IMG/VR virus record: IMGVR_UViG_2850778813_000004 | DNA length: 48,008 bases | Direction: 5' to 3' (one strand) | Source: a virus | Taxonomy: Duplodnaviria > Heunggongvirae > Uroviricota > Caudoviricetes | Shown: positions 1 through 48,008 of the stretch, in pieces | Position numbering within the stretch: the first letter of the stretch is position 1 | Layout: every line of letters begins with the position of its first letter | Translations under genes and position numbers: made by a program | Notes under the pieces: model-generated | Database searches by the model: none | The model's input: only the letters and a program-made list of their open reading frames with translations | Told to the model about the DNA's origin: nothing

Positions 1-420
1 ATGGAACAGAAAGCATTATCTGCAGAACCCCGCAGATCATTTTCAAATGAGTTTAAACTTCAAATGGTTAAACTGGCTTCACAACCAGGAGCCTCTGTTG
101 CCCGTATTGCCCGGGAACACGATATCAATGATAACCTGCTGTTCAAATGGCTCAGGCTCTGGCAGAACGAAGGGCGCATATCGCGGCGTCTTCCGGTAAC
201 AACCTCTTCTGACACTGGCGTTGAATTATTACCTGTGGAGATAACGCCGGATGAGCCGAAAGAACCGGTGGCTGCTCTTACTCCGTCTTTATCTACTCAG
301 ACTACAGTTAGTGCCAGCTCCTGCAAGGTGGAGTTCCGTCACGGTAACATGACGCTGGAAAATCCTTCACCAGAGCTGCTCACAGTGTTGATCCGTGAAC
401 TGACCGGGAGGGGACGATGA
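1..420 (+). CDS. IS66-family accessory protein TnpA (orfA)
   Basis: 139-aa ORF at the start of the three-gene IS66 unit; helix-turn-helix-like N-terminus; identical to 45619-46038. Confidence 0.85.
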   Translation: MEQKALSAEPRRSFSNEFKLQMVKLASQPGASVARIAREHDINDNLLFKWLRLWQNEGRISRRLPVTTSSDTGVELLPVEITPDEPKEPVAALTPSLSTQTTVSASSCKVEFRHGNMTLENPSPELLTVLIRELTGRGR

Positions 421-767
421 TCTCACACCCGTCAGGCACCCGCATCTGGCTCGTTGCTGGGATAACCGATATGCGTAAGTCTTTCAACGGGCTGGGTGAA
501 CAGGTACAGCATGTGCTGAATGATAATCCCTTCTCCGGTCACCTGTTCATCTTCCGTGGCCGACGGGGTGACATGATTAAAATCCTGTGGGCTGATGCTG
601 ATGGTCTGTGCCTGTTCACCAGACGCCTGGAGGAAGGCCAGTTTATCTGGCCTGCTGTGCGTGACGGCAAGGTATCCATTACCCGCTCGCAACTGGCAAT
701 GCTCCTCGATAAGCTGGACTGGCGTCAGCCAAAAACATCCCGCCTTAACGCACTGACAATGTTGTAA
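417..767 (+). CDS. IS66-family TnpB (orfB)
   Basis: 116-aa ORF overlapping orfA stop by 4 nt (ATGA); identical to 46035-46385. Confidence 0.85.
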   Translation: MISHPSGTRIWLVAGITDMRKSFNGLGEQVQHVLNDNPFSGHLFIFRGRRGDMIKILWADADGLCLFTRRLEEGQFIWPAVRDGKVSITRSQLAMLLDKLDWRQPKTSRLNALTML

Positions 768-797
768 AAATGTCATGGCCGGATTATAAAAACGGCC

Positions 798-2390
798 ATG
801 AATCAAAAATACCTCATTCGCATTGCAGAACTGGAATGCCAGCTCCGTCAGAAAGACCAGCAACTGAGTCTGGTTGAAGAGACGGAGGCCTTCCTGCGCT
901 CTGCACTGGCCCGCGCCGAAGAAAAGATCGAAGAAGATGAACGGGAAATAGAACATCTGCGGGCTCAGATAGAAAAACTGCGCCGGATGCTGTTCGGTAC
1001 CCGTTCTGAAAAACTGCGTCGTGAAGTTGAACAGGCTGAGGCCCTGCTGAAACAACGCGAACAGGACAGTGATCGTTACAGTGGGCGGGAAGACGATCCG
1101 CAGGTTCCCCGCCAGTTGCGACAGTCTCGTCATCGTCGCCCGTTACCGGAGCATCTGCCCCGCGAAATAAATCGCCTGGAGCCAGAAGAAAGCTGTTGCC
1201 CGGAGTGTGGCGGTGAGCTGGATTATCTGGGGGAAGTCAGCGCAGAACAACTGGAACTGGTGAGCAGCGCTCTGAAAGTGATCCGCACAGAACGGGTAAA
1301 AAAAGCCTGTACAAAATGTGACTGCATCGTTGAAGCACCGGCACCATCCCGTCCGATAGAGCGTGGTATCGCGGGCCCGGGGTTACTTGCCCGCATGTTA
1401 ACGGGAAAATACTGCGAACACCTGCCACTGTATCGTCAGAGTGAAATTTTTGCCCGTCAGGGTGTCGAACTGAGCCGTGCATTACTCTCCAACTGGGTTG
1501 ACGCGTGCTGCCAGTTAATGACGCCGCTGAATGATGCTCTGTACCGTTATGTGATGAACAGCCGCAAAGTTCACACTGATGACACACCAGTAAAAGTGCT
1601 GGCACCGGGCAGGAAGAAGGCGAAAACAGGATATATCTGGACGTATGTCCGGGATGACAGGAATGCCGGTTCGCCAGAGCCTCCGGCGGTCTGGTTCGCC
1701 TACTCACCGGACCATCAGGGTAAACATCCGGAGCAGCACCTTAGTCCCTTCCGGGGTATCCTGCAGGCAGATGCGTTTAATGGTTACGATCGGCTGTTCA
1801 GTGCCGAACGAGAAGGCGGCGCGTTGACGGAAGCAGGATGCTGGGCTCATGCGCGGCGCAAAGTCCACGATGTATATATCAGTACCAAAAGCGCGACAGC
1901 GGAAGAAGCCCTGAAACTAATCGGTGAGCTGTACGCCATCGAGCACGAAATACGCGGGTTGCCGGTGTCTGAACGCCTGGCGGTCAGGCAAATGCAGAGT
2001 AAACCGCTACTGACTTCCCTGTATAAGCTGATGCAGGAGAAAGAACACACGTTATCGAAAAAATGCCGTCTGAGAGATGCGTTCCGGTATATCAGGAAGC
2101 ACTGGGTTGCGTTGTGCAACTTCAGTGATGATGGTCTGGCTGAGGCGGATAATAATGCCGCGGAAAGAGCGCTTCGTGCAGTCTGTCTCGGAAAGAAAAA
2201 CTTTATGTTCTTCGGCAGCGATCACGGTGGAGAGCGTGGTGCGCTACTGTACGGGCTGATCGGCACCTGCCGACTGAACGGTATCGATCCGGAAGCGTAT
2301 CTGCGCTATATCCTGAGCGTACTGCCGGAATGGCCTTCCAACCGTGTTGACGAACTCCTGCCATGGAACGTAGCACTCACCAATAAATAA
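798..2390 (+). CDS. IS66-family transposase TnpC
   Basis: 530-aa ORF with coiled-coil N-terminus, CxxC...CxxC zinc-finger motif (CPECG...CTKCD) and the conserved IS66 catalytic region; second copy at 46416-48008. Confidence 0.9.
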   Translation: MNQKYLIRIAELECQLRQKDQQLSLVEETEAFLRSALARAEEKIEEDEREIEHLRAQIEKLRRMLFGTRSEKLRREVEQAEALLKQREQDSDRYSGREDDPQVPRQLRQSRHRRPLPEHLPREINRLEPEESCCPECGGELDYLGEVSAEQLELVSSALKVIRTERVKKACTKCDCIVEAPAPSRPIERGIAGPGLLARMLTGKYCEHLPLYRQSEIFARQGVELSRALLSNWVDACCQLMTPLNDALYRYVMNSRKVHTDDTPVKVLAPGRKKAKTGYIWTYVRDDRNAGSPEPPAVWFAYSPDHQGKHPEQHLSPFRGILQADAFNGYDRLFSAEREGGALTEAGCWAHARRKVHDVYISTKSATAEEALKLIGELYAIEHEIRGLPVSERLAVRQMQSKPLLTSLYKLMQEKEHTLSKKCRLRDAFRYIRKHWVALCNFSDDGLAEADNNAAERALRAVCLGKKNFMFFGSDHGGERGALLYGLIGTCRLNGIDPEAYLRYILSVLPEWPSNRVDELLPWNVALTNK

Positions 2391-2414
2391 GCGTCAATAC
2401 GGTGCTCCGTTGAC

Positions 2415-2986
2415 GCTGATATGACTTTCCGTGTCAAACCGGAATCTCTAATTTTGACGATTTTCTTTTTAGGTTTAATTCCCTGAGGGCGACGTAGCAG
2501 TAAATCCGACGGTGAATCACGCTGATATTCGCGGGTTGGATACCGCATTACAGAGGTCCGTCATATGAGCCTGCCACTTTCTTACGTCGCGAATCAGCTT
2601 TGTTCCGCCGTCGCCAAGCGCTAACGTGGGTTACTCTTGTACCGGGCTACGTCGCCTTCAGGGAACTGGTTATTCTCATTTTTTATTTGTGACATTGTGG
2701 TTGTTGTGCGACAGACATTGCTATTCGGCCCATATCCCAGATAAAACCCGCCAGCTCACGTGCAACAGCAACAATTGTAATATTGACATTCTTTCCTTTG
2801 GCCTGAAGTTTTCGATACCTCTTACAAAGCCTGAGTTGAGCATCCCATGCTCTGTCAATGACGGGGCGGGGTAAATTTTCCTGCCTTTTTTGTATTGCCG
2901 GACTGATGCGTGCCGGATGACGGTAACTCCACGCTGCCTCGACCAATAGCTTTCTGGCATAGCTGTTTCCGGCTTTGGTAATGCTG
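2415..2986. repeat. 568-bp tandem direct duplication of 2983-3554 (IS110-family transposase 3' end plus downstream sequence)
   Basis: Identity starts at 2415 vs 2983 (gctgatatgactttcc...) and runs to 2986 vs 3554; the units share a 4-bp junction gctg. Duplicated ORFs 2626-2874 and 3194-3442 are identical. Confidence 0.9.
2683..2946 (-). pseudogene. Duplicated 3' fragment of the IS110-family transposase gene
   Basis: 87-aa ORF identical to the C-terminal 87 residues of the 3251-4378 transposase; lies inside the tandem duplicate. Confidence 0.8.
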
Positions 2987-4500
2987 ATATGACTTTCCGT
3001 GTCAAACCGGAATCTCTAATTTTGACGATTTTCTTTTTAGGTTTAATTCCCTGAGGGCGACGTAGCAGTAAATCCGACGGTGAATCACGCTGATATTCGC
3101 GGGTTGGATACCGCATTACAGAGGTCCGTCATATGAGCCTGCCACTTTCTTACGTCGCGAATCAGCTTTGTTCCGCCGTCGCCAAGCGCTAACGTGGGTT
3201 ACTCTTGTACCGGGCTACGTCGCCTTCAGGGAACTGGTTATTCTCATTTTTTATTTGTGACATTGTGGTTGTTGTGCGACAGACATTGCTATTCGGCCCA
3301 TATCCCAGATAAAACCCGCCAGCTCACGTGCAACAGCAACAATTGTAATATTGACATTCTTTCCTTTGGCCTGAAGTTTTCGATACCTCTTACAAAGCCT
3401 GAGTTGAGCATCCCATGCTCTGTCAATGACGGGGCGGGGTAAATTTTCCTGCCTTTTTTGTATTGCCGGACTGATGCGTGCCGGATGACGGTAACTCCAC
3501 GCTGCCTCGACCAATAGCTTTCTGGCATAGCTGTTTCCGGCTTTGGTAATGCTGCCCTGATGTCTGCTTCCACCCGATGAATATTCTGATGGCGTGATAC
3601 CAAACCATGACATCAGTTGTCGTGGATGTTCAAAACGGGTCAGATCACCCAGTTCAGAAATTAATCCAACCGCAGTAATAAACTGAATCCCTCGCATGGC
3701 TTGCAGCGCCTCTACTACCGGATACAGCCTCCATTCGGTAACGGCCTCCTTCAGGGCGGATTCCAGCCGTTCACATTGTGCCTGCCGGTCTTCTATTGTA
3801 CGACGGTGTTCGTCAAAAGCTAATTGTCGCCAGGGACTTTCGAATGAGTATTTGCTGAGCCAGCGTCGGTGTGCAGGGCCCCAATCTGCTCGCCCGACAT
3901 AATGGACCCCATGAACCAGAAGAAACGATTTCAGACGTTGCCTTGCATGCCGTAAATCATCGCGGGCAGATGCCCATGCCCGGGCCAAATCCCGGAATGC
4001 CTCATCTTCAATGCCGGGTACGTAGACAGCAGAAAGATCTCCTGCACGCAGTGAACGCACAAGTCTGATGGCATCACGGCGATCGGTTTTAACCCGCTCC
4101 CCCGGTTTTTTCGGGATAAGTGAGGGGGCGCAGACCATGCAGTCAAAACCGGATTTCACCAGCCGACGATAAAGTCCATAACCACAGGGCCCCGCTTCAT
4201 AAACGATACTGACCTGCGATGACTTTGACCTGAGACGTTTACAAAGATTCTGAATATCAGTAGGTGATGTGCCAATTTTACCCATCAGTTCAACAGGTTC
4301 TGAATTGATAGCATAAGCGACAGTAATCGATTCTTTGTGAACATCTAACCCGACGTACAATGTGTTATTGTTGTTCATGCTGGCCTCCGTGGTGGAAATA
4401 CCGGGGTGTAGCAACAGCTCACCCATGCGGCTCTGACAACGATGTTAACCCGCGTTAAATATCCCACGTTGGCCAGCATCTGTCTCACGGAAAGTCATAC
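2987..4500 (-). mobile_element. IS110-family insertion sequence (boundaries approximate)
   Basis: Single transposase gene with DEDD-type N-terminus (LYVGLDVHKESI); no terminal inverted repeats, as expected for IS110. rcnA homology resumes at about 4505; the lower boundary is taken at the duplication junction. Confidence 0.6.
3251..4378 (-). CDS. IS110-family transposase
   Basis: 375 aa from ATG at 4378, preceded by GGAGG (complement of 4386-4390). N-terminal MNNNNTLYVGLDVHKE motif and C-terminal region typical of IS110/IS1111 transposases. Confidence 0.85.
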   Translation of the reverse strand: MNNNNTLYVGLDVHKESITVAYAINSEPVELMGKIGTSPTDIQNLCKRLRSKSSQVSIVYEAGPCGYGLYRRLVKSGFDCMVCAPSLIPKKPGERVKTDRRDAIRLVRSLRAGDLSAVYVPGIEDEAFRDLARAWASARDDLRHARQRLKSFLLVHGVHYVGRADWGPAHRRWLSKYSFESPWRQLAFDEHRRTIEDRQAQCERLESALKEAVTEWRLYPVVEALQAMRGIQFITAVGLISELGDLTRFEHPRQLMSWFGITPSEYSSGGSRHQGSITKAGNSYARKLLVEAAWSYRHPARISPAIQKRQENLPRPVIDRAWDAQLRLCKRYRKLQAKGKNVNITIVAVARELAGFIWDMGRIAMSVAQQPQCHK

Positions 4501-4506
4501 TGCCTT

Positions 4507-5088
4507 ACTGCTCAATCAGCAGAACCGTGGCTCCAGCTGATTTCCGCAGTGATCATTATTAGCACCGCGTTCTGGATGTTCTGGCGTACCTGGCGCGGCG
4601 AACGCAACTGGCTGGAGAATATGCACGGGCATGATTATGAGCATCATCATCACGATCACGAACATCACCACGACCATGGACATCATCACCATCACGAACA
4701 TGGCGAGTATCAGGATGCCCATGCACGAGCCCATGCCAATGACATTAAACGACGCTTTGATGGTAGAGAGGTCACCAACTGGCAAATTTTGTTATTTGGC
4801 TTAACCGGTGGCCTTATCCCCTGCCCGGCAGCAATTACCGTGCTGTTGATATGCATTCAGTTGAAAGCCCTGACACTGGGCGCAACACTGGTCGTCAGTT
4901 TCAGCATTGGCCTGGCGTTAACGCTTGTCACCGTAGGCGTTGGCGCAGCAATCAGCGTTCAGCAGGTCGCAAAACGCTGGAGCGGATTTAACACTCTCGC
5001 TAAACGCGCCCCCTATTTTTCCAGTCTGTTGATTGGCTTAGTCGGTGTGTATATGGGCGTACATGGCTTCATGGGCATAATGCGATAA
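4507..5088 (+). pseudogene. rcnA: rcnA nickel/cobalt efflux gene, 5'-truncated (about 105 N-terminal codons missing)
   Basis: Reading frame matches RcnA from ...TAQSAEPWLQLISAVIIISTAFW through the His-rich loop (HDYEHHHHDHEHHHDHGHHHHHEHGE) to the C-terminus; homology starts abruptly next to the IS110-family element. Confidence 0.8.
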
Positions 5089-5306
5089 CTCAATCCTTTA
5101 GGCTTGCATGTTATCTTCAGCCCAGGATGATTCTTAAATCAGCTATTTCCGCTGACTCTCTGCTCGCTAAGGATGCTTTTAGGGCATCCTTTCATTTACA
5201 CTTTTTACGAAATCATGGGATCACTAACAAAATATCGCTTGTCAGTTATATTGTATGGCAGGAAAGATATGCGACTGATATTACAGATCCCCAAAGTGGA
5301 GAGTTT

Positions 5307-5645
5307 ATGACCATTAAAAATAAGATGTTGCTGGGTGCGCTTTTGCTGGTTACCAGTGCCGCCTGGGCCGCACCAGCCACCGCGGGTTCGACCAATACCT
5401 CGGGAATTTCTAAGTATGAGTTAAGCAGTTTCATTGCTGACTTTAAGCATTTCAAACCAGGCGATACCGTCCCAGAGATGTACCGCACCGATGAGTACAA
5501 CATTAAGCAGTGGCAGTTACGTAACCTGCCCGCGCCTGATGCCGGGACGCACTGGACCTATATGGGTGGCGCGTACGTGTTGATCAGCGACACCGACGGT
5601 AAAATCATTAAAGCCTACGACGGTGAGATTTTTTATCATCGCTAA
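5307..5645 (+). CDS. rcnB: RcnB periplasmic protein
   Basis: 112 aa from ATG at 5307 (SD aagtggagag) with signal peptide MTIKNKMLLGALLLVTSAAWA; stop TAA at 5643-5645 directly abuts IS1. Confidence 0.85.
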   Translation: MTIKNKMLLGALLLVTSAAWAAPATAGSTNTSGISKYELSSFIADFKHFKPGDTVPEMYRTDEYNIKQWQLRNLPAPDAGTHWTYMGGAYVLISDTDGKIIKAYDGEIFYHR

Positions 5646-5700
5646 GGTGATGCTGCCAACTTACTGATTTAGTGTATGATGGTGTTTTTGAGGTGCTCCA

Positions 5701-5976
5701 GTGGCTTCTGTTTCTATCAGCTGTCCCTCCTGTTCAGCTACTGACGGGGTGGTGCGTAACGGCAAAAGCACTGCCGGACATCAGCGCTATCTCTGCTCTC
5801 ACTGCCGTAAAACATGGCAACTGCAGTTCACTTACACCGCTTCTCAACCCGGTACGCACCAGAAAATTATTGATATGGCCATGAATGGCGTTGGATGCCG
5901 GGCAACTGCACGCATTATGGGCGTTAGCCTCAACACGATTTTACGTCACTTAAAAAACTCAGGCCGCAGTCGGTAA
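5701..5976 (+). CDS. insA: IS1 InsA
   Basis: 91-aa ORF (GTG start) [30 protein letters not shown]... Confidence 0.9.
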
Positions 5977-6020
5977 CCTCGCGCATACAGCCGGGCAGTG
6001 ACGTCATCGTCTGCGCGGAA

Positions 6021-6263
6021 ATGGACGAACAGTGGGGATACGTCGGGGCTAAATCGCGCCAGCGCTGGCTGTTTTACGCGTATGACAGGCTCCGGAAGAC
6101 GGTTGTTGCGCACGTATTCGGTGAACGCACTATGGCGACGCTGGGGCGTCTTATGAGCTTGCTGTCACCCTTTGACGTGGTGATATGGATGACGGATGGC
6201 TGGCCACTGTATGAATCCCGCCTGAAGGGAAAGCTGCACGTAATCAGCAAGCGATATACGTAG
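6021..6263 (+). pseudogene. insB: IS1 insB with premature stop
   Basis: TAG at 6261-6263 where the other three copies have CAG (e.g. 15718-15720); ORF is 80 aa instead of 125. Confidence 0.75.
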
Positions 6264-6413
6264 CGAATTGAGCGGCATAACCTGAATCTGAGGCAGCACC
6301 TGGCACGGCTGGGACGGAAGTCGCTGTCGTTCTCAAAATCGGTGGAGCTGCATGACAAAGTCATCGGGCATTATCTGAACATAAAACACTATCAATAAGT
6401 TGGAGTCATTACC

Positions 6414-7037
6414 CCAGTTGTTTGCATTATTACTTTTGACATTAACACTCTGACTTTCTAAGGGGGCAATCATAATAGTTTCATAATTGACTTTGACATT
6501 ATTAGCTTTGACATCCGAAATCGTCACCCAATTAGCTGAGTCATTTTTTATCACCAATCCATTGCCACTGCGATTTATCAGTAACTTTTTAAAGGTCGCT
6601 TTATTCACCGGAGCAATACCCGCCGGCCGGTAAAACAATTTGATTCTGTTTTGCATCGCAAACTTCAGTGCATTCTTACCTTCTTGTTCTGGACTATTCG
6701 GTGGAATATCCAGAACATTAAGATAAAAAATACTTTCCTTATTACTGGGTAATTTATTAGGCATGATTTTAATTTTTATTTGTTGCCCAGAATTGGCCGC
6801 TACTTTCACTACTGGTGGCGTTAACATGAAAGGAACCTGAATCTTTTCTGGCGGCAGAGACGTGTCGCCATCATCAATCCACGCCTGCATCAGCGAAGAG
6901 CGGTTTCCCTGATTCATCAGTTTTACCATGACCTCTTTCTGCTCTGCCGGGTAAATGATACGGGTCCCGAAAATAACCATTCCGGCATGCACGGGGAATA
7001 TCATAGAAGAGATGAGTAAAGATAATAACCCTTTCAT
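6414..7037 (-). pseudogene. yehC: yehC-like fimbrial periplasmic chaperone, 3'-truncated by IS1
   Basis: PapD-like chaperone from ATG at 7037 (MKGLLSLLISSMIFPVHAG signal peptide); the ORF runs into IS1 at 6413 and ends in IS1-derived codons. Confidence 0.75.
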
Positions 7038-7124
7038 CTTAATGCCTCTTATATTTATGCTGGCCGCCATGAATATGGCGGCCATTTTAACTTACTGAAA
7101 AAACAAGATGATTATTTTAAATAT

Positions 7125-7667
7125 TTAATCCTGGGCAACACGCATAACCAATGAAGAGTTAACAGTACCAGATGCAACACCACTGTCAATCAACTTCAGA
7201 TATTTTGCCTTAAACGGTATTGCATATTGTCCATCAGCAGTTTTATAACTTTCAATATTAAATGGTGCGGAAATATCCAGTACGTCACTGCTATCTCCCA
7301 AATAGAGATAGTATCCAACTGTGTCATTACTACTGGATATTGCCTTATCATTACCAAGAATTTTCTCGTTGGTGATCAACGAAAGTTTTACGCCATCAAT
7401 AGTCTTCGGACAAGTAATTTTCAGCATACTGCTGGTTACACCAACCACGCCATCATAAGTTGAATATTTCGCTTTACCATCAAATACAGTGGTGGGTACA
7501 GTCGGCATATTAATACTGACTGAATCACCGCCAGCGACAAATGTACATGGTGATTCAGCAATATTACCTTTAATGGTTAAAGTTCCGGTATCTACTTCAG
7601 CAGCGAAAATACCAGCACTCATAAATACAGAAGATAAGACAGCGACAACAATAATTGAATGTTTCAT
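7125..7667 (-). CDS. yehD: YehD-like fimbrial major subunit
   Basis: 180-aa ORF with signal peptide and fimbrial-subunit C-terminal beta strand; K-12 synteny (yehD-yehE-mrp-metG). Confidence 0.8.
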   Translation of the reverse strand: MKHSIIVVAVLSSVFMSAGIFAAEVDTGTLTIKGNIAESPCTFVAGGDSVSINMPTVPTTVFDGKAKYSTYDGVVGVTSSMLKITCPKTIDGVKLSLITNEKILGNDKAISSSNDTVGYYLYLGDSSDVLDISAPFNIESYKTADGQYAIPFKAKYLKLIDSGVASGTVNSSLVMRVAQD

Positions 7668-7965
7668 GATGCATTCCTTAATAAGTTTATTTTGTTTTGT
7701 TAAGAGTCTGTATCTCTTGGAAACAAATTTCTCACATCAAAAAAGTTGCCGCAATGTAAACATATTGTTTTGTTGATTTAAAATAAATTAACTAATGCGA
7801 TATAAATACAACAAATAATTCGCTATAACAAACATTTTTGAAACTGATTAATTACCGTAAATTACCGTAAATAACATTCATGAGGTGAATAAAAAAGCCA
7901 AAATCATTCATAGGAATGATTTTGGCTTTTTAAATATGCTTAATGCTTAAAACGGTGTTGGCAAA

Positions 7966-8247
7966 TTAATCGTAGCGATTTAACACGATTTTGCGTTTGT
8001 CGTTATTACCCACAGTTACCACTTCTGTCGTAACGCCTTTTGCAGTAGAAGAAGCACGATAGTTGGTTTCAACTCGTTGTAACAACTGCCCACAACGTTG
8101 CTGAAGATGATTATTAACAACATCCATACTGCATGTAGGGGAACTAATTCTGCCATTGATGGTTAATGTTGCAGTCTCTGAAGAGAACGCGGGAGAAGCC
8201 AATCCATAGGCAAGAAAAATAATTCCTGACAGCCAATACTTATTCAT
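7966..8247 (-). CDS. yehE: YehE-like small secreted protein
   Basis: 93-aa ORF with signal peptide, positioned between yehD and mrp as in K-12. Confidence 0.7.
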   Translation of the reverse strand: MNKYWLSGIIFLAYGLASPAFSSETATLTINGRISSPTCSMDVVNNHLQQRCGQLLQRVETNYRASSTAKGVTTEVVTVGNNDKRKIVLNRYD

Positions 8248-8509
8248 TGAACGTTATCCCTGTAGTAAAGGTTATGCCTGGATAGAATGAGTGCATAACA
8301 AACTATAGCTGTACATCCACTACACAGCCACGAAGGATGATAATGAAGCATTGCCTGTACGATCAATCGACTTTGTAGAGTTTCGGACGAAGGTCCGCAG
8401 AATATTCGCAGTATTAAATAAGTGTTCATTAATGCGGCAAAAACAAATACACCGCATCAATATAACATCTCTGCGGTGTATGAAGAATAACCAGAATGGT
8501 TAATAGGCG

Positions 8510-9619
8510 TTAGACCGCGCGGAAGGAAATCTCGCCTGGAATGACTTCACCCTGCCAGTAGAGCTGAGCTGCAACGCGGTCAGCCAGCTGGCGGTAGATA
8601 GCGGTAAATTCGCTCTCCGGGCGGCTGATAACCGTTGGCGTGCCTTTATCGAGATCCTCACGTAAGGAGATGTGTAACGGCATCTGCCCCAGCAGCTGTG
8701 TATGGTATTTTTCAGCCAGTTTCTCTGCACCACCGGTACCGAAAATCGGTTCATGGTGACCACAGTTACTGCAAATATGCACACTCATGTTCTCGACAAT
8801 ACCGAGCACCGGAACCTCGACTTTCTCGAACATCACAATGCCTTTTTTCGCATCGATCAACGCGATGTCCTGCGGGGTGGTGACCACGACTGCACCAGTT
8901 ACTGGAATGTTTTGCGCCAGCGTCAATTGAATGTCACCGGTGCCTGGCGGCATATCAAGCACCAGATAGTCGAGATCCGGCCACAAGGTTTCCTGCAGCA
9001 TCTGCATTAACGCCTTGCTCGCCATCGGTCCACGCCACACCATCGCATTGTCGTCAGTGACCAGATAACCAATTGAATTGGTTGCCAGGCCATGAGACAT
9101 AATCGGTGCCATATGGGTACCGTCCGGCGAAGTTGGACGCTGATTTTCTGCGCCCAGCATGGTGGGAATTGATGGGCCGTAGATATCGGCGTCCAGAATG
9201 CCGACTTTCGCCCCTTCCGCCGCCAGTGCCAGCGCCAGGTTTACCGCCGTGGAGGATTTACCCACGCCGCCTTTACCGGAACTGACCGCAATGATGTTCT
9301 TCACGCCATTAATACCCGGCTGATTCTTCACGCGTTTTAAGGTGGCGATATTGTGCGACAGTTTCCAGTCGATAGCTTTCGCCCCGGTGATACGCAGCAG
9401 TTCGGCGCTACATTGCTCTTTTAACTCTTCAAACGCGCTATGCCAGACGAATGGCATAACCAGTTCCACATGCAACGTGTCGTCCATCCAGGCGACATGG
9501 TGCAACGCTTTCAGCGTGGTGAGGTTATGCTTCAGGGTTGGGTGCTGAAAATTGGCCAGTGTCCCGGCGACCATTGCGCGCAAGGCTTCTGGTGATTTGG
9601 CCTGGGATTGTTCGTTCAT
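8510..9619 (-). CDS. apbC: Mrp/ApbC iron-sulfur cluster carrier ATPase
   Basis: 369 aa from ATG at 9619; Walker A GKGGVGKSST, CxxC motif, MinD/ParA fold; divergent from metG as in K-12. Confidence 0.9.
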   Translation of the reverse strand: MNEQSQAKSPEALRAMVAGTLANFQHPTLKHNLTTLKALHHVAWMDDTLHVELVMPFVWHSAFEELKEQCSAELLRITGAKAIDWKLSHNIATLKRVKNQPGINGVKNIIAVSSGKGGVGKSSTAVNLALALAAEGAKVGILDADIYGPSIPTMLGAENQRPTSPDGTHMAPIMSHGLATNSIGYLVTDDNAMVWRGPMASKALMQMLQETLWPDLDYLVLDMPPGTGDIQLTLAQNIPVTGAVVVTTPQDIALIDAKKGIVMFEKVEVPVLGIVENMSVHICSNCGHHEPIFGTGGAEKLAEKYHTQLLGQMPLHISLREDLDKGTPTVISRPESEFTAIYRQLADRVAAQLYWQGEVIPGEISFRAV

Positions 9620-9750
9620 CCCGACTCCTTTTTTGTATAGATAAACCATCAGCTGATAGTTTACCTGAAGAATATAGAGAAGTACTTACTTAACATTTTC
9701 CCATTTGGTACTATCTAACCCCTTTTCACTATTAAGAAGTAATGCCTACT

Positions 9751-11784
9751 ATGACTCAAGTCGCGAAGAAAATTCTGGTGACGTGCGCACTGCCGTACGC
9801 TAACGGCTCAATCCACCTCGGCCATATGCTGGAGCACATCCAGGCTGATGTCTGGGTCCGTTACCAGCGAATGCGCGGCCACGAGGTCAACTTCATCTGC
9901 GCCGACGATGCCCACGGTACACCGATTATGCTGAAAGCTCAGCAGCTTGGTATCACCCCGGAGCAGATGATTGGCGAAATGAGTCAGGAGCATCAGACTG
10001 ATTTCGCAGGCTTTAACATCAGCTATGACAACTATCACTCGACGCACAGCGAAGAGAACCGCCAGTTGTCAGAACTTATCTACTCTCGCCTGAAAGAAAA
10101 CGGTTTTATTAAAAACCGCACCATCTCTCAGCTGTACGATCCGGAAAAAGGCATGTTCCTGCCGGACCGTTTTGTAAAAGGCACCTGCCCGAAATGTAAA
10201 TCCCCGGATCAATACGGCGATAACTGCGAAGTCTGCGGCGCGACCTACAGCCCGACTGAATTGATCGAGCCGAAATCGGTGGTTTCTGGCGCTACGCCGG
10301 TAATGCGTGATTCTGAACACTTCTTCTTTGATCTGCCCTCTTTCAGCGAAATGTTGCAGGCATGGACCCGCAGCGGTGCGTTGCAGGAGCAGGTGGCAAA
10401 TAAAATGCAGGAGTGGTTTGAATCTGGCCTGCAACAGTGGGATATCTCCCGCGACGCGCCGTACTTCGGTTTTGAAATTCCGAACGCGCCGGGTAAATAT
10501 TTCTACGTCTGGCTAGATGCACCGATTGGCTATATGGGTTCTTTCAAGAATCTGTGCGACAAGCGCGGCGACAGCGTAAGCTTCGATGAATACTGGAAGA
10601 AAGACTCCACCGCCGAGCTGTACCACTTCATCGGTAAAGATATTGTTTACTTCCACAGTCTGTTCTGGCCAGCAATGCTGGAAGGCAGCAACTTCCGCAA
10701 GCCGACCAACCTGTTTGTTCATGGCTATGTGACGGTGAACGGCGCGAAGATGTCTAAGTCTCGCGGTACCTTTATTAAAGCCAGCACCTGGCTGAATCAT
10801 TTTGACGCCGACAGCCTGCGTTACTACTACACTGCGAAACTCTCTTCGCGCATTGATGATATCGATCTCAATCTGGAAGATTTCGTTCAGCGCGTGAATG
10901 CCGATATCGTGAACAAAGTGGTTAACCTGGCCTCCCGCAACGCGGGCTTTATCAACAAGCGTTTTGACGGCGTGCTGGCAAGCGAACTGGCTGACCCGCA
11001 GTTGTACAGAACCTTCACTGATGCCGCTGAAGTGATTGGTGAAGCGTGGGAAAGCCGCGAATTTGGTAAAGCAGTGCGCGAAATCATGGCGCTGGCTGAT
11101 CTGGCTAACCGCTATGTCGATGAACAGGCTCCGTGGGTGGTAGCGAAACAGGAAGGCCGCGATGCCGACCTGCAGGCAATTTGCTCAATGGGCATAAACC
11201 TGTTCCGCGTGCTGATGACTTACCTGAAGCCGGTACTGCCGAAACTGACCGAGCGCGCAGAAGCATTCCTTAATACGGAACTGACCTGGGATGGTATCCA
11301 GCAACCGCTGCTGGGCCATAAAGTGAATCCGTTCAAGGCGCTGTATAACCGCATAGATATGAAGCAGGTTGAAGCACTGGTGGAAGCGTCTAAAGAAGAA
11401 GTGAAAGCAGCTGCCGCGCCGGTAACTGGCCCGCTGGCAGATGATCCGATTCAGGAAACCATCACCTTTGACGACTTCGCCAAAGTTGACCTGCGCGTGG
11501 CGCTGATTGAAAACGCAGAGTTTGTTGAAGGTTCTGACAAACTGCTACGCCTGACTCTGGATCTCGGCGGCGAAAAGCGTAATGTCTTCTCCGGCATTCG
11601 TTCTGCTTACCCGGATCCGCAGGCACTGATTGGTCGTCACACCATTATGGTGGCTAACCTGGCACCACGTAAAATGCGCTTCGGTATCTCCGAAGGCATG
11701 GTGATGGCTGCCGGTCCTGGCGGGAAAGATATTTTCCTGCTAAGCCCGGATGCTGGTGCTAAACCGGGTCATCAGGTGAAATAA
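9751..11784 (+). CDS. metG: Methionyl-tRNA synthetase
   Basis: 677 aa from ATG at 9751; HIGH motif ([13 protein letters not shown]), KMSKS motif, zinc knuckle CPKC...CEVC, C-terminal tRNA-binding domain. Confidence 0.95.
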
Positions 11785-11793
11785 TCCCCCTTC

Positions 11794-11823
11794 AAGGCGC
11801 TGCATCGACAGCGCCTTTTCTTT
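11794..11823 (+). terminator. Intrinsic terminator of metG
   Basis: Stem aaggcgctg (11794-11802) / cagcgcctt (11809-11817), 6-nt loop, followed by T-rich tract. Confidence 0.7.
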
Positions 11824-11924
11824 ATAAATTCCTAAAGTTGTTTTCTTACGATTTTGTCTCTCTCTAACCCGCATAAATACTGGTAGCATCTGCATTCAAC
11901 TGGATAAAATTACAGGGATGCAGA

Positions 11925-12490
11925 ATGAGACACTTTATCTATCAGGACGAAAAATCACATAAATTCTGGGCGGTTGAGCAGCAGGGAAACGAGCTGCATA
12001 TCAACTGGGGCAAAGTCGGCACTAACGGGCAAAGCCAGATAAAAAGTTTTGCGGATGCTGCGGCAGCGGCAAAAGCGGAGCTTAAGCTGATCGCAGAGAA
12101 AACGAAAAAAGGCTATGTGGAAAATGCTTCAGCAAACGTGCATATCCCCCCCATTACCAAAGCCACTCCTGAAGTTGAAACTTCCCCTGAGAGTAAAAAC
12201 CAACGCCCCTGGCTGGCTGATGATGCGGTCATTCGGCTAACTGACGATATTAATCGATTTGCTTTTCCTCATCGCTCTCGCCCCAGAGGGATCAATTATC
12301 TGCACAAAGATGGTCAAATATGGCAGCTCATCGCGAATAACACCAGGGCATATGATCCCGCCAACAATTACCGTTCTTATCCAGAAAACTGGCAGCAGGC
12401 TTTTGCTGAGTTACAAATGCGAGTTCAAGGTAATCAACAGACAGGGAGTGCACAATCTGATGCAGCATTGCTCTGGAGTTTCTGGAACTC
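11925..12490 (+). pseudogene. molR: molR-like gene, 5' fragment (WGR domain), cut by IS600-like element
   Basis: N-terminus MRHFIYQDEKSHKFWAVEQQGNELHINWGKVGTNGQ is a WGR domain as in K-12 MolR; ORF runs into the IS end at 12491. Confidence 0.7.
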
Positions 12491-12984
12491 TGAGGTGTAC
12501 TGGCAATAGCGGACACTACCATTTGTTCTTTTTTTAAGCAGCCATCTGATGATATTTTTCCCTGAAGGCTGCCGGGGAGATATTCCCCAGACGAGAGTGA
12601 CGACGCTGACGATTGTAGAAAATCTCAATGTATTCCCGTATTACTGAGATGGCTTCATCCCGGTTATTAAAACGATAGTGGCTCAGGCTCTCATTTTTCA
12701 GCGTTCCCCAGAAGCTTTCCATCGGAGCGTTGTCGTAACAGTGACCTTTACGCGACATTGATGTTTTCAGACCAGACTGCTCCTGTATGACCCGGTAATC
12801 GTATGCGCAGTACTGTGAACCTCGATCAGAGTGGTGGATTAGCCCGGCAGGTGGGCGCTGGCTCCTGAGCGCCATAAACAGGGCTTTACCTGTTAGACTG
12901 GCCCCCTGAATCTCCAGACAACCAGTATCACTTAAATAAGTGATAGTCTTAATACTAGTTTTTAGACTAGTCATTGGAGTACAG

Positions 12985-13350
12985 ATGATTGATGTCTTAG
13001 GGCCGGAGAAACGCAGACGGCGTACCACACAGGAAAAGATCGCAATTGTTCAGCAGAGCTTTGAACCGGGGATGACGGTCTCCCTCGTTGCCCGGCAACA
13101 TGGTGTAGCAGCCAGCCAGTTATTTCTCTGGCGTAAGCAATACCAGGAAGGAAGTCTTACTGCTGTGGCCGCCGGAGAACAGGTTGTTCCTGCCTCTGAA
13201 CTTGCTGCCGCCATGAAGCAGATTAAAGAACTCCAGCGCCTGCTCGGCAAGAAAACGATGGAAAATGAACTCCTCAAAGAAGCCGTTGAATATGGACGGG
13301 CAAAAAAGTGGATAGCGCACGCGCCCTTATTGCCCGGGGATGGGGAGTAA
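12985..13350 (+). CDS. insC: IS2 InsC (orfA)
   Basis: 121 aa from ATG at 12985: [26 protein letters not shown]... Confidence 0.9.
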
Positions 13351-14213
13351 GCTTAGTCAGCCGTTGTCTCCGGGTGTCGCGTGCGCAGTTGCACGTCATT
13401 CTCAGACGAACCGATGACTGGATGGATGGCCGCCGCAGTCGTCACACTGATGATACGGATGTGCTTCTCCGTATACACCATGTTATCGGAGAGCTGCCCA
13501 CGTATGGTTATCGTCGGGTATGGGCGCTGCTTCGCAGACAGGCAGAACTTGATGGTATGCCTGCGATCAATGCCAAACGTGTTTACCGGATCATGCGCCA
13601 GAATGCCCTGTTGCTTGAGCGAAAACCTGCTGTACCACCATCGAAACGGGCACATACAGGCAGAGTGGCCGTGAAAGAAAGCAATCAGCGATGGTGCTCT
13701 GACGGGTTCGAGTTCTGCTGTGATAACGGAGAGAGACTGCGTGTCACGTTCGCGCTGGACTGCTGTGATCGTGAGGCACTGCACTGGGCGGTGACTACCG
13801 GCGGCTTCAACAGTGAAACAGTACAGGACGTCATGCTGGGAGCGGTGGAACGCCGCTTCGGCAACGATCTTCCGTCGTCTCCAGTGGAGTGGCTGACGGA
13901 TAATGGTTCATGCTACCGGGCTAATGAAACACGCCAGTTCGCCCGGATGTTGGGACTTGAACCGAAGAACACGGCGGTGCGGAGTCCGGAGAGTAACGGA
14001 ATAGCAGAGAGCTTCGTGAAAACGATAAAGCGTGACTACATCAGTATCATGCCCAAACCAGACGGGTTAACGGCAGCAAAGAACCTTGCAGAGGCGTTCG
14101 AACATTATAACGAATGGCATCCGCATAGTGCGCTGGGTTATCGCTCGCCACGGGAATATCTGCGGCAGCGGGCTTGTAATGGGTTAAGTGATAACAGATG
14201 TCTGGAAATATAG
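13308..14213 (+). CDS. insD: IS2 InsD (orfB, DDE transposase)
   Basis: 301-aa ORF overlapping insC, IS3-family orfB with DDE motif region. Confidence 0.9.
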
Positions 14214-14723
14214 GGGCAAATCCACCTGTCAGCTCTTTTGTCATGCGCTCTCCCATGGCGTAGCCGACAATTTCGCACGTATAAACATCTTTGATGCCAG
14301 CGAGGTACAACCATCCCTCCTGTGTGGCAACATACGTCAGGTCCGCCACCCAGACCTGATTTGGTGCTGTAGGAGCGAACGTCTGGTTCAGCAGATTTGG
14401 CGCAACTGGCAGATTGTGGTTCGGGTTCGTAGTCGCTCTGAACTTGCGTTTCTGCTTACAGCGTAGCCTTAGCTCCTTACGAAGACGTGCCAGTCGGTCA
14501 CGACCAACGATGATGCCATTCTCTGCCAGCTCCGTCTGGAGCCGCCGGGTTCCATATGTTTCGCGAGTGCGGATATGTGCCACCTTAATCTCCAGTTTTA
14601 GCCGCTCATCACTTTGTTTTCTGTCTGAGGGTTCATGCTGTACCCAGTTGTAATAACCGCTCCTGGATACACCAAATACCTGACACATCGCTTCAATGGG
14701 AAATTGTTGTCGCCATTGTTCGA

Positions 14724-15026
14724 TTAACGCGTATTTTTCAGCGACTCCTGTGCAAAATACGCTGTTGCTTTTTTTAATATATCTCGCTCAAGGCGAGCTT
14801 CATTTAACGCCTTACGCAGTTGCAGAATTTCAGATTCCAGTTCAGCCACCGTGCGGGAACCAGGAGTACCGAGCCCTTTTCTGGCGGCGGTAACCCATTG
14901 TCCTAAAGTGCCTTCAGGAAGGGATAATCGGGAAGCGCCTTCACTGATCGAAAGTTGATTTTCAAGAACCGTTCTGACAGCTTCGGCTTTGAACTCTTTA
15001 GAGTAACGTTGGTTTTTTCTGCTCAT
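14724..15026 (-). CDS. IS600-like orfA
   Basis: 100-aa ORF MSRKNQRYSKEFKAEAVRTVLENQ...; identical to 44688-44990. Confidence 0.85.
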   Translation of the reverse strand: MSRKNQRYSKEFKAEAVRTVLENQLSISEGASRLSLPEGTLGQWVTAARKGLGTPGSRTVAELESEILQLRKALNEARLERDILKKATAYFAQESLKNTR

Positions 15027-15149
15027 TATTAGCTCCTTCTGATGCCATTCTATTTCAGGAAGGAGTGTCCGTTAAACTCAGGCTACCTCACTCTGGTGAT
15101 GCTGCCAACTTACTGATTTAGTGTATGATGGTGTTTTTGAGGTGCTCCA

Positions 15150-15425
15150 GTGGCTTCTGTTTCTATCAGCTGTCCCTCCTGTTCAGCTACTGACGGGGTG
15201 GTGCGTAACGGCAAAAGCACTGCCGGACATCAGCGCTATCTCTGCTCTCACTGCCGTAAAACATGGCAACTGCAGTTCACTTACACCGCTTCTCAACCCG
15301 GTACGCACCAGAAAATTATTGATATGGCCATGAATGGCGTTGGATGCCGGGCAACTGCACGCATTATGGGCGTTAGCCTCAACACGATTTTACGTCACTT
15401 AAAAAACTCAGGCCGCAGTCGGTAA
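15150..15425 (+). CDS. insA: IS1 InsA
   Basis: 91-aa ORF identical to the other copies. Confidence 0.9.
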
Positions 15426-15469
15426 CCTCGCGCATACAGCCGGGCAGTGACGTCATCGTCTGCGCGGAA

Positions 15470-15847
15470 ATGGACGAACAGTGGGGATACGTCGGGGCTA
15501 AATCGCGCCAGCGCTGGCTGTTTTACGCGTATGACAGGCTCCGGAAGACGGTTGTTGCGCACGTATTCGGTGAACGCACTATGGCGACGCTGGGGCGTCT
15601 TATGAGCTTGCTGTCACCCTTTGACGTGGTGATATGGATGACGGATGGCTGGCCACTGTATGAATCCCGCCTGAAGGGAAAGCTGCACGTAATCAGCAAG
15701 CGATATACGCAGCGAATTGAGCGGCATAACCTGAATCTGAGGCAGCACCTGGCACGGCTGGGACGGAAGTCGCTGTCGTTCTCAAAATCGGTGGAGCTGC
15801 ATGACAAAGTCATCGGGCATTATCTGAACATAAAACACTATCAATAA
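15470..15847 (+). CDS. insB: IS1 InsB reading frame (expressed as InsAB' by frameshifting)
   Basis: Intact 125-aa ORF at IS positions 376-753. Confidence 0.85.
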
Positions 15848-15862
15848 GTTGGAGTCATTACC

Positions 15863-16137
15863 TTGCCTCTATTGGTGCAACCACCAAAGAAGACGCTGCC
15901 AAGACACTTGAGCCGTTAAGCGCCAAATACAAAAACATCGCGGGTGTTGAAGAAAAATTAACCTATACCGATACCTACGCGCAGGAAAACGTGACTATCG
16001 ATATGGAAAAAGTGGATTTTAAAGCCCTGCAGGGTATTTCAGGAATCAACGTTTCTGCTGAAGATACCAAAAAAGGTATCACTATGGCGCAAATGGAACT
16101 GGTGATGAAAGCCGCTGGTTTTAAAGAAGTGAAATAA
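15863..16137 (+). pseudogene. yehR: yehR-like lipoprotein gene, 3' fragment (5' end removed at the IS1 junction)
   Basis: In-frame C-terminus ...KYKNIAGVEEKLTYTDTYAQENVTIDMEKVDFKALQGISGINVSAEDTKKGITMAQMELVMKAAGFKEVK, stop at 16135-16137; no start codon or promoter. Confidence 0.75.
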
Positions 16138-16143
16138 TCTGTC

Positions 16144-16168
16144 GGCGGCCATGTTTCGCATGGCCGCC
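16144..16168. terminator. Palindromic hairpin between convergent yehR' and yehS
   Basis: ggcggccatg / catggccgcc stem with 5-nt loop; weak T tracts on both sides. Confidence 0.4.
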
Positions 16169-16177
16169 ATACCCGTC

Positions 16178-16648
16178 TTAGCTTTTCTTCACATGCTGGC
16201 GCGCTGCCAGTCCACGCAGAAAATAACGTAAAAATTGATCGCCGCATTCGCGGAAGTTTTTATGATCCGGTGCACGCATCATCGCCGTAATTTCCGGCAT
16301 CGAAACGCGGAACTGCTGTTCGGTGAGGATCGCCAGAATGTCATCGGTTTTCAGCGAAAACGCGATGCGTAATTTTTTTAGCACGATGTTGTTATTAATG
16401 CGACGTTCCGGCTCCAGTGCCGGAGCAGACTCATCCTTGCCGCGTTTTTCATAAATCAGGCCATTGAGGAATGACGACAAAACAATGTCCGGACAACGCT
16501 GAAAACCCTCTTCGTCTTCTTTACGTAGCCAGACGGCGATCTGTTCCGCGGTGGCTTCGACATTACCCAGCGCCAGAATACGCACCAGGTCATTATTATT
16601 GGCTTTCAAAATGTAGCGCACGCTGCGCAGAATATCGTTACTTAGCAT
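16178..16648 (-). CDS. yehS: YehS-like protein (DUF1456)
   Basis: 156 aa from ATG at 16648 (MLSNDILRSVRYILKANNNDLVRILAL...); K-12 synteny with btsR. Confidence 0.75.
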   Translation of the reverse strand: MLSNDILRSVRYILKANNNDLVRILALGNVEATAEQIAVWLRKEDEEGFQRCPDIVLSSFLNGLIYEKRGKDESAPALEPERRINNNIVLKKLRIAFSLKTDDILAILTEQQFRVSMPEITAMMRAPDHKNFRECGDQFLRYFLRGLAARQHVKKS

Positions 16649-16694
16649 GAGGCCTTCAGGTGTTGATGAGGCAAAAAGCCATTTTAGCAGTCTT

Positions 16695-17414
16695 TTACAG
16701 GCCAATCGCCTCTTTTAAGGTTTTCAGATAACGGCGGCTGACCGGCACGGTTAAGCCATTACGCAAAATCAACTCGGCCTGGCCGTTATCTTCCAGACGA
16801 ATCTCCTGTAAATGCGCGAGGTTAACCAGATACTGACGATGGCAGCGCAGTAGTGGTGTACGACTTTCCAGGGTACGTAATGTCAATTCGGTAAAGCCCT
16901 CTTTCCCTTCGTGGCTGGTAACGTAGATACCGCTCATCCGACTGCTGACAAATGCCACATCTTTCATTTGCAGCAAATAAATCCGACTATGCCCAGTACA
17001 AGGGATAAATTTCAGCGCCTGTTGATTTTCTGGTAACAGCGAAACATCCTGCTTGCTGCGTTCCTGCCGCAAACGCGCCAGCGTTTTCTCCAGTCGCTCT
17101 TCATCAATTGGCTTCAGCAGATAATCAAAGGCGTGTTCTTCAAAGGCTTTAATGGCGTATTCGTCAAACGCGGTGAGAAAAACAATATACGGACGATGTT
17201 CCGGGTCGAGCATCCCCACCATTTCCAGACCACTGATGCGCGGCATCTGGATATCGAGAAACAGCACATCCGGGCGCAGTTTATGCACCGCGCCGATCCC
17301 TTCCACGGCGTTTGAACACTCACCAACGATTTCAATATCGCTCTGCTCCTGCAAAAATACGCGCAGGTTCTCCCGTGCTAACGGTTCATCATCGACAATT
17401 AAGACTTTAATCAT
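16695..17414 (-). CDS. btsR: LytTR-family response regulator BtsR (YehT)
   Basis: 239 aa from ATG at 17414; receiver domain ([17 protein letters not shown]...D54 region) plus C-terminal LytTR DNA-binding domain. Confidence 0.85.
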
Positions 17415-19096
17415 GCCTCGTCCCTCCATGGTAGTCGTAACGTTATTCGGGTGTAACTATCAGGCTCACAGGCGACGCTTATCCCATAGTCATCGCCAAA
17501 CCGTTCACGTAAACGCTTATCCACCAGATTCATCCCCAGCCCACTGGCATTGGTTACCGGTTGATACAAACCGGCATTGTCTTCGATCTCCAGCATCAAA
17601 TGTTGCCCCTCACGTCGGGCGCTGATTGCCACTCGCCCTGTATCCAGCAGTTGTGATGTCCCATGTTTAATGGCGTTTTCCACTATCGGTTGCAGGGTAA
17701 ACGCGGGCAATTGCTGCTGGGATAATTCTTGCGGAATAGCAATGTTGACCTGCAACCGCGACTGGAAGCGCGCCTTTTCAATTTGCAGATAAGCGTTCAC
17801 ATGTTCAATTTCGTCGGCGAGAGTAACAAACTCCGAAGGCCGCTTTAAGTTTTTGCGGAAAAAAGTGGAAAGATACTGCACCAGCTGGCTGGCCTGTTCG
17901 CTGTCGCGACGGCTCACCGCTTTAATGGTGTTAAGCGCATTAAACAAAAAATGGGGGTTCACCTGGGCGTGAAGCAGTTTGATCTCTGACTGGGTGAGCA
18001 TCGCTTTTTGCCGCTCATATTGCCCGGCGAGGATCTGCGCCGAAAGCAGTTGCGCAATCCCCTCGCCCAGCGTGCGGTTGATTGAACTGAATAAACGGTT
18101 TTTGGCTTCATACAATTTGATGGTGCCCATCACCCGCTGATTTTCACCACGCAACGGAATTACCAGCGTCGACCCCAGTTTGCATTGCGGATGCAAAGAG
18201 CAACGATAAGGTACTTCGTTGCCATCAGCGTAGACCACTTCACCGGTTTCAATCGCTTTTAAGGTGTAAGTCGAAGATATTGGTTTGCCGGGTATATGGT
18301 GGTCGTCACCAATTCCGGTAAAGGCCAGCAATTTCTCTCGATCGGTAATCGCGACTGCACCAATATCCAGCTCCTGATACAGCACCTGTGCCACTTTCAT
18401 GCTGTTCACTTCGTTAAACCCCTGGCGCAAAATGCCTTCCGTCGAGGCAGCCACTTTCAGCGCAGTGGCAGAAAAAGCCGAAGTGTATTTTTCAAACATC
18501 GCGCGTTTATCTAGCAATATACGCATAAACAGCGCCGCGCCGACGGTATTGGTGACCATCATTGGCGCAGCAATATTACTCACCAGACGCACCGCATCTT
18601 CATAAGGTCGGGCGATCGCCAGGATGATCAACATTTGCACCATTTCAGCGACGAACGTGACGGCACCGGCGGTAATGGGGTTAAAGACTTTATCAGTGCG
18701 CCCGCGACGGATCAGGATGCTGTGTACCAGGCCGCCGAGCAATCCTTCAACGATGGTCGAGATCATGCAACTTAGCGCGGTCATGCCCCCCATCGAATAT
18801 CGATGTAACCCGCCGGTCAGGCCAACCAGCCCACCGACGACCGGACCGCCGAGTAAGCCGCCCATGACCGCGCCTATCGCACGGGTATTGGCAATAGAAT
18901 CGTCAATGTGCAACCCAAACCAGGTGCCCATGATGCAGAAGATGGAAAAGACGATGTAGCAGAGAAATTTATGCGGCAGACGAACCGTGACCTGCATTAA
19001 CGGTATGAATAATGGCGTTTTACTCATTAACCATGCAATGACTAAAAAAACGCACATCTGCTGAAGCAGCAGCAACACCAGATTAAAATCGTACAT
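17411..19096 (-). CDS. btsS: Sensor histidine kinase BtsS (YehU, LytS family)
   Basis: 561 aa from ATG at 19096; N-terminal 5TM Lyt domain, GAF-like region, H-box (FLFNALNTI) and ATPase domain; 4-nt overlap with btsR. Confidence 0.85.
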
Positions 19097-19317
19097 ACCC
19101 GCAAACCACACTTCCCTTTAAAACGCGTAACATATATTGCCTGCGTTTAACTTTCTTTGAACTCTTGCAGAAAAATGAGAATTCGTGAGTACAATCACTC
19201 AAAATCGCCTGGCAAAAATAAAATCACCCTATAAATGCACAAAAAACGGGCAAAACTACCTGGTTCGCAAAACTGCGTCTAAAGTTAAACCGGGACCTCG
19301 CGAGCAAGGGTGAGACG

Positions 19318-19386
19318 ATGGCGCTTTACACAATTGGTGAAGTGGCGTTGCTTTGTGATATTAACCCTGTCACGTTACGCGCGTGA
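19318..19386 (+). pseudogene. mlrA: mlrA (yehV) N-terminal remnant; MerR-type helix-turn-helix ends at a TGA after 22 codons, at the prophage junction
   Basis: MALYTIGEVALLCDINPVTLRA then TGA (19384-19386) where I recall intact mlrA having TGG; downstream sequence no longer encodes a MerR effector domain. Placement divergent from btsS matches K-12. Confidence 0.6.
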
Positions 19387-19544
19387 CGCAACATTTTTAA
19401 AAATCGACGAAGATCGTCCAGGAGCGCCGTTTTTCAAGGGTTGGATAGATGATTCGTTTACCATGTCGACGAACTTCGACGAATTTCGCCGATAAAAAGT
19501 GTCCCATACATGCCCCATTGATGCCCCATAAACAATATCAGGAA

Positions 19545-19574
19545 TTGACACTGGTTATCCATACAGATAAAAAT
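19545..19574 (+). promoter_or_regulatory. Sigma70-type promoter (-35 TTGACA 19545-19550, 17-nt spacer, -10 TAAAAA 19568-19573)
   Basis: Perfect -35 hexamer and A/T-rich -10 immediately upstream of the LexA box; presumed native dinI-like promoter, now separated from its gene by IS1. Confidence 0.55.
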
Positions 19575-19579
19575 AACAC

Positions 19580-19595
19580 CTGTACATAACTACAG
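19580..19595 (+). promoter_or_regulatory. LexA (SOS) box CTGTacataactACAG
   Basis: Exact CTGT-N8-ACAG palindrome 12 bp upstream of the IS1 insertion point and, in the pre-insertion sequence, about 30 bp upstream of the dinI-like ATG. Confidence 0.7.
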
Positions 19596-19621
19596 TTACA
19601 GGAGGGGGTAATGACTCCAAC

Positions 19622-19999
19622 TTATTGATAGTGTTTTATGTTCAGATAATGCCCGATGACTTTGTCATGCAGCTCCACCGATTTTGAGAACGACAGCGAC
19701 TTCCGTCCCAGCCGTGCCAGGTGCTGCCTCAGATTCAGGTTATGCCGCTCAATTCGCTGCGTATATCGCTTGCTGATTACGTGCAGCTTTCCCTTCAGGC
19801 GGGATTCATACAGTGGCCAGCCATCCGTCATCCATATCACCACGTCAAAGGGTGACAGCAAGCTCATAAGACGCCCCTGCGTCGCCATAGTGCGTTCACC
19901 GAATACGTGCGCAACAACCGTCTTCCGGAGCCTGTCATACGCGTAAAACAGCCAGCGCTGGCGCGATTTAGCCCCGACGTATCCCCACTGTTCGTCCAT
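19622..19999 (-). CDS. insB: IS1 InsB reading frame
   Basis: 125-aa ORF, IS1 copy c. Confidence 0.85.
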
Positions 20000-20043
20000 T
20001 TCCGCGCAGACGATGACGTCACTGCCCGGCTGTATGCGCGAGG

Positions 20044-20319
20044 TTACCGACTGCGGCCTGAGTTTTTTAAGTGACGTAAAATCGTGTTGAGGCTAACGCC
20101 CATAATGCGTGCAGTTGCCCGGCATCCAACGCCATTCATGGCCATATCAATAATTTTCTGGTGCGTACCGGGTTGAGAAGCGGTGTAAGTGAACTGCAGT
20201 TGCCATGTTTTACGGCAGTGAGAGCAGAGATAGCGCTGATGTCCGGCAGTGCTTTTGCCGTTACGCACCACCCCGTCAGTAGCTGAACAGGAGGGACAGC
20301 TGATAGAAACAGAAGCCAC
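20044..20319 (-). CDS. insA: IS1 InsA
   Basis: 91-aa ORF, IS1 copy c. Confidence 0.9.
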
Positions 20320-20387
20320 TGGAGCACCTCAAAAACACCATCATACACTAAATCAGTAAGTTGGCAGCATCACCACAGGAGGGTGTT

Positions 20388-20636
20388 ATGCGTGTTGAGA
20401 TCTGTATCGCTAAAGAAAAAATCACTAAAATGCCAAACGGTGCTGTGGATGCGTTAAAGGAAGAATTAACCCGACGCATCAGTAAACGTTATGACGATGT
20501 AGAGGTGATCGTAAAAGCCACCAGCAACGATGGCCTTTCTGTTACGCGCACCGCCGATAAAGATTCAGCTAAAACTTTTGTTCAGGAGACTCTGAAAGAT
20601 ACCTGGAAGTCTGCTGACGAGTGGTTTTTTCACTAA
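20388..20636 (+). CDS. DinI-family SOS protein (prophage-borne)
   Basis: 82 aa from ATG at 20388 with SD aggagg inside the IS1 target duplicate; [37 protein letters not shown]... has the DinI fold signature (acidic C-terminus ...SADEWFFH). Confidence 0.8.
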
Positions 20637-20719
20637 TTAACACGTAAAATCGGTAACAGCTGGAAATCATTCAATACTCGCACTATCGAAAGTTCGCCAG
20701 CCAGCCGTGGCACGTTCTT

Positions 20720-20830
20720 GCATACGACGTGCTACGGTTTCATTCATCTCCGACCGGAAACTTCTTATACAAAGTCGATACGCCAACATCATAGATGATC
20801 ACCACCTTCTGGCGAGAAACTCCTGATGCA
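20720..20830 (-). pseudogene. C-terminal relic (36 codons) of a Gin/Pin/Hin-type DNA invertase
   Basis: Translation AQAGRQIASGVSRQKVVIIYDVGVSTLYKKFPVGDE-stop contains the conserved helix-turn-helix motif IIYDVGVSTLYKxFP of tail-fibre-switching serine invertases; upstream frame is closed by TAG at 20831-20833. Confidence 0.6.
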
Positions 20831-20952
20831 ATTTGTCGTCCGGCCTGTGCCTATTGCTCCGGCGTGAGAGTAATACAGTAAACTGTAGAAAAAGCCCATT
20901 AAACCTAATATAATAATAAGTTACAGAATTATCTTTACTGAATAATAGATAT

Positions 20953-21498
20953 ATGAATATTAGTGAACTTAAAAAGTGCATACACTATGAAGTAATAGGT
21001 TGTAAACGCCCTTTCTCCTGGCGAAAAGCAATTGTTCGCGCAATAAAACACAGAAGATCACGTTATTTATTTTGGTGGCGCATAGCAAAATATCTTTTTG
21101 ATAAAGGCGGATACCGGCGAAAGATTGCAGGAAAAATAGAACGCTTCATTCTTGATAAATACAATGTAACCGTTCCCTTAACTGTAAATATTGGTAAAGG
21201 GTTCGACATATCTTATCTCAATGGCGTTGTTATCGGTCACAAAGTTACAATAGGTGAAAATTGTTCAATTAAGCCTGGGGTAACTATTGGACTTCGCGGT
21301 GAATTTAATGATATGGATATTGTCATAGGAAATAATGTAACCATTGGCTGTAACGCCACCATCCTTGGTGGCAAAGTGCATATAGGGAATAATGTAAAAA
21401 TAGGAGCTCATGCATTGGTACTGCATGACATTCCTGATGACTCCACATTCATTACCAAATTTCACTCTGAAATTATTTATAATTCATCTCACACATAA
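20953..21498 (+). CDS. Hexapeptide-repeat (left-handed beta-helix) O-acetyltransferase, CysE/WcaB-like, on AT-rich cargo DNA
   Basis: 181-aa ORF; tandem [LIV]-G-x-x-x-x hexapeptides (VIGHKVTIGENCSIKPGVTIGLRGE...IVIGNNVTIGCNATILGGKVHIGNNVKIGAHALV) and CysE-like N-terminal helices; visibly AT-rich relative to flanking phage genes. Confidence 0.75.
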   Translation: MNISELKKCIHYEVIGCKRPFSWRKAIVRAIKHRRSRYLFWWRIAKYLFDKGGYRRKIAGKIERFILDKYNVTVPLTVNIGKGFDISYLNGVVIGHKVTIGENCSIKPGVTIGLRGEFNDMDIVIGNNVTIGCNATILGGKVHIGNNVKIGAHALVLHDIPDDSTFITKFHSEIIYNSSHT

Positions 21499-21508
21499 TT
21501 CCGTTTAA

Positions 21509-22081
21509 TCACAGCTCAGGCCATACGATATCCGGGGCTGTATTTATATCAATCCGACTCACTAATACCCGGTATTTTTTCCAGGAAGATAGCATCGAAA
21601 CCTCCTCATCAGTTGCCATTTCAAAATTAACAGCATCCTGCAGAATTGTTATGTTATCAGTCGCTTCCTGGATTAATCTTGTCTTTTTCTCTTCCGCCTC
21701 CCGGATCCGGAAGAGTTTTTCTGCTTCCGTATCCTTCACCCAGGCTGTGCCGTTCCACTTCTGAAACTCCCCTTCCGGGGATAACCAAGTGACATTTCCC
21801 GGTAATGAGCCGAGTTCAGAAATAAATAACGCGTCGCCGGAAGCCACGTCATAAACCGTTTTACCCCGATGATCTTCAACGAGATGCCACGATGCCTCAT
21901 CACTGTTGAAAACAGCCACAAAGCCAGCAGGAATATCTGGTGGTGCAATATCGGTACTGTTTGCTGGCAGACCTGTATGAGGCGGAATATATGCGTCACC
22001 TTCACCAATAAATTCATTAGTTCCGGCCAGCAGATTATAAATTTTTATGGTCCGTGCTTGTTCACTCATTCTGAATGCCAT
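21509..22081 (-). CDS. tfa: Tail fibre assembly protein Tfa
   Basis: 190 aa starting [37 protein letters not shown]...; start overlaps the stf stop (TAATG). Confidence 0.85.
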
Positions 22082-23447
22082 TATGCAAGCCTCACAATAT
22101 AGTTAAATGCGATGTTTTTGACGGTGTTTTCCGCGTTACCCGCAGCGTTAACGGTGATGGTGTGTCCATGTGAACCAATCGCAACGGAGTGCGTATGCGC
22201 ACCAATACCTACAGTATGTGCATGTGCGCCAGAACTTGCTGCAGTACCAGACAGCGAGTGGGTATGAGCACCTGCTGACTGTGTCTGAATACGTTGATAA
22301 TACGATCTACGGGAAGAAGTCCCCGGGCTTACTTGATACTGTGAATTCTGGACATAAGTGAACCCACCGCCATCATAAAATGCTAACGCAGAACCGCCGC
22401 CTCCTGGCCAACGAATACCATTACCATGAGTATGAACACCGGCAGACCCCGTAGAGCCACTCAGACTGTGCGTATGCGCCCCGGTGTTATTCGTGGATTT
22501 AGTGCCGTAATCAAACGACGATGTGGTTTTCGTCCCCAAATCCGTACTGGATGCGCTGGCGCTGTGGGTGTGCGATTTAATGCCGTCCTGTTCCTGAGAC
22601 AATACGGCCCGACCACTGGCAGGTTTGCCCTTAATCGTCCAGCCACGCATATCAGGGATCACGCCTGACGGATAAGCGGCTGCAAGTTTCGGGTAAGCAG
22701 ATTTGTCAAAAGTCTGCCCCTGCATCAGGGCATAACCAGACGGAACGGTATCTGATGGCCACGGGATTGGTGCGCCGACTGGGTAGCTTTCTGGTGGAAG
22801 ATTTTTCGAGGTATAAACTTCTGCCCAGCCTTCCTCAAAACCATAACCGTCTCTTGAAGAACGGTAGAACAGACCACCATTTCTGTAATGCGCCTTCATC
22901 TGCAGGGTCCGGCAACTTCCGACTCCGGTATAGAAGTTAACCAGAATATAGCTGTCGCCAGAGCGGGTGACATTGTAAGCGCCTGATTCGGCATTCCAGG
23001 GAACGGCTCCATCCGAATCCGCATAAGCCCCCGTCGAACGTCGGGCAAATGCACCAATATTTTCCGGCGTGAGGTTAATATCCGCCGAGCCATCAAACTT
23101 AACACCGTTAATTTTTGGGGCTGCCGCAAGTTTCGTCGCGGTATCGGCGTTCCCCTTCAGTGCCCCGGTGATCCCATCAGTAACAAACAACGGACCTGAA
23201 ATAGTCCCTCCAGTCGTTGGCAGCGCTCCAATATCTGATGGTGTAGGTTTCTGATGTGAGCTATACATCGTATAAACAACACCATAGGTAACGCTGGAAG
23301 GCTTACTCGCTGAATATGTTGGCGAGGTATAAACAGAAACTGACGCATTTGCAGTACAATCCCAATGGATATTTACACTCGTCGCATAATTGGGTGATGC
23401 TGCCAACTTACTGATTTAGTGTATGATGGTGTTTTTGAGGTGCTCCA

Positions 23448-23723
23448 GTGGCTTCTGTTTCTATCAGCTGTCCCTCCTGTTCAGCTACTGACGGGGTGGT
23501 GCGTAACGGCAAAAGCACTGCCGGACATCAGCGCTATCTCTGCTCTCACTGCCGTAAAACATGGCAACTGCAGTTCACTTACACCGCTTCTCAACCCGGT
23601 ACGCACCAGAAAATTATTGATATGGCCATGAATGGCGTTGGATGCCGGGCAACTGCACGCATTATGGGCGTTAGCCTCAACACGATTTTACGTCACTTAA
23701 AAAACTCAGGCCGCAGTCGGTAA
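23448..23723 (+). CDS. insA: IS1 InsA
   Basis: 91-aa ORF, IS1 copy d. Confidence 0.9.
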
Positions 23724-23767
23724 CCTCGCGCATACAGCCGGGCAGTGACGTCATCGTCTGCGCGGAA

Positions 23768-24145
23768 ATGGACGAACAGTGGGGATACGTCGGGGCTAAA
23801 TCGCGCCAGCGCTGGCTGTTTTACGCGTATGACAGGCTCCGGAAGACGGTTGTTGCGCACGTATTCGGTGAACGCACTATGGCGACGCTGGGGCGTCTTA
23901 TGAGCTTGCTGTCACCCTTTGACGTGGTGATATGGATGACGGATGGCTGGCCACTGTATGAATCCCGCCTGAAGGGAAAGCTGCACGTAATCAGCAAGCG
24001 ATATACGCAGCGAATTGAGCGGCATAACCTGAATCTGAGGCAGCACCTGGCACGGCTGGGACGGAAGTCGCTGTCGTTCTCAAAATCGGTGGAGCTGCAT
24101 GACAAAGTCATCGGGCATTATCTGAACATAAAACACTATCAATAA
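23768..24145 (+). CDS. insB: IS1 InsB reading frame
   Basis: 125-aa ORF, IS1 copy d. Confidence 0.85.
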
Positions 24146-26042
24146 GTTGGAGTCATTACCGCATAATTGCCAATCTCAACGTAAATATCATATGTATCGC
24201 CGGATGTGTTGATCCAGGCGAAATTCGTTAATCCGACGGCTGTACGCTTCCACAAAGCCCCGGTAATTCCTTTGGGGTTTCCATTGCCTGCTCGTAGAAC
24301 CAGTTCTGAAATGCCTGCCTGATGTGGGGAACCGACGTTGTAACCAGCGCCACCAATCAATGCGATGTAAACGATGGAACTCGCTTGTGGCATGGTAACC
24401 GTAGCCAGTTTGAACCACCCAGCCCCGCCAGAGAAAGACATCGTTACTGAATTTAAAGTACCAATATCTTTCGGCGTTAATGTTATATCCGCAGTCAATG
24501 CTTTTCCGTTAACTTTTCGGTTAGATGGCACCCTGCTATTCGCATTGTCATTGGCTGCTTTAACTGCTTTTGGCGTTGCGGCCAGCGATTCACTGGTGCT
24601 ATCAACAGCACTGCTAAGTTTCACAACACCTTTAGTTGTAAGGCTTGCGTCTTCCATCGCAACTGCACCGGCAATCTCTTCAGCACGATCAGCAGCAGCT
24701 TCCGCACGGGTCGCAGCGGATTCAGCAGTAGTTTTGCTCTGAGATGCTGCCGTCGCACTGCCTGCCGCCTCTGTTGCCTTCGTGGATGCCGTCGTGGCGC
24801 TGCTCTTCGCTGCTGACGCTTGTCTGGTCGCCTCATCTTTTGAAGCAGACGCCGATGATGCCGATGACGCCGCCGAACTGGCGGACGATGCGGCAGCCGT
24901 TTTTGAGGATTCTGCGCTGGTTTCCGACGCTTTCGCGTTCGTTTCGGATGTCTTCGCTGCGGAAGCAGACCTCGCTGCTGCGCTGGCCTGTTCAGTGGCT
25001 TCGCCAGCCTTCGTTGTGGCTGTTGAAGCAGACGATGCGGAGCTTTCTGCCGATTTTCCGGCGGCGGTGACACTGGCTGAGGCCTGCCCGGCACTTGTTG
25101 ACGCTGCACTGGCAGACGACGCAGCCGCTGTTTTTGAGCCTGCCGCAGCTGAGGCACTCTGTTCCGCTGCCGTTTCAGAAGACCTGGCGTTTGTCTCAGA
25201 CGTTTTTGCCGCCTTCGCAGAATTTGCTGCCGCCGTTGCCGAGGAAGCTGCGCTGCTGGCGCTCGAGGCTGCGTTCGTTTCTGATGATTTTGCCGCCTCT
25301 TTTGAAGCCGACGCATCCCGTGCTGAAGTGGCTGCTTCTGACGCTTTCGTGGTCGCGGTGGATGCAGAAGTGGCTGCTGATTGTTGTGACGCTGCCGCAT
25401 TCGTTTCTGACGTTTTCGCCGCACCGGCACTGGTAGCCGCCGCGCTTTTTGAGGACTCTGCAGCGGCAGCACTTTTTAATGCTTCAGTGGCCTTTGTTGA
25501 TGCCGTTCCTGCGCTGGAAGACGCTGACTGAGCCGACGACGCGGCCTGTCCGGCTGACGTGCTGGCGGCACGTGCTGAGGCTGCAGCATCGGTTGCATGA
25601 GTTGCCGCCTCGCTGGCTGATGCACTGGCATCGCTGGCTGATTTTTTCGCGGCTGCCGTATTCTGTGCAACCGCGGAGGCGTTACGTGACACCTCTTCCA
25701 CCATCTGCTCAAAGCGGCGCAGTGCCTCCGGTCGGACATCATCCTCCGTCATGGCACCGAGAAAATCATTCAGCGTACCTGGTCTGGAACCTTCATAGAC
25801 GGTAATGGTCCCGGCATGTGAAGGCGGAAAACCTTCAACCAGCAGGGTGACGCTGTACTGACCATGCTCAACATCCATGCTGTAACGTCCGGCTTCATCC
25901 GGATTTTCAGAGGCCACCGTGTTCACCACCACCGTGCTGCTGGTTCGTCTGGCCTTCAGCACAATGGTGCAGTTCTGTACTGGTTTTCCTGTGCCATCTT
26001 TAAGCACGCCAGAAATTTTTACTGTCATACTTTTCCACCAAT

Positions 26043-26074
26043 AAAAAAAGCCCGCAGCAGTGACGCCACGGGCT
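26043..26074 (-). terminator. Intrinsic terminator between lom and stf
   Basis: Stem agcccg / cgggct (26049-26054, 26069-26074) followed on the minus strand by a 7-U tract (plus-strand A run 26043-26049). Confidence 0.55.
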
Positions 26075-26179
26075 TCAGGACAGTGTAACTTTACGTTTCC
26101 TCAAACGCAGTTCACCCCATAAAGTGGATGAACCTGCGTATCATAACAATATTTACAGAAGATAAATCGGCGTCTGTTG

Positions 26180-26778
26180 TCAGAAACGGTATCCGATACC
26201 AACAATAAATGCATCCGTTCGCCAGTCGCCACTACCGGAACCTTCATAAGCAAGGTCAACGGCCACGGATTCGGTCGGGTTAAACTGCACGCCAGCCCCC
26301 ACGCCAGAGAGGTATTGCTGTGGCGACCGTCATCACTTCCGGTCAGCACGTCGTGCGTTTTCCCCTTGTTGTCAGTTACGCGGAGATAATCCCCGGAGAA
26401 AGTCGACACACGGCTGTAAGCCACACCCGCCATCGCATACGCGCTGAACCATTCATTCACGCGTACAGACGGCCCCGCCATCACGCTGAACCAGCGGTTA
26501 CGCACGGAATCTTCATGCCAGCGGGTATCGCTGTAGCGCGTTTTTTGCTCATCCTCAGCATTGGCATAACTGAAGGACGTAATCAGCCCCAGCGCGTCCG
26601 TAAACTCATAACGGTATTTCACGTTAATCCCGTTCAGATCATCACTACCGGGAACGTTCGTCGAGGCATGGAGATACCCCGCGCTCAGCGTGGACTGATG
26701 TTCTGCTGCACTCGCTGGCGTAGCAGCGGCGACCTGCCAGACTACTGCGGACAAAATAACAGCACATAATTTACGCAT
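26180..26778 (-). pseudogene. lom: lom outer-membrane protein gene with a frameshift in a homopolymer run
   Basis: Frame from ATG 26778 matches Lom to ...HSNTSLAWG, then the Lom C-terminus (AGVQFNPTESVAVDLAYEGSGSGDWRTDAFIVGIGYRF-stop at 26180-26182) continues in another frame; the switch is at the C5 run 26296-26300. Confidence 0.8.
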
Positions 26779-26800
26779 AATTACCTCTCGCTTTTCTGCA

Positions 26801-26826
26801 ATAAAAAAGGCGCCATTTCTGGCGCC
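26801..26826 (-). terminator. Intrinsic terminator downstream of J
   Basis: ggcgcc-atttct-ggcgcc hairpin followed on the minus strand by a U6 tract. Confidence 0.6.
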
Positions 26827-26845
26827 CGTATCTGGGTTATAAAAT

Positions 26846-29800
26846 TCAGCTAATCGTGATGCCTGCAGTGGCTTTCTTCATCACCACAACCAGCAAATCG
26901 CTGATACTTGCTGTGGGATACCAGTTATTTACCAGCCATGCTGACACCGAAAACTCCAGTGTCATGTGACCGTGACCGGCAGGCATATCAATAACACCAC
27001 TGTAAATCAGCGTATTATCCAGCGCGGTACGGTTATAAATTTCAGCACCGTTTTTCCGCACTATCAGACGGCATGAGGAGTAAATATCAGTATGCTCTTT
27101 CTCATGTTTAGCGCCGCTGAATGCCACCGCCGGAATAACAATCTGCCGGTCAAACGGCTGATCGTCATAAACCCTGACGGTAATGGTTCCTGATGGCCAC
27201 CGCTCTGGTGCACGGGAGTCCCGGGGGAAAGCTTTGCCCACTGTTTTAACGAGATCGCCTTCAATCTGGTTCGCGGACAATTTTCCCAGAACCCGACAGT
27301 TCTCGTTAATAGTGACGTTGTTGAGCGTCCCGGAGTTCGCATTCACGTTACCGCTGATATCGGCATTTTTCGCCGTCAGCCGCCCGTCCGGTGTCAGGGA
27401 AAATGCCGGAGGATTACCGCCGCTGGTAATGGTGGGAGCCGTCAGATATTTCAGGAACACTTCATTCATAAATATCTGATCGCCCTGACCAACAAACATC
27501 GGCTTTGTGTTGCCATTCGCAGGATTAATCATCGCAATCCTGTCTGCCGCCAGCAGCACCTGACTCTGCATTCCTGCTGGCGTATTCTCAATACCGGCAC
27601 CGATACCCGCAATATAAAGGCGTCCGTCCTGCATCTGCTGCAGTTTCACGGCCCACATGCTGTTCAGGTTATTATTTGTATCAACCTGAACTTTCTGTAT
27701 CTGCTGGATTGCCGCACTCTGATTTTCCAGTTTTTTATTGACGGTCTGCGTGATTTCATTGCTGACATTCGTAATGGACGTCCTGATTTCAGCCAGGTCC
27801 GGTGCAAGCTGACCGTTATCAATCTGCGTCCACAGCTCCTGGGCCAGATGTGTTTTCCCGATTTCTCCTTTGAAAAAATCCAGGTAACCTTCCACATCAT
27901 CGCTCGCCCGACCGACAGCCTCCACGAATGCCGATTTGCCAACAGTATTCACACTGCGGATATAAAAATAATAATCATGGCCCGGTTTGATATTGATACT
28001 GGCAGCTATCCAGTACAGCGCCGAGCCAAGATAGCGGGCTGCGGTTTCAACCTGCCTGATATCCGCAATCCGCTTTTCCGAGAACCAGAACTCAAACTGT
28101 ACCGTCGGGTCATAAACGGCAAGATGTGGCGTTGCGGTTATCTGAAAATAGCCCGGCGTCAGTTCAATGGTGGCGGGTTTTGCTGGCGCGTTAATCCGGA
28201 AGGTGGTGGTGGCCGGTTCGCCCTGCTGGCCATAACTGTTAATTGCCCTGACTGTCAGGGTGTATTCCCCGAGCGGCAGACCACTGAAACGATGCTCTGT
28301 ATCCGCAGTGATAGCGGTGGTCACCAGACGGCTGTCTTCTCCGCTTCCGCTGGTCAGTCGCAGACTGAAGCGCACCCCCTTCACCACCCGCGGCGTGTCC
28401 CATTTCGCCTGTGCCAGATACTGGCCGTCAGCTGCGCTCACCTCCACCGTCAGGTGCTGCACTGCCGGTGGGATGACGCTGTTCGGGGAGCCTGACTGCG
28501 GCTCAAAGCGGGCACCGTTATCCACGATGGCTTCTTTTTCCGGTACGTGCTGCACCGCCGTGATGGCAAAGGTGCCGTCCGTGTTTTCCCGGACGGAGAC
28601 ACAGCGGAACAGGCGACGGCGCAGTGACGGCAGGGAGAGTCCCCACACCCCGTATGTCTCCACACCATCAGGCAGGGTACTGACCTGTATCCGGTCCGGC
28701 GCGGGGTGTGCGGTGATGTCCACACTCACCGGCTTACCGCTGCCGTTAATCAGGTTCACCGCCGATGTACCTGTCTCCGGCAGGGTAACCTCACGGTCCA
28801 GCGTCAGGGTGCGGGTGGCAGCATCAATGGACAGGACACGTCCACCGGTCAGGGTCCCGGCATAGTCATTATCACAGATTTCAATAATGTCACCGGGTGT
28901 GTGCCGCAGCCCCTGAGACCCGAGCGTGAAGTCCACCGTCTGCGTTTCCAGCAGTTCGGTCTTTATCACCCACAGTCCGGCACGGTGGGCCTGACCGCGG
29001 CTGGTACAGCCGAACGCGTCCATCTTCAGCAGATTGCGCCCGTAGCGCAGTATGGCTTCCGGGTCTTCCACCAGTTCCGTGGAGGTCTGCCAGCCGTTCT
29101 GCGGGTCGGTGTAATTCACCTCCACCGCCGTGTGCCGGTCCTTCAGGGCACTGAAGCTGTAGCGGAACCCCACGCCGTTATCATCCACCACCACATCGCT
29201 GTTGGTGTACGGCCACACCACATCCGACAGGCGGTCCTGAACAAACGTCAGCATCTGGCCGTTCCATACCGGCATACAGCGCATCGCAGAGCAGAAATCA
29301 CTGAGAACGTCCCACGCCTTACGCTGTTGTGCCAGGTACGCATTAAAGGTCATCCGCGGCTCGGTCCCCCCGAAACCATCCGGGACCGTCTGGTCGCAGT
29401 ACTGCCCGATGGCATACAGCGCCCACTTGTCCACATCCGCCGCCCCCAGACGTTTTCCCATGCCGTAGCGCGGGTGAGTCAGCATGTCCCACAGGCACCA
29501 GGCCGGGTTGTTGCTGTATGCCGGTTTCAGACTGCCGTCCCAGATACCACTGTACGTGCGTTTTTCCGGGTCATAGTTTGACGGCACCTGGATGATGCGA
29601 CCGCGGATATGGTAGTTCACCGTCATCTGCTGACCACCAAACTGCTCCGCATCCACCTGCATCCCCACAATGGCCGTGTTCGGGTAGCACTGTTTCACAT
29701 CGATGATTTCGGTGTATGACGACCACAGCGTTCTGTTCTGCAGCTGGTCCGTGGTGCTGTCCGCCGTCTCCCTGACCATCCGGATGTTAAAGGGGCGGGG

Positions 29801-30319
29801 AGGCAGATTATCCAGAATCACCGAGGCCAGGAACTGTGAGGTGGTCTTGCCGTTAATGGTGACGTCCTTTTCCGTCACCCAGCGGCCATTACGCTGTAAC
29901 TGAATCAGAATCCGGACAGAGGAAGGATTACGGTCGCCCTTTGACGTGGTCTGCACCAGTGACTGCACCCCGAAGGTAACCCGCAGGCGGTCAATGTTCG
30001 CGGACGTAATGGTGCGCGTCACCGGTTTTGCCTTCGTCACTTCCACGCCCAGTCCGGTTTCAGCTCCGGAGGACTCAAAGCCTTCCGGTGGTGTCTGCTC
30101 CTGCTCCCCGGCGCGCCAGACCGCCGTCACACCGTGTATCACGGGATTGCCGTCCGTGTCCGTCAGTGGGGTTTTGTTCACCAGAATACTCTGCAGTCCC
30201 TTCACCGGACCTTCTATCGGTCCCTCACCAATCGCATCAATCACACTCATCATCTGCGTGGATTTGAGATTATCCTTCGCCTCACGAGGCGTGTGTGCCT
30301 TACCGCCACCTTTTCCCAT
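26846..30319 (-). CDS. J: Tail tip / host specificity protein J
   Basis: 1157 aa from ATG at 30319 (SD ggggaagg); [37 protein letters not shown]... and conserved fibronectin-like and C-terminal receptor-binding regions are collinear with lambda J. Confidence 0.9.
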
Positions 30320-30420
30320 ACAGCCTTCCCCTGAATAAATTAACCGCCACTTTCCATTCCGTACAGAAGTCGGATATCCTTCGCCCGAAAAGCATGAAAC
30401 ACATTTCTGCCATGCTAAAG

Positions 30421-30452
30421 AAAACCCCGGTATCAGCAGATACCGGGGTTTT
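30421..30452. terminator. Bidirectional intrinsic terminator hairpin in the I-J spacer
   Basis: AAAA-ccccggtat-cagcag-ataccgggg-TTTT; perfect 9-bp stem, T tracts on both strands. Confidence 0.65.
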
Positions 30453-30523
30453 CTTTCATGCCCACCGATAATCCTGTTGGTTAAAACCGGTAATGGCATA
30501 AAAATTCTGAATATCTTCACATT

Positions 30524-30551
30524 TTCACACACTGACTGTGGCGCTTATAAT
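30524..30551 (+). promoter_or_regulatory. Sigma70-like promoter (-35 TTCACA, 16-nt spacer, -10 TATAAT) antisense to the tail operon
   Basis: TTCACA at 30524-30529 and consensus TATAAT at 30546-30551 within an AT-rich spacer. Confidence 0.5.
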
Positions 30552-30557
30552 TTCGCT

Positions 30558-30656
30558 GCGTTAGTGTTTTTTTGCCCGAGTAACAAAAACAACTCCTTCA
30601 CATTGATCTTCATTTGTCTGTCCCCGCAGCTCCGCGATCACTGCGGGATTTTTTTA
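30558..30656 (+). ncRNA. Candidate small RNA (about 100 nt) from a promoter-terminator unit between I and J
   Basis: Predicted start about 7 nt past the -10; ends at GC stem 30623-30647 plus T7 (30649-30655). No ORF with a ribosome-binding site inside. Confidence 0.35.
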
Positions 30657-30660
30657 TGTT

Positions 30661-31332
30661 TTATCCCTGTCGCCCGATAACCACGACCTTTCCGCCCCCG
30701 CCTTCATCACGGGTGCTGATGTCCTGGGATATACGGCGGGAGCCAACCAGCATTTCCCCGTAAGGCACCGGCATCGGGTTCCCCTGGGCAATCATGTTAT
30801 CCAGCGAGGAAAAGTACGTGTTCTGTCTGCCGTTATCCGTTGCGCGGTAATCCGGTGTTTTTGCCTTCGGGGCCAGCATCTGGGCCACACCGCCCAGAAT
30901 CATGCTGGCTCCAAGTGAAAACAGCATCGTGGTGGCAGAAAAACCACCGGCTGCCAGGGCTGAACCCCATAACGCCATTGATGCCCCGGCAGTGAAGAAA
31001 GAGCCCACGATGGCTGCCGCCCCCAACACAATCTGCAGTCCACCCTTTCCGGCCCCGGCCAGTCGCGGCACAATGTGGATGACCGTTCCCTCACCCAGCT
31101 GTTCGTGAAGACGGGCATACACCGCCTCCGGTGCCGTGTCATCACCGGCAATACGTATCTGGTACCAGCCTTCGTTCATCTGACGGCGAAAGCCCGGCAT
31201 CTGCATCGACAGGGCGCGAATGGCTTCCGCTGCCGTGTTCACATACAGGCTGAGGCGGCGGCCAAATCGTTGCAAATCCCCGTGAAGGCAGATGGTGAAG
31301 CAGCTCACCGTTGCCGCAGTAAATGGTGGCAT
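30661..31332 (-). CDS. I: Tail assembly protein I
   Basis: 223 aa from ATG at 31332; ...ICLHGDLQRFGRR...AIRALSMQMPGFRRQ...LAGAGKGG... collinear with lambda I. Confidence 0.8.
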   Translation of the reverse strand: MPPFTAATVSCFTICLHGDLQRFGRRLSLYVNTAAEAIRALSMQMPGFRRQMNEGWYQIRIAGDDTAPEAVYARLHEQLGEGTVIHIVPRLAGAGKGGLQIVLGAAAIVGSFFTAGASMALWGSALAAGGFSATTMLFSLGASMILGGVAQMLAPKAKTPDYRATDNGRQNTYFSSLDNMIAQGNPMPVPYGEMLVGSRRISQDISTRDEGGGGKVVVIGRQG

Positions 31333-31881
31333 GGTTCGGTACCGAAGCACCAAAGCAGCACAGCAGAATATCGCCCGGCTGTGCAGAGGACAGGGGCACC
31401 CGGTAAAAGCCGGTGACCGCCATATTGTCCAGGTACAGGTTCTGGCCGTTGCGCCACCAGTCATCCTCGCGATGAAAATCCGGCATATCAATTCCCGCCA
31501 GATGGTATGCATCCCGGAACAGCGTGTAACAGTCCGTCACCCCGTGCTCAAAGCGCCGTCCTGTCAGATGTGGCACACAGCGGAATTTATGAATTTCCCC
31601 CCGGCAGACCAGCCACCAGGGCAGTGCGCTTTTTATCTGCAGCCGCCGGTCAGCCTCGCTCAGCCAGGGCAGCTCACCGGGATGACTGTGGACCAGTGCC
31701 ACAATCTCCCCCTGCATCTCTGCCCGCAGCCAGTCTTCCGGTGCGATACGAAAATACGCCTCCGGCTCTGCAGAAATATTCACACAAGGGATATACCGCT
31801 CCCCCTCCGGCGTGCTTATCACGAAGCCGCACGACTCCGCAGGCGCACACCGCCGGGCATGCGCCAGAATCGCTGATTCAG
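31142..31881 (-). CDS. K: Tail assembly protein K (NlpC/P60-like peptidase fold)
   Basis: 246 aa from ATG at 31881 (MTQTESAILAHARRCAPAESCGFVISTPEGERYIPCVNISAEPE...); 3' end overlaps I by 190 nt. Confidence 0.8.
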
Positions 31882-31901
31882 TCTGTGTCATAAACCGGGA
31901 T

Positions 31902-32600
31902 TTACTGCGAAAGTTTATTAATGGAAAGGAAACCGCCAAAATTGCCGACATTCCTGCGCAGTTCACACCCGCGCATGCACTTGCTGCATCTGTCCTTACG
32001 GATATCCGTGGTGGGTTTATCGAACTCATCCGCCACAGCCCCGCCCGTGTAACCACACTCATCAGAGCGGTAGGTCCACATACAGGTGTTCGCCAGCATG
32101 ATACGACCGGGAAACAGCGCCCCGTCCGTCTCGGTCGGTGTAGCCAGCACAAACGAGGCCGTCATGGCTGTCAGCTGCGACATCTGCTCCACCACCCAGC
32201 GGTCACTCAGCTCCTGCTCCGGGTCCGCCTCCGGATTGCCCGCAACGAAATTCACCGCATCCAGAAAACGGGCATACACCCGGCGGCGGACCACCGTGGC
32301 CCCCACCAGACTCTGCAGGTCTTCCGCCATCCCGGTGACCAGACCGAACAGATTGGACACCGTCAGCGACGGTCTGGCACTGCTGCCCCGGCCGTTCATC
32401 TCAAAGCCGCTGCCGTCAATCGGGTATGCCTCATACTTACGCCCCTGCCAGGTGACCGGCTCCCCTTTTTCATTCAGCTCATTACAGAAAAAATACCGCT
32501 CACCACCCTGCACCGTCAGGTCGATTTCCCAGAGTACCACCCGCGGTGACTGCTCTGACTTAACCGACTCGTTCAGCCTTTCTTCGCGAATATCCTGCAT
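31902..32600 (-). CDS. L: Minor tail protein L
   Basis: 232-aa ORF with Cys-rich C-terminus (CSKCMRGC), collinear with lambda L. Confidence 0.9.
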   Translation of the reverse strand: MQDIREERLNESVKSEQSPRVVLWEIDLTVQGGERYFFCNELNEKGEPVTWQGRKYEAYPIDGSGFEMNGRGSSARPSLTVSNLFGLVTGMAEDLQSLVGATVVRRRVYARFLDAVNFVAGNPEADPEQELSDRWVVEQMSQLTAMTASFVLATPTETDGALFPGRIMLANTCMWTYRSDECGYTGGAVADEFDKPTTDIRKDRCSKCMRGCELRRNVGNFGGFLSINKLSQ

Positions 32601-32929
32601 CAGTTCACCACCTGCTTAAACTCCGCGCTGAACTCAACGCGCAACATCCCGACCCGCGCAGACCACCCGGCACAGGTCACCTTTATCTGCCGGTATGCAT
32701 AAGGCGGTGTCCACAGAAACGCCTTCCAGCCACCGTGCTCTGCCAGGAATTCCTCCAGATGCCGGGCTTCCTCCCGGGTCACGGAAAGCGTCACCCGGTA
32801 TGTTTTCAGGTCAGCACTCAGCCCTGCCGCCATACGCTGCGAATAGCCGTCACCAAAACGCACTTCACGCACCGATGGCCGCGAGTTCACCTCCATATCC
32901 GGTTTCACTTTCCAGCGAAAGGTTTTCAT
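32600..32929 (-). CDS. M: Minor tail protein M
   Basis: 109-aa ORF MKTFRWKVKPDMEVNSRPSVREVRFGDGYSQR..., lambda M homologue. Confidence 0.9.
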   Translation of the reverse strand: MKTFRWKVKPDMEVNSRPSVREVRFGDGYSQRMAAGLSADLKTYRVTLSVTREEARHLEEFLAEHGGWKAFLWTPPYAYRQIKVTCAGWSARVGMLRVEFSAEFKQVVN

Positions 32930-35538
32930 CGCCCGCTCCCCGATAACAGACCGCCATCACGCAACTGCAGCCGGAGCTCATCCTGCGCACCTTTACGGGC
33001 CATCTCATACACCGCTTTCATCAGCTGCGGCCCTGCCTGCCCGTTGGGGCCGTCGTTCTGAATCACCACGTGATTGTTCTGATTAAAATTAATGCCTTCG
33101 GCCCGCCGCATCTGCGCCGGACTTCCGGCACCGCCGACATAACCACCTTCCGCATACCCGCGCATCAGACGATACAGGTTGCCGACACCAATCCGGCTGG
33201 TCGCCTCCTTCGTGAAGACAAACTCCCCGCGATGGACAATCCCCGCAGGCTCATATTTGCCGCCCGTCCCCGTAAATCCTCCGGTCGCGAAATGGAAGTT
33301 CGCCGCCGCAGCCTGAATGGCCGTCCCCGTGGAAGCGGATGCGCCACCACCGAAAGCACCACCAATGGCGCTGCCGATACGCCCGACAATCCCCACCATC
33401 GCCTGCTTCAGAAAAATCTCTGTCAGCATGGAGAGCACGGAACGGGTGAAACCACGCCAGTTCTGTTCGCTGCCGGTCAGCATCGCCGCCATATTCTGTG
33501 CAATACCGTCAAAGGTCTGCGTGGCCACACTTTTTACCTGCGAAAAACTGTCCGTCGCACTTTCCGCCCACTCGCCCCAGCCGGACTTCATCCCGGCCAT
33601 CCAGCTTCCACGAAGCTGCTCCTCCGCAGACCAGGTGTTCTTCAGTGCAGATGTGGCCTTCGCCAGCGCAGCCGGATTATCACCGTACACCTCACGAAGG
33701 CGCTGCTCTTCCGACTCCCGCTGCGCCTGACGGTCGGTGAGTCCGCGGGCTTTTGCGCTGATTGCCGCCTGCTTCGCGCTCTGCTGCTGTTCAAACCGCG
33801 CCGCCTGCTGTGCCAGCTCATTCAGCCGCTTCTGGTGTTCAATCTTGTCTCCCAGCTCAGCCAGCTGGCGTTTGTACTCCAGCGTCTCTTTCTCATGAGC
33901 CAGCAGGGATTTTTCCTGCCAGGATAACTGCCGTTTCGTGGCAGCCTCTTTCAGGACCGCATACTGACTTTCCGCCTTCCATAAATCACGGCGCTGCCGG
34001 CTGATTTTCTCATTCGCACCGCTGTGTTTTTCCAGCGTCCTGAGCTCAGCTTCAAGGGCAAGCAGAGCCTCTCTTGCCTGCTCCTCTTCCCTCTCCCCGG
34101 CAGAGCGCGTTTTCGGTGATGTATGCTTTTTACCTGTCAGCTCTTCAGCCAGACGGCTGACGGCTTCCTGCTGCCCAAGACCTTTGCTGACGCCTGTTGC
34201 ACGCGAGCGGTTGATGTACCCCATTTCCCCCTGGCGTATACGCGCATCCCGTTCCGCAATGGATTTTCTCAGCGCCAGTTCATCGCGTTTTGTTTTCTCA
34301 ATAAATACGCGGTTCTCTTCTGCCAGTTCACCAAACAACGCACCAACGCCGGGCACATTCTTTGTCGTTTCCCAGGCTGACTGAATAAATTCAGCCAGCG
34401 CCAGATCCCCCTGCACAAGCAGCAGCTTCACCTGTTCAACGGTTCCGGCCACCACGTCAGTGATCAGACTGAGTGCCCCCAGTGTATGATCACCTATCCA
34501 TGCCCATGCGTCAGAAGTCCAGGTTTTAACATCGTCCCAGATTTTTTCCACCGGCGTGGCCGCTTTATCAAGTTGCTCCAGACGTGCATTCATGACATCC
34601 GCAAACAGGGACATCGCCTCCGTCACCGCAGCCTGTTTACCTTTCGTGCGCTCAAGCTCATCAATATGGCGTAACTGGGAAACGCTCAGGAAGTTATACT
34701 GCTGATTCAGGGAGGCCAGCGCCTTCACCGGATCTGCTGCAATCCCTTCAAAGGCTTTTTCCACCTTCCCGGCATCGTCCCCCACCGTCTGCAGCCATCT
34801 CTGAGAGGTTTCCCCCATGATCCGTAGCTGCCCGGCGGTATATTTCCCGCTTTCTGCCAGACGGGCCAGATTTTCTGCCGCCTGTCTGATACCACCACCG
34901 GCTTCATCGCTGATCACCCCGGCCATTTTCCACAATTCTGCCGTTGTGGTGGCAGCCGCCCCTCCGGTCAGGATCAGTGAACGCAATAAGGCCCGGTCAG
35001 CCTGCTCTGCCTGCCAGGCGGCGGCAGCAAGCGCGGCCAGTACGGCAACCCCGCCACCTGCCGCCACACGGACCACCGACATAAATCGTCCCAGCTCACC
35101 GGCATTCCGGGCATTTTCAGCCAGTGCATTTGCCGTATCTGACAGCGACTCCTCTGATGATTCAGAGGCATCCCTGATCCCGAGAAGTTCCTCCTTCAGC
35201 AGGGTAAGCAGGCTGAGCGGTTCACCGAATGAATCGCTGATCTGCCCCCCCTGCTGCAGCATGATAAGGAAGGGATTCTGACCACCGGCAAGCTGAGTGA
35301 CAATATCCGTGAACTGTGCGGGCAGTGTGCGCATGGCAGCCTTATACTGTCCGACTGATATCCCGGCTTTTTGTGCAGCCAGCGCCTGTCGGCTCAGCCC
35401 CTGTTCAACAGTACTGGCGGTTTTTCTGGCATCCGCCTCCAGACTGGAAAAATGACGGCGTACCCGGGCCATCTGTTCATCAAACCGGGCCGCATCCAGA
35501 CTCAAATCAATAACCAGATCACCCGCTGGCTGGGACAT
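32926..35538 (-). CDS. H: Tail tape measure protein H
   Basis: 870-aa ORF; N-terminal MSQPAGDLVIDLSLDAARFDEQMARVRRHF and C-terminal ...GIVHRGEFVFTKEATSRIGVGNLYRLMRGYA... match lambda H; central region differs. Confidence 0.9.
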   Translation of the reverse strand: MSQPAGDLVIDLSLDAARFDEQMARVRRHFSSLEADARKTASTVEQGLSRQALAAQKAGISVGQYKAAMRTLPAQFTDIVTQLAGGQNPFLIMLQQGGQISDSFGEPLSLLTLLKEELLGIRDASESSEESLSDTANALAENARNAGELGRFMSVVRVAAGGGVAVLAALAAAAWQAEQADRALLRSLILTGGAAATTTAELWKMAGVISDEAGGGIRQAAENLARLAESGKYTAGQLRIMGETSQRWLQTVGDDAGKVEKAFEGIAADPVKALASLNQQYNFLSVSQLRHIDELERTKGKQAAVTEAMSLFADVMNARLEQLDKAATPVEKIWDDVKTWTSDAWAWIGDHTLGALSLITDVVAGTVEQVKLLLVQGDLALAEFIQSAWETTKNVPGVGALFGELAEENRVFIEKTKRDELALRKSIAERDARIRQGEMGYINRSRATGVSKGLGQQEAVSRLAEELTGKKHTSPKTRSAGEREEEQAREALLALEAELRTLEKHSGANEKISRQRRDLWKAESQYAVLKEAATKRQLSWQEKSLLAHEKETLEYKRQLAELGDKIEHQKRLNELAQQAARFEQQQSAKQAAISAKARGLTDRQAQRESEEQRLREVYGDNPAALAKATSALKNTWSAEEQLRGSWMAGMKSGWGEWAESATDSFSQVKSVATQTFDGIAQNMAAMLTGSEQNWRGFTRSVLSMLTEIFLKQAMVGIVGRIGSAIGGAFGGGASASTGTAIQAAAANFHFATGGFTGTGGKYEPAGIVHRGEFVFTKEATSRIGVGNLYRLMRGYAEGGYVGGAGSPAQMRRAEGINFNQNNHVVIQNDGPNGQAGPQLMKAVYEMARKGAQDELRLQLRDGGLLSGSGR

Positions 35539-35932
35539 ATCTCACACCTCCGGAAATCCCCGCTGAAGCCATCATTAATGCAACATCATCCTCGCTGACA
35601 TCCACCACATTCGCAGAAGGTGAAATATCGCGCCCTCCGTCCCCTCCGAACCGGACGCCTCCGGCAACTCCTGTCGCTTTCTGCATCAGCATTTCTTCCT
35701 CGTCCGGCATCTCCGTCTGCTCTTCCTCACACGCTGGAGCAAGCAGACTGAAATCCGCCGGATGCATATCCGGATCGCCAAAAAACAGGCTGAGTACGGC
35801 GTACATCAGCCCGGAAAAATGAGCGTCCAGTTGGGTATCCTGAAAATAATGCGTGCAGTAAAAACGTCGCCAGTCGGCATATTCGGTGGATGTCATCCCG
35901 GCAAGCATGGCGCGCCAGTCGGGTCTCCCCAT
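35519..35932 (-). CDS. T: Tail assembly chaperone T-frame segment (normally expressed as G-T fusion)
   Basis: 137-aa ORF with acidic C-terminal half; in the +1 frame relative to G instead of the expected -1. Confidence 0.65.
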   Translation of the reverse strand: MGRPDWRAMLAGMTSTEYADWRRFYCTHYFQDTQLDAHFSGLMYAVLSLFFGDPDMHPADFSLLAPACEEEQTEMPDEEEMLMQKATGVAGGVRFGGDGGRDISPSANVVDVSEDDVALMMASAGISGGVRYVPASG

Positions 35933-36350
35933 CTCTCGCGCCAGTTTCAGGACAAGTTACCGGCTCAGTCGCTTCTGCTTTCCCGGTTTGTTCAGGATCG
36001 GCATCGTGCCGGTTATCCAGCATACCTGAAAGATAAAGCACCCGGTTCGTTGCCTGATTCAGTGCATCAGCAGGCCATCCCAGCATCACTTCACGGCGGA
36101 TCTGCTGCATCTCTGTCTCCGGAGAGGCCAGAGTGCCTTTGAGGGAATGGGTATGCCATAGCGACATCGCCACAAGCAGGGATGCCGTTTCCAGATATCG
36201 CTGGTTAATGTGCACGACATCATGCTTCGTTGTCTCCTGTTGTTCTGCGTCTGAAACAAACTTTATATAATCAAACCGCTGCAGCGCAGACAATTCGGAA
36301 AGCGTGACAGACACACCGTTATATTCAAATTGTTCTGTTTTCAGAAACAT
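35727..36350 (-). CDS. G: Tail assembly chaperone G, aberrantly extended (207 aa; about 140 expected)
   Basis: Starts MFLKTEQFEYNGVSVTLSELSALQR (SD ggagg); reads through the GGGAAAG heptamer (complement of 35978-35984) as GGG-AAA without the usual nearby stop. Confidence 0.65.
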   Translation of the reverse strand: MFLKTEQFEYNGVSVTLSELSALQRFDYIKFVSDAEQQETTKHDVVHINQRYLETASLLVAMSLWHTHSLKGTLASPETEMQQIRREVMLGWPADALNQATNRVLYLSGMLDNRHDADPEQTGKAEATEPVTCPETGARDGETRLARHACRDDIHRICRLATFLLHALFSGYPTGRSFFRADVRRTQPVFWRSGYASGGFQSACSSV

Positions 36351-36363
36351 GTATTACCTCCGT

Positions 36364-37116
36364 TTACCCTGCAGCGCCCGCTTCAGTAACGGTGACTTCA
36401 GCCACTGCGGCGAACTGACCATTTCCGCTCACCACAAGGATCTGCACCTTACCTGTCGCCACGCCGTTTACCGTAATTGTCATATCTTTCACACTAATGG
36501 TGGCTTTCGACGGATCGGCGGAAACCGCTCTGAACGTCTTGTCGGTTGCACTTTCCGGCTCAAAAGAAACCGTCAGGGTGGTTGTTTTCCCTTTTGCCAC
36601 CGTACCGGATGTCGGCGTCACCTTAATCGCACTGACCGGCGTAATTTTGCTGCGTTCTTCCGCTACAGAAGGTTTACCCACGTTAGTGACTTTCACCGTG
36701 CGGGTGATCACTTCTTTCGCCGTCACGGCCTTACCGATACTGCTGACCCAGCCACGAAACACATCCACCGTGCCATTCGGAAAACGGATTTTATAGGCCC
36801 GGACATCGCCGCTTTCAAACCAGCCTATAAGCCCTTTCTGGCCTTCCTCTCCCGGTTTCCAGGCCAGCGTAAAGCTGGTATCACCTGCAGATTTCTGCCC
36901 CTGCCCGGTCGCGTTCCAGTCCGCGTCTTCATCATCCAGGTAGTTATCATCGTAGGATTCTGCCGTCATCTCGCCCGGCGTCAGATCCTTCACCTTAGCC
37001 AGTCGCTGCCAGTCATCGTCTGACAACGGGTTTGCATAAGCATCACCCTTGCCGTTGTAAACCCACAGAGTGGTACCGGCACCTTTTACCGGCTCAAGGG
37101 GATTTGGTGTTGCCAT
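36364..37116 (-). CDS. V: Major tail protein V
   Basis: 250-aa [52 protein letters not shown]... collinear with lambda V including the C-terminal Ig-like domain. Confidence 0.9.
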
Positions 37117-37123
37117 ATCGTCC

Positions 37124-37519
37124 TCACATCTCGTATGTAATGGAATAAGTCAGATCTGCAGAACTCCATAACGCCATATCGTCATCACGACGATACTCAT
37201 AGCCCTGCGTAACCATCGTGGTAATCAGTCCTGCCAGTGCCGGGATCGCAGTCATCGCCGGGTAAATCCGGCTTTCCATCCACTGATCAAGCTCTGAATC
37301 CGGTACCTGTGCCGGTAAAAACACCTCAATATGCAGCGTGGCCCGCCAGGTATCTGCATCCAGCTCTTCACCGGTATACTCTGCATCCGTCAGATAAACC
37401 GCGATCGCAGGAAAATCCTCTTCGTCAAAAACAACGGGGCGACCATCAAACAGCGTCGCCCCGTGTTCATGCTGCTCGAGTGCATCCAGCACTGCGGCAC
37501 GAATGTCAGTGTGTTTCAT
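37124..37519 (-). CDS. U: Tail terminator protein U
   Basis: 131-aa ORF in the lambda U position with similar length. Confidence 0.85.
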
Positions 37520-38091
37520 CGTTTTATCGCAATCCTCAGTTGTTGTTTCAGCGCGTATGCCAGTTCTTTAGGCAGGCGTTCACGCCGGATACGGTCAACA
37601 TTCTCATCAAATGCCTGTTTCAGTGGGGCCGCCATCGGGATTTTCACCACCTGAATGGGAAGGCGATTACGCTTTTTCCTTCCCTTGTCGTCATTGCCCT
37701 CCTCATATCTGGCCTGGGGAAGACGTTGCATAACATGCCAGCGCCCATTATTTAATCGCTGGATAAATGCCCGCTGATAACGATGCTGACCGGCTTTGAG
37801 TATGCTGTTCGGACGACGTCCCAGCATTCTGATCCCCAACTTAATCACAGGGAGATCACCGCGGTTAACGATAATTCTGGCATTCGGATTTCTGACCGTC
37901 GCCCGTTTCAGTCTGGACCGTTCCTTTACCAGTTTCCGTCTCACCCTGGTTTCCCGGGCAACCTGTGACGAAGACTGATTAATCGCCGTTGTGGCCACGC
38001 GGTTAATCGTCATTGCTGAAGCCGCCGGAATGGCGTTTTTACGAACCCGGCTCAGATTATCAATCGCCTGATCAAGCCCTTTTATCGCCAT
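37516..38091 (-). CDS. Z: Tail completion protein Z
   Basis: 191-aa ORF in the lambda Z position. Confidence 0.85.
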   Translation of the reverse strand: MAIKGLDQAIDNLSRVRKNAIPAASAMTINRVATTAINQSSSQVARETRVRRKLVKERSRLKRATVRNPNARIIVNRGDLPVIKLGIRMLGRRPNSILKAGQHRYQRAFIQRLNNGRWHVMQRLPQARYEEGNDDKGRKKRNRLPIQVVKIPMAAPLKQAFDENVDRIRRERLPKELAYALKQQLRIAIKR

Positions 38092-38106
38092 AATTTCACC
38101 CTGCGT

Positions 38107-38460
38107 TTATCGTCGCCGGTTAACAGCGGGTGGTTGCCCACGGTTGAGCCAGAGATAACAGCTTCCCCCGTCATCCGGAGAAATACGATCCACCCAGAAC
38201 ATCTCGCCGTTAATGGTCAGCGTGTCACCACGCCGCACGGCACGCACCGTATCCGTCCGCACAAATAATGACGGGCTGCTTCCTTCAATACGGACCCCGC
38301 CACCGGCAAAACCCAGCGACTCCGGATCGTCAAAAACCCCCTGAACTTCGCTTCCACGCTGTGCTCCCGAGGTGAACTGCGCACAGAGCCCCATCACTTC
38401 AACAATCGTGCTGTCCACCCCGGCAAGGGCAGCATCAAAGGCATTCTGAAAATCACGCAT
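38107..38460 (-). CDS. FII: Head-tail joining protein FII
   Basis: 117-aa ORF in the lambda FII position. Confidence 0.85.
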   Translation of the reverse strand: MRDFQNAFDAALAGVDSTIVEVMGLCAQFTSGAQRGSEVQGVFDDPESLGFAGGGVRIEGSSPSLFVRTDTVRAVRRGDTLTINGEMFWVDRISPDDGGSCYLWLNRGQPPAVNRRR

Positions 38461-38836
38461 GCTCAGCCGTTCCGTGCTGTATCATGGCTGTCGCCAGTGG
38501 TGATGGCACCATAACACGCATGCCCCGGTACGTCAGTTCAACGGGACGGCCTGTCTCCGGGCAATACCCCATCACATGCAGGCATTTCCGCACACGGACC
38601 GCTTTAACATCATCCGTAGCATCCGTGTTGTTCAACTGCTCACCATCGTCTGTGTGATTTTGATCAGCCCCGCTCTCATCAGAGTGCATAATGCCCTCCG
38701 GGGAAACAGCAAGCTCCTCTTCCCACTCAGACACACGTTGAGCAATATCCGCAGCACTCCCCGACATATCCGCCTCGCGCCCCAGCAGGCCAGCCAGTTG
38801 ACGAAGACGATTCAGATTTTCTTCTTTTGTTGCCAT
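38453..38836 (-). CDS. FI: DNA-packaging protein FI
   Basis: 127 aa from ATG at 38836 (SD aggagg); position and size match lambda FI. Confidence 0.75.
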   Translation of the reverse strand: MATKEENLNRLRQLAGLLGREADMSGSAADIAQRVSEWEEELAVSPEGIMHSDESGADQNHTDDGEQLNNTDATDDVKAVRVRKCLHVMGYCPETGRPVELTYRGMRVMVPSPLATAMIQHGTAEHA

Positions 38837-38850
38837 CTCAGCCTCCTGTG

Positions 38851-38879
38851 AAAAAAGACACGGGGGCATTTCGCCCCCG
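38851..38879 (-). terminator. Hairpin plus U-tract attenuator between capsid gene E and FI
   Basis: Stem cgggggc / gcccccg (38861-38867, 38873-38879) followed on the minus strand by UGUCUUUUUU. Confidence 0.5.
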
Positions 38880-38887
38880 CTCACGGA

Positions 38888-39916
38888 TTATTTCACCTGT
38901 ACCACCACAAACTCATCCGGATCCGGCAGCACCATCAGCGGTGCGGACTGCGTCATGGTGAATTCACGGGCCGGATCGCCCACAGTCAGCCAGTGTTTCG
39001 GATAACGGGAAGAGGCCACCACACCTTCGGACAACGCCTGCGCATCCTGAATGGCACCATAGCAACGAATGCCCTCTGCTGCCGTATTCCCCAGGACCAG
39101 TGTGCCCTCCGGCAGATAACGTTTTTCGGTACCGTCCTCTGCCACATAAGACGTTTTCGCCACCACAATGGCCAGATCGCCGTAATACCCCTTGAAGGAC
39201 ACCACCGCCCCCAGGTCTTTCACTGCCGTTTCGAGTTGTGAATTTGAGCCGCGACGGGTATCCAGTTTTTCGCGGAACAGCTTAAAGCCATTCAGCAGAC
39301 GCCAGACCGTACCGTCCATAATGGCGATATTCACAAGGCCGCTGGCCTGATCGCAGTAGAGGTCAATATCATGCGTCGGATCAAACGTATCACGGTCCTG
39401 CTCAGACCATTTTTTACCGTCAGCCTGCTCAATGTTATTTCCTTCAGAGCGCCCGAAATCCACCTCGACAGTATCAAACTGATCCCCTTCCATGGTGTAT
39501 TTGCCATACAGCACGGCATTCACCGCCTGCATTTCTTCCACCTGGACAATGGCGTGCTCTTCCTGTTTGAGGTTATCGGTAATGATACGCAGACGACGGT
39601 AGGCCGGGTCGTTCAGCTGAGCCGGATCTTCACCAGGAAGGCGCTCAACCGCCTGCTGGTAATTAAATTCGTGTTTGGGCTTGACGTAGCCCGGACGTAA
39701 CACGCGGGTTTCACCACCGCGATGGCGAAGCACTTTTCCTTCAACGATCGGGGAGACATAGGCCGCCACCGGCGTTTTTCCGGTAATTTTGTCCAGCATC
39801 ACCTCTTCGGTGTGGAAATTCACCGTACGGCGGAAAAACAGCTCCAGAAACAGCGCACGGAATTTCACTTTTTGTTCGGTATAACCGAGTAACTGGCGGG
39901 TCGTAAACAATCCCAT
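38888..39916 (-). CDS. E: Major capsid protein E
   Basis: 342-aa ORF collinear with lambda E (...FTMTQSAPLMVLPDPDEFVVVQVK). Confidence 0.9.
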   Translation of the reverse strand: MGLFTTRQLLGYTEQKVKFRALFLELFFRRTVNFHTEEVMLDKITGKTPVAAYVSPIVEGKVLRHRGGETRVLRPGYVKPKHEFNYQQAVERLPGEDPAQLNDPAYRRLRIITDNLKQEEHAIVQVEEMQAVNAVLYGKYTMEGDQFDTVEVDFGRSEGNNIEQADGKKWSEQDRDTFDPTHDIDLYCDQASGLVNIAIMDGTVWRLLNGFKLFREKLDTRRGSNSQLETAVKDLGAVVSFKGYYGDLAIVVAKTSYVAEDGTEKRYLPEGTLVLGNTAAEGIRCYGAIQDAQALSEGVVASSRYPKHWLTVGDPAREFTMTQSAPLMVLPDPDEFVVVQVK

Positions 39917-39973
39917 AAATCAGTTCCTTTCATTAAGAAATCAGTCAGGCCAACGCGGTGGCCTGATAACGTG

Positions 39974-40321
39974 TTACGGCAGCGCCGCGTGACTCAGGGC
40001 TGTGCCGGCAAAGGCATTTGCCTTTTTGTGTTCATCCCCACTGTCAGGCCAGCGGATTGCCTCCGTCGCAAAGGTCCCCGACTTGTAATAGGTCAGCACC
40101 GTCTCTGTGCCTTCAAGCGGCAGTACCAGTATGCCAACCGCACTACCGGCTTTCTGTCCATCCCAGACCACCAGTTTCCCGGTGGCTTCATCCAGCATCA
40201 GGGGCGTCAGAGCCGGTGTTGCCGAGGAAATCCCGCTGCTGCCTGTGGCGGTGTGAGCCGGATCATTACCGGCAAAAATACGTACTTCCGCACGCTGTTC
40301 AGTGATGGTTTTCGTCACCAT
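39974..40321 (-). CDS. D: Capsid decoration protein D
   Basis: 115-aa ORF, ...NDPAHTATGSSGISSATPALTPLMLDEATGKLVVWDG... matches lambda D. Confidence 0.85.
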   Translation of the reverse strand: MVTKTITEQRAEVRIFAGNDPAHTATGSSGISSATPALTPLMLDEATGKLVVWDGQKAGSAVGILVLPLEGTETVLTYYKSGTFATEAIRWPDSGDEHKKANAFAGTALSHAALP

Positions 40322-40357
40322 TTTGTTAAAACCTCATATTGATGGTCAGCACTGACT

Positions 40358-41863
40358 TCATGGCATGGCCATGAGCATTTTCACGTCCGCATCACCGTCT
40401 GCTGACGTCTGTGACACGCCACCCCGCACCGCTGCCGGTGAATGATTCGCCATGAAATGTTCAAACAGGGCGGTTGTGGATGCAGAGACCGGTTCGGCCT
40501 TACCTGATCCCGCAGCCAGCACAGCCCGGGCGTTCTCCACGGTCATTCCCGGGCAGGCCGCCAGTTTTTCAGCCTGCGCTTCTGCCCCTTTTGCCTCATC
40601 CAGGGCCATGATCTGATCACGAAGTGAGGGCCCGGCATCCGCCAGTGGTGCAGCCGCCAGGATCGGGCGGGCTTTTTCCACCGTCATCTCCGGCATCGCC
40701 GCCAGCGTTGCCGCCAGTTGTTCACGACCGTTCGCTTCTTCACACGCCATAATGCGATCGGCTTCACTCTGCGCGGATGCCACCGGCTGCTGCGGTGCCG
40801 CCGCGGCCAGAATCGCCCGGGCCTGTTCAACGCTCATGCCCTGTTGCCCTGCCAGCATCGTGGCAAGCTGTTCACGTCCTTTCGCTTCCTGGCATGTCAG
40901 GATCCCCATCACTCGCTGGTTCTCCTGCACGGCGGCTTCCGTTGCAGTTAATTGCGGCATAGTGCCTCCTCTGACATTACTGTTCAGCGCCGTGGCCATC
41001 ACACTGATGGCATCCGACGCATTGATTAATTCATCCGCCAGCCCGGCCTCAATGCCGGACTGACCTTCAAAAACAGCGGCCTCTGTTCCCGTGACTGCAT
41101 CAACAGACAGACCGGTAAACATCGCCACTTTTTCGGCAAACATCCGGCGCGCCGCATCAATCCGCTGCTGCATGTCCTGGCGAACCTCTGCCGGCAACGC
41201 TTCAAACTGATTGCCATCCACCTTGTGCGCCCCTGAGTAAATCAGCGTGATATCCACACCGGCCTGCGCCAGATGACCGGCATAGCTGACATGGCTCATC
41301 ATCACGCCAATGGAACCGATACGGGATGTCTGGGTAACCAGCCGTCGGGAGCAGGCCGACGCCAGCAGCATGGCCGCAGAACAGGCCGTGTCATTACACA
41401 GTGCCCAGACCGGCTTCTGCTGCCGGAGGCGGTAAATCATGTCAGCGCAGTCAAACACGCCGGCGGCCTGCCCGCCCGGACTGTCAATGTCCAGCAGTAT
41501 GCCCCGCACCTGGCTATCTGCCATTGCCTGCTGAAGACAGGTGACAATGCCGTCATAGCCAGTCATTCCGGAAAATGGCCGCATCCCCCCCAGCCGGTGC
41601 ACCAGCGTGCCGGTCACCGGCAGTACCGCAATACCGTTCACCACCCGGTAAACACGGGCCGGTCGTTTACCTCCGGCCATGTACTCGTCCGTTTCAGCCA
41701 GCATCCCGGGAGCATCAAGCTGTACCTGCTGTTGCGGTACCGAAAGACTTGCTGTCCCCATCTCGCGCCCCAGCGCGCAAAAGAAAACCCGCGCATAGGC
41801 GGGCTCCAGAAGCAGCGGTTCATTGAATGCTGCTGCAATAATGTGTGAAAGATTACGTCTCAC
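40358..41863 (-). CDS. C: Capsid maturation protease / scaffold (lambda C-Nu3 homologue, S49 peptidase)
   Basis: 501-aa ORF (GTG start at 41863, overlapping the portal stop); SppA/ClpP-like domain followed by three tandem ~45-aa repeats at residues ~318-456. Confidence 0.85.
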   Translation of the reverse strand: MRRNLSHIIAAAFNEPLLLEPAYARVFFCALGREMGTASLSVPQQQVQLDAPGMLAETDEYMAGGKRPARVYRVVNGIAVLPVTGTLVHRLGGMRPFSGMTGYDGIVTCLQQAMADSQVRGILLDIDSPGGQAAGVFDCADMIYRLRQQKPVWALCNDTACSAAMLLASACSRRLVTQTSRIGSIGVMMSHVSYAGHLAQAGVDITLIYSGAHKVDGNQFEALPAEVRQDMQQRIDAARRMFAEKVAMFTGLSVDAVTGTEAAVFEGQSGIEAGLADELINASDAISVMATALNSNVRGGTMPQLTATEAAVQENQRVMGILTCQEAKGREQLATMLAGQQGMSVEQARAILAAAAPQQPVASAQSEADRIMACEEANGREQLAATLAAMPEMTVEKARPILAAAPLADAGPSLRDQIMALDEAKGAEAQAEKLAACPGMTVENARAVLAAGSGKAEPVSASTTALFEHFMANHSPAAVRGGVSQTSADGDADVKMLMAMP

Positions 41864-42638
41864 GTGGTGTTGTCTCCTCTTCCGGCCTGCGACTCTCCGC
41901 TATCTGCTGCTGATACGCCTGCGCTATCCACACCGGACGTGAGAGTCCGGCTTTTTCCCGCTCTGCAGATTCCCTGACCTGTTGGCAGAAAATGTCCTGA
42001 TAATCCTCGCCCATCAGCGCCAGCTCTTTCTCATACGTGCTCAGTCCGGCCTCAATGCGCATCACTGATTCCTGAACCTCCTTGAGCCCGTCAATGGCCA
42101 TTCTTCCGGCTCCAATCCACTCAGCCCGTGACCAGGCTGATCGCGCCTGATAAAAATCAAACCGTGCCCGTGGCGGACGAATAATCCCCCGAAGAAGTGC
42201 CTCTTCCAGCCAGCAGGAAAACATCTGCGTGGCCAGCCGGGACGCAATAAATTTTCGCCGCCCCATAAAATAGCGCCACGACTCATTGGCGGATGCGCGG
42301 GCACTTGAGTAACTGACCTTCGAGTAATCACGGGACAACTGTTCGTAGGAAACGCCAAGACCGGCGGCGATATACCGCAGCAGCGCCTGTTCAAGCGCCG
42401 AAAATCCATTGTCTGAATCCTGCGCGGTCTGAAGTTTCAGATCATCACCGGGGAAAAGGTGCGGAATTTTGACACCGCCCAGCATCACGCTATTCGTGTC
42501 ATACCAGGTGGAGAACTTATCCAGAATATTAATAAGCGGATTATCCTTCTGCCCCTGCGGCGCACCGGCGATATATTCAAAGGCCTTTTCGGTATCAAGG
42601 TCACTTTCAATCGTCGCTGCATACATCGCCTTTATGAA
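41853..42638 (-). pseudogene. B: Portal protein B, 3' fragment only (roughly the last 260 codons)
   Basis: Homology to lambda B starts at ...FIKAMYAATIESDLD (lambda ...VKAMYAATIESELD, about residue 290) and runs to the stop; upstream sequence is unrelated. Confidence 0.85.
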
Positions 42639-42761
42639 AAGACAGGAAAAAATAAAATTTAAAAACAGTACATTACGAATGCTCAGACCTATCGTTTAAA
42701 GGAGTCGCAATACACACTGCAATACACGATTATTTATAAGATGAGCGGCATCCGTCATAAA

Positions 42762-42987
42762 GCTGGTGGATGCTTTTTCTATGCATATATGCACAGTTTT
42801 AGTGGGCGTTAATGTCGATATAGGGATCCCCATATCGAGATTGGATACCAGGCTTTTTTAATCAGGCTGGTGGGCTTTACCTGTTTTGTATGAGTGGTCA
42901 TCATGACCATGTCATAACAAAAACCCCATATTCGTGGTTTTTCTGTGTCGGGCTATTCTGTCGTTGCTGTGCTGATTTGGCTGGTGG
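42762..42987 (+). other. Cluster of three co-oriented Chi sites (5'-GCTGGTGG-3') at 42762-42769, 42866-42873, 42980-42987
   Basis: Exact octamers on the plus strand about 104 and 114 bp apart, inside an ORF-poor stretch; three palindromes lie in between. Confidence 0.9.
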
Positions 42988-43052
42988 GCTGAATCATCAT
43001 TACGGCGATGCAGCTATGTAGACGTTCCGGCCTCCTCAAATTGAGGATTGTG

Positions 43053-43205
43053 GAAGAATCAATGGGTTAGTCTTACTTTCCCGACATCCCCAATGGGGGG
43101 TTTCGAAACAATCAATAGCTTAGGCTTACTTCCCCGATTTCCTGCATTGCAGGTTTTCGAAATAATCAATGGGTTAGGCCATCGTGCAATTTTGCACTTT
43201 GCCAG
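43053..43205. repeat. About 2.8 tandem copies of a 53-bp imperfect repeat, each with a short hairpin
   Basis: Units start gaagaatcaatgggttag (43053), gaaacaatcaatagcttagg (43105), gaaataatcaatgggttagg (43159); embedded palindromes ccccaatgggg, cctgcattgcagg, gtgcaattttgcac. Confidence 0.85.
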
Positions 43206-43427
43206 CCAGCGCAATGTCGCGTTATCAGTCCTCAGATGTGAGGGATGTAGCCAGCTTTTCCCCCAGTGGGGGATATCCAGCACCGACGGCTTAACTGTGC
43301 GTGCCAGCACAAGGTAGCCTTGAACTACTTACTGCATCCCATCTTACAGGCCGTGCCTTCCTGCTTAACTTTTTGCAATGCAACAAGTCAGCCAGCGCAA
43401 TTTTGCGTTATCGGGAATATCAGCAAG

Positions 43428-43709
43428 TTACCGCCGCAATCGTTCCGGCTTCTTCCACTGGTAAGTATTTTTCGCGCTCTCCCTCCGTTGTTGAGAACGG
43501 CGACGATATGCCAGCAACTCAAGGACTCTTGTTCGTATGTTGCGCATATCCACGCCGTTAAGCTCAATACCGTCACGGCGCATCACCTCAGCCACTACAC
43601 GCACATAATTATCTGCGGTCACGCTGTCCGGCTGCGTGGCCTGTTCGTCATGCTGCTTGCTGATTCCACAAGCACGGCGGATTAATCGCAGTATTTCGGA
43701 TTCAGTCAT
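43428..43709 (-). CDS. Hypothetical 93-aa protein with Arg/Lys-rich C-terminus (may be non-coding)
   Basis: ATG at 43709 but no clear Shine-Dalgarno; MTESEILRLIRRACGISKQHDEQ...RRRSQQRRESAKNTYQWKKPERLRR; no family recognised. Confidence 0.3.
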   Translation of the reverse strand: MTESEILRLIRRACGISKQHDEQATQPDSVTADNYVRVVAEVMRRDGIELNGVDMRNIRTRVLELLAYRRRSQQRRESAKNTYQWKKPERLRR

Positions 43710-43833
43710 AGCGTACTACGTTACTTATCTTTATTCGGCTGCAACTTATCCGGTACGTTTCCGGCAGTTTCCATCAGATAATCGGACAGCTGAGGTGTAC
43801 TGGCAATAGCGGACACTACCATTTGTTCTTTTT

Positions 43834-44652
43834 TTAAGCAGCCATCTGATGATATTTTTCCCTGAAGGCTGCCGGGGAGATATTCCCCAGACGAGAGTGA
43901 CGACGCTGACGATTGTAGAAAATCTCAATGTATTCCCGTATTACTGAGATGGCTTCATCCCGGTTATTAAAACGATAGTGGCTCAGGCTCTCATTTTTCA
44001 GCGTTCCCCAGAAGCTTTCCATCGGAGCGTTGTCGTAACAGTGACCTTTACGCGACATTGATGTTTTCAGACCAGACTGCTCCTGTATGACCCGGTAATC
44101 GTATGCGCAGTACTGTGAACCTCGATCAGAGTGGTGGATTAGCCCGGCAGGTGGGCGCTGGCTCCTGAGCGCCATAAACAGGGCTTTACCTGTCAGCTCT
44201 TTTGTCATGCGCTCTCCCATGGCGTAGCCGACAATTTCGCACGTATAAACATCTTTGATGCCAGCGAGGTACAACCATCCCTCCTGTGTGGCAACATACG
44301 TCAGGTCCGCCACCCAGACCTGATTTGGTGCTGTAGGAGCGAACGTCTGGTTCAGCAGATTTGGCGCAACTGGCAGATTGTGGTTCGGGTTCGTAGTCGC
44401 TCTGAACTTGCGTTTCTGCTTACAGCGTAGCCTTAGCTCCTTACGAAGACGTGCCAGTCGGTCACGACCAACGATGATGCCATTCTCTGCCAGCTCCGTC
44501 TGGAGCCGCCGGGTTCCATATGTTTCGCGAGTGCGGATATGTGCCACCTTAATCTCCAGTTTTAGCCGCTCATCACTTTGTTTTCTGTCTGAGGGTTCAT
44601 GCTGTACCCAGTTGTAATAACCGCTCCTGGATACACCAAATACCTGACACAT
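43834..44652 (-). CDS. IS600-like orfB (DDE transposase)
   Basis: 272-aa ORF with the IS3-family DDE region (...LIHHSDRGSQYCA...CYDNAPMESFWGTLKNE...). Confidence 0.85.
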   Translation of the reverse strand: MCQVFGVSRSGYYNWVQHEPSDRKQSDERLKLEIKVAHIRTRETYGTRRLQTELAENGIIVGRDRLARLRKELRLRCKQKRKFRATTNPNHNLPVAPNLLNQTFAPTAPNQVWVADLTYVATQEGWLYLAGIKDVYTCEIVGYAMGERMTKELTGKALFMALRSQRPPAGLIHHSDRGSQYCAYDYRVIQEQSGLKTSMSRKGHCYDNAPMESFWGTLKNESLSHYRFNNRDEAISVIREYIEIFYNRQRRHSRLGNISPAAFREKYHQMAA

Positions 44653-44687
44653 CGCTTCAATGGGAAATTGTTGTCGCCATTGTTCGA

Positions 44688-44990
44688 TTAACGCGTATTT
44701 TTCAGCGACTCCTGTGCAAAATACGCTGTTGCTTTTTTTAATATATCTCGCTCAAGGCGAGCTTCATTTAACGCCTTACGCAGTTGCAGAATTTCAGATT
44801 CCAGTTCAGCCACCGTGCGGGAACCAGGAGTACCGAGCCCTTTTCTGGCGGCGGTAACCCATTGTCCTAAAGTGCCTTCAGGAAGGGATAATCGGGAAGC
44901 GCCTTCACTGATCGAAAGTTGATTTTCAAGAACCGTTCTGACAGCTTCGGCTTTGAACTCTTTAGAGTAACGTTGGTTTTTTCTGCTCAT
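44688..44990 (-). CDS. IS600-like orfA
   Basis: 100-aa ORF identical to 14724-15026. Confidence 0.85.
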   Translation of the reverse strand: MSRKNQRYSKEFKAEAVRTVLENQLSISEGASRLSLPEGTLGQWVTAARKGLGTPGSRTVAELESEILQLRKALNEARLERDILKKATAYFAQESLKNTR

Positions 44991-45145
44991 TATTAGCTCC
45001 TTCTGATGCCATTCTATTTCAGGAAGGAGTGTCCGTTAAACTCAGGCTACCTCAATCAGCGCCAGTCAGTCAGCCGGAGCAAAAACAGAAGCCCCACTCA
45101 TTCCGGAACAACCTTCTTAATAACCCATTTCAACGAGAAAATCCT

Positions 45146-45415
45146 ATGTCAGAAATAAAATCGCTGGTCACTGCTGAGGCAGTGAAGGAAGTCCTGCGCT
45201 CTGAAGAAGTCCGGAGCGCACTGAAACAGCAACTTCGGCAGAACCTTGAGGCGCGTCTTGATGCAGAAGTGGATTCAATTCTGGATGAACTGCTGGGCGC
45301 ACCGACTGTTCCGGAGCCGGAAGGCATTGCGGATGACAGTGCTGTTTCAGATGGCGTCGGGTCTCAGCCTGACGGTAGTGAAGGGCCTCAGCCTGACGGC
45401 GAAATGATGATGTAA
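45146..45415 (+). CDS. Hypothetical 89-aa acidic protein
   Basis: ATG at 45146; helical N-terminus (MSEIKSLVTAEAVKEVLRSEEVRSALKQQLRQNLEARLDAEVDSILDELLG) and acidic Pro/Gly/Asp tail; sits between IS600 copy B and IS66 copy 2; no family recognised. Confidence 0.4.
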   Translation: MSEIKSLVTAEAVKEVLRSEEVRSALKQQLRQNLEARLDAEVDSILDELLGAPTVPEPEGIADDSAVSDGVGSQPDGSEGPQPDGEMMM

Positions 45416-45618
45416 CCATGCGCAGGGGGTGTCGGTGTGAGCTGATGCCCCACTTGTTGTTGTGAGCTTCCGGATTGCGGGAGACGGGGTATGTACCAGA
45501 TGGAAAAAATCACAACAGGTGTGTCATACACCGTAAGCGTAAACTGACCGCCGTATGTAGCCATTAAGCCTGTATTGGTAACGTAGGTGCCCACCTTTTC
45601 AACTAGTGGACACCTGTT

Positions 45619-46038
45619 ATGGAACAGAAAGCATTATCTGCAGAACCCCGCAGATCATTTTCAAATGAGTTTAAACTTCAAATGGTTAAACTGGCTTCAC
45701 AACCAGGAGCCTCTGTTGCCCGTATTGCCCGGGAACACGATATCAATGATAACCTGCTGTTCAAATGGCTCAGGCTCTGGCAGAACGAAGGGCGCATATC
45801 GCGGCGTCTTCCGGTAACAACCTCTTCTGACACTGGCGTTGAATTATTACCTGTGGAGATAACGCCGGATGAGCCGAAAGAACCGGTGGCTGCTCTTACT
45901 CCGTCTTTATCTACTCAGACTACAGTTAGTGCCAGCTCCTGCAAGGTGGAGTTCCGTCACGGTAACATGACGCTGGAAAATCCTTCACCAGAGCTGCTCA
46001 CAGTGTTGATCCGTGAACTGACCGGGAGGGGACGATGA
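45619..46038 (+). CDS. IS66-family accessory protein TnpA (orfA)
   Basis: Identical to 1-420. Confidence 0.85.
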   Translation: MEQKALSAEPRRSFSNEFKLQMVKLASQPGASVARIAREHDINDNLLFKWLRLWQNEGRISRRLPVTTSSDTGVELLPVEITPDEPKEPVAALTPSLSTQTTVSASSCKVEFRHGNMTLENPSPELLTVLIRELTGRGR

Positions 46039-46385
46039 TCTCACACCCGTCAGGCACCCGCATCTGGCTCGTTGCTGGGATAACCGATATGCGTAAGTCT
46101 TTCAACGGGCTGGGTGAACAGGTACAGCATGTGCTGAATGATAATCCCTTCTCCGGTCACCTGTTCATCTTCCGTGGCCGACGGGGTGACATGATTAAAA
46201 TCCTGTGGGCTGATGCTGATGGTCTGTGCCTGTTCACCAGACGCCTGGAGGAAGGCCAGTTTATCTGGCCTGCTGTGCGTGACGGCAAGGTATCCATTAC
46301 CCGCTCGCAACTGGCAATGCTCCTCGATAAGCTGGACTGGCGTCAGCCAAAAACATCCCGCCTTAACGCACTGACAATGTTGTAA
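46035..46385 (+). CDS. IS66-family TnpB (orfB)
   Basis: Identical to 417-767. Confidence 0.85.
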   Translation: MISHPSGTRIWLVAGITDMRKSFNGLGEQVQHVLNDNPFSGHLFIFRGRRGDMIKILWADADGLCLFTRRLEEGQFIWPAVRDGKVSITRSQLAMLLDKLDWRQPKTSRLNALTML

Positions 46386-46415
46386 AAATGTCATGGCCGG
46401 ATTATAAAAACGGCC

Positions 46416-48008
46416 ATGAATCAAAAATACCTCATTCGCATTGCAGAACTGGAATGCCAGCTCCGTCAGAAAGACCAGCAACTGAGTCTGGTTGAAGAGA
46501 CGGAGGCCTTCCTGCGCTCTGCACTGGCCCGCGCCGAAGAAAAGATCGAAGAAGATGAACGGGAAATAGAACATCTGCGGGCTCAGATAGAAAAACTGCG
46601 CCGGATGCTGTTCGGTACCCGTTCTGAAAAACTGCGTCGTGAAGTTGAACAGGCTGAGGCCCTGCTGAAACAACGCGAACAGGACAGTGATCGTTACAGT
46701 GGGCGGGAAGACGATCCGCAGGTTCCCCGCCAGTTGCGACAGTCTCGTCATCGTCGCCCGTTACCGGAGCATCTGCCCCGCGAAATAAATCGCCTGGAGC
46801 CAGAAGAAAGCTGTTGCCCGGAGTGTGGCGGTGAGCTGGATTATCTGGGGGAAGTCAGCGCAGAACAACTGGAACTGGTGAGCAGCGCTCTGAAAGTGAT
46901 CCGCACAGAACGGGTAAAAAAAGCCTGTACAAAATGTGACTGCATCGTTGAAGCACCGGCACCATCCCGTCCGATAGAGCGTGGTATCGCGGGCCCGGGG
47001 TTACTTGCCCGCATGTTAACGGGAAAATACTGCGAACACCTGCCACTGTATCGTCAGAGTGAAATTTTTGCCCGTCAGGGTGTCGAACTGAGCCGTGCAT
47101 TACTCTCCAACTGGGTTGACGCGTGCTGCCAGTTAATGACGCCGCTGAATGATGCTCTGTACCGTTATGTGATGAACAGCCGCAAAGTTCACACTGATGA
47201 CACACCAGTAAAAGTGCTGGCACCGGGCAGGAAGAAGGCGAAAACAGGATATATCTGGACGTATGTCCGGGATGACAGGAATGCCGGTTCGCCAGAGCCT
47301 CCGGCGGTCTGGTTCGCCTACTCACCGGACCATCAGGGTAAACATCCGGAGCAGCACCTTAGTCCCTTCCGGGGTATCCTGCAGGCAGATGCGTTTAATG
47401 GTTACGATCGGCTGTTCAGTGCCGAACGAGAAGGCGGCGCGTTGACGGAAGCAGGATGCTGGGCTCATGCGCGGCGCAAAGTCCACGATGTATATATCAG
47501 TACCAAAAGCGCGACAGCGGAAGAAGCCCTGAAACTAATCGGTGAGCTGTATGCCATCGAGCACGAAATACGCGGGTTGCCGGTGTCTGAACGCCTGGCG
47601 GTCAGGCAAATGCAGAGTAAACCGCTACTGACTTCCCTGTATAAGCTGATGCAGGAGAAAGAACACACGTTATCGAAAAAATGCCGTCTGAGAGATGCGT
47701 TCCGGTATATCAGGAAGCACTGGGTTGCGTTGTGCAACTTCAGTGATGATGGTCTGGCTGAGGCGGATAATAATGCCGCGGAAAGAGCGCTTCGTGCAGT
47801 CTGTCTCGGAAAGAAAAACTTTATGTTCTTCGGCAGCGATCACGGTGGAGAGCGTGGTGCGCTACTGTACGGGCTGATCGGCACCTGCCGACTGAACGGT
47901 ATCGATCCGGAAGCGTATCTGCGCTATATCCTGAGCGTACTGCCGGAATGGCCTTCCAACCGTGTTGACGAACTCCTGCCATGGAACGTAGCACTCACCA
48001 ATAAATAA
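46416..48008 (+). CDS. IS66-family transposase TnpC
   Basis: 530 aa, identical in protein sequence to 798-2390 (one synonymous difference at 47552). Confidence 0.9.
   Translation: MNQKYLIRIAELECQLRQKDQQLSLVEETEAFLRSALARAEEKIEEDEREIEHLRAQIEKLRRMLFGTRSEKLRREVEQAEALLKQREQDSDRYSGREDDPQVPRQLRQSRHRRPLPEHLPREINRLEPEESCCPECGGELDYLGEVSAEQLELVSSALKVIRTERVKKACTKCDCIVEAPAPSRPIERGIAGPGLLARMLTGKYCEHLPLYRQSEIFARQGVELSRALLSNWVDACCQLMTPLNDALYRYVMNSRKVHTDDTPVKVLAPGRKKAKTGYIWTYVRDDRNAGSPEPPAVWFAYSPDHQGKHPEQHLSPFRGILQADAFNGYDRLFSAEREGGALTEAGCWAHARRKVHDVYISTKSATAEEALKLIGELYAIEHEIRGLPVSERLAVRQMQSKPLLTSLYKLMQEKEHTLSKKCRLRDAFRYIRKHWVALCNFSDDGLAEADNNAAERALRAVCLGKKNFMFFGSDHGGERGALLYGLIGTCRLNGIDPEAYLRYILSVLPEWPSNRVDELLPWNVALTNK

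What the first reader, a model, noticed from the sequence alone, without database searches (positions are those of the whole stretch)
2415..3554. Exact 568-bp tandem duplication of the IS110-family element's 3' end, butted against the IS66 copy
Positions 2415-2986 and 2983-3554 are identical, overlapping by the 4-bp junction gctg. The unit contains the last 304 bp of the IS110-family transposase gene plus 264 bp downstream. It begins 24 bp after the IS66 tnpC stop, within a hairpin (gcgtcaa...ttgacgc, 2391-2416) where the IS66 right terminus should be. IS110/IS1111-family elements transpose through circular intermediates and often target hairpins or terminal repeats of other elements. The arrangement could be a partial element left by aborted or replicative transposition into the IS66 end, or slipped replication at a microhomology. 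A collapsed-repeat assembly error is also possible.
Basis: partly seen in the sequence, partly recalled or inferred. Interest (0 to 1): 0.45.

Follow-up and report, generated by a model that had tools for sequence, protein, structure and literature searches.

The report
Transposase-made tandem repeat of ISSso6's tail
The exact 568-base repeat is real: it is one of a recurrent class of tail-end duplications that the RNA-guided insertion sequence ISSso6 very probably makes on itself when its right end is joined to a look-alike of its own target inside a second copy of the element.

Summary
In detail: window 2415-2986 equals 2983-3554 exactly (period 568). The element is ISSso6, an IS110-family RNA-guided insertion sequence with subterminal inverted repeats and a conserved 187-nt guide RNA gene (seekRNA/bridge type) downstream of the transposase. 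It sits inside the right inverted repeat of an IS66-family element that interrupts rcnA. The last 5 nt of IS66 lie beyond ISSso6, at 4504-4508. The repeat junction is the ISSso6 right terminus, then the AG core dinucleotide, then an internal AG site. The identical 2082-nt composite occurs at a different locus (speC) in E. coli FDAARGOS_944. Three other perfect tail duplications (205, 161, 106 nt) have the same right end-AG-internal site anatomy. They occur in eight further complete E. coli genomes or other assemblies at several loci, and a 108-nt one occurs in a Paraburkholderia relative. Three of the four ISSso6 junction sites are among the four of 83 AG sites that best pair with the right-target guide. 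An artefact of one assembly or random slippage is therefore unlikely. The event is best read as a by-product of the element's own recombinase. The exact route is inferred, not shown. It is a new variant of a known kind, of moderate interest.

The parts
1..2415 (+). IS66-family element. Its left end is off the window. It holds tnpA 1-420, tnpB 417-767 and tnpC 798-2390. The inner part of its right inverted repeat is 2391-2415, and this ends in GTTGACG (2409-2415), which is the right-target half CGTCAAC for ISSso6.
   Evidence: Pfam and NCBIfam matches. The left repeat GTAAGCGTAAAC and 8-bp direct repeats in L001 and L002 define the ends.
2416..2417 (-). Outer core dinucleotide AG (CT on the + strand), at the junction between the outer right end and IS66.
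   Evidence: AG flanks both ends of about 70 family members. Coordinates are verified.
2418..2985 (-). Extra 568-nt unit. It holds a right end with subterminal repeat (2418-2433), a complete second guide-RNA gene, and the 3' 301 nt of the transposase gene (2683-2983). The junction core AG is at 2984-2985.
   Evidence: It is identical to 2986-3553. PGAP annotates the same fragment in FDAARGOS_944 as an incomplete IS110 transposase.
2479..2665 (-). Guide RNA gene (seekRNA/bridge-type), copy in the extra unit. The right-target guide V1 UAGCGCU is at 2617-2623. The left-target guide V2 ACGUAAG is at 2581-2587. The AUAUCAG segment, identical to the right end plus core, is at 2522-2528.
   Evidence: A 20-bp closing stem. 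Fold z-score -4.5. Conserved in 42 aligned relatives, with V1 and V2 on opposite sides of an internal loop. Guide-flank covariation.
2986..4503 (-). Complete ISSso6, 1518 nt. The right end is at 2986-3001 and the left end at 4486-4503.
   Evidence: Megablast to ISSso6 copies in E. coli. Ends are defined by comparison of 79 loci. It is identical to the copies in L097-L100.
3047..3233 (-). Guide RNA gene of the complete element. V1 is at 3185-3191, V2 at 3149-3155 and AUAUCAG at 3090-3096.
   Evidence: As for 2479-2665, with coordinates.
3251..4378 (-). ISSso6 transposase gene, 375 aa.
   Evidence: PF01548 and PF02371. NF033542 'IS110 family RNA-guided transposase', 274 bits.
3545..3561 (-). Internal site X1 used for the duplication. 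In transposase orientation it reads ATCAGGGC-AG-CATTACC, with the core at 3552-3553.
   Evidence: The right half pairs at 4 of 5 positions with V1, placing it among the top 4 of 83 AG sites.
4504..4508 (+). Displaced tip of the IS66 right inverted repeat (CTTAC), which is the left core AG plus the left-target half GTA for ISSso6.
   Evidence: IS66 direct repeats follow this tip directly in L001 and L002.
4509..5088 (+). 3' part of rcnA (nickel/cobalt efflux), cut by the IS66 insertion.
   Evidence: NF007454, profile positions 83-283 of 283.

Best explanation
ISSso6 is an IS110-family element whose transposase is guided by an RNA encoded just downstream of the gene. One guide (V1) pairs with the AG core plus 5 nt to the right of the insertion point. 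A second guide (V2) has the sequence of the 5 nt to the left plus AG. In the window the element has inserted in its usual way into the GTA-AG-CGTCAAC tip of an IS66 inverted repeat. I propose the following for the duplication. The recombinase acted at the right-end junction (right end-AG-flank) of one copy. It joined the right end to an AG site inside the transposase gene of a second copy of the same element, most simply the sister chromatid after replication. That site's right side (CATTA) pairs with V1 about as well as the IS66 target does. The outcome is a complete element followed by a second copy of its last 568 nt, with two guide-RNA genes and two right ends. Shown here: the anatomy, the guides, the recurrence, the AG and right-end anchoring, and the enrichment of junction sites for V1 pairing. 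Inferred: that the recombinase did the joining, that the partner was a sister copy, and that it was a one-step exchange.
For: The repeat is exact, and one boundary is the element's right terminus plus the AG core. The same 2082-nt composite, with 0 differences, lies in speC of FDAARGOS_944, flanked by a perfect V1 target AGCGCTA. A single-copy ISSso6 lies at the same speC site in L102. Other perfect tail duplications share the right end-AG-internal site anatomy. The 205-nt one is in 5 genomes at 7 places, at 4 or more loci, plus L098. The 161-nt one is in L099 and L106. The 106-nt one is in L109 and L110. A 108-nt one is in Paraburkholderia L076. Homology at the junctions is as short as 2 nt, the AG alone, in L099. 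The guides are supported by covariation in 46 non-redundant sets. V1 against its own right flank scores 4.07 of 5, against 1.71 +/- 0.17 for shuffled pairings. V2 scores 3.37 against 1.94 +/- 0.14. V1 and V2 face each other across an internal loop of a conserved structure. Three of the four ISSso6 junction sites (X1, X2, X4) are among the 4 of 83 AG sites listed, before the others were found. X4 was a prospective test. No 5' partial duplication was seen in about 85 elements. A preprint reports transfer of the right end's top strand to a new right target for an IS110 element (10.1101/2025.10.25.684509).
Against: No experiment or read-level data were available. Pairing of X1 with V1 is only modestly unusual: 8.7% of AG sites in the window do as well. 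Its left half matches V2 poorly (2 of 5). X3 pairs at only 3 of 5 positions. The 299-nt left-flank duplication in L098 has a right half that pairs at 1 of 5. Guide complementarity is confounded with homology to the natural flank, 10 nt for X4 and 4-6 nt for X2. The predicted reciprocal deletion product was not found. The nearest candidate is offset by 5 nt and carries an intact IS66 tip. The enrichment statistic includes one directed search.
Confidence: 0.6

Rival explanations
1. Self-insertion followed by deletion. An excised ISSso6 circle integrated into the internal AG site of a resident copy, giving a nested pair. Homologous recombination between the two directly repeated left parts then removed one of them, leaving the tail duplication.
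For: The end product is identical. The most frequent site, X2, is a good full pseudo-target, matching 4 of 5 on the left and 4 of 5 on the right. Other IS110-family elements do insert into the guide-RNA gene of relatives at an AG (L028, L054). For the short units the long left repeats would recombine fastest, which would explain the lack of 5' duplications.
Against: The junction diagnostic of the nested stage (internal left half-AG-left end) is absent from 5426 genomes for both X1 and X2. The left half of X1 is a poor match (2 of 5). For X1 (950-nt against 568-nt repeats) the alternative 5' duplication should also occur, but none was seen.
Confidence: 0.2
2. Aberrant minicircle. The recombinase excised a 568-nt circle, using the internal site as a false left end. 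That circle re-entered an ISSso6 copy by homologous recombination, producing the tandem repeat.
For: The circle junction would be the observed junction. A circle can enter any copy, which would explain the same junction at two loci. In ISPpu9, circles carrying the 3' part of tnp plus the downstream RNA gene were detected at about 4.6 copies per cell (PMC12288879).
Against: Use as a false left end should need a match to V2 and to the left-end sequence. X1 has 2 of 5 and no ungapped similarity to GCAGTATG. The V1-type enrichment fits use as a target, not as a left end. The X1 region is not an exceptional mimic of the circle junction.
Confidence: 0.1
3. Replication slippage or template switching at short homology, without the transposase.
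For: The junctions carry 2-10 nt of homology with the flank: CAGC for X1, ATATCAGCGT for X4. The copies are identical, as expected for recent slippage.
Against: In all ten loci examined, one breakpoint is exactly the right terminus plus AG. That would be about 4 in 1500 per event by chance. One case has only the AG in common. Four-nt homologies are everywhere, yet the same sites recur at different loci.
Confidence: 0.06
4. Assembly artefact in the window's source genome.
For: Multi-copy insertion sequences are hard to assemble. The window begins and ends inside two copies of IS66. No reads are available.
Against: The identical junction and composite are present at a different locus in an independent complete assembly. 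Analogous structures occur in assemblies from several projects.
Confidence: 0.04

Closest known systems
IS1111-type elements with a seekRNA (ISEc11, ISPa11, ISKpn4; Siddiquee et al. 2024, PMC11187229)
   Same: A DEDD transposase, subterminal inverted repeats and a long non-coding region downstream of tnp. The RNA has a top-strand-pairing segment 5' of a bottom-strand-pairing segment. There is no target duplication beyond the core, and insertion is site-specific.
   Different: The ISSso6 transposase is longer (375 aa against 330-350). It is only 25-30% identical, and only locally, to ISEc11 and IS4321, and 33% over its full length to IS1533. Its guides and its target (the IS66 tip GTA-AG-CG) are not described in that paper's main text. 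Tail duplications are not mentioned there.
IS621 / IS110 bridge RNA recombinases, and the 'direct transfer' pathway (preprint 10.1101/2025.10.25.684509)
   Same: Two guides on the two sides of an internal loop read the left and right halves of the target around a 2-nt core. The reported product of right-end transfer to a new right target has the same composition as the window's junction.
   Different: In IS621-type elements the RNA is upstream of tnp and the core is CT (from my own knowledge of the published work). A donor-binding loop was not established here. That pathway was shown for CazIS110-1 and IS621, not for ISSso6, and no tandem duplication was reported.
ISPpu9 modular circles and the ssr9-'tnp module (PMC12288879)
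   Same: IS110 family, with recombination at an AG dinucleotide at the boundaries. A module made of the 3' part of tnp plus the downstream RNA gene exists as a separate unit and as a circle.
   Different: There the module is a separate chromosomal copy bounded by repeated A'/B boxes, and that study's genome sequencing found no duplication. Here the partial copy is in tandem with the complete element, and the internal site is not a repeated box.
IS4321/IS5075 targeting the inverted repeats of Tn21-family transposons (from memory: Partridge and Hall 2003; not checked here)
   Same: An IS1111-type element that inserts at a fixed position inside the terminal inverted repeat of another mobile element.
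   Different: The host element (IS66 family) and the target sequence differ. No tail duplication is known to me for those elements.

Membership tests
IS110 family (RNA-guided DEDD transposases) | Transposase with an N-terminal DEDD/RuvC-like domain and the C-terminal Transposase_20 domain | tested here: met
   PF01548 (E 2e-11) and PF02371 (E 8e-24). NF033542 scores 274 bits against a cut-off of 140.
IS110 family (RNA-guided DEDD transposases) | Site-specific insertion with a conserved core dinucleotide on both sides and no longer target duplication | tested here: met
   AG lies on both sides in nearly all of 79 loci. The IS66 empty site was reconstructed as GTA-AG-CGTCAAC by comparison with the left inverted repeat.
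IS110 family (RNA-guided DEDD transposases) | A structured non-coding RNA whose loop segments match the two halves of the target | tested here: met
   Covariation of V1 and V2 with the flanks. Conserved structure with an internal loop. Expression and binding of the RNA were not testable.
IS1111 subgroup | Subterminal inverted repeats | tested here: met
   GTATGACTTTCCGTG and CACGGAAAGTCATAT, lying 3 and 1 nt from the termini.
IS1111 subgroup | Long non-coding region downstream of tnp, with the top-strand guide 5' of the bottom-strand guide | tested here: met
   264 nt downstream against 122 nt upstream. V1 lies 5' of V2. The criterion is from PMC11187229.
IS1111 subgroup | Transposase related over its full length to that of IS1111 (330-350 aa) | tested here: inconclusive
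   The protein is 375 aa. It has only local matches of 25-30% to ISEc11 and IS4321, and a full-length match of 33% to IS1533. It is 17-25% identical to the IS1111-type columns of the published matrix. No phylogeny was made.
ISSso6 (named element) | Near-identity to the reference transposase and element | tested here: met
   PGAP names identical copies 'IS110-like element ISSso6 family transposase'. The N-terminal about 100 residues shown for the ISSso6 entry in the supplement of PMC11187229 are identical. ISfinder itself was not available.
IS66 family (host element) | tnpA-tnpB-tnpC organisation, GTAAGCG-type terminal repeats and 8-bp target duplication | tested here: met
   Pfam and NCBIfam matches. 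The inverted repeats and direct repeats were seen in L001 and L002. The left end of the window's own copy is off the window.

The most novel reading that the evidence does not exclude
ISSso6-type recombinases carry out one-ended, guide-assisted joining of their right end to AG sites in a nearby copy of themselves. This would make the tail duplications a natural genomic record of the single-strand 'right end to new right target' transfer so far seen only in a preprint's assays. The products (elements with two guide-RNA genes and two right ends) would themselves be mobile variants, which would explain why the same junction sits at several loci. The commonest site would be the guide's own DNA, because the guide is palindromic (AGCGCT).
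Probability: 0.3. Interest if true: 0.65.

Novelty: new variant of a known kind. Interest (0 to 1): 0.5.

Why it matters
IS110-family recombinases are being developed as programmable genome-editing tools, and how they cut, exchange strands and choose off-targets is still debated. These end-anchored duplications are natural off-target products. They show that the right end plus a 2-nt core and about half a target can be enough for joining. They show that an element's own guide-coding DNA can be its commonest off-target. And they show that partial elements carrying an extra guide-RNA gene arise repeatedly. They also bear on annotation: such 'partial IS110 transposase' pseudogenes next to a full copy are a regular structure rather than assembly noise. 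The work also assigns ISSso6 a guide RNA and a target, the conserved GTAAGCG tip of IS66-family elements.

Tried and rejected
1. Rfam scan of 2300-4620 at E up to 1 gave no match.

2. Exact search for the junction in the GTDB representative genomes and in metagenome contigs gave 0 matches. The plasmid collection also gave none.

3. A junction-spanning 131-aa ORF is not on record as a called gene.

4. The 87-aa truncated ORF is on four short draft contigs. They all begin 36 nt inside the unit and do not contain the junction, so they are not evidence for it.

5. I considered that 'GTAAGGCA' belongs to ISSso6 rather than to IS66. This was rejected, because the IS66 8-bp direct repeats follow CTTAC directly.

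6. I considered that the ATATCAGCGT segment was the target guide. This was rejected in favour of V1 and V2 after the family alignment.

7. I considered that the X1 region mimics the circle junction (17 of 23 matches by eye). This was rejected, because a local alignment scan puts the best pseudo-junction elsewhere and X1 scores no better than shuffles.

8. The predicted reciprocal deletion junction gave a 58/60 hit. Inspection shows it is not the reciprocal product.

9. The nested-insertion junctions for X1 and X2 are absent.

10. The window's own IS66-rcnA junction is absent from the E. coli collection, so the source genome and its ancestral state could not be identified. CP032523.1 is not in the annotated collections.

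11. Literature searches for IS1111 with tandem duplication found nothing.

12. A false second right end in L096 turned out to be a chance match in bfr.
Full report
**1. Observation.** Window 2415-2986 and 2983-3554 are identical over 572 nt (period 568). The identity ends at once on both sides, and there is no other copy in the 48-kb window. Tandem Repeats Finder missed it only because its longest period is 500.

**2. What the pieces are.**
- The ORF 3251-4378 (minus strand, 375 aa) has the two IS110-family transposase domains. It matches NCBIfam NF033542, 'IS110 family RNA-guided transposase'.
- Megablast against 5426 complete E. coli genomes names the element ISSso6. In every listed hit the matching stretch was 568 nt shorter than the query, so the normal element has one unit.
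- Positions 1-2390 encode tnpA, tnpB and tnpC of an IS66-family element.
- Positions 4510-5088 are the last 192 codons of the nickel/cobalt efflux gene rcnA.

**3. Where the elements end.**
- In two E. coli loci with the same IS66::ISSso6 arrangement, the 8-bp target duplication of IS66 lies directly before GTAAGCG at the left end. At the right it lies directly after the CTTAC that follows ISSso6. The duplications are TATTGGTA in L001 and GAGAAAAG in L002.
- IS66 therefore ends at window 4508, and ISSso6 lies inside its right inverted repeat. IS66, not ISSso6, interrupts rcnA.
- I compared the interrupted repeat with the left repeat, and compared 79 loci (7 from E. coli, the rest from relatives). 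Read in the direction of the transposase, the anatomy is: left target GTA, core AG, element GCA-GTATGACTTTCCGTG ... CACGGAAAGTCATAT-C, core AG, right target CGTCAAC.
- The element is 1518 nt (2986-4503). Its subterminal inverted repeats lie 3 and 1 nt from its tips. AG is present on both sides (coordinates verified).
- Other ISSso6 insertion sites in E. coli read GTA-AG-CGCTGGG (sopA), GTA-AG-CGCTAAC (between dnaJ and nhaA) and ATA-AG-CGCTATG (speC). The preferred target is close to the conserved GTAAGCG tip of IS66-family repeats. This explains why 18 of the 40 listed hits extend from ISSso6 into the IS66 end.

**4. The guide RNA.**
- The 264 nt downstream of the transposase gene contain a 187-nt segment closed by a 20-bp stem. 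It folds better than all 200 shuffles (z = -4.5). Rfam has no match.
- A scan of one genome per species found 80 relatives with 71-81% protein identity, nearly all in Burkholderiaceae. They share the element's ends and this segment at the DNA level.
- In an alignment of 42 distinct sequences, the consensus structure has 44 pairs, 9 of them with compensatory changes. It places two variable stretches on opposite sides of one internal loop.
- The 5' stretch (V1, UAGCGCU in ISSso6) is complementary to AG plus the 5 nt to the right of each element's insertion point. The 3' stretch (V2, ACGUAAG) has the sequence of the 5 nt to the left plus AG.
- In 46 non-redundant guide/flank sets, V1 pairs with its own right flank at 4.07 of 5 positions. 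Shuffled pairings give 1.71 +/- 0.17, with a maximum of 2.26 in 2000 shuffles. V2 matches its own left flank at 3.37 of 5, against 1.94 +/- 0.14.
- This is the arrangement described for seekRNAs of IS1111-type elements, with the top-strand match 5' of the bottom-strand match (PMC11187229).
- The 568-nt unit therefore carries a complete second guide-RNA gene (2479-2665) besides the one of the full element (3047-3233).

**5. The junction.**
- In transposase orientation the internal junction reads ...GTCATATC-AG-CATTACC..., that is right terminus, core, then the sequence that in the intact gene follows ATCAGGGC-AG (site X1, core at 3552-3553).
- The right side of X1 (CATTA) pairs with V1 at 4 of 5 positions, one of them a wobble pair. 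That is as many as the IS66 target. Its left side matches V2 at only 2 of 5.
- Among the 83 AG sites on that strand of the element, four reach 4 of 5: X1, one at 3503, one at 3190 and one at 3091. Across the whole window 8.7% of AG sites do so.

**6. Recurrence.**
- A 60-nt query across the junction, with a threshold that half-matches cannot pass, finds one place in 5426 genomes. It is in the chromosome of FDAARGOS_944.
- There the same 2082-nt composite, without a single difference, lies inside speC. It is flanked by ATA-AG and AG-CGCTA, a perfect V1 target. Another genome has a single-copy ISSso6 at that very site (L102).
- I scanned all fetched loci for two right ends and then ran junction queries. 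These gave three more kinds of perfect tail duplication:

| Site | Unit | Internal site | Where found |
|---|---|---|---|
| X2 | 205 nt | ACGTT-AG-CGCTT, the DNA that encodes V1 | 5 genomes, 7 places, plus L098; 4 or more loci (speC, sopA, two pINV-type plasmid sites) |
| X3 | 161 nt | AAGAA-AG-TGGCA | L099 and L106 |
| X4 | 106 nt | ATATC-AG-CGTGA | L109 and L110, two loci |

- V1 of ISSso6 contains the palindrome AGCGCT, so the DNA that encodes it resembles its own target. That DNA is site X2.
- A Paraburkholderia relative has a 108-nt duplication at the site homologous to X4 (L076).
- In all ten loci one breakpoint is exactly the right terminus plus AG, and the two copies are 100% identical. 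Homology between the internal site and the outer flank ranges from 2 nt (the AG alone, X3) to 10 nt (X4).
- X1, X2 and X4 are three of the four sites listed. X4 was searched for because it was on that list. Random choice of 4 of 83 sites would include 3 or more of the listed four with probability 2e-4. This figure is too favourable, because one site was found by a directed search and X1 prompted the idea. A fairer estimate is of the order of 1e-3 to 1e-2.
- No duplication of the left part was seen in about 85 elements.

**7. Explanation.**
- These facts make an artefact confined to one assembly very unlikely. They also make plain slippage unlikely, since slippage has no reason to be anchored at the right terminus plus core ten times.
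- The best reading is that the element's own recombinase joined the right end of one copy to an AG site inside another copy of the same element. The likeliest partner is the sister chromatid, and the choice of site was helped by pairing of V1 with the site's right side.
- A junction of this composition (right end, core, new right target) is what a recent preprint reports as the product of top-strand transfer by an IS110-family enzyme (10.1101/2025.10.25.684509).
- Two other transposase-dependent routes give the same product. One is self-insertion of a circle followed by deletion between the repeated left parts. Its diagnostic junction is absent for X1 and X2 in all 5426 genomes, although that intermediate would be unstable. 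The other is an aberrant 568-nt circle that re-enters by homologous recombination. Circles carrying the 3' part of tnp plus the RNA gene are known for ISPpu9 (PMC12288879), but X1 does not resemble a left end.
- I cannot say whether the same X1 junction at two loci reflects recurrence at a favoured site, movement of the composite as a unit, or copying between elements.

**8. Weak points.**
- There are no reads and no experiment.
- The pairing of X1 with V1 is only modestly unusual.
- X3, and a 299-nt duplication of the left flank in L098 that ends exactly at the left AG, are not explained by guide pairing.
- Guide complementarity cannot be separated from homology with the natural flank.
- The predicted reciprocal deletion was not found. 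The 58/60 match in three genomes breaks 5 nt upstream of X1 and is followed by an intact IS66 tip. It is a different event, and the closeness of its position is unexplained.

**9. Comparison and novelty.**
- By anatomy ISSso6 is of the IS1111 type: subterminal repeats, a downstream RNA and the same guide order. Its transposase, however, is only distantly related to ISEc11 and IS4321, and is closest to IS1533 among the five references compared.
- ISSso6 itself, IS66 and RNA-guided targeting are all known. Within the searchable library I found three things undescribed: a guide RNA and target for ISSso6, the family of relatives in Burkholderiaceae, and end-anchored tail duplications as a regular product.
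- I rate this a new variant of a known kind, with moderate interest for those who study or engineer these recombinases.

Noticed in passing
window 1-2390 and 45619-48008: The window begins and ends inside two direct copies of the same IS66-family element (1 mismatch in 2390 nt). The second copy's left inverted repeat GTAAGCGTAAAC is visible just upstream of 45619, and its right end is cut off by the window.
   Followed up: partly
window 5646-6415, 15091-15862, 19605-20378, 23393-24160: Four IS1-like copies of about 770 nt (identified as IS1 from memory of its sequence). Each contains ACATC-AG-CGCTA, a perfect match to the right-target guide of ISSso6 but only 3 of 5 for the left guide. The window also holds two further repeat pairs (12490-12893 = 43790-44193 and 14224-15090 = 44188-45054). 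The IS load suggests a Shigella or enteroinvasive E. coli type genome.
   Followed up: partly
L098 2278-2875 (GCA_031665325.1, speC locus): A perfect 299-nt tandem duplication of the chromosomal DNA to the left of ISSso6, ending exactly at the left AG core. The same copy also carries the 205-nt tail duplication. The junction's right half pairs at only 1 of 5 positions with the guide.
   Followed up: partly
L107 and L108 around 3026 (E. coli IBS28, STEC1590): An ISSso6-like element is cut off after GCAGACATCAG and abuts an intact IS66 tip GTAAGCG, 5 nt from the X1 core. There is no matching 8-bp IS66 direct repeat at the other IS66 end in L108.
   Followed up: partly
L028 3819-5359 and L054 2256-3682 (Paraburkholderia, Caballeronia): Unrelated IS110-family elements (ORFs of 395 and 353 aa) are inserted inside the guide-RNA gene of ISSso6 relatives. 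In L028 the insertion is at the AG of the conserved GATATC-AG-CGTGAT, with AG on both sides.
   Followed up: partly
L011, L016, L026, L033-L035, L040, L042 and others: Many Burkholderiaceae relatives have AA instead of AG after the right end, and their right-target guide pairs with AA, while the left side keeps AG. L033 and L042 share the right flank but differ at the left junction.
   Followed up: no
window about 4205-4226 (minus strand): Inside the 5' part of the transposase gene, AAAGTCATCGCAGGTCAGTAT resembles the predicted circle junction AAAGTCATATCAGG-CAGTAT better than any of 300 shuffles did. No rearrangement at this site was seen.
   Followed up: no
L089-L092 (draft assemblies GCA_001689145.1, GCA_001688995.1, GCA_001687925.1, GCA_001689325.1): Short contigs (303-515 nt) of the ISSso6 tail all start at the same position, equivalent to window 3516, which suggests a branch point in those assembly graphs. 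One such contig is seen in 16 samples.
   Followed up: partly
L099 versus L106: The 161-nt duplication has the same outer right flank in both genomes but different left flanks. The left flank in L106 is the nhaA site. This indicates recombination between ISSso6 copies.
   Followed up: no
window 2435-2440 and 3003-3008 (minus strand TTGACA): A perfect -35-like hexamer faces outward, 17 nt from the first base past the right core. This is as expected for a promoter completed at the circle junction in this family. No good -10 follows it at the internal junction or in IS66. This was read by eye and no promoter scan was run.
   Followed up: no

What the first reader, a model, noticed from the sequence alone, without database searches (positions are those of the whole stretch)
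19545..20390. IS1 inserted precisely between an SOS-regulated promoter and its dinI-like gene, duplicating the ribosome-binding site
A promoter with perfect -35 TTGACA and a canonical LexA box (CTGTacataactACAG, 19580-19595) lies just left of IS1 copy c; the dinI-like gene starts just right of it at 20388. The 9-bp target duplication (acaggaggg) contains the Shine-Dalgarno sequence, so the gene keeps its translation signals but is separated from its SOS promoter by 768 bp of IS1. Expression would now depend on read-through or an IS1-derived hybrid promoter, which uncouples this DinI paralogue from DNA-damage control.
Basis: partly seen in the sequence, partly recalled or inferred. Interest (0 to 1): 0.45.

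Follow-up and report, generated by a model that had tools for sequence, protein, structure and literature searches.

The report
IS1 splits SOS promoter from dinI
A copy of the mobile element IS1 sits in the roughly 30-base leader between a DNA-damage-controlled promoter and a small prophage dinI-like gene in a Shigella boydii chromosome, and it most likely silences that gene; this is an ordinary case of the insertion-sequence-driven gene decay typical of Shigella.

Summary
An intact 768-bp IS1 (19607-20374) is flanked by a 9-bp target duplication, ACAGGAGGG, which contains the Shine-Dalgarno sequence. It lies between a TTGACA promoter with LexA operators and an 82-aa DinI-family gene (20388-20636).

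The uninterrupted allele occurs in 1443 of 5426 complete E. coli genomes. In phage VT1-Sakai it is already annotated as "promoter + putative SOS box + dinI". The interrupted allele occurs in none of those E. coli genomes. It is 100% identical to Shigella boydii 600657 (CP049281) and is also present in CP026762.

- There is a second LexA box inside the promoter spacer.
- IS1 is oriented with IRL next to dinI.
- An IS1 hybrid promoter would start transcription downstream of the ATG, so it cannot rescue the gene.
- The orphaned SOS promoter and the left SD copy now drive a 5-codon mini-ORF and IS1-antisense RNA.

The most likely outcome is a polar block that leaves the gene silent or weakly expressed. 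Read-through, if any, would keep SOS control rather than uncouple it. Expression was not tested. This is ordinary IS-mediated decay in a defective, IS-riddled prophage, and interest is low.

The parts
19318..19386 (+). 5' fragment of mlrA (yehV), 22 codons, cut by prophage integration. Its last 20 bp (19366-19385) are the VT1-Sakai-type attachment core.
   Evidence: Translation is MALYTIGEVALLCDINPVTLRA*. The 20-bp att annotated in AP000400 is identical here. btsS lies upstream.
19545..19574 (+). Sigma-70 promoter of the dinI-like gene: -35 TTGACA at 19545-19550; -10 TAAAAA at 19568-19573 (17-bp spacer) or AAAAAT at 19569-19574 (18-bp spacer).
   Evidence: Promoter scan gives 10 of 12 matches. 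The same 29 bp are annotated as a promoter in VT1-Sakai and mEp460. The -35 and A-rich -10 are conserved in diverged alleles.
19551..19566 (.). Distal LexA box CTGGTTATCCATACAG, inside the -35/-10 spacer.
   Evidence: Weight-matrix rank 3 of 47,989, score 15.9, within the range of known sites (13.6-27.6). Relatives have the canonical CTGTTTATCCATACAG at the same place.
19580..19595 (.). Proximal LexA box CTGTACATAACTACAG, over the predicted transcription start.
   Evidence: Weight-matrix rank 1 of 47,989, score 18.3. Annotated as 'putative SOS box' in AP000400. Conserved 31 nt before the ATG in alleles with 61-99% protein identity; a single box overlaps the -10 in Klebsiella, Gifsy-2, SEN34 and mEp237 relatives.
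19598..19606 (+). Left copy of the 9-bp target duplication ACAGGAGGG (an orphaned Shine-Dalgarno).
   Evidence: Empty alleles carry a single copy.
19611..19628 (+). Chimeric mini-ORF ATG ACT CCA ACT TAT TGA (MTPTY*). It starts inside IS1 IRR, 5 nt after the orphaned SD.
   Evidence: Read directly from the sequence. Translation is inferred, not shown.
19607..20374 (-). IS1 copy c, 768 bp, apparently intact. insA is 20044-20319 (-). The insB frame ends at 19622. The A6C frameshift site is at about 20062-20070. The insA promoter in IRL fires leftward, away from dinI.
   Evidence: It differs by 1-2 nt from the other three copies in the window. One missense change, InsB L->Q, lies at 19878. P_IRL-like site at 20367-20340 (-).
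20361..20366 (+). Outward-facing -35-like hexamer TTGGCA in IRL, 8 bp from the IS1 tip.
   Evidence: The literature says IS1 carries an outward -35 in its inverted repeat and needs a correctly spaced flanking -10. Here the -10 window overlaps the start codon.
20375..20383 (+). Right copy of the target duplication ACAGGAGGG. This is the working SD, 4 nt before the ATG.
20388..20636 (+). dinI-like gene, 82 aa, intact. The protein is identical to that encoded at IS1-free alleles.
   Evidence: Pfam DinI E=1.1e-18. 1GHH E=1.2e-11. NCBIfam DinI equivalog score 68 against a cut-off of 111, so it is a paralogue. The exact protein is encoded at empty sites L002 and L006-L011.
20703..20749 (+). 14-bp hairpin followed by UUUCAUUCAU, a candidate terminator for the dinI-like unit.
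   Evidence: RNA fold, z = -2.5. The simple terminator scan did not call it.

Best explanation
An IS1 copy transposed by a simple event into the roughly 30-nt 5' leader of a prophage dinI-like gene. It landed between the gene's doubly LexA-operated sigma-70 promoter and its start codon. The staggered 9-bp cut happened to span the Shine-Dalgarno sequence, so one SD copy stays with the promoter and one with the gene.

Host and prophage: the host is Shigella boydii (the window is identical to strain 600657). The prophage is a VT1-Sakai-type lambdoid element integrated in mlrA/yehV. It is already defective, with another IS1 in its tail-fibre gene plus IS2 and IS66 copies.

Mechanistic consequence (inferred, not measured):
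1. After DNA damage the SOS promoter still fires. Its transcript now carries the orphan SD, a 5-codon ORF (MTPTY), and then about 750 nt of untranslated RNA antisense to insB/insA.
2. Untranslated, C-rich RNA of this kind is the classical substrate for Rho. IS1 insertions are classically polar in both orientations. The transcript also runs head-on into transcription from the insA promoter in IRL.
3. Little of it should therefore reach dinI.
4. No IS1-borne promoter can substitute. The only outward -35 (TTGGCA in IRL) would place the transcription start inside the coding sequence, past the SD and the ATG.

Net result: the dinI-like gene is intact but silent or weakly expressed, with its SOS induction largely lost. 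It is a promoter-disconnection pseudogene in the making.
For: Structure (shown):
- IS1 ends, the 9-bp duplication and the intact insA/insB are established.
- The empty allele is contiguous in 1443 of 5426 E. coli genomes.
- The occupied allele is in 0 of 5426 E. coli genomes.
- The occupied allele is present in S. boydii 600657, CP049281, at 100% over 6249 bp, and in CP026762.

The promoter belongs to dinI and is LexA-controlled:
- It is annotated as such in AP000400.
- The two boxes rank 1st and 3rd of 47,989 positions.
- Their position is conserved across diverged alleles with unrelated upstream DNA.
- Gifsy dinI homologues with the same arrangement are induced by mitomycin C and 4.6- to 23-fold by nalidixic acid.

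No rescue promoter:
- A relaxed scan finds no good plus-strand promoter in IS1. The only hit is GTAAAA-19-CATAAT, 8 of 12 matches.
- The geometry of a hybrid promoter puts the start at about 20395-20397, after the ATG at 20388.
- The literature confirms that an IS1 hybrid promoter needs a correctly spaced -10, and that IS1 insertions upstream of genes can raise, lower or leave transcription unchanged.

Polarity:
- The mini-ORF stops after 5 codons.
- C/G is 1.1-1.47 over 19640-20000 on the transcribed strand.
- A weak hairpin followed by T6 sits at about 20035-20068.
- That IS1 is polar in both orientations through Rho is established knowledge (gal::IS1 work of the 1970s), recalled from memory and not retrieved here (one search found no usable source).
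Against: - No expression data of any kind were available.
- Rho-dependent termination cannot be predicted reliably from sequence.
- No strong intrinsic terminator is predicted on the read-through strand, so some SOS-dependent read-through may persist.
- The dinI-like coding sequence has no mutation relative to IS1-free alleles. This fits a recent insertion but equally fits continued function.
- Unrecognised outward promoters inside IS1 cannot be excluded by consensus scans.
Confidence: 0.65

Rival explanations
1. Attenuated but still SOS-inducible expression. A useful fraction of transcripts from the LexA-controlled promoter reads through IS1 in the antisense direction and is translated from the right-hand SD copy. 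The gene then stays in the SOS regulon at a lower level and with a longer leader.
For: - No convincing intrinsic terminator lies on the plus strand of IS1.
- The promoter and both LexA boxes are undamaged and identical to IS1-free alleles.
- The coding sequence is unmutated.
- The allele has persisted through some strain divergence: 5 SNPs in 6249 bp between the window and CP026762.
Against: - About 750 nt of untranslated, C>G RNA follows a 5-codon ORF, which favours Rho loading.
- Transcription converges with P_IRL.
- IS1 is classically polar in both orientations (established knowledge, from memory).
- The lack of mutations has little weight, because the IS1 copies differ by only 0-2 nt, which points to recent activity.
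Confidence: 0.22
2. Constitutive, LexA-independent expression from an IS1-derived promoter. This would be either a hybrid of the IRL -35 with a flanking -10, or an unrecognised outward promoter inside IS1. It would give true uncoupling with the gene switched on.
For: - IS1 carries an outward -35 in its inverted repeats, and documented cases of gene activation exist (afaA, blaTEM, acrEF).
- TTGGCA-17-TGTTAT is present.
Against: - The -10 candidate matches 4 of 6 positions and lacks the key A at position 2.
- It overlaps the start codon, so the predicted start (about 20395-20397) lies downstream of the SD and the ATG. The mRNA could not encode the full protein.
- The next in-frame Met (codon 14) has no SD.
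- No other plus-strand promoter of at least 9 of 12 matches exists within IS1.
Confidence: 0.08
3. The LexA box or promoter serves another transcription unit, or the juxtaposition is a chance or assembly artefact.
For: The bare pattern CTGT-N8-ACAG is expected 0.71 times per window by chance.
Against: - In IS1-free alleles the box lies 31 nt before the dinI-like ATG, with nothing in between.
- The arrangement is conserved in phages whose upstream neighbour is an integrase, an att site or unrelated DNA.
- It is annotated as such in AP000400.
- Both junctions are found in two independent complete assemblies, and the right junction in a third.
Confidence: 0.02

Closest known systems
VT1-Sakai (Sp15) prophage left end: attL in yehV/mlrA, promoter, SOS box, H0001 dinI (AP000400)
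   Same: - The 600 bp from btsS through the att core, promoter and both LexA boxes to the ATG are collinear, with 5 mismatches.
- The att core is identical.
- The dinI product is 96% identical.
- The promoter and SOS box are annotated at exactly the homologous positions.
   Different: VT1-Sakai has no IS1 there. The sequences diverge immediately after the dinI stop. Sakai has H0002, whereas this window has a remnant region followed by a hexapeptide acetyltransferase.
Classical polar IS1 insertions between a promoter and its genes (e.g. gal and lac IS1 mutations), and IS-mediated pseudogenisation in Shigella
   Same: IS1 sits in a leader or early region with a 9-bp duplication. The expected result is a Rho-dependent polar block in either orientation. 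The genome is dense with IS copies: 4 IS1, IS2 and IS66 copies in 48 kb.
   Different: The target here is an SOS-regulated prophage accessory gene, and the duplication happens to copy the SD. The polarity is inferred from established knowledge (from memory), not shown for this locus.
IS1 hybrid (fusion) promoters: Prentki et al. 1986; afaA in E. coli ST131; blaTEM-6; acrEF
   Same: The same outward -35 in the IS1 inverted repeat lies next to a gene start.
   Different: Those cases have a good -10 at 16-18 bp and a start site upstream of the RBS. Here the -10 window overlaps the ATG, so the defining geometry is not met.
LexA-controlled dinI operons of Gifsy-1/2/3 prophages (dinI-antirepressor-irsA) and the Tum/DinI module of phage 186
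   Same: A prophage-borne DinI homologue sits directly behind a promoter overlapped by a LexA box, and is damage-inducible in experiments.
   Different: - Protein identity is only about 40%.
- The Gifsy genes sit in the early region and are followed by an antirepressor gene.
- Here the gene is at the att-proximal end of the late region, appears monocistronic (candidate terminator at 20703-20749), and has two boxes rather than one.

Membership tests
IS1 (IS1-family insertion sequence) | About 768 bp with imperfect terminal inverted repeats GGTGATGCTGCCAACTTACTGAT / GGTAATGACTCCAACTTATTGAT | tested here: met
   19607-20374 is 768 bp, and both ends were read directly.
IS1 (IS1-family insertion sequence) | insA, then insB' in the -1 frame, joined by an A6C slippery motif | tested here: met
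   InsA is 91 aa (Pfam Zn_ribbon_InsA and HTH_Tnp_IS1). DDE_Tnp_IS1 E=6e-73. TTAAAAAAC is at element position 305. The insB frame is open.
IS1 (IS1-family insertion sequence) | 9-bp target-site duplication, with an empty site recoverable by removing the IS and one repeat | tested here: met
   ACAGGAGGG is present twice. The empty site is present in 1443 E. coli genomes.
DinI family (Pfam PF06183) | Sequence match above the curated threshold over the whole roughly 80-aa protein | tested here: met
   67.7 bits against a cut-off of 24.2. PDB 1GHH DinI aligns over residues 1-81, E=1.2e-11.
Chromosomal DinI orthologue (NCBIfam PRK10597 equivalog) | Score at or above the equivalog cut-off of 111 bits | tested here: not met
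   68 bits. It is a prophage paralogue, not the housekeeping dinI.
DinI family (Pfam PF06183) | Binds RecA filaments and modulates RecA co-protease activity | not testable with these tools
   This is a biochemical property. It is inferred only from homology.
SOS (LexA) regulon promoter | CTGT-N8-ACAG-type palindrome overlapping the core promoter or transcription start | tested here: met
   Two boxes, in the spacer and at the predicted start, rank 1st and 3rd of 47,989 with a weight matrix built from E. coli sites recalled from memory. The matrix also picks up a plausible box in front of a molR/yehI-like gene at 11898. No molR site was used to build the matrix, so this serves as a partial positive control.
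SOS (LexA) regulon promoter | Conservation of the operator in orthologous promoters | tested here: met
   13 of 14 relatives have a box 31-37 nt before the ATG. The exception is Yersinia phage YeP3, where the gene is internal to an operon.
SOS (LexA) regulon promoter | LexA binding and damage induction shown by experiment | not testable with these tools
   Shown only for Gifsy homologues at about 40% identity. Not shown for this allele.
IS1-generated hybrid promoter | A -10 hexamer 16-18 bp from the outward -35 of the IR, with a start site upstream of the gene's RBS | tested here: not met
   The best -10 is TGTTAT (4 of 6, no A2). The predicted start at 20395-20397 is downstream of the SD (20375-20383) and the ATG (20388).

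The most novel reading that the evidence does not exclude
The orphaned, doubly LexA-operated promoter now fires into IS1 from the IRR side. After DNA damage the cell would therefore make an RNA antisense to insB/insA. The IS1 copies seen here differ by only 0-2 nt, and S. boydii presumably carries many more. This single locus could then act in trans as an SOS-inducible antisense regulator of IS1 transposase across the genome, or in cis as a damage-dependent brake on this copy. That would link DNA damage to IS1 mobility.
Probability: 0.03. Interest if true: 0.5.

Novelty: new member of a known kind. Interest (0 to 1): 0.12.

Why it matters
It matters little beyond annotation.

- **Annotation pitfall:** an intact-looking DinI-like ORF in S. 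boydii should probably be treated as promoter-disconnected, a cryptic pseudogene that ORF-based annotation cannot see.
- **Prophage dinI regulation:** the prophage dinI module has two LexA operators, not the single annotated one.
- **Strain typing:** the junction could serve as a lineage marker. It is present in S. boydii 600657 and CP026762, absent from 5426 complete E. coli genomes, and rearranged in CP026866.
- **Possible use as a test system:** if someone wanted a natural system for Rho-dependent polarity of IS1, or for SOS-driven antisense transcription into an IS, this locus offers matched empty alleles at more than 99% identity.

Tried and rejected
- **Genome-contig scan with the single protein:** it returned only 4 close loci, too few for a cross-species view. 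The phage collection was used instead.
- **Literature on IS1 polarity and Rho:** no usable open-access source was found, so that point rests on textbook knowledge recalled from memory.
- **Accession search:** it identified only CP049281 (S. boydii 600657). The species of CP026762 and CP026866 remain unnamed here.
- **Hybrid promoter:** considered and rejected on geometry.
- **Extended -10 reading (TG-n-TATGCG):** rejected. The spacer would be 20 bp, the final T is missing, and the start would lie even further inside the ORF.
- **Co-transcription of the downstream acetyltransferase (20953-21498) from the SOS promoter:** judged unlikely. A hairpin follows dinI, and the acetyltransferase has its own TAGAAA-17-TATAAT site.
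- **A Gifsy-like antirepressor gene downstream of dinI:** none is evident. There are only short, unsupported ORFs and a minus-strand capsid-gene remnant.
- **Assembly artefact:** rejected, because both junctions recur in two independent complete genomes and the right junction in a third.

Full report
**1. What is in the sequence**

The stretch 19607-20374 is a 768-bp IS1.
- Its left end reads GGTAATGACTCCAACTTATTGAT (IRR). Its right end is the reverse complement of GGTGATGCTGCCAACTTACTGAT (IRL).
- The window holds four such copies, three in the opposite orientation. They differ from one another by 0-2 nt.
- Copy c is apparently intact. InsA is 91 aa (20044-20319, minus strand). The TTAAAAAAC frameshift motif is present and the insB frame is open. 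Pfam matches Zn_ribbon_InsA, HTH_Tnp_IS1 and DDE_Tnp_IS1.
- It has one private missense change, InsB L->Q, at 19878.
- The element is flanked exactly by ACAGGAGGG at 19598-19606 and 20375-20383. Of the other copies, d also has a 9-bp duplication, while a and b have none.

To the right, four bases after the repeat, the ATG at 20388 opens an 82-codon ORF that ends at 20636.
- It is a DinI-family protein. Pfam PF06183 gives 67.7 bits against a cut-off of 24.2. It aligns end to end with the solved E. coli DinI, 1GHH, at E=1.2e-11.
- It scores below the NCBIfam equivalog cut-off for chromosomal DinI, 68 against 111 bits. It is therefore a paralogue.

To the left lies the promoter.
- TTGACA is at 19545-19550, followed by an A-rich -10: TAAAAA at 17 bp or AAAAAT at 18 bp.
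- CTGTACATAACTACAG is at 19580-19595.

**2. Is it more than chance?**

The bare pattern CTGT-N8-ACAG is expected 0.71 times in a window of this size, so on its own it proves nothing.

I built a symmetric weight matrix from 22 E. coli LexA sites. These were recalled from memory, which is a limitation. The 20-mer at 19578 is the best of 47,989 positions (18.3 bits; known sites span 13.6-27.6).

It lies in the spacer of the same promoter, 29 bp upstream of the first.

The second-ranked hit in the window lies 8 nt in front of a molR/yehI-like gene. No molR site was used to build the matrix, so this is a reasonable partial positive control.

**3. The empty site and the source organism**

Removing IS1 and one repeat copy gives a sequence that matches contiguously in 1443 of 5426 complete E. 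coli genomes.
- The best matches are 99.7% identical.
- One alignment runs 931 bp without a gap and has a single ACAGGAGGG.
- There the order is btsR-btsS, an mlrA fragment, the DinI-like gene, then phage tail genes.

No complete E. coli genome carries the occupied allele.

I looked up the exact protein in public assemblies.
- Both junctions are present in CP049281.1 and CP026762.1.
- CP026866.1 has the right junction only. Its left flank is ruvA-ruvB, which indicates an IS1-by-IS1 rearrangement.
- CP049281.1 is 100% identical to the window over 6249 bp. It is the chromosome of Shigella boydii 600657, clade 2, serotype 4 (PMC7545283).
- CP026762 differs by 5 SNPs over the same span, so the insertion predates some strain divergence.

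**4. Does the promoter belong to the gene?**

Yes.
- The window is collinear with the left end of prophage VT1-Sakai from btsS to the dinI stop. There are 5 mismatches in the 600 bp upstream and the att core is identical.
- That record annotates the homologous 29 bp as 'putative promoter of H0001 and H0002' and the homologous 20 bp as 'LexA protein, putative SOS box'.
- The gene is common at the att-proximal end of Stx and other lambdoid phages: 133 phage records.
- In relatives with 61-99% protein identity, whose upstream DNA is unrelated (an integrase gene in mEp460, other att regions elsewhere), the proximal box stays 31 nt before the ATG. The distal box is the canonical CTGTTTATCCATACAG.
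- In relatives with 35-50% identity (Klebsiella phages, mEp237, Gifsy-2, SEN34), a single strong box overlaps a TATACT -10.
- For the Gifsy homologues, LexA dependence and induction by mitomycin C or nalidixic acid (4.6- to 23-fold) are experimental facts (PMC3121763; PMC8072944).

**5. What the insertion does (inference)**

IS1 is oriented with IRR towards the promoter and IRL towards dinI. Its own promoter, at 20367-20340 on the minus strand, therefore fires away from dinI and towards the SOS promoter.

A transcript from the SOS promoter, starting at about 19580, now carries three things in order:
- the orphan SD;
- an AUG provided by IRR at 19611, with 5-nt spacing, opening the ORF MTPTY-stop;
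- about 750 nt of untranslated RNA antisense to insB and insA.

That RNA has C>G (ratio 1.1-1.47) over 19640-20000. It also has a weak hairpin followed by T6 at about 20035-20068. No strong intrinsic terminator is predicted.

It is established knowledge that IS1 is strongly polar in both orientations through Rho. I recall this from memory, and one search found no usable source. On that basis I expect most transcripts to stop before 20375.

An IS1 hybrid promoter cannot compensate.
- The literature confirms that IS1 offers an outward -35 in its IR and needs a well-spaced flanking -10. It also reports that outcomes vary: afaA up, osmB down, ugd unchanged (PMC8764528; PMC9330008).
- Here the -35 TTGGCA ends 8 bp from the IS tip, so the -10 must fall on 20383-20390.
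- The best candidate there is TGTTAT, 4 of 6 matches and lacking A2.
- The start site would then be at about 20395-20397, beyond both the SD and the ATG.
- No other plus-strand promoter with at least 9 of 12 matches exists inside IS1.

Read-through would preserve LexA control, and the hybrid promoter cannot make a translatable mRNA. The realistic alternatives are therefore 'largely silenced' or 'weakly but still SOS-inducible'. 'Uncoupled and expressed' is not among them.

**6. Context**

The prophage is already defective and the region is riddled with IS copies.
- IS1 copy d sits in the tail-fibre gene with its own duplication.
- IS1 copies a and b have no duplications.
- There are IS2 pieces and two IS66-family copies.

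Downstream of dinI there is a 14-bp hairpin followed by a U-rich tail. After that comes a low-GC hexapeptide acetyltransferase with its own promoter-like site. The dinI unit is therefore probably monocistronic, and nothing else depends on the SOS promoter.

**7. Verdict**

This is an ordinary IS1 insertion of a well-known kind: promoter-gene disconnection with expected polarity, in an organism famous for IS-driven decay. It has three small twists: the duplicated SD, a previously unannotated second LexA box, and an SOS promoter now pointing into IS1.

The functional consequence is inferred, not measured. Interest is low.

Noticed in passing
window 11898-11917 (ATG at 11925): AACTGGATAAAATTACAGGG is the second-best LexA weight-matrix hit in the window. 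It lies 8 nt upstream of a molR/yehI-like (WGR/DUF4132-type) ORF, which is itself cut at about 12490 by an IS2 copy. It is possibly a real SOS box in front of a gene that an IS has since destroyed.
   Followed up: partly
window 5646-6413 and 15095-15862: IS1 copies a and b have no target-site duplication. E. coli matches cover only about 61-63% of 1-19606. Together these suggest IS1-mediated deletions or rearrangements in the metG-yeh region.
   Followed up: partly
window 23393-24160: IS1 copy d has a clean 9-bp duplication, GCATAATTG, inside the prophage tail-fibre gene region. The prophage is therefore defective independently of the dinI insertion.
   Followed up: partly
L004 (CP026866.1) 1-2990: In this assembly the IS1 next to dinI has ruvA-ruvB on its other side instead of the SOS promoter. 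Copy c is inverted relative to the neighbouring copies, so IS1-by-IS1 recombination has evidently moved the orphaned promoter elsewhere in that strain.
   Followed up: no
window 1-~2400 and 45619-48008; 12490-14523 and 43790-44487: Two copies of an IS66-family element (530-aa transposase) sit at the two window ends. Two IS2/IS3-family segments are also present, one in the molR-like gene and one in the phage head or portal region.
   Followed up: partly
window 19878: IS1 copy c carries a private T->A change (InsB Leu->Gln). The IS1 at the same site in CP026762 and CP026866 does not have it.
   Followed up: partly
window 20953-21498: A low-GC 181-aa hexapeptide-repeat acetyltransferase (serine or sugar O-acetyltransferase-like, below all equivalog cut-offs) lies between dinI and the tail-fibre assembly gene. 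It looks like a prophage moron with its own promoter-like site at 20886-20914. VT1-Sakai lacks it at this position.
   Followed up: partly
L019 (phage BP-4795) upstream of dinI: The motif CCCCATTGATG is repeated in tandem three times upstream of the promoter in BP-4795. It occurs once, with a related CCCCATACATG, in the window at about 19503-19530. Its function is unknown; it could be an integrase arm-type or other binding site near att.
   Followed up: no

What the first reader, a model, noticed from the sequence alone, without database searches (positions are those of the whole stretch)
20834..21508. AT-rich cargo gene for a hexapeptide-repeat O-acetyltransferase sits where the invertible tail-fibre segment should be
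Between tfa (stop 21509) and the invertase relic (20720-20830) lies about 675 bp of strongly AT-rich DNA carrying one plus-strand gene (20953-21498) convergent with tfa. Its product has CysE/WcaB-type left-handed beta-helix hexapeptide repeats, typical of polysaccharide or small-molecule O-acetyltransferases. In lambdoid and Mu/P1-type phages this slot normally holds alternative fibre tips or the invertase. Composition and position suggest a horizontally acquired moron that could modify surface polysaccharide (serotype conversion or superinfection exclusion) or a metabolite.
Basis: partly seen in the sequence, partly recalled or inferred. Interest (0 to 1): 0.5.

Follow-up and report, generated by a model that had tools for sequence, protein, structure and literature searches.

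The report
Phage tail-fibre-linked acetyltransferase-like cargo gene
A small AT-rich cargo gene beside a prophage's tail-fibre genes encodes an acetyltransferase-fold protein that databases wrongly call serine acetyltransferase; it travels with the fibre genes through several phage types, has lost the usual catalytic residues, and has no known function.

Summary
ORF 20953-21498 (+), 181 aa, lies in a 630-bp block of 34% GC (window 52%) and converges on tfa, 10 bp from its stop. It replaces the 5' three quarters of a pin invertase and the alternative fibre tips.

The wider Enterobacterales family keeps acidic+His+Gln. The window's clade lost all three, yet evolves under strong purifying selection (median dN/dS 0.08).

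The promoter-sat-tfa-fibre-tip module is shared at 85% DNA identity between lambdoid, myovirus and P1-like contexts. In P1-like phage JL22 a homologue lies inside the invertible segment. A few distant homologues sit beside LPS-core-type enzyme genes.

Best guess, inferred only: a lysogen-expressed protein that alters an envelope glycan, perhaps LPS core, and so a phage receptor. Its chemistry is uncertain. I class it as a new variant of a known kind, of moderate interest.

The parts
20953..21498 (+). Cargo gene ('sat'), 181 aa: an N-terminal four-helix domain (residues ~3-69) followed by a left-handed beta-helix of hexapeptide repeats. PHROG 2154. Exact protein = UniRef B2TVY8_SHIB3 'Acetyltransferase' (Shigella).
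21169..21171 (+). Codon Thr73, aligned with CysE Asp143 (partner of the catalytic His). It is acidic in 147 of 201 family sequences and T/K/V in the window's clade.
   Evidence: phmmer alignments to three solved SATs; family alignments; role of Asp143 from PMC9547175.
21214..21216 (+). Codon Tyr88, aligned with CysE general base His158. It is His in all 80 species-representative genome homologues and Tyr in every member of the window's clade.
   Evidence: PMC9547175.
21274..21276 (+). Codon Pro108, aligned with CysE active-site Gln178. It is Gln in 135 of 201 family sequences and Pro in the Tyr clade.
20886..20914 (+). Sigma-70-like promoter candidate, TAGAAA-17-TATAAT (10 of 12), 39 bp upstream of the ATG. 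Both hexamers are kept in alleles that are only 85% identical in DNA. There is no clear Shine-Dalgarno sequence.
   Evidence: Consensus scan; alignment of seven alleles. Function was not tested.
20879..21508 (.). AT-rich foreign block (GC 0.34). Its left edge is where homology to the myovirus and P1-like copies of the module begins.
   Evidence: blastn against L003, L021, L023 and L025 starts at 20879-20885 and runs to 22272; composition.
20740..20868 (-). pin (Din-family DNA invertase) relic: the last 42 of 184 codons with an in-frame stop, plus the stop codon. The catalytic N-terminal three quarters are gone.
   Evidence: tblastn with PinE of L090. RefSeq annotates the same stretch in E. coli as a pseudogene.
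21509..22081 (-). tfa, tail fibre assembly protein, 190 aa, convergent with the cargo gene. It is the constant neighbour of the cargo gene in the phage-derived copies examined.
   Evidence: Pfam Caudo_TAP 1.4e-37. Context survey: 59 of 80 viral loci.
22081..23406 (-). C-terminal (receptor-binding) part of the side tail fibre gene stf, cut off from its N-terminal part (24139-26028) by IS1 at 23393-24160.
   Evidence: Pfam Collar, Phage_fiber and gp37_C; IS1 copies. E. coli H10407 and USMARC-49610 carry one long stf gene at this position, frameshifted in H10407 and intact in USMARC-49610.
20361..20636 (+). DinI-like gene at the prophage end, upstream of the pin relic.
   Evidence: Pfam DinI 1.5e-18. 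Same order next to prfC in E. coli H10407.

Best explanation
The gene is a phage 'moron', a self-contained cargo gene. It has its own conserved promoter-like site, foreign AT-rich composition, and the opposite orientation to the late tail operon. It forms one exchangeable module with the tail-fibre tip and its chaperone (promoter-sat-tfa-stf tip). That module moves between lambdoid, P2-type/myovirus and P1-like phages. In this prophage it occupies the place of the alternative fibre tips and of the 5' part of the pin invertase.

The product is a soluble protein with a serine-acetyltransferase-like fold: a short helical domain plus a left-handed beta-helix, presumably trimeric. It belongs to an Enterobacterales-wide family (PHROG 2154). 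That family is not CysE.

Most likely mechanism (inferred, not shown). The protein is made in the lysogen. From the cytoplasmic side it acts on a precursor of an envelope glycan. The best lead is the LPS core, the kind of receptor used by P1-, P2- and Mu-type fibres (from my own knowledge). This would change the cell surface and reduce adsorption of phages that carry the same kind of fibre, in the way prophage-encoded NeuO protects K1 strains.

The window's own clade has replaced the canonical acid/His/Gln active-site residues with Thr/Tyr/Pro while staying under strong purifying selection. Its chemistry is therefore probably different from ordinary O-acetyl transfer: base-independent (N-)acyl transfer, Tyr-assisted transfer, or substrate binding without turnover.
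For: Fold and family
- Pfam Hexapep; phrog_2154 over the full length, E 2.8e-77.

Not CysE
- NCBIfam scores against cut-offs: EpsC 85 vs 150, CysE 77 vs 211, WcaB 60 vs 196.
- D143, D157, H158, Q178, R192 and H193 are all replaced (residue roles from PMC9547175).

Moron
- GC 0.365 and GC3 0.287 against 0.46-0.52 in the flanks.
- A promoter-like site is conserved across alleles.
- DNA matching the ORF was found in only 315 of 5426 E. coli genomes.

Module
- 85% DNA identity from 20879 through sat and tfa into the stf tip, shared with myovirus and P1-like loci whose upstream DNA is unrelated.
- A convergent Tfa-like ORF lies within -37 to +50 bp in 59 of 80 viral loci.
- sat alleles only 38-52% identical sit beside Tfa 57-81% identical and, in most cases, fibre tips about 75% identical.
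- JL22 carries a homologue inside the cin-S'-U'-sat-tfa-stf segment.

Functional protein
- Median dN/dS is 0.084 over 225 pairs within the Tyr clade.
- The exact protein was seen on 542 contigs.

Envelope-glycan lead
- Distant homologues with the canonical acid/His pair lie next to a GT8 WaaI-like gene (L097), an InaA LPS kinase plus a WaaQ-like GT9 (L149), a WaaQ-like GT9 plus a GT4 (L166), a GT9-like gene (L126) and a weak GT9-like gene on a phage contig (L056).

Precedent
- Prophage-borne LbH NeuO acetylates the K1 capsule and protects against K1 phage (PMC3046976, PMC13001214).
Against: - No experiment or expression datum exists for this gene. The only paper found that mentions such a gene says the reason for its presence is unknown (PMC9603915).
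- The window's clade lacks the general base and its partner, so O-acetyl transfer of the CysE/WcaB kind is doubtful.
- The LPS-gene neighbourhood is seen in only about 5 of 160 loci. All of these are homologues 37-47% identical with the canonical residues, and the pattern was noticed post hoc.
- Most species-representative homologues lie beside unrelated chromosomal genes; only 5 of 80 lie beside Tfa.
- The link to tfa could simply reflect a harmless insertion site between convergent genes plus hitch-hiking on a frequently exchanged cassette.
- There is no recognisable ribosome-binding site.
- The receptor of this fibre type was not determined here.
Confidence: 0.4

Rival explanations
1. Pseudoenzyme. 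The Tyr clade has lost catalysis and works by binding. For example, it might sequester a nucleotide-sugar or an LPS-core intermediate, block a host glycosyl- or acetyl-transferase, or bind another host or phage protein. The trimeric beta-helix would be kept as a scaffold.
For: Coordinated replacement of three active-site residues that are conserved in the rest of the family: acidic/His/Gln changed to T,K,V/Tyr/Pro in 50 of 201 sequences. The clade is derived and nested within His-type sequences. Purifying selection is strong (dN/dS 0.08), so something other than the canonical reaction is being conserved. The NeuO structure paper states that all crystallised LbH transferases known in 2011 share a catalytic His.
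Against: The C-terminal coils that form the CoA groove in relatives are the best conserved part and are shared with the His clade. The replacing residues are themselves conserved: Tyr88 is invariant, and Asp122 nearly so. That looks more like a re-tooled site than a dead one. From my own knowledge, some LbH N-acetyltransferases (QdtC, WlbB) work without a catalytic base.
Confidence: 0.2
2. Active acyltransferase for a small molecule or nucleotide-sugar unrelated to phage receptors, such as detoxification, antibiotic or metabolite acetylation, or N-acetylation of an amino sugar. It would give the lysogen a metabolic or resistance benefit.
For: Sub-threshold similarity to many LbH enzymes, including Vat, CatB, LacA, Maa and sugar N-acetyltransferases. 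Loss of the general base is compatible with an amine acceptor.
Against: All these similarities fall far below family cut-offs and are confined to the generic beta-helix. The full-length architecture is SAT/EpsC-like. The persistent linkage to the fibre-tip cassette is not explained.
Confidence: 0.15
3. Anti-phage defence or exclusion gene acting inside the cell (abortive infection or toxin-like), placed in a known hot spot for such cargo downstream of the tail-fibre genes.
For: From my own knowledge, the region after the fibre assembly gene in P2-like phages is a cargo hot spot (Z/fun). The gene is AT-rich, self-contained and only occasionally present.
Against: No match to any of the 5027 PADLOC models. 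It is a single small gene with no partner. No LbH-based defence system is known to me.
Confidence: 0.1
4. Genuine serine O-acetyltransferase that boosts cysteine synthesis, as RefSeq and the phage records annotate it.
For: The best-scoring named relatives and best structural matches are SATs.
Against: Scores of 77 bits against a cut-off of 211 (TIGR01172) and 53 against 397 (NF008349). The catalytic His158/Asp143 and the serine-binding Asp157/Arg192/His193 are all replaced. Even the His-type relatives lack the R-H-P serine-binding motif that the EpsC-type sequences keep. The N-terminal domain is about half the CysE length. The C-terminus (…SSHT) does not end in Ile, which is the CysK-binding tail of CysE (my own knowledge).
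Confidence: 0.03
5. Decaying, functionless remnant in a defective prophage.
For: Its neighbours are decayed here: the pin relic carries a stop, and stf is split by IS1.
Against: The ORF is intact. The identical protein is on 542 contigs. dN/dS is 0.08. Homologues are present in sequenced phage genomes: 613R2, yong2, phiNP and JL22.
Confidence: 0.03

Closest known systems
NeuO, the polysialic-acid O-acetyltransferase of E. coli K1 prophage CUS-3 (PDB 3JQY)
   Same: It is a prophage-borne cargo gene encoding a left-handed beta-helix acyltransferase-fold protein. It modifies a surface glycan from the cytoplasm and protects the lysogen against phage (PMC3046976, PMC13001214). From my own knowledge, it is encoded beside the receptor-binding protein gene.
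Serine O-acetyltransferase CysE and the short EpsC/WcaB-type polysaccharide O-acetyltransferases
   Same: These are the best sequence and structure matches, with the same two-domain architecture of an N-terminal helical domain plus LbH. The wider PHROG 2154 family keeps the Asp/Glu-His pair of this group.
   Different: All scores are below the curated cut-offs. The serine-binding residues are absent from the whole family. The window's clade also lacks the catalytic pair. The gene sits in a phage fibre module, not in a cys or EPS operon.
Din-family invertible tail-fibre segments (Mu G, P1 C, e14 P: gin/cin/pin with S/U and S'/U')
   Same: The position is the same. The gene lies between tfa and pin, on the strand where U'/S' would be.
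   Different: No working switch is left. The invertase is reduced to 42 codons with a stop, there are no alternative tips, and no crossover-type inverted repeats were found. The gene is cargo, not a fibre part.
Base-independent LbH sugar N-acetyltransferases (QdtC 3FS8, WlbB 3MQG)
   Different: They lack the SAT-like N-terminal helical domain, share low sequence similarity, and act on dTDP/UDP-amino sugars in O-antigen pathways. No such pathway is linked to this gene.
Receptor-masking genes encoded next to phage receptor-binding genes (T5 llp, phi80/N15 cor; my own knowledge)
   Same: They follow the same logic of placing a lysogen- or early-expressed exclusion function beside the gene that determines receptor choice.
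   Different: Those are small lipoproteins or outer-membrane proteins that block FhuA directly. This gene encodes a cytoplasmic enzyme-fold protein.

Membership tests
Serine O-acetyltransferase CysE (TIGR01172 / NF008349) | Score at or above the curated family cut-off | tested here: not met
   76.9 bits against 210.65; 52.9 bits against 397.
Serine O-acetyltransferase CysE (TIGR01172 / NF008349) | General base His158 with partner Asp143 (E. coli numbering; PMC9547175) | tested here: not met
   Tyr88 and Thr73 align to these positions in three independent SAT alignments and in the family alignments.
Serine O-acetyltransferase CysE (TIGR01172 / NF008349) | Serine/cysteine pocket: Asp157, Gln178, Arg192, His193 | tested here: not met
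   Ser87, Pro108, Met121 and Asp122 occupy these positions. Asp92 lies outside the aligned region.
Serine O-acetyltransferase CysE (TIGR01172 / NF008349) | C-terminal tail ending in Ile that docks into CysK (my own knowledge) | tested here: not met
   The C-terminus is …IIYNSSHT.
Hexapeptide-repeat / left-handed beta-helix acyltransferase superfamily | Hexapeptide repeats that fold into an LbH | tested here: met
Hexapeptide-repeat / left-handed beta-helix acyltransferase superfamily | Catalytic His on a loop at the subunit interface (stated for all LbH structures crystallised by 2011 in PMC3046976) | tested here: not met
   Tyr sits at the CysE-type position. The other His residues (H96, H142, H152, H157) are not conserved even within the clade.
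Hexapeptide-repeat / left-handed beta-helix acyltransferase superfamily | Trimer with acyl-CoA bound between subunits | not testable with these tools
   Only a monomer could be modelled, and no ligand docking was available.
PHROG 2154 (phage protein family, unknown function) | Full-length profile match | tested here: met
   E 2.8e-77; residues 1-180 match profile positions 4-184 of 185.
EpsC / WcaB polysaccharide O-acetyltransferases | Score at or above cut-off, and location in an exopolysaccharide gene cluster | tested here: not met
   EpsC 85.1 against 150; WcaB 60.4 against 196. The neighbours are phage fibre genes.
NeuO-type prophage capsule O-acetyltransferase | Phase-variable 5' heptanucleotide repeats, the catalytic His/Trp pair, and sequence relatedness | tested here: not met
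Phage moron (independently expressed cargo gene) | Foreign composition | tested here: met
   GC 0.365 and GC3 0.287 against 0.46-0.52 in the flanks.
Phage moron (independently expressed cargo gene) | Dispensable: present in only a minority of related prophages | tested here: met
   About 3060 E. coli genomes match the 921-bp region that spans the pin relic, the gene and the tfa 3' end, but only 59 carry this allele with its flanks. The gene's own DNA is found in 315 genomes.
Phage moron (independently expressed cargo gene) | Own promoter and terminator, and expression in the lysogen | tested here: inconclusive
   A conserved consensus promoter match lies at 20886-20914. No terminator fits in the 10-bp gap before tfa. 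No expression data exist.
Din-family invertible fibre switch | Intact invertase, two alternative tip/chaperone sets, inverted crossover sites | tested here: not met
   A 42-codon relic with a stop, a single tip/tfa set, and no suitable inverted repeats.

The most novel reading that the evidence does not exclude
The Tyr-clade protein may be a re-tooled beta-helix enzyme or pseudoenzyme that forms a third, previously unrecognised component of exchangeable tail-fibre tip cassettes (tip + chaperone + 'receptor editor'). It would be shared by lambdoid, P2-type and P1-like phages. It would edit or mask the LPS-core receptor recognised by that very tip, so that lysogens are shielded from phages with the same specificity. 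In P1-like phages, where it lies inside the invertible segment, its expression could even be coupled to which fibre is switched on.
Probability: 0.15. Interest if true: 0.7.

Novelty: new variant of a known kind. Interest (0 to 1): 0.45.

Why it matters
If the protein alters a phage receptor, it would be a widespread and so far unstudied superinfection-exclusion or surface-conversion factor. The exact protein is on 542 contigs, and related DNA is in about 6% of complete E. coli genomes and on P1-like phage-plasmids. Because it travels with receptor-binding modules, it bears on phage host range, phage therapy and LPS antigenicity in E. coli and Shigella.

Two further points stand regardless of function. 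First, the standing database name 'serine acetyltransferase' is wrong and misleads metabolic annotation of phages and prophages. Second, the coordinated loss of the acid/His/Gln active-site residues under strong purifying selection gives a clean natural test case for how beta-helix acyltransferases change chemistry or become pseudoenzymes.

Tried and rejected
- True CysE/SAT was rejected on family cut-offs and on six active-site substitutions.
- A known defence system was rejected: no PADLOC hit.
- NeuO-like phase variation was rejected: no tandem repeats.
- A residual invertible switch was rejected: no crossover-type inverted repeats, and the invertase is reduced to 42 codons.
- The first AF2 model (38 sequences) had pLDDT 55-60 in the beta-helix, and its Foldseek search was uninformative. 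A 75-sequence alignment fixed this.
- E. coli TUM12357 was fetched as a comparator for an intact pin, but the locus was broken by IS26 and useless. FDAARGOS_1059 served instead.
- My first regular-expression reading of the catalytic position in the genome loci matched the wrong motif. I replaced it with hmmalign columns.
- A Biopython NJ bootstrap timed out and was redone with numpy. Support for strict monophyly of the Tyr clade is only 91/200.
- Pfam scanning of the downstream neighbours in the 80 species-representative genomes showed mostly ordinary chromosomal genes (GGDEF, SpoU and others). Tfa linkage is therefore not universal for the wider family.
- Literature searches found no functional study of this gene.
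- Not used: the representative-protein search, metagenome scans and the AFDB fold libraries. I judged them unlikely to add functional information.
Full report
**1. The observation**

The plus-strand ORF 20953-21498 (181 aa) exists as described. It converges on the minus-strand ORF 21509-22081, which is a tail fibre assembly protein (Pfam Caudo_TAP, E 1.4e-37). The two stop codons are 10 bp apart.

Composition is clearly foreign. The ORF has GC 0.365 and GC3 0.287, and its 74-bp leader has GC 0.22. The window averages 0.52, tfa 0.46 and the stf tip 0.51.

The invertase relic is real, but its coordinates need correcting. tblastn with an intact PinE places it at 20743-20868 on the minus strand. 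It covers residues 143-184 of 184 at 88% identity, with Trp148 changed to a stop. The foreign block therefore starts at about 20879 and is about 630 bp long.

**2. The setting**

- The exact protein is UniRef B2TVY8_SHIB3, 'Acetyltransferase', from Shigella. It is the 'asked about' member of a 783-member cluster and was seen on 542 contigs.
- The window carries four IS1 copies and other repeats. This fits a Shigella-type chromosome.
- In E. coli the same arrangement (99.6% identical) lies at the end of a lambdoid prophage next to prfC: dinI-like, 'pin, sat, tfa, stf, lom, J. ETEC H10407 is an example.
- In the window an IS1 (19607-20374) separates dinI from unrelated chromosomal genes. A second, inverted IS1 (23393-24160) splits stf.

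**3. Does it sit where the invertible segment should be?**

Yes. In E. coli FDAARGOS_1059 a related intact system reads pinE(-), alternative tip(+), tfa'(+), then convergent tfa(-) and fibre(-). The window has sat(+) in exactly the place and orientation of the alternative tip and tfa', and only the last 42 codons of pin remain.

In P1-like phage JL22 the order is cin, S', U', sat, then convergent tfa, stf, R. There a homologue lies inside an apparently complete invertible segment, between the two chaperone genes. The authors of that genome noted the gene and stated that the reason for its presence is unknown (PMC9603915).

No crossover-type inverted repeats and no tandem repeats remain in the window.

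**4. What the protein is**

- Pfam finds hexapeptide repeats (E 1.1e-13).
- The best NCBIfam models are EpsC (85 bits, cut-off 150), CysE (77, cut-off 211) and WcaB (60, cut-off 196). All fall far below their cut-offs.
- PHROG 2154, a phage family of unknown function, matches over the full length (E 2.8e-77).
- PADLOC gives nothing.
- An AlphaFold2 model built on 75 homologues reaches pLDDT 90.8. It shows four N-terminal helices followed by a beta-helix.

The fold is SAT-like.

**5. It is not a serine acetyltransferase, and its active site is re-tooled**

In three independent alignments to solved SATs, the E. coli CysE residues map as follows:

| CysE residue | Window residue |
|---|---|
| Asp143 | Thr73 |
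| Asp157 | Ser87 |
| His158 | Tyr88 |
| Gln178 | Pro108 |
| Arg192 | Met121 |
| His193 | Asp122 |

His158 is the general base and Asp143 its partner. The other residues line the serine pocket (PMC9547175).

I collected 201 family sequences from protein searches, 80 viral loci and 80 species-representative genomes. The combinations at positions 73/88/108 were:

| Combination at 73/88/108 | Sequences |
|---|---|
| acidic + His + Gln | 135 |
| non-acidic + Tyr + Pro | 50 |
| other | 16 |

All 80 genome representatives, from Citrobacter, Salmonella, Proteus, Pantoea, Erwinia, Rahnella, Photorhabdus, Gilliamella and others, have acidic + His.

The Tyr sequences form one split in a neighbour-joining tree, nested among His-type sequences. 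Bootstrap support for strict monophyly is weak, at 91/200. This clade holds the window protein, the 91%-identical allele of myoviruses and P1-like phages, the Hafnia phage yong2 protein (52.5%), and metagenomic relatives down to 53% identity.

The clade is not decaying. Median dN/dS is 0.084 over 225 pairs. The substituting residues are themselves conserved: Tyr88 is invariant, and Gly95, Pro108 and Asp122 are nearly so. The C-terminal coils, which form the CoA groove in relatives, are the most conserved part and are shared by both clades.

The serine-binding Arg-His-Pro motif is missing from the whole enterobacterial family, His-type members included. The database name is therefore wrong for all of them.

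**6. The gene travels with the fibre-tip cassette**

- blastn shows 85% DNA identity between the window and myovirus and P1-like loci (L003, L021, L023, L025). It starts at 20879-20885 and runs through sat and tfa into the stf tip, to 22272.
- Upstream of that point the contexts are unrelated. Here it is the pin relic. In L021 it is P1-like lysis and DarA genes. In L025 it is an IncFII RepA. For other alleles (L049, L064, L074) it is P2 GpU and tape-measure genes.
- The left boundary lies just 5' of a promoter-like site, TAGAAA-17-TATAAT (20886-20914). Both hexamers are kept in the 85%-identical alleles.
- Of 80 IMG/VR loci, 59 have a Tfa-like ORF convergent with the gene at -37 to +50 bp. Four more have too little downstream sequence to judge.
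- Every Tyr-type locus except one recombinant (L046) has this neighbour.
- Alleles only 38-52% identical to the window protein lie beside Tfa proteins 57-81% identical, and in most cases beside fibre tips about 75% identical, to those of the window. These include the P1-like alleles, phiNP and L049.
- Nearly identical phage backbones carry different sat alleles at the same site (L049 against L064/L074).
- The wider family is not bound to fibres. In P2-like ESSI2 phages the gene follows int. In the species-representative genomes only 5 of 80 lie beside Tfa, and most neighbours are ordinary chromosomal genes.

**7. A lead to the acceptor**

Several distant, His-type homologues sit in small islets with LPS-core-type enzyme genes.

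- L097: a GT8/GT8C protein most like the LPS 3-alpha-galactosyltransferase (E 2.4e-79), inserted after yejM.
- L149: an InaA-type LPS kinase (above cut-off) and a WaaQ-like heptosyltransferase III.
- L166: a WaaQ-like heptosyltransferase, a GT4 and a second beta-helix acetyltransferase.
- L126: a GT9-like protein and a second acetyltransferase.
- L056, a phage contig: a weak GT9-like ORF.

They amount to about 5 of 160 loci and were noticed post hoc, so this is a lead and not a demonstration. It does fit two pieces of background knowledge. A soluble cytoplasmic enzyme can reach the LPS core, which is built on the inner face of the membrane. P1-, P2- and Mu-type fibres use LPS core as receptor.

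**8. Mechanism and rivals**

Shown:
- the fold
- non-membership of CysE
- foreign composition
- modular linkage to tfa and the stf tip
- purifying selection
- loss of the canonical catalytic residues in this clade

Inferred: expression from its own promoter in the lysogen, and action on an envelope glycan precursor (LPS core is the best lead) with a resulting change in phage adsorption. This follows the precedent of prophage-encoded NeuO, an LbH O-acetyltransferase that protects K1 strains from K1 phage (PMC3046976, PMC13001214). I give this 0.4.

| Rival | Confidence |
|---|---|
| Binding-only pseudoenzyme | 0.2 |
| Transferase for an unrelated small molecule or amino sugar | 0.15 |
| Intracellular defence gene | 0.1 |
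| True SAT | 0.03 |
| Functionless remnant | 0.03 |

The alternative reading of the tfa linkage cannot be excluded. The gap between two convergent gene ends is a harmless landing site, and the gene may simply hitch-hike on a cassette that recombines often.

**9. Novelty and verdict**

The gene family is already in databases, as 'serine acetyltransferase' in RefSeq and as PHROG 2154 of unknown function. I found no functional study.

It works like a known kind of thing, a prophage cargo gene of the beta-helix acyltransferase fold, as NeuO is. It differs in three ways: it belongs to a different subfamily, it is tied to exchangeable fibre-tip cassettes in several phage lineages, and the window's clade has a re-tooled active site without the catalytic His.

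I rate it a new variant of a known kind, with interest 0.45.

Noticed in passing
window 19607-20374 and 23393-24160 (also 5646-6413 and 15095-15862): There are four IS1 copies in 48 kb. The pair at 19607-20374 and 23393-24160 is in inverted orientation. It brackets a 3.0-kb segment (dinI-like, pin relic, sat, tfa, stf tip), like a composite element. The right-hand copy splits the side tail fibre gene into 24139-26028 and 22081-23406.
   Followed up: partly
window 1-2390 and 45619-48008; 14224-15090 = 44188-45054; 12490-12893 = 43790-44193; 2415-2986 = 2983-3554: The two ends of the window are a 2390-bp direct repeat at 99.96% identity. Several other long exact repeats are present, probably further IS elements or duplications that frame the prophage region.
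   Followed up: no
L009 (IMG/VR UViG 2869970738_000008) against window 20375-20652: A contig 100% identical to the window over 20653-24000 joins the IS1 end directly to 20653. The dinI-like gene is therefore absent there. This is either an IS1-adjacent deletion or a different insertion point in a sister strain.
   Followed up: no
L007 (phage JL22) 1773-9586: In this P1-like phage-plasmid the homologous gene lies inside the cin-controlled segment (cin, S', U', sat | tfa, stf, R). Inversion would place it downstream of and co-directional with the switched-on fibre genes, so its expression could depend on the switch state.
   Followed up: partly
L097 2872-4693; L149 3007-5631; L166 2016-6334; L126 992-3534; L056 2392-4124: Distant homologues (37-47% identical, with canonical Asp/Glu-His) form small islets with LPS-core-type genes: GT8 WaaI-like, InaA LPS kinase, WaaQ-like and other GT9 heptosyltransferase-like proteins, GT4, and often a second beta-helix acetyltransferase.
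   Followed up: partly
window 20935-20953: Relative to the 187-aa alleles (MLNN[RK][DN]M…), the window allele has a 1-nt deletion and base changes that remove the upstream ATG. Translation must therefore start at 20953. No Shine-Dalgarno sequence is evident before either start.
   Followed up: partly
L049 against L064/L074, 1-4600: Nearly identical P2-type tail-gene backbones (tape measure, GpU) carry sat alleles of different subclades at the same site (52% against 39-40% identity to the window protein). This indicates allele replacement by cassette exchange.
   Followed up: partly
E. coli E1624, NZ_CM173935.1 2403896-2405140 (hit H133): One E. coli genome has the gene interrupted by IS1 and lying next to a 'pyocin knob domain' protein and a second DapH/DapD/GlmU-related protein. 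This suggests further contexts, possibly tailocin-like.
   Followed up: no

Follow-up and report, generated by a model that had tools for sequence, protein, structure and literature searches.

Layout of the spacer between tail genes I and J

The DNA analysed here, hereafter the window, is a 48,008-nucleotide stretch of viral sequence (IMG/VR record IMGVR_UViG_2850778813_000004). Its left 26 kb are chromosomal (metG, yeh, btsS), about 96% identical to E. coli and interrupted by insertion sequences. The prophage is a remnant. Only a C-terminal fragment of the portal gene is left (41853-42626), and no terminase, lysis or regulatory region is found within the window. The first-pass annotation had remarked that no Q gene is present, and the absence of a recognised Q gene in the window fits a prophage remnant truncated by insertion sequences.

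The tail operon is carried by the minus strand. J starts with an ATG (reverse complement at 30317-30319) and I stops with a TAA (reverse complement of 30661-30663), which leaves a spacer of 341 bp, from 30320 to 30660 (Table 1). The first-pass annotation, made from the letters alone, had placed the same I stop and J start and had described a gene-less promoter-terminator unit between them. The gene ends and a site scan bear this out. The boundaries that it gave for the spacer were right and the length, 340 bp, was one short. Ahead of the true ATG, the J reading frame has no stop codon for another 213 nt; it runs across the palindrome as far as a GTG at 30532 (26846-30532, minus strand). In the ASU11 annotation, a spurious 66-aa 'hypothetical protein' is found in this open stretch upstream of the J ATG, which is thus a trap for gene callers.

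The unit itself is read from the plus strand. The TTCACA/TATAAT promoter proposed earlier is confirmed. Scanning region 29800-31200 for promoter-like sites gave two sites where 0.7 are expected, the second being an overlapping variant of the one at 30524-30551. Across the family described below, the -10 position is kept as TATAAT, AATAAT, GATAAT or TATCAT. Further downstream, the GC hairpin followed by T7 that had been read as a plus-strand terminator was recovered both by the site scan and by folding. Its stem pairs CCCGCAG (30623-30629) with CTGCGGG (30641-30647), and the T7 tract occupies 30649-30655. [quoted passage not shown]

Table 1 Features of the window, with the basis on which each was placed
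Feature	Position	Strand	Basis and remarks
IS66-family copies	1-2390 and 45619-48008		Window ends
IS1 copies, three	15150-15847, 19622-20319, 23448-24145		One splits the tail-fibre gene 22081-26028
Tail tip / host-specificity gene J	26846-30319	-	ORF and N-terminal sequence; gpJ annotation in near-identical prophages
Left spacer part, lineage-specific (PPompW-type)	30320-30496		Unrelated to the left part of the E2348/69 spacer
18-bp perfect palindromic hairpin	30417-30456	both	A run before, T run after; bidirectional intrinsic terminator
Nearly invariant block AATAAAAATTCTGAATATCTTCACATTTTC	30497-30526	+	15 homologues; putative function
pasB promoter	30524-30551	+	-35 TTCACA 30524-30529, 16-nt spacer, -10 TATAAT 30546-30551; 11 of 12 consensus matches
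22-codon ORF MKINVKELFLLLGQKNTNAAKL, not a gene	30545-30613	-	Compared in 15 homologues
Possible 5' extension, conserved GCGUUA and U run	30558-30572	+	Predicted from promoter geometry
PasB sRNA, 83 nt	30573-30655	+	Ends published for E2348/69; window identical there
A-rich (A-R-N)n tract AACAAAAACAAC then CUCCUU	30582-30598	+	Read from sequence
Single-stranded motif (U)GAUCUUCAU just upstream of terminator	30604-30613	+	94% column identity
Intrinsic terminator / Hfq-binding module of PasB	30623-30655	+	7-bp stem, 11-nt loop, A, U7
Tail assembly gene I	30661-31242	-	Pfam Lambda_tail_I; annotated tail assembly protein in E. coli 55989 and E2348/69
IS3-type element	43834-44990		After the portal fragment

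Identity of the plus-strand unit with PasB

Region 30497-30680 of the window aligns at 100% identity with the I-J spacer of enteropathogenic E. coli (EPEC) E2348/69. The identical stretch begins about 75 nt before 30573 and continues for 25 nt after the terminator. In that strain, the spacer encodes PasB (pathogenicity-associated sRNA B, E2348CN_0006), described by Pearl Mizrahi et al. in 2021 (PMC8550237). PasB was mapped to NC_011601.1, 1466343..1466261, on the minus strand, as an 83-nt RNA of prophage PP6 flanked by E2348C_1436 (I) and E2348C_1437 (J), and its Northern probe is AATCCCGCAGTGATCGCGGAGCT (Table S6, PMC8550237). The reverse complement of this probe has a single match in the window (30628-30650), free of mismatches, where none is expected by chance. 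I (1465674-1466255) and J (from 1466496) are on the plus strand of E2348/69 and PasB is antisense to them on the minus strand, the same arrangement as in the window.

No Rfam family reached its gathering score in the entire window. With E-values up to 10, the spacer only gave weak, terminator-shaped matches to unrelated sRNA families. Because no Rfam model matched, the identification rests on sequence identity together with the literature. On this basis, the I-J unit is the already published Hfq-dependent prophage sRNA PasB, rediscovered. The small-RNA moron that had been proposed here, with its own promoter and terminator and antisense to the tail operon, corresponds to this published sRNA. 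The RNA was correctly predicted; its length was given as about 100 nt, the published one being 83 nt. As a kind, the unit is nothing new: PasB was described in 2021 and its distribution in 2026, and relatives from enterohaemorrhagic E. coli (EHEC) had been found by Hfq crosslinking in 2014. Nonetheless, a genuine, validated sRNA gene was recovered from raw letters alone and its anatomy was read almost correctly.

In E2348/69, several properties have been reported for this same sequence. The size of PasB and the dependence of its stability on Hfq were confirmed on Northern blots. In an hfq mutant, the log2 fold change of PasB is -6.8 under activating and -2.4 under non-activating conditions. 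The RNA is more abundant in overnight static LB (non-activating) than in DMEM. RIL-seq recorded 37 Hfq-mediated RNA-RNA contacts, in essentially all of which PasB is the second RNA of the chimera, as sRNAs are. By RIL-seq criteria it is classed as an sRNA, with partners located mostly in coding sequences or 5'UTRs. Base means in that strain are 5 and 15 for tail genes I and J, against 482-1082 for pasB (PMC8550237). The two tail genes are almost silent beside an abundant PasB, which indicates that the RNA is made from its own promoter in the lysogen.

The published 5' end is based on RNA-seq coverage and on an approximate Northern size (PMC8550237). Because it lies 15 nt downstream of the start predicted from TATAAT, it may correspond either to a primary start or to processing. 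A primary transcript would be 98 nt long if transcription starts about 7 nt after TATAAT, at position 30558. The GCGTTA sequence within the corresponding 5' extension is nearly invariant in the family.

In the 83-nt form, the region of AACAAAAACAAC and CUCCUU is predicted to be unpaired. The (A-R-N)n tract occupies 30582-30593 and CUCCUU, at 30593-30598, is complementary to a Shine-Dalgarno sequence. Together they form a candidate Hfq distal-face site and pairing region. Most family members, as well as the tandem paralogue described below, keep AAC/UUCCUUA. The GAUCUUCAU motif is the likely seed of PasB. Zhu, Shabalina and Storz also placed the putative seed just upstream of the terminator (bioRxiv 10.64898/2026.05.13.724894). 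A calculation of PasB against one RIL-seq partner region with RNAduplex returned a full-length duplex and was uninformative.

A family of sRNA units at the I-J junction

BLAST against 5426 complete E. coli genomes found the spacer in 1612 of them, and in every case the flanking genes carry the annotations 'tail assembly protein' and 'gpJ'. The right half of the spacer, which comprises promoter, RNA and terminator (about 30495-30680), occurs in 147 phage records with 74-98% identity, mostly Stx1- and Stx2-converting phages. Among phages, BLAST retrieved the full spacer only in PPompW-type phages and a few others. At the I-J site of Stx and other lambdoid phages, the family has diverged to 43-98% identity. 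The EHEC homologue, of BP-4795 type, was detected in 721 genomes, where the median copy number is four and the maximum ten. An exact scan for an 18-base motif in one genome per species gave 42 matches, where about 17 are expected by chance as estimated from the size of the collection. The only recognisable family member among these 42 matches is that of Escherichia albertii.

To describe the family, two samples were used: 15 aligned phage I-J spacers derived from BLAST and 51 distinct RNA variants obtained from viral contigs by a motif scan. The order of elements is constant. Read on the sRNA strand from J to I, the start of J is followed by an operon-sense hairpin, the invariant block, the -10 element, the RNA, its terminator, 5-6 nt and the stop of I. 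Conservation is concentrated in a few of these elements. In the 15 homologues, in which conservation of the RNA body is 55-73% and its divergence 25-45%, the upstream block has a mean column identity of 96%, with 24 of its 30 columns invariant. In the BLAST-derived set, mean column identity amounts to 97% for the 3' arm of the terminator with the U tract, 94% for the GAUCUUCAU motif and 85% for the AACUCCUU motif; the remaining segments of the RNA body are at 55-86%. The terminator is the sole consensus helix and the rest of the RNA is unstructured. Covariation in the family gave no support for any 5' structure. The only change of this kind concerns one variant (L066), which preserves its terminator by a compensatory double change, CCCACAG/CUGUGGG. 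Hfq-dependent trans-acting sRNAs are typically built in this way, with an unstructured body, a conserved single-stranded motif beside the terminator and a U tail.

The family has members that were already known in EHEC. EcOnc22, EcOnc23 and EcOnc24 of prophages Sp15, Sp14 and Sp11 in E. coli O157:H7 Sakai migrate at about 85 nt on Northern blots and are destabilised without Hfq (Table S2, Tree et al. 2014, PMC4104026). The coordinates of EcOnc22 in Sp15 fall in the I-J spacer, on the strand opposite to the tail genes. In the reverse complement of the EcOnc22/23/24 probe, the 3' 23 nt match the PasB-homologous RNA of Sp15 and of CP-1639. The Sp15 RNA (L017 2337-2427; NC_002695.2 about 2902836-2902926) is about 71% identical to PasB when compared with 30558-30655. 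Judged from these alignments, PasB and EcOnc22-24 are one family. The word 'EcOnc' does not occur in Zhu et al. 2026, and Table S6 of PMC8550237 lists no EHEC homologue for PasB.

In some phages, the I-J spacer carries sRNA units in tandem (L061 9810-10200, minus strand; L116, L136, L076 and L102). An upstream block belongs to each of the two units. The additional one is a diverged paralogue whose terminator differs (CUCCCG/CGGGAG) and whose AACUCCUUA motif is the same. Such tandem arrangements may reflect diversifying selection at the I-J site. In one viral contig (L107), the pasB unit is broken just after the upstream block, apparently by an IS insertion, since a transposase-like ORF comes next.

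The upstream block AATAAAAATTCTGAATATCTTCACATTTTC is a conserved candidate operator. It contains a CRP-like sequence, TCTGA-N6-TCACA, at 30506-30521, with 9 of 10 core positions matched and good flanks. Class II CRP sites have the form TGTGA-N6-TCACA and are centred near -41.5. Here, the centre would lie at about -44.5 from the TATAAT-predicted start, rather than at -41.5. The CRP pattern is found at 3 sites in the 48-kb window versus 1.7 expected, which is not significant by motif alone. The A/T-rich half of the block, from -61 to -43, could equally act as an UP element, and the block may instead be bound by some other factor. Higher levels of PasB in LB than in glucose-rich DMEM are compatible with CRP control, and likewise with RpoS/stationary-phase or low-oxygen control. 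The two PasB papers (2021, 2026) describe no regulator and validate no individual target, and the words 'promoter' and 'CRP' are absent from the text of the 2026 preprint.

On the other side of the unit, the palindrome upstream of J has predicted folding energies of -32.4 kcal/mol on the plus strand and -33.7 kcal/mol on the minus strand (z -8.6 and -7.8). The bidirectional terminator hairpin recognised earlier is therefore real and is longer than the extent of 30421-30452 that it had been given. No second copy of the palindrome was found in the window. The '2 places per record' reported by BLAST were considered as a second copy and rejected, as they result from the palindrome matching itself.

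Most family members have ACAGGCACCC-UCCG-GGGUGCCUGU followed by UGUUUUU on the tail-operon strand, that is, an intrinsic terminator. Its variants include a compensated CAUCC/GGAUG pair and single-step G-U intermediates. Lambda has no pasB. Contrary to the earlier statement that I and J abut in this phage, they are separated by a 60-bp spacer containing an operon-sense hairpin and a U tract (L180 146-205, lambda 15445-15504). Because lambda, devoid of pasB, has this counterpart, the terminator before J is ancestral and not part of the sRNA insert. A cassette of about 180 bp carrying pasB was therefore inserted between the hairpin and the stop of I, which fits a moron: compared with the lambda spacer, the extra segment beside I consists of promoter, RNA and terminator. 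A Stx-type counterpart of the hairpin before J (L009 440-500, minus strand) is homologous neither to that of lambda nor to that of the window.

The left segment of the spacer was found in 13 phage records only, all of PPompW-, ASU11- or vB_EcoS-type. In the lineage of the window, the usual hairpin and its surroundings have been replaced by this unrelated segment of about 175 bp, which carries the palindrome. Replacement by a non-homologous sequence with the function kept suggests selection to stop non-antiterminated transcription before J. The earlier proposal that the hairpin would halt late transcripts that are not antiterminated is thus reasonable, an operon-sense terminator being conserved at this place in the family and in lambda. 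The conserved role of the hairpin would be termination in the operon sense, on the minus strand, upstream of J. Overall, it looks like a conserved terminator or processing site of the late tail operon. We know of no described function for an operon-sense hairpin upstream of J. One viral contig (L157) has a window-type left segment upstream of the pasB unit from which the 18-bp palindrome is precisely missing; the hairpin thus behaves as a separable insertion or deletion.

Possible function and comparison with known systems

We consider it very probable that the unit is a copy of pasB, a moron located between the stop of I and the ancestral hairpin and encoding, antisense to the operon, an Hfq-dependent trans-acting sRNA. 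A sigma-70 promoter at 30524-30551 would drive an RNA of about 83-98 nt ending at the U7 terminator (30623-30655). This RNA would be made in the lysogen, independently of late transcription. Hfq would bind and stabilise PasB, which would then act in trans on mRNAs of the core and accessory genomes, pairing with them imperfectly and most likely through AACUCCUU...GAUCUUCAU, a stretch that is conserved and single-stranded. What has been published for the identical sequence is its expression, size, Hfq dependence and Hfq-mediated contacts; we infer the seed, the direction of regulation, an anti-Shine-Dalgarno mode, the transcription start and control through the upstream block.

Alternatively, the RNA might be mainly cis-acting. 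During lytic growth, it would base-pair with the late tail mRNA across the I-J junction, to which it is fully complementary, and so affect processing or the expression of J. Conversely, late transcription could titrate PasB, and effects in cis may coexist with an action in trans. The constancy of the arrangement argues for such a role, since the gene is always antisense in the late operon, 5-6 nt from the stop of I, across the whole range of divergence of the family, and since an operon-sense terminator always follows it. However, the 37 RIL-seq partners are elsewhere in the genome and PasB is abundant while the tail genes are silent. In addition, the prophage here is defective and therefore has no late operon left to regulate. 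A mainly cis-acting RNA is, in our opinion, quite unlikely.

This defective state also raises the question of whether, in this genome, the unit is still expressed and used or has become an inert relic of prophage decay. The prophage lacks regulatory, lysis and terminase parts, and its portal and tail-fibre genes are cut by IS elements. To judge from its gene content, the late operon in the window must be non-functional; pasB, in contrast, is intact. In promoter, RNA and terminator, the unit does not differ by a single base from the copy expressed in E2348/69, and its promoter is not known to depend on any phage factor. Moreover, PasB has often been kept where no prophage can be recognised (Zhu, Shabalina and Storz 2026, bioRxiv 10.64898/2026.05.13.724894). 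We therefore regard an inert relic as improbable.

The CA-rich AACAAAAACAAC suggested another reading, in which the RNA is an anti-sRNA, or sponge, like AgvB and AsxR, and mimics the targets of GcvB or of another core sRNA. In favour of this, the element is prophage-borne and Hfq-bound, and its A/C-rich (A-R-N)n tract (30582-30593) is similar to what has been described for AgvB, a sequence of the distal-face and GcvB-target type. Against this, the GcvB consensus CACAACA is absent, the sequence of the AACAAAAACAAC tract is not conserved in the family and RIL-seq criteria class PasB as an sRNA whose partners are mostly coding sequences or 5'UTRs. AgvB and AsxR measure 51-60 nt, and their place is the moron site at PR' rather than the tail operon. 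There was no gathering-score match to their Rfam models (RF02702 and RF02703) in the window, and neither model appeared among the matches with E-value <=10 in 30200-30800. AgvB itself, considered as the identity of the RNA in view of the CA-rich tract, was ruled out by the PR' locus, the length of 51-60 nt and the lack of an Rfam match. A sponge function is very improbable.

Finally, the tail-operon strand could encode a small protein (MKINVKELF..., 30545-30613), but this has next to no chance of being the functional product. The 22-codon ORF noted earlier does exist, its first four codons, MKIN, recur in several homologues and hypothetical proteins are annotated there in two phage records. 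In 4 of the 15 homologues compared, however, ACG stands in place of the ATG, the ORF varies between 16 and 39 aa, and the frame is lost past about residue 10 with indels whose lengths are not divisible by three. The Shine-Dalgarno sequence is weak, and the bases that are conserved belong to RNA motif GAUCUUCAU of the opposite strand. The ORF was rejected as a gene, its start, frame and length not being conserved, and no conserved small protein is encoded in these I-J spacers.

The family might also be more than another set of trans-acting prophage sRNAs. PasB and EcOnc22-24 might represent a fixed module of the lambdoid tail operon, combining an operator for a host factor (CRP-like or other) with either a check in cis on J, the host-range protein, or a switch that is turned off by late transcription. 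We hold this idea to be rather unlikely. If it were true, the invariant operator would tie expression of the PasB family to host physiology. Independently of this idea, the homology with the EcOnc RNAs, the invariant block, the AACUCCUU and GAUCUUCAU motifs, the tandem paralogues and the ancestral terminator before J should be useful to studies of PasB.

The closest known system is PasB of E2348/69 itself, with the same sequence, the same strand relative to the tail operon and the same distance of 5-6 nt to the stop of I. The two loci differ to the left of the pasB promoter, where the window has a longer, lineage-specific segment with the 18-bp palindromic terminator, and in that the copy of the window sits in a truncated prophage remnant. 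EcOnc22/23/24 resemble PasB in their I-J location, orientation, size class and Hfq-dependent stability. Both have the upstream block, the GAUCUUCAU motif and the terminator, whereas their 5' halves are different. AgvB and AsxR are, like PasB, short, prophage-encoded, Hfq-binding RNAs with their own promoter and terminator in a moron arrangement. In contrast with PasB, they belong to the convergent sRNA pair located downstream of PR' and Q and are sponges for GcvB and FnrS; they have no sequence in common with it. More generally, the moron concept is said to go back to Juhala and colleagues in 2000, with lom and bor of lambda as examples. pasB shares with phage morons the organisation as an autonomous promoter-gene-terminator cassette, placed between late genes and expressed from a repressed prophage. 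It differs from them in that its cargo is an RNA rather than a protein and in that the cassette is antisense to the operon.

What the first reader, a model, noticed from the sequence alone, without database searches (positions are those of the whole stretch)
42639..43790. Orphan 1.15-kb non-coding module with a Chi-site triad, four palindromes and a 53-bp tandem repeat array where the prophage head end should be
Lambda-type portal homology ends at about 42638 and IS600 starts at 43791. The segment between has no convincing gene but is dense in DNA signals. Three exact Chi octamers (GCTGGTGG) lie in the same orientation within 226 bp (42762, 42866, 42980); a random 8-mer is expected about once per 65 kb per strand. 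There are four palindromes: tgcatatatgca (42782-42793), cgatatagggatccccatatcg (42816-42837), tggtcatcatgacca (42895-42909) and cctcaaattgagg (43031-43043). About 2.8 tandem copies of a 53-bp unit follow (43053-43205), each with an ...atcaatRgSttagg... box and its own small hairpin. A 24-bp direct repeat cagccagcgcaatNNNgcgttatc occurs at 43203 and 43389. This looks like an origin, partition site or recombination hot spot rather than coding DNA. The adjacent 93-aa Arg-rich ORF (43428-43709) could be its binding protein.
Basis: partly seen in the sequence, partly recalled or inferred. Interest (0 to 1): 0.6.

Follow-up and report, generated by a model that had tools for sequence, protein, structure and literature searches.

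The report
Cut-off end of a phage satellite
The "orphan module" is the last 1.16 kb of a known kind of phage satellite (a helper-embedded PICI) that inserted into the prophage's portal gene and was later cut off by IS600. Its dense signals are the satellite's attachment-site arm, a cluster of Chi sites and an array of predicted IHF sites, so it is not an origin or a partition site.

Summary
Three exact co-oriented Chi octamers, three palindromes, a 53/54-bp repeat in three copies and a 24-bp direct repeat are all present. Only the coordinates of the fourth palindrome are 3 nt off.

The segment is not an orphan. Window 42628-43790 is 98.6% identical to the right end of a 10.9-kb island that splits the portal gene of lambda-like prophages in E. 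coli. That island carries int, alpA, bro, primase plus ori, ssb, capsid, decoration, alpA-like, cos, terS and ORF93. This is the helper-embedded PICI class of Tommasini et al. 2023 (site B:Phage_portal_2:~241), including its diagnostic doubled TGTATTGC motif. IS600 (43791-45054) removed the rest.

The island's ori and cos lie elsewhere, so the origin, partition and packaging-site readings fail.

Two features appear undescribed in the papers I read and searched:
- Chi is the commonest octamer in these satellites (about 0.9 per kb), while 20 kb of helper flank has none.
- The repeat "box" is a perfect IHF consensus placed 10 nt after a 5-bp-stem palindrome whose sequence varies.

ORF93 is a conserved last late gene of unknown function. 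Nothing shows that it binds DNA.

In this window the segment is a fossil.

The parts
41853..42626 (-). 3' part of the lambda-type portal gene of the helper prophage (C-terminal 257 aa)
   Evidence: Pfam Phage_portal_2, profile positions 238-354 of 354. The matching 5' part (profile 2-239) lies on the far side of the island in the intact relative L001.
42620..42632 (.). attR crossover block. ATCGCCTT (42625-42632) is identical in attL and attR, within a 13-nt block that has one mismatch.
   Evidence: Comparison of L001 attR (14960-15000) with attL (25870-25889), and the point where window/L001 identity rises from about 73% to 98.6%.
42707..42727 (.). Doubled arm motif GCAATACAC-N3-GCAATACAC (reverse complement of tgTGTATTGCantgTGTATTGCa), the attP signature of helper-embedded PICIs
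   Evidence: [quoted passage not shown] The motif and its two-arm placement are described in PMC10111431.
42747..42780 (+). Hairpin GGCATCC...GGATGC followed by a T run, with Chi 1 inside it. This block is conserved next to the arm motif in other PICI types.
   Evidence: Terminator-like hit. The block ccgtYatRaaGCTGGTGGatg recurs in L020, L022 and L025.
42762..42769 (+). Chi 1 (GCTGGTGG)
42782..42793 (.). Perfect 12-nt palindrome TGCATATATGCA
42816..42837 (.). 22-nt near-palindrome, part of a roughly 90-nt block (palindrome, T run, Chi 2) shared with other PICIs
42866..42873 (+). Chi 2. The surrounding 23-28 nt are 100% identical in L020 and L022, and 24 nt are 96% identical in L024, while the rest of those terminal regions differs.
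   Evidence: The window copy has lost 13 nt just upstream, relative to L001.
42895..42909 (.). 15-nt palindrome TGGTCATCATGACCA
   Evidence: It lies in a block shared with L025 at 93.5% identity.
42980..42987 (+). Chi 3
   Evidence: A 25-nt direct repeat links the contexts of Chi 2 and Chi 3 (D4).
43034..43176 (+). Array of three "palindrome, 9-10 nt, IHF consensus" units. Palindromes at 43034-43046, 43088-43100 and 43141-43153. WATCAANNNNTTR at 43057, 43110 and 43164.
43184..43197 (.). Additional palindrome GTGCAATTTTGCAC that closes the array in all relatives
43203..43412 (.). 24-bp direct repeats (43203-43226 and 43389-43412) bracketing a segment; the repeat starts are 186 bp apart. The segment is absent from several related arrays (for example L028, L029).
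43396..43430 (+). Fourth unit: palindrome CGCAA-TT-TTGCG, 10 nt, then TATCAGCAAGTTA (one mismatch to the IHF consensus), which overlaps the ORF93 stop codon
   Evidence: Relatives carry perfect sites here (TATCAACAAGTTA, TATCAAACAGTTA, TATCAACCAGTTA).
43428..43709 (-). ORF93, the conserved last gene of the PICI late zone (phrog_1561, function unknown)
43721..43790 (-). Last 23 codons of the satellite's Nu1-type small-terminase gene (terS), cut by IS600
43791..45054 (-). IS600 (1264 bp). It is not part of the satellite but is what truncates it. The 3-nt flanks differ (AGC and ATC), so it joins unrelated DNA.

Best explanation
Identity (shown; my estimate about 0.95). Window 42620-43790 is the right-hand end of a helper-embedded phage-inducible chromosomal island (HE-PICI). 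The island inserted by tyrosine-integrase recombination into the portal gene of a lambda-like prophage, in the same orientation as the late genes. IS600 later deleted everything to the right of the terS 3' end: the satellite's cos, capsid genes, ori, primase and int, and also the prophage head end. The piece left in this window can no longer excise or be packaged, so here it is a fossil.

Function in the intact element (inferred). The non-coding 0.8 kb lies between the last late gene (ORF93) and the crossover. It has three layers.

1. The int-distal attP arm (42620 to about 42730). It carries the crossover block and the doubled Int-arm motif (about 0.85).

2. A Chi cluster (about 0.55).
- The satellite encodes SSB, but I found no recombinase and no RecBCD inhibitor. 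It is saturated with Chi at about 0.9 per kb.
- I propose that host RecBCD, on entering linear or concatemeric satellite DNA, is switched at Chi from degradation to RecA loading.
- That would protect the DNA and yield the multimers that cos packaging needs.
- The three co-oriented sites are active for RecBCD travelling from cos through terS and ORF93 towards attP and int. They lie 1.4-1.65 kb from the left cohesive end.
- Recognition of a single Chi is only partial (established knowledge). Three sites would therefore stop most enzymes before they reach int and the replication genes.

3. An array of phased units, each a short variable palindrome, 10 nt, then an IHF consensus.
- I take these to be IHF binding and bending sites spaced about five helical turns apart (binding about 0.6).
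- They would form an architectural boundary between the last operon and attP. The exact role is open.
For: Identity.
- Full-length 98.6% match in about 50 E. coli chromosomes, and partial matches in 1492 of 5426 genomes.
- In NZ_CP011416 the segment ends a 10.9-kb island with int, alpA-type HTH, BRO-N, icd-like, DUF4222, primase, SSB, capsid E, decoration D, alpA-like, terS and ORF93. The island splits a portal gene at Pfam profile position 238/239.
- The exact ORF93 protein is indexed in 6301 blocks of the assembly collection. All ten contigs shown had the same context.
- Tommasini et al. 2023 describe this class, a B:Phage_portal_2:241 site and the doubled motif on both attP arms. The motif is at 42707-42727 and at L001 25735-25755.
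- Only satellite positions 1-1177 occur in the window, and none of the head end.

Not an origin or a cos site.
- Iterons CCYTCTACC, in two inverted sets, lie right after the primase gene. This matches the published layout of PICI origins.
- An exact lambda cosQ/cosN lies upstream of terS at L001 16773-16784.

Chi.
- All 10 Chi in the 31 kb of L001 lie inside the satellite (1.46 expected; 0 of 100 shuffles reached 10). The 20.3 kb of helper flank has none.
- Two circular PICIs have 9 and 12 Chi against 0.32 and 0.35 expected (0 of 200 shuffles each).
- Chi is the top-ranked 8-mer in the L001 satellite. Pooled over the three elements it occurs 31 times in 33.8 kb, against 15 for the next 8-mer.
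- Chi 1 and Chi 2 sit in short blocks that are conserved, in the same orientation, in PICIs with different arm motifs.
- No Gam or recombinase family was found among the satellite's small proteins.

IHF units.
- Three perfect WATCAANNNNTTR sites lie 53 and 54 nt apart in one orientation.
- The only other perfect matches in the 48-kb window are four identical sites (TATCAATAAGTTG), against 1.78 expected for the whole window. I read these four as lying in IS1 copies, from the 91-aa and 125-aa ORFs next to them. IS1 ends are known IHF binders (my own knowledge).
- Relatives keep the consensus while the N4 positions vary.
- 32 of 43 distinct units have a perfect 5-bp-stem palindrome 8-10 nt upstream (27 at exactly 10 nt), against 3.6% in shuffles. 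They use 10 different stem sequences.
Against: Identity and layout.
- My distances from the crossover to the doubled motif are about 79-88 nt and 123-143 nt. They do not reproduce the published 81 and 132 nt exactly under any single convention.
- Integrase-clade membership was not tested by phylogeny.

Chi.
- Orientation across the whole satellite is 5:5. The Chi-rich phages show a strong polarity instead.
- In lambda convention the triad is on the bottom strand. It is therefore inactive for the classical entry of RecBCD at the right cos end.
- Entry at the left end, or a rolling-circle tail running in the packaging direction, has to be assumed.
- Lambda-type helpers usually make Gam, which would make Chi unnecessary during helper growth.
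- Chi 1 lies in a conserved hairpin block next to the Int arm sites. It could belong to a protein-binding site.
- Some PICIs, such as L016, lack the Chi blocks and the array.

IHF units.
- Binding was not measured.
- The array lies 400-550 bp from the crossover, outside the arm motifs.
- It is inverted relative to int and att in perC-type elements. Its role therefore does not depend on orientation, and it remains undefined.
Confidence: 0.8

Rival explanations
1. Replication origin or partition site, with the 54-bp repeats as iterons or centromere repeats bound by ORF93.
For: Tandem repeats, palindromes and IHF sites are common in plasmid origins and in the P1 parS site (my own knowledge). The repeats are real.
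Against: - The satellite has a typical PICI origin elsewhere. Two inverted sets of CCYTCTACC iterons lie directly after the primase gene, as published for E. coli PICIs.
- These iterons do not occur in the module.
- No partition genes are present in the island or in two complete circular relatives.
- The array copy number ranges from 1 to 3, and the array occurs in either orientation.
- L003 has the unit but lacks ORF93.
- The ORF93 model shows no DNA-binding fold.
Confidence: 0.03
2. Packaging signal: an extended cosB or a second cos site, where the satellite's TerS and IHF assemble.
For: - Lambda cosB contains an IHF site between its R sites.
- terS lies only 0.3 kb away.
- Some PICIs have two cos sites.
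Against: - No cosN-like sequence occurs in the module, even allowing 2 mismatches.
- The satellite's lambda-identical cosQ/cosN lies upstream of terS, as in lambda, 1.2-1.7 kb from the array.
- The published PICI cosB is a single R3-like site with no IHF site.
- The array also occurs in perC-type elements far from any terS gene.
Confidence: 0.03
3. The octamers are not selected as Chi. GCTGGTGG is part of the binding site of a conserved satellite protein (for example AlpA acting as excisionase) in an extended attP arm, or a by-product of composition.
For: - Chi 1 and Chi 2 sit in conserved 25-90-nt blocks at a fixed place next to the Int arm motif in PICIs with different integrase specificities.
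- Chi 1 is half buried in a conserved hairpin.
- CCGTYAT direct repeats precede it in relatives.
Against: - Seven further Chi lie scattered through coding regions of the same satellite.
- Chi is the top 8-mer in three unrelated PICIs, at 26- to 34-fold over dinucleotide expectation.
- The flanking helper has none.
- A local binding site cannot explain enrichment across the whole element.
Confidence: 0.12
4. The palindrome-plus-box units act at the RNA level, or as a repetitive mosaic element. They would be hairpins in the 3' untranslated region that stabilise or terminate the last operon's transcript, like the REP/BIME-1 (RIP) elements found at the 3' ends of operons. The IHF-like box would be secondary.
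For: - Stems co-vary: 10 different perfect 5-bp stems.
- The region folds better than shuffled sequence (z = -3.4 as RNA, -2.6 as DNA).
- The units always follow the last gene, ORF93 or perC, in either orientation.
- In one orientation the hairpin is followed by TTTTCG.
- BIME-1/RIP elements combine palindromic units with an IHF site (my own knowledge).
Against: - Five-bp stems are weak as terminators or exonuclease blocks.
- In ORF93-type islands the T run is on the wrong strand.
- The box keeps exactly the IHF consensus positions while N4 varies.
- Its 10-nt distance to the palindrome is fixed, which points to a duplex-DNA site.
- No Rfam family matches.
Confidence: 0.15
5. Junk: the decayed remnant of accessory genes, with signals there by chance.
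For: - The region is mosaic and indel-prone (13-nt and 1-nt indels, and a segment bracketed by direct repeats 186 bp apart).
- In other PICIs this position carries cargo genes such as perC or abi.
Against: - No protein family matches any frame.
- The short blocks that carry Chi, the palindromes and the IHF boxes are the conserved parts, and the sequence between them varies.
- From the shuffle rate I calculate about 0.01 Chi expected in 226 bp, against three found.
Confidence: 0.05

Closest known systems
Helper-embedded PICIs (HE-PICI; Tommasini, Mageeney and Williams 2023, NAR Genom Bioinform, PMC10111431), site B:Phage_portal_2:241
   Same: - Inserted in, and co-oriented with, a lambda-type portal gene at profile position about 239.
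- No replacement sequence, so the target gene is disrupted.
- Doubled TGTATTGC motif on both attP arms.
- Four-zone layout (integration, Bro, replication, late) in the intact relative.
- The helper is often truncated in its chromosomal setting, as here.
   Different: - The window holds only the last 1.16 kb, because IS600 removed the rest.
- The paper does not mention Chi, tandem repeats or non-coding/intergenic DNA, and reports no IHF-like motif at these attP sites.
EcCICFT073-type Gram-negative cos PICIs (Fillol-Salom et al. 2018, 2019)
   Same: - Lambda-like cosQ/cosN with a diverged cosB next to a TerS-like gene.
- Pri-ori module with two sets of iterons.
- The ORF93 family follows rpp or terS in chromosomal relatives (L020-L025).
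   Different: - This island encodes a full-length Nu1-type TerS (180 aa, with the C-terminal Nu1 domain) rather than a 139-154-aa Rpp.
- It sits inside the helper rather than at a chromosomal site.
[quoted passage not shown]
   Same: - A cos-packaged, lambda-related replicon with no recombinase or RecBCD inhibitor found.
- Chi ranks at the top of all octamers, with a terminal cluster.
   Different: - Chi density is higher (about 0.9 per kb, against 23 Chi in LLS, whose sequencing primers place the genome at about 42.7 kb).
- Orientation is balanced at 5:5, not 20:3.
- The cluster faces the left (terS) end, not the right end.
- That study did not consider satellites.
Lambda attP P arm and other tyrosine-integrase attP arms
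   Same: - Located on the int-distal arm.
- Arm-type Int repeats.
- IHF consensus sites and an A-rich spacer next to the core.
   Different: - The IHF array lies 400-550 bp from the crossover, beyond the arm-type motif.
- It occurs in either orientation in related elements.
- Lambda attP is about 240 bp in all (my own knowledge).
BIME-1 / RIP (RIB) elements of the E. coli chromosome: palindromic units flanking an IHF site at the 3' ends of operons
   Same: - A mosaic of short palindromes plus an IHF consensus.
- Located after the last gene of a transcription unit.
- Variable copy number.
   Different: - The palindromes are 12-14 nt with variable sequence, not REP units of about 35 nt.
- The family is confined to PICI and prophage termini, with a median of one place per genome for matches to any part of the non-coding stretch.
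- One hit in one-genome-per-species representatives, in line with the roughly two chance matches I calculate for the pattern; the contig shares no similarity with the held loci.
- The resemblance is recalled from memory and was not tested.

Membership tests
Helper-embedded PICI (HE-PICI) | [quoted passage not shown] | tested here: met
   - The portal gene is split at Pfam positions 238/239.
- terS and ORF93 lie on the same strand as the portal gene.
- Only 8-13 nt are shared between attL and attR.
Helper-embedded PICI (HE-PICI) | Doubled motif tgTGTATTGCantgTGTATTGCa, co-oriented, once on each attP arm at fixed distances (81 and 132 bp) | tested here: met
   - Present at window 42707-42727 and at L001 25735-25755.
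- Measured distances are 79-88 nt and 123-143 nt depending on the convention. This is close to the published figures but not an exact reproduction.
Helper-embedded PICI (HE-PICI) | Integrase of the HE-PICI clade at one terminus, followed by alpA | tested here: inconclusive
   - Both genes are absent from the window.
- In L001 a 413-aa tyrosine integrase (Arm-DNA-bind_3 plus Phage_integrase) is followed by an AlpA-type HTH gene.
- Clade membership was not tested by phylogeny.
Helper-embedded PICI (HE-PICI) | Four ordered zones: integration, Bro, replication, late | tested here: met
   The annotation of L001 and the gene tables of L004-L013 show this order. The window keeps only the end of the late zone.
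Chi recombination hotspot | Exact octamer 5'-GCTGGTGG-3', approached by RecBCD from its 3' side | tested here: met
   - Three exact octamers are present.
- Their orientation is correct for an enzyme coming from the satellite's left cos end.
- It is wrong for entry at the right end.
Chi recombination hotspot | RecBCD-dependent stimulation of recombination, or protection of linear DNA | not testable with these tools
   This needs genetic crosses or DNA-stability assays in recBCD+ and mutant hosts.
IHF binding site | Consensus WATCAANNNNTTR, usually with an A/T-rich tract 5' of it | tested here: met
   - Three perfect matches are each preceded by TTTTCGAAA-type spacers.
- One further site has one mismatch.
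IHF binding site | Binding and bending by IHF | not testable with these tools
   This needs a gel shift, a footprint or ChIP.
Gram-negative PICI replication origin | [quoted passage not shown] | tested here: not met
   The module has no such iterons. They lie at L001 19618-19855, after the primase gene.
Lambda-type cos site | cosN GGGCGGCGACCT with cosQ upstream and cosB downstream | tested here: not met
   The module has no match within 2 mismatches. The satellite's cos is at L001 16773-16784, a region missing from the window.
Plasmid or phage partition site | Centromere repeats next to parA/parB-type genes | tested here: not met
   No partition genes are annotated in the intact island or in two complete circular relatives.

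The most novel reading that the evidence does not exclude
PICI satellites of E. coli, as a class, rely on the host RecBCD-Chi pathway.
- Chi is their most over-represented octamer, at about 0.9 per kb. By my own knowledge of the K-12 Chi count, that is four to five times the chromosomal density. Their lambda-type helper flank has none.
- They carry a dedicated end module between the last gene and attP. It combines conserved co-oriented Chi blocks with a previously undescribed family of "variable palindrome, 10 nt, IHF site" units.
- This module would protect and multimerise the cos-packaged genome.
- It would also act as the recombination hot spot through which cargo and end segments are shuffled between satellites and prophages.
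Probability: 0.35. Interest if true: 0.55.

Novelty: new member of a known kind. Interest (0 to 1): 0.35.

Why it matters
For annotating this genome, the result removes a puzzle. The prophage has no head end because a satellite split its portal gene and IS600 then deleted the rest. The leftover DNA is inert here.

More generally, two points may deserve a systematic survey.

1. The rule "no recombination module means many Chi sites", shown in 2025 for lambdoid phages, seems to extend to their satellites, and in a stronger form.
- If so, satellite transfer should depend on host RecBCD and on whether the helper makes Gam.
- That is directly testable, and it matters for PICI-based delivery vectors.

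2. A compact unit (palindrome plus IHF site) marks the boundary between the last gene and attP in several kinds of integrative element. It may be a handle on how these ends are organised or exchanged.

Tried and rejected
RNA families. An Rfam scan of 41500-45500 at E <= 1 found nothing.

Coding potential.
- Pfam and PHROG scans of the internal ORFs found nothing.
- Indels against the relative argue against any frame.

Origin. Rejected once the iteron origin was found beside the primase gene.

cos. Rejected once the lambda-identical cosN was found upstream of terS and none in the module.

Phage and plasmid collections.
- Phage hits were only a 50-nt match inside phage anti-repressor (roi) genes, or unannotated DNA, in 14 records.
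- There were a few plasmid hits. Two of them are probably excised circular PICIs.

Related loci. A scan of one-genome-per-species contigs with the ORF93 protein found no relative.

Unit pattern. The same collection gave one hit, in line with the roughly two chance matches I calculate for the pattern; the contig shares no similarity with the held loci. The family is therefore strain-variable DNA of E. coli and its close relatives.

ORF93.
- No Pfam family, no PDB sequence match and only 39 representative clusters.
- The AlphaFold model is three helices at pLDDT 73, and Foldseek against the PDB gave nothing below E = 1. Its function stays unknown.

By eye. I looked for sigma-54 or sigma-70 promoters, DnaA boxes and dif/cer-like sites in the array and saw nothing convincing. 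The consensus scan found only one weak promoter-like site.

Orientation. I could not reconcile the orientation of the Chi triad with the classical entry of RecBCD at the right end.
Full report

Yes, with small corrections.
- Exact GCTGGTGG occurs on the + strand at 42762, 42866 and 42980. The other 47 kb of the window have one more copy, against 2.0 expected for the whole window.
- The palindromes at 42782-42793, 42816-42837 and 42895-42909 are as described. CCTCAAATTGAGG lies at 43034-43046, 3 nt to the right of the stated position.
- Tandem Repeats Finder reports a 54-nt period at 43057-43179. The repeat finder aligns three copies.
- The 24-bp direct repeat at 43203 and 43389 is 92% identical.
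- The stretch 42633-43427 is non-coding. No family matches its ORFs. The window differs from its closest relative by a 13-nt and a 1-nt indel.
- 43721-43790 is the 3' end of a gene.
- ORF93 (43428-43709) is a conserved gene.

2. What is it?

A megablast search of 42639-43790 finds the whole segment at 98.6% identity in about 50 complete E. coli chromosomes, and parts of it in 1492 of 5426 genomes.

In NZ_CP011416 (L001) the segment is the right end of a 10.9-kb island. The island carries integrase, an AlpA-type HTH gene, BRO-N, an Icd-like gene, DUF4222, primase, SSB, a lambda E-type capsid gene, a D-type decoration gene, a second AlpA-like gene, a Nu1-type small terminase and ORF93.

The island interrupts a lambda-family portal gene.
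- The C-terminal part (Pfam profile 238-354) lies on one side.
- The N-terminal part (profile 2-239) lies on the other side.
- attL and attR share ATCGCCTT, within a 13-nt block that has one mismatch.

This configuration was published in 2023 as the helper-embedded PICI (HE-PICI).
- The paper reports 491 such elements at 14 sites in lambda-type late genes, including B:Phage_portal_2:241.
- It also reports a doubled motif, tgTGTATTGCantgTGTATTGCa, found once on each attP arm and only in this class.
- The motif lies at 42707-42727 in the window. A co-oriented copy lies at L001 25735-25755.

The exact ORF93 protein is indexed in 6301 blocks of the assembly collection. All ten contigs shown had the same context.

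In the window only satellite positions 1-1177 survive.
- IS600 (43791-45054, 1264 bp) cuts terS 23 codons before its stop.
- None of the rest of the satellite, and none of the helper's head end, is present.
- Beyond IS600 lies a fragment of a lambdoid lysis region on the opposite strand, and the 3-nt flanks of IS600 differ. IS600 therefore joins unrelated DNA.
- This explains why the head end is missing.

3. What it is not
- It is not the origin. Two inverted sets of CCYTCTACC iterons lie directly after the primase gene (L001 19618-19855), which is the published layout of E. coli PICI origins.
- It is not the packaging site. An exact lambda cosN, with cosQ and about 25 nt of flank identical to the helper's own cos, lies just upstream of the satellite's terS (L001 16773-16784). 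The module has no cosN-like sequence.
- It is not a partition site. No partition genes occur in the island or in two complete circular relatives.
- No Rfam family matches.

4. Anatomy of the non-coding arm

I compared terminal regions from six other island types that carry an ORF93 homologue: a circular element, a helper-embedded island in a terminase gene, and chromosomal PICIs next to clpS, phoQ, thiM and mdtJ. The region is a mosaic. Short blocks are conserved and the DNA between them differs.

The shared order is:
- the crossover;
- a doubled arm motif, whose sequence changes with the integrase type;
- a block ccgtYatRaaGCTGGTGGatg that forms a hairpin (Chi 1);
- a palindrome, ccccgatatggggatcccc;
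- a T-rich hairpin followed by taatcagGCTGGTGGgctttac (Chi 2);
- variable DNA;
- one to four repeat units;
- the stop codon of ORF93.

The 23-28 nt around Chi 2 are 100% identical in L020 and L022 (24 nt at 96% in L024), though the rest of those regions is otherwise unrelated.

5. Chi
- All ten Chi in the 31 kb of L001 lie inside the satellite (1.46 expected; 0 of 100 shuffles reached ten).
- The 20.3 kb of lambda-type flank has none.
- Two complete circular PICIs have 9 and 12 Chi against 0.32 and 0.35 expected.
- Counted on both strands, Chi is the most frequent octamer in the L001 satellite. Pooled over the three elements it occurs 31 times in 33.8 kb, twice the next octamer.
- Other satellite-bearing contigs run at 0.4-1.1 Chi per kb.
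- The satellite encodes SSB. No recombinase or RecBCD inhibitor was recognised among its other proteins.

This matches the rule shown in 2025 for lambdoid phages. Those without a recombination module are Chi-rich and grow better with RecBCD. That study did not look at satellites.

On orientation:
- With cos upstream of terS, the triad is active for RecBCD moving from cos through terS and ORF93 towards attP and int. It lies 1.4-1.65 kb from the left cohesive end.
- It is inactive for the classical entry at the right end, where terminase leaves the DNA open.
- Over the whole satellite the strands are balanced at 5:5, unlike the 20:3 bias of phage LLS.

The function I propose is therefore an inference. 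Chi would switch RecBCD from degradation to RecA loading, which would protect the DNA and yield packageable multimers. This requires entry at the left end, or at a rolling-circle tail running in the packaging direction.

6. The repeat units

The conserved "box" of the 54-bp repeat is a perfect IHF consensus, WATCAANNNNTTR. It occurs at 43057, 43110 and 43164, in one orientation and about five helical turns apart.

The only other perfect matches in the window are four identical sites, against 1.78 expected for the whole window. I read these as lying in IS1 copies, from the adjacent 91-aa and 125-aa ORFs. IS1 ends are known IHF sites (my own knowledge).

Each box is preceded, at 9-10 nt, by a palindrome with a 5-bp stem.

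Across 43 distinct units from the loci I held:
- the consensus positions stay fixed while N4 varies;
- 32 units have a perfect stem, 27 of them at exactly 10 nt, against 3.6% in shuffles;
- ten different stem sequences are used.

The copy of the 24-bp repeat nearest ORF93 is itself such a unit. Its IHF-like box overlaps the ORF93 stop codon.

Arrays of one to three units also follow perC in other integrative elements. There they are inverted relative to int and att.

The unit therefore works in either orientation, always between the last gene and attP. It lies 230-550 bp from the crossover and outside the arm motifs.

I read the units as IHF bending sites that form an architectural boundary. 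A role at the RNA level or as recombination joints cannot be excluded. Insertions and duplications in relatives are bracketed by partial units.

7. ORF93

ORF93 belongs to phrog_1561, of unknown function. It has 977 close clusters but only 39 diverse representatives. It is the last late gene in many PICIs.

The predicted structure is three helices (pLDDT 73) with no significant match among solved structures.

A complete element that has the unit lacks ORF93. The binding-protein idea therefore has no support.

8. Verdict

The element is an already described kind of satellite, and in this window it is a dead remnant. The Chi saturation of these satellites and the palindrome-plus-IHF units are not mentioned in the papers I read and searched. 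They are modest extensions of known principles and merit a systematic survey.

Noticed in passing
L001 16640-16840 (not in the window): The satellite's cos copies the helper's cosQ/cosN and about 25 nt beyond it exactly, then diverges in cosB. An exact Chi lies about 35 nt after cosN (L001 16730-16737), roughly where lambda has its R3 terminase site.
   Followed up: partly
L020-L025, position 3425: Chromosomal PICIs with the same late module carry a second, inverted exact cosN between terS/rpp and ORF93. This recalls the cos1/cos2 pair of EcCICFT073.
   Followed up: no
L002 (NZ_CP148328.1, 10,790 bp) and L003 (NZ_CP148430.1, 12,152 bp): Two records filed as non-mobilizable E. coli plasmids have the full gene content of PICIs, including integrase, an Icd-like gene, a primase-type gene and either capsid genes or perC (alpA is annotated in L002 only). 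They are most likely excised circular satellites.
   Followed up: partly
window 45056-45530 and 43788-43790 / 45055-45057: Beyond IS600 lies a fragment of a lambdoid lysis region (DUF826, DUF1378, start of a class II holin) on the strand opposite to the late genes. The 3-nt flanks of IS600 differ (AGC and ATC), so the IS joins unrelated DNA after a rearrangement.
   Followed up: partly
window 6390, 15839, 19618, 24137: Four identical perfect IHF-consensus sites (TATCAATAAGTTG). I take them to lie at the ends of IS1 copies, judging from adjacent 91-aa and 125-aa ORFs. The window also begins and ends with the same larger element (ORFs of 139, 116 and 530 aa at 1-2390 and 45619-48008). The region is heavily colonised by insertion sequences.
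   Followed up: no
L009 (GCA_001412995.1), 8098-9212: In one assembly the same satellite is followed by only an 84-aa ORF where the other loci have the 257-aa portal remnant, and then directly by dmsC. The helper has been almost wholly deleted, leaving an "abandoned" satellite.
   Followed up: no
window 42858 and 43090-43100: Compared with the common E. coli version, the window copy has lost 13 nt (ttccggttaacct) just before Chi 2. A 1-nt shift also spoils the palindrome of repeat unit 2. Both are consistent with decay of a non-functional remnant.
   Followed up: yes
L016 and L014-L019: A different helper-embedded island sits in the large-terminase gene of an O157-type prophage. It carries an ORF93 homologue but has a terminal region of only about 370 nt, with one unit and a single Chi in the opposite orientation directly after ORF93. 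The Chi blocks and the array are therefore not universal.
   Followed up: partly
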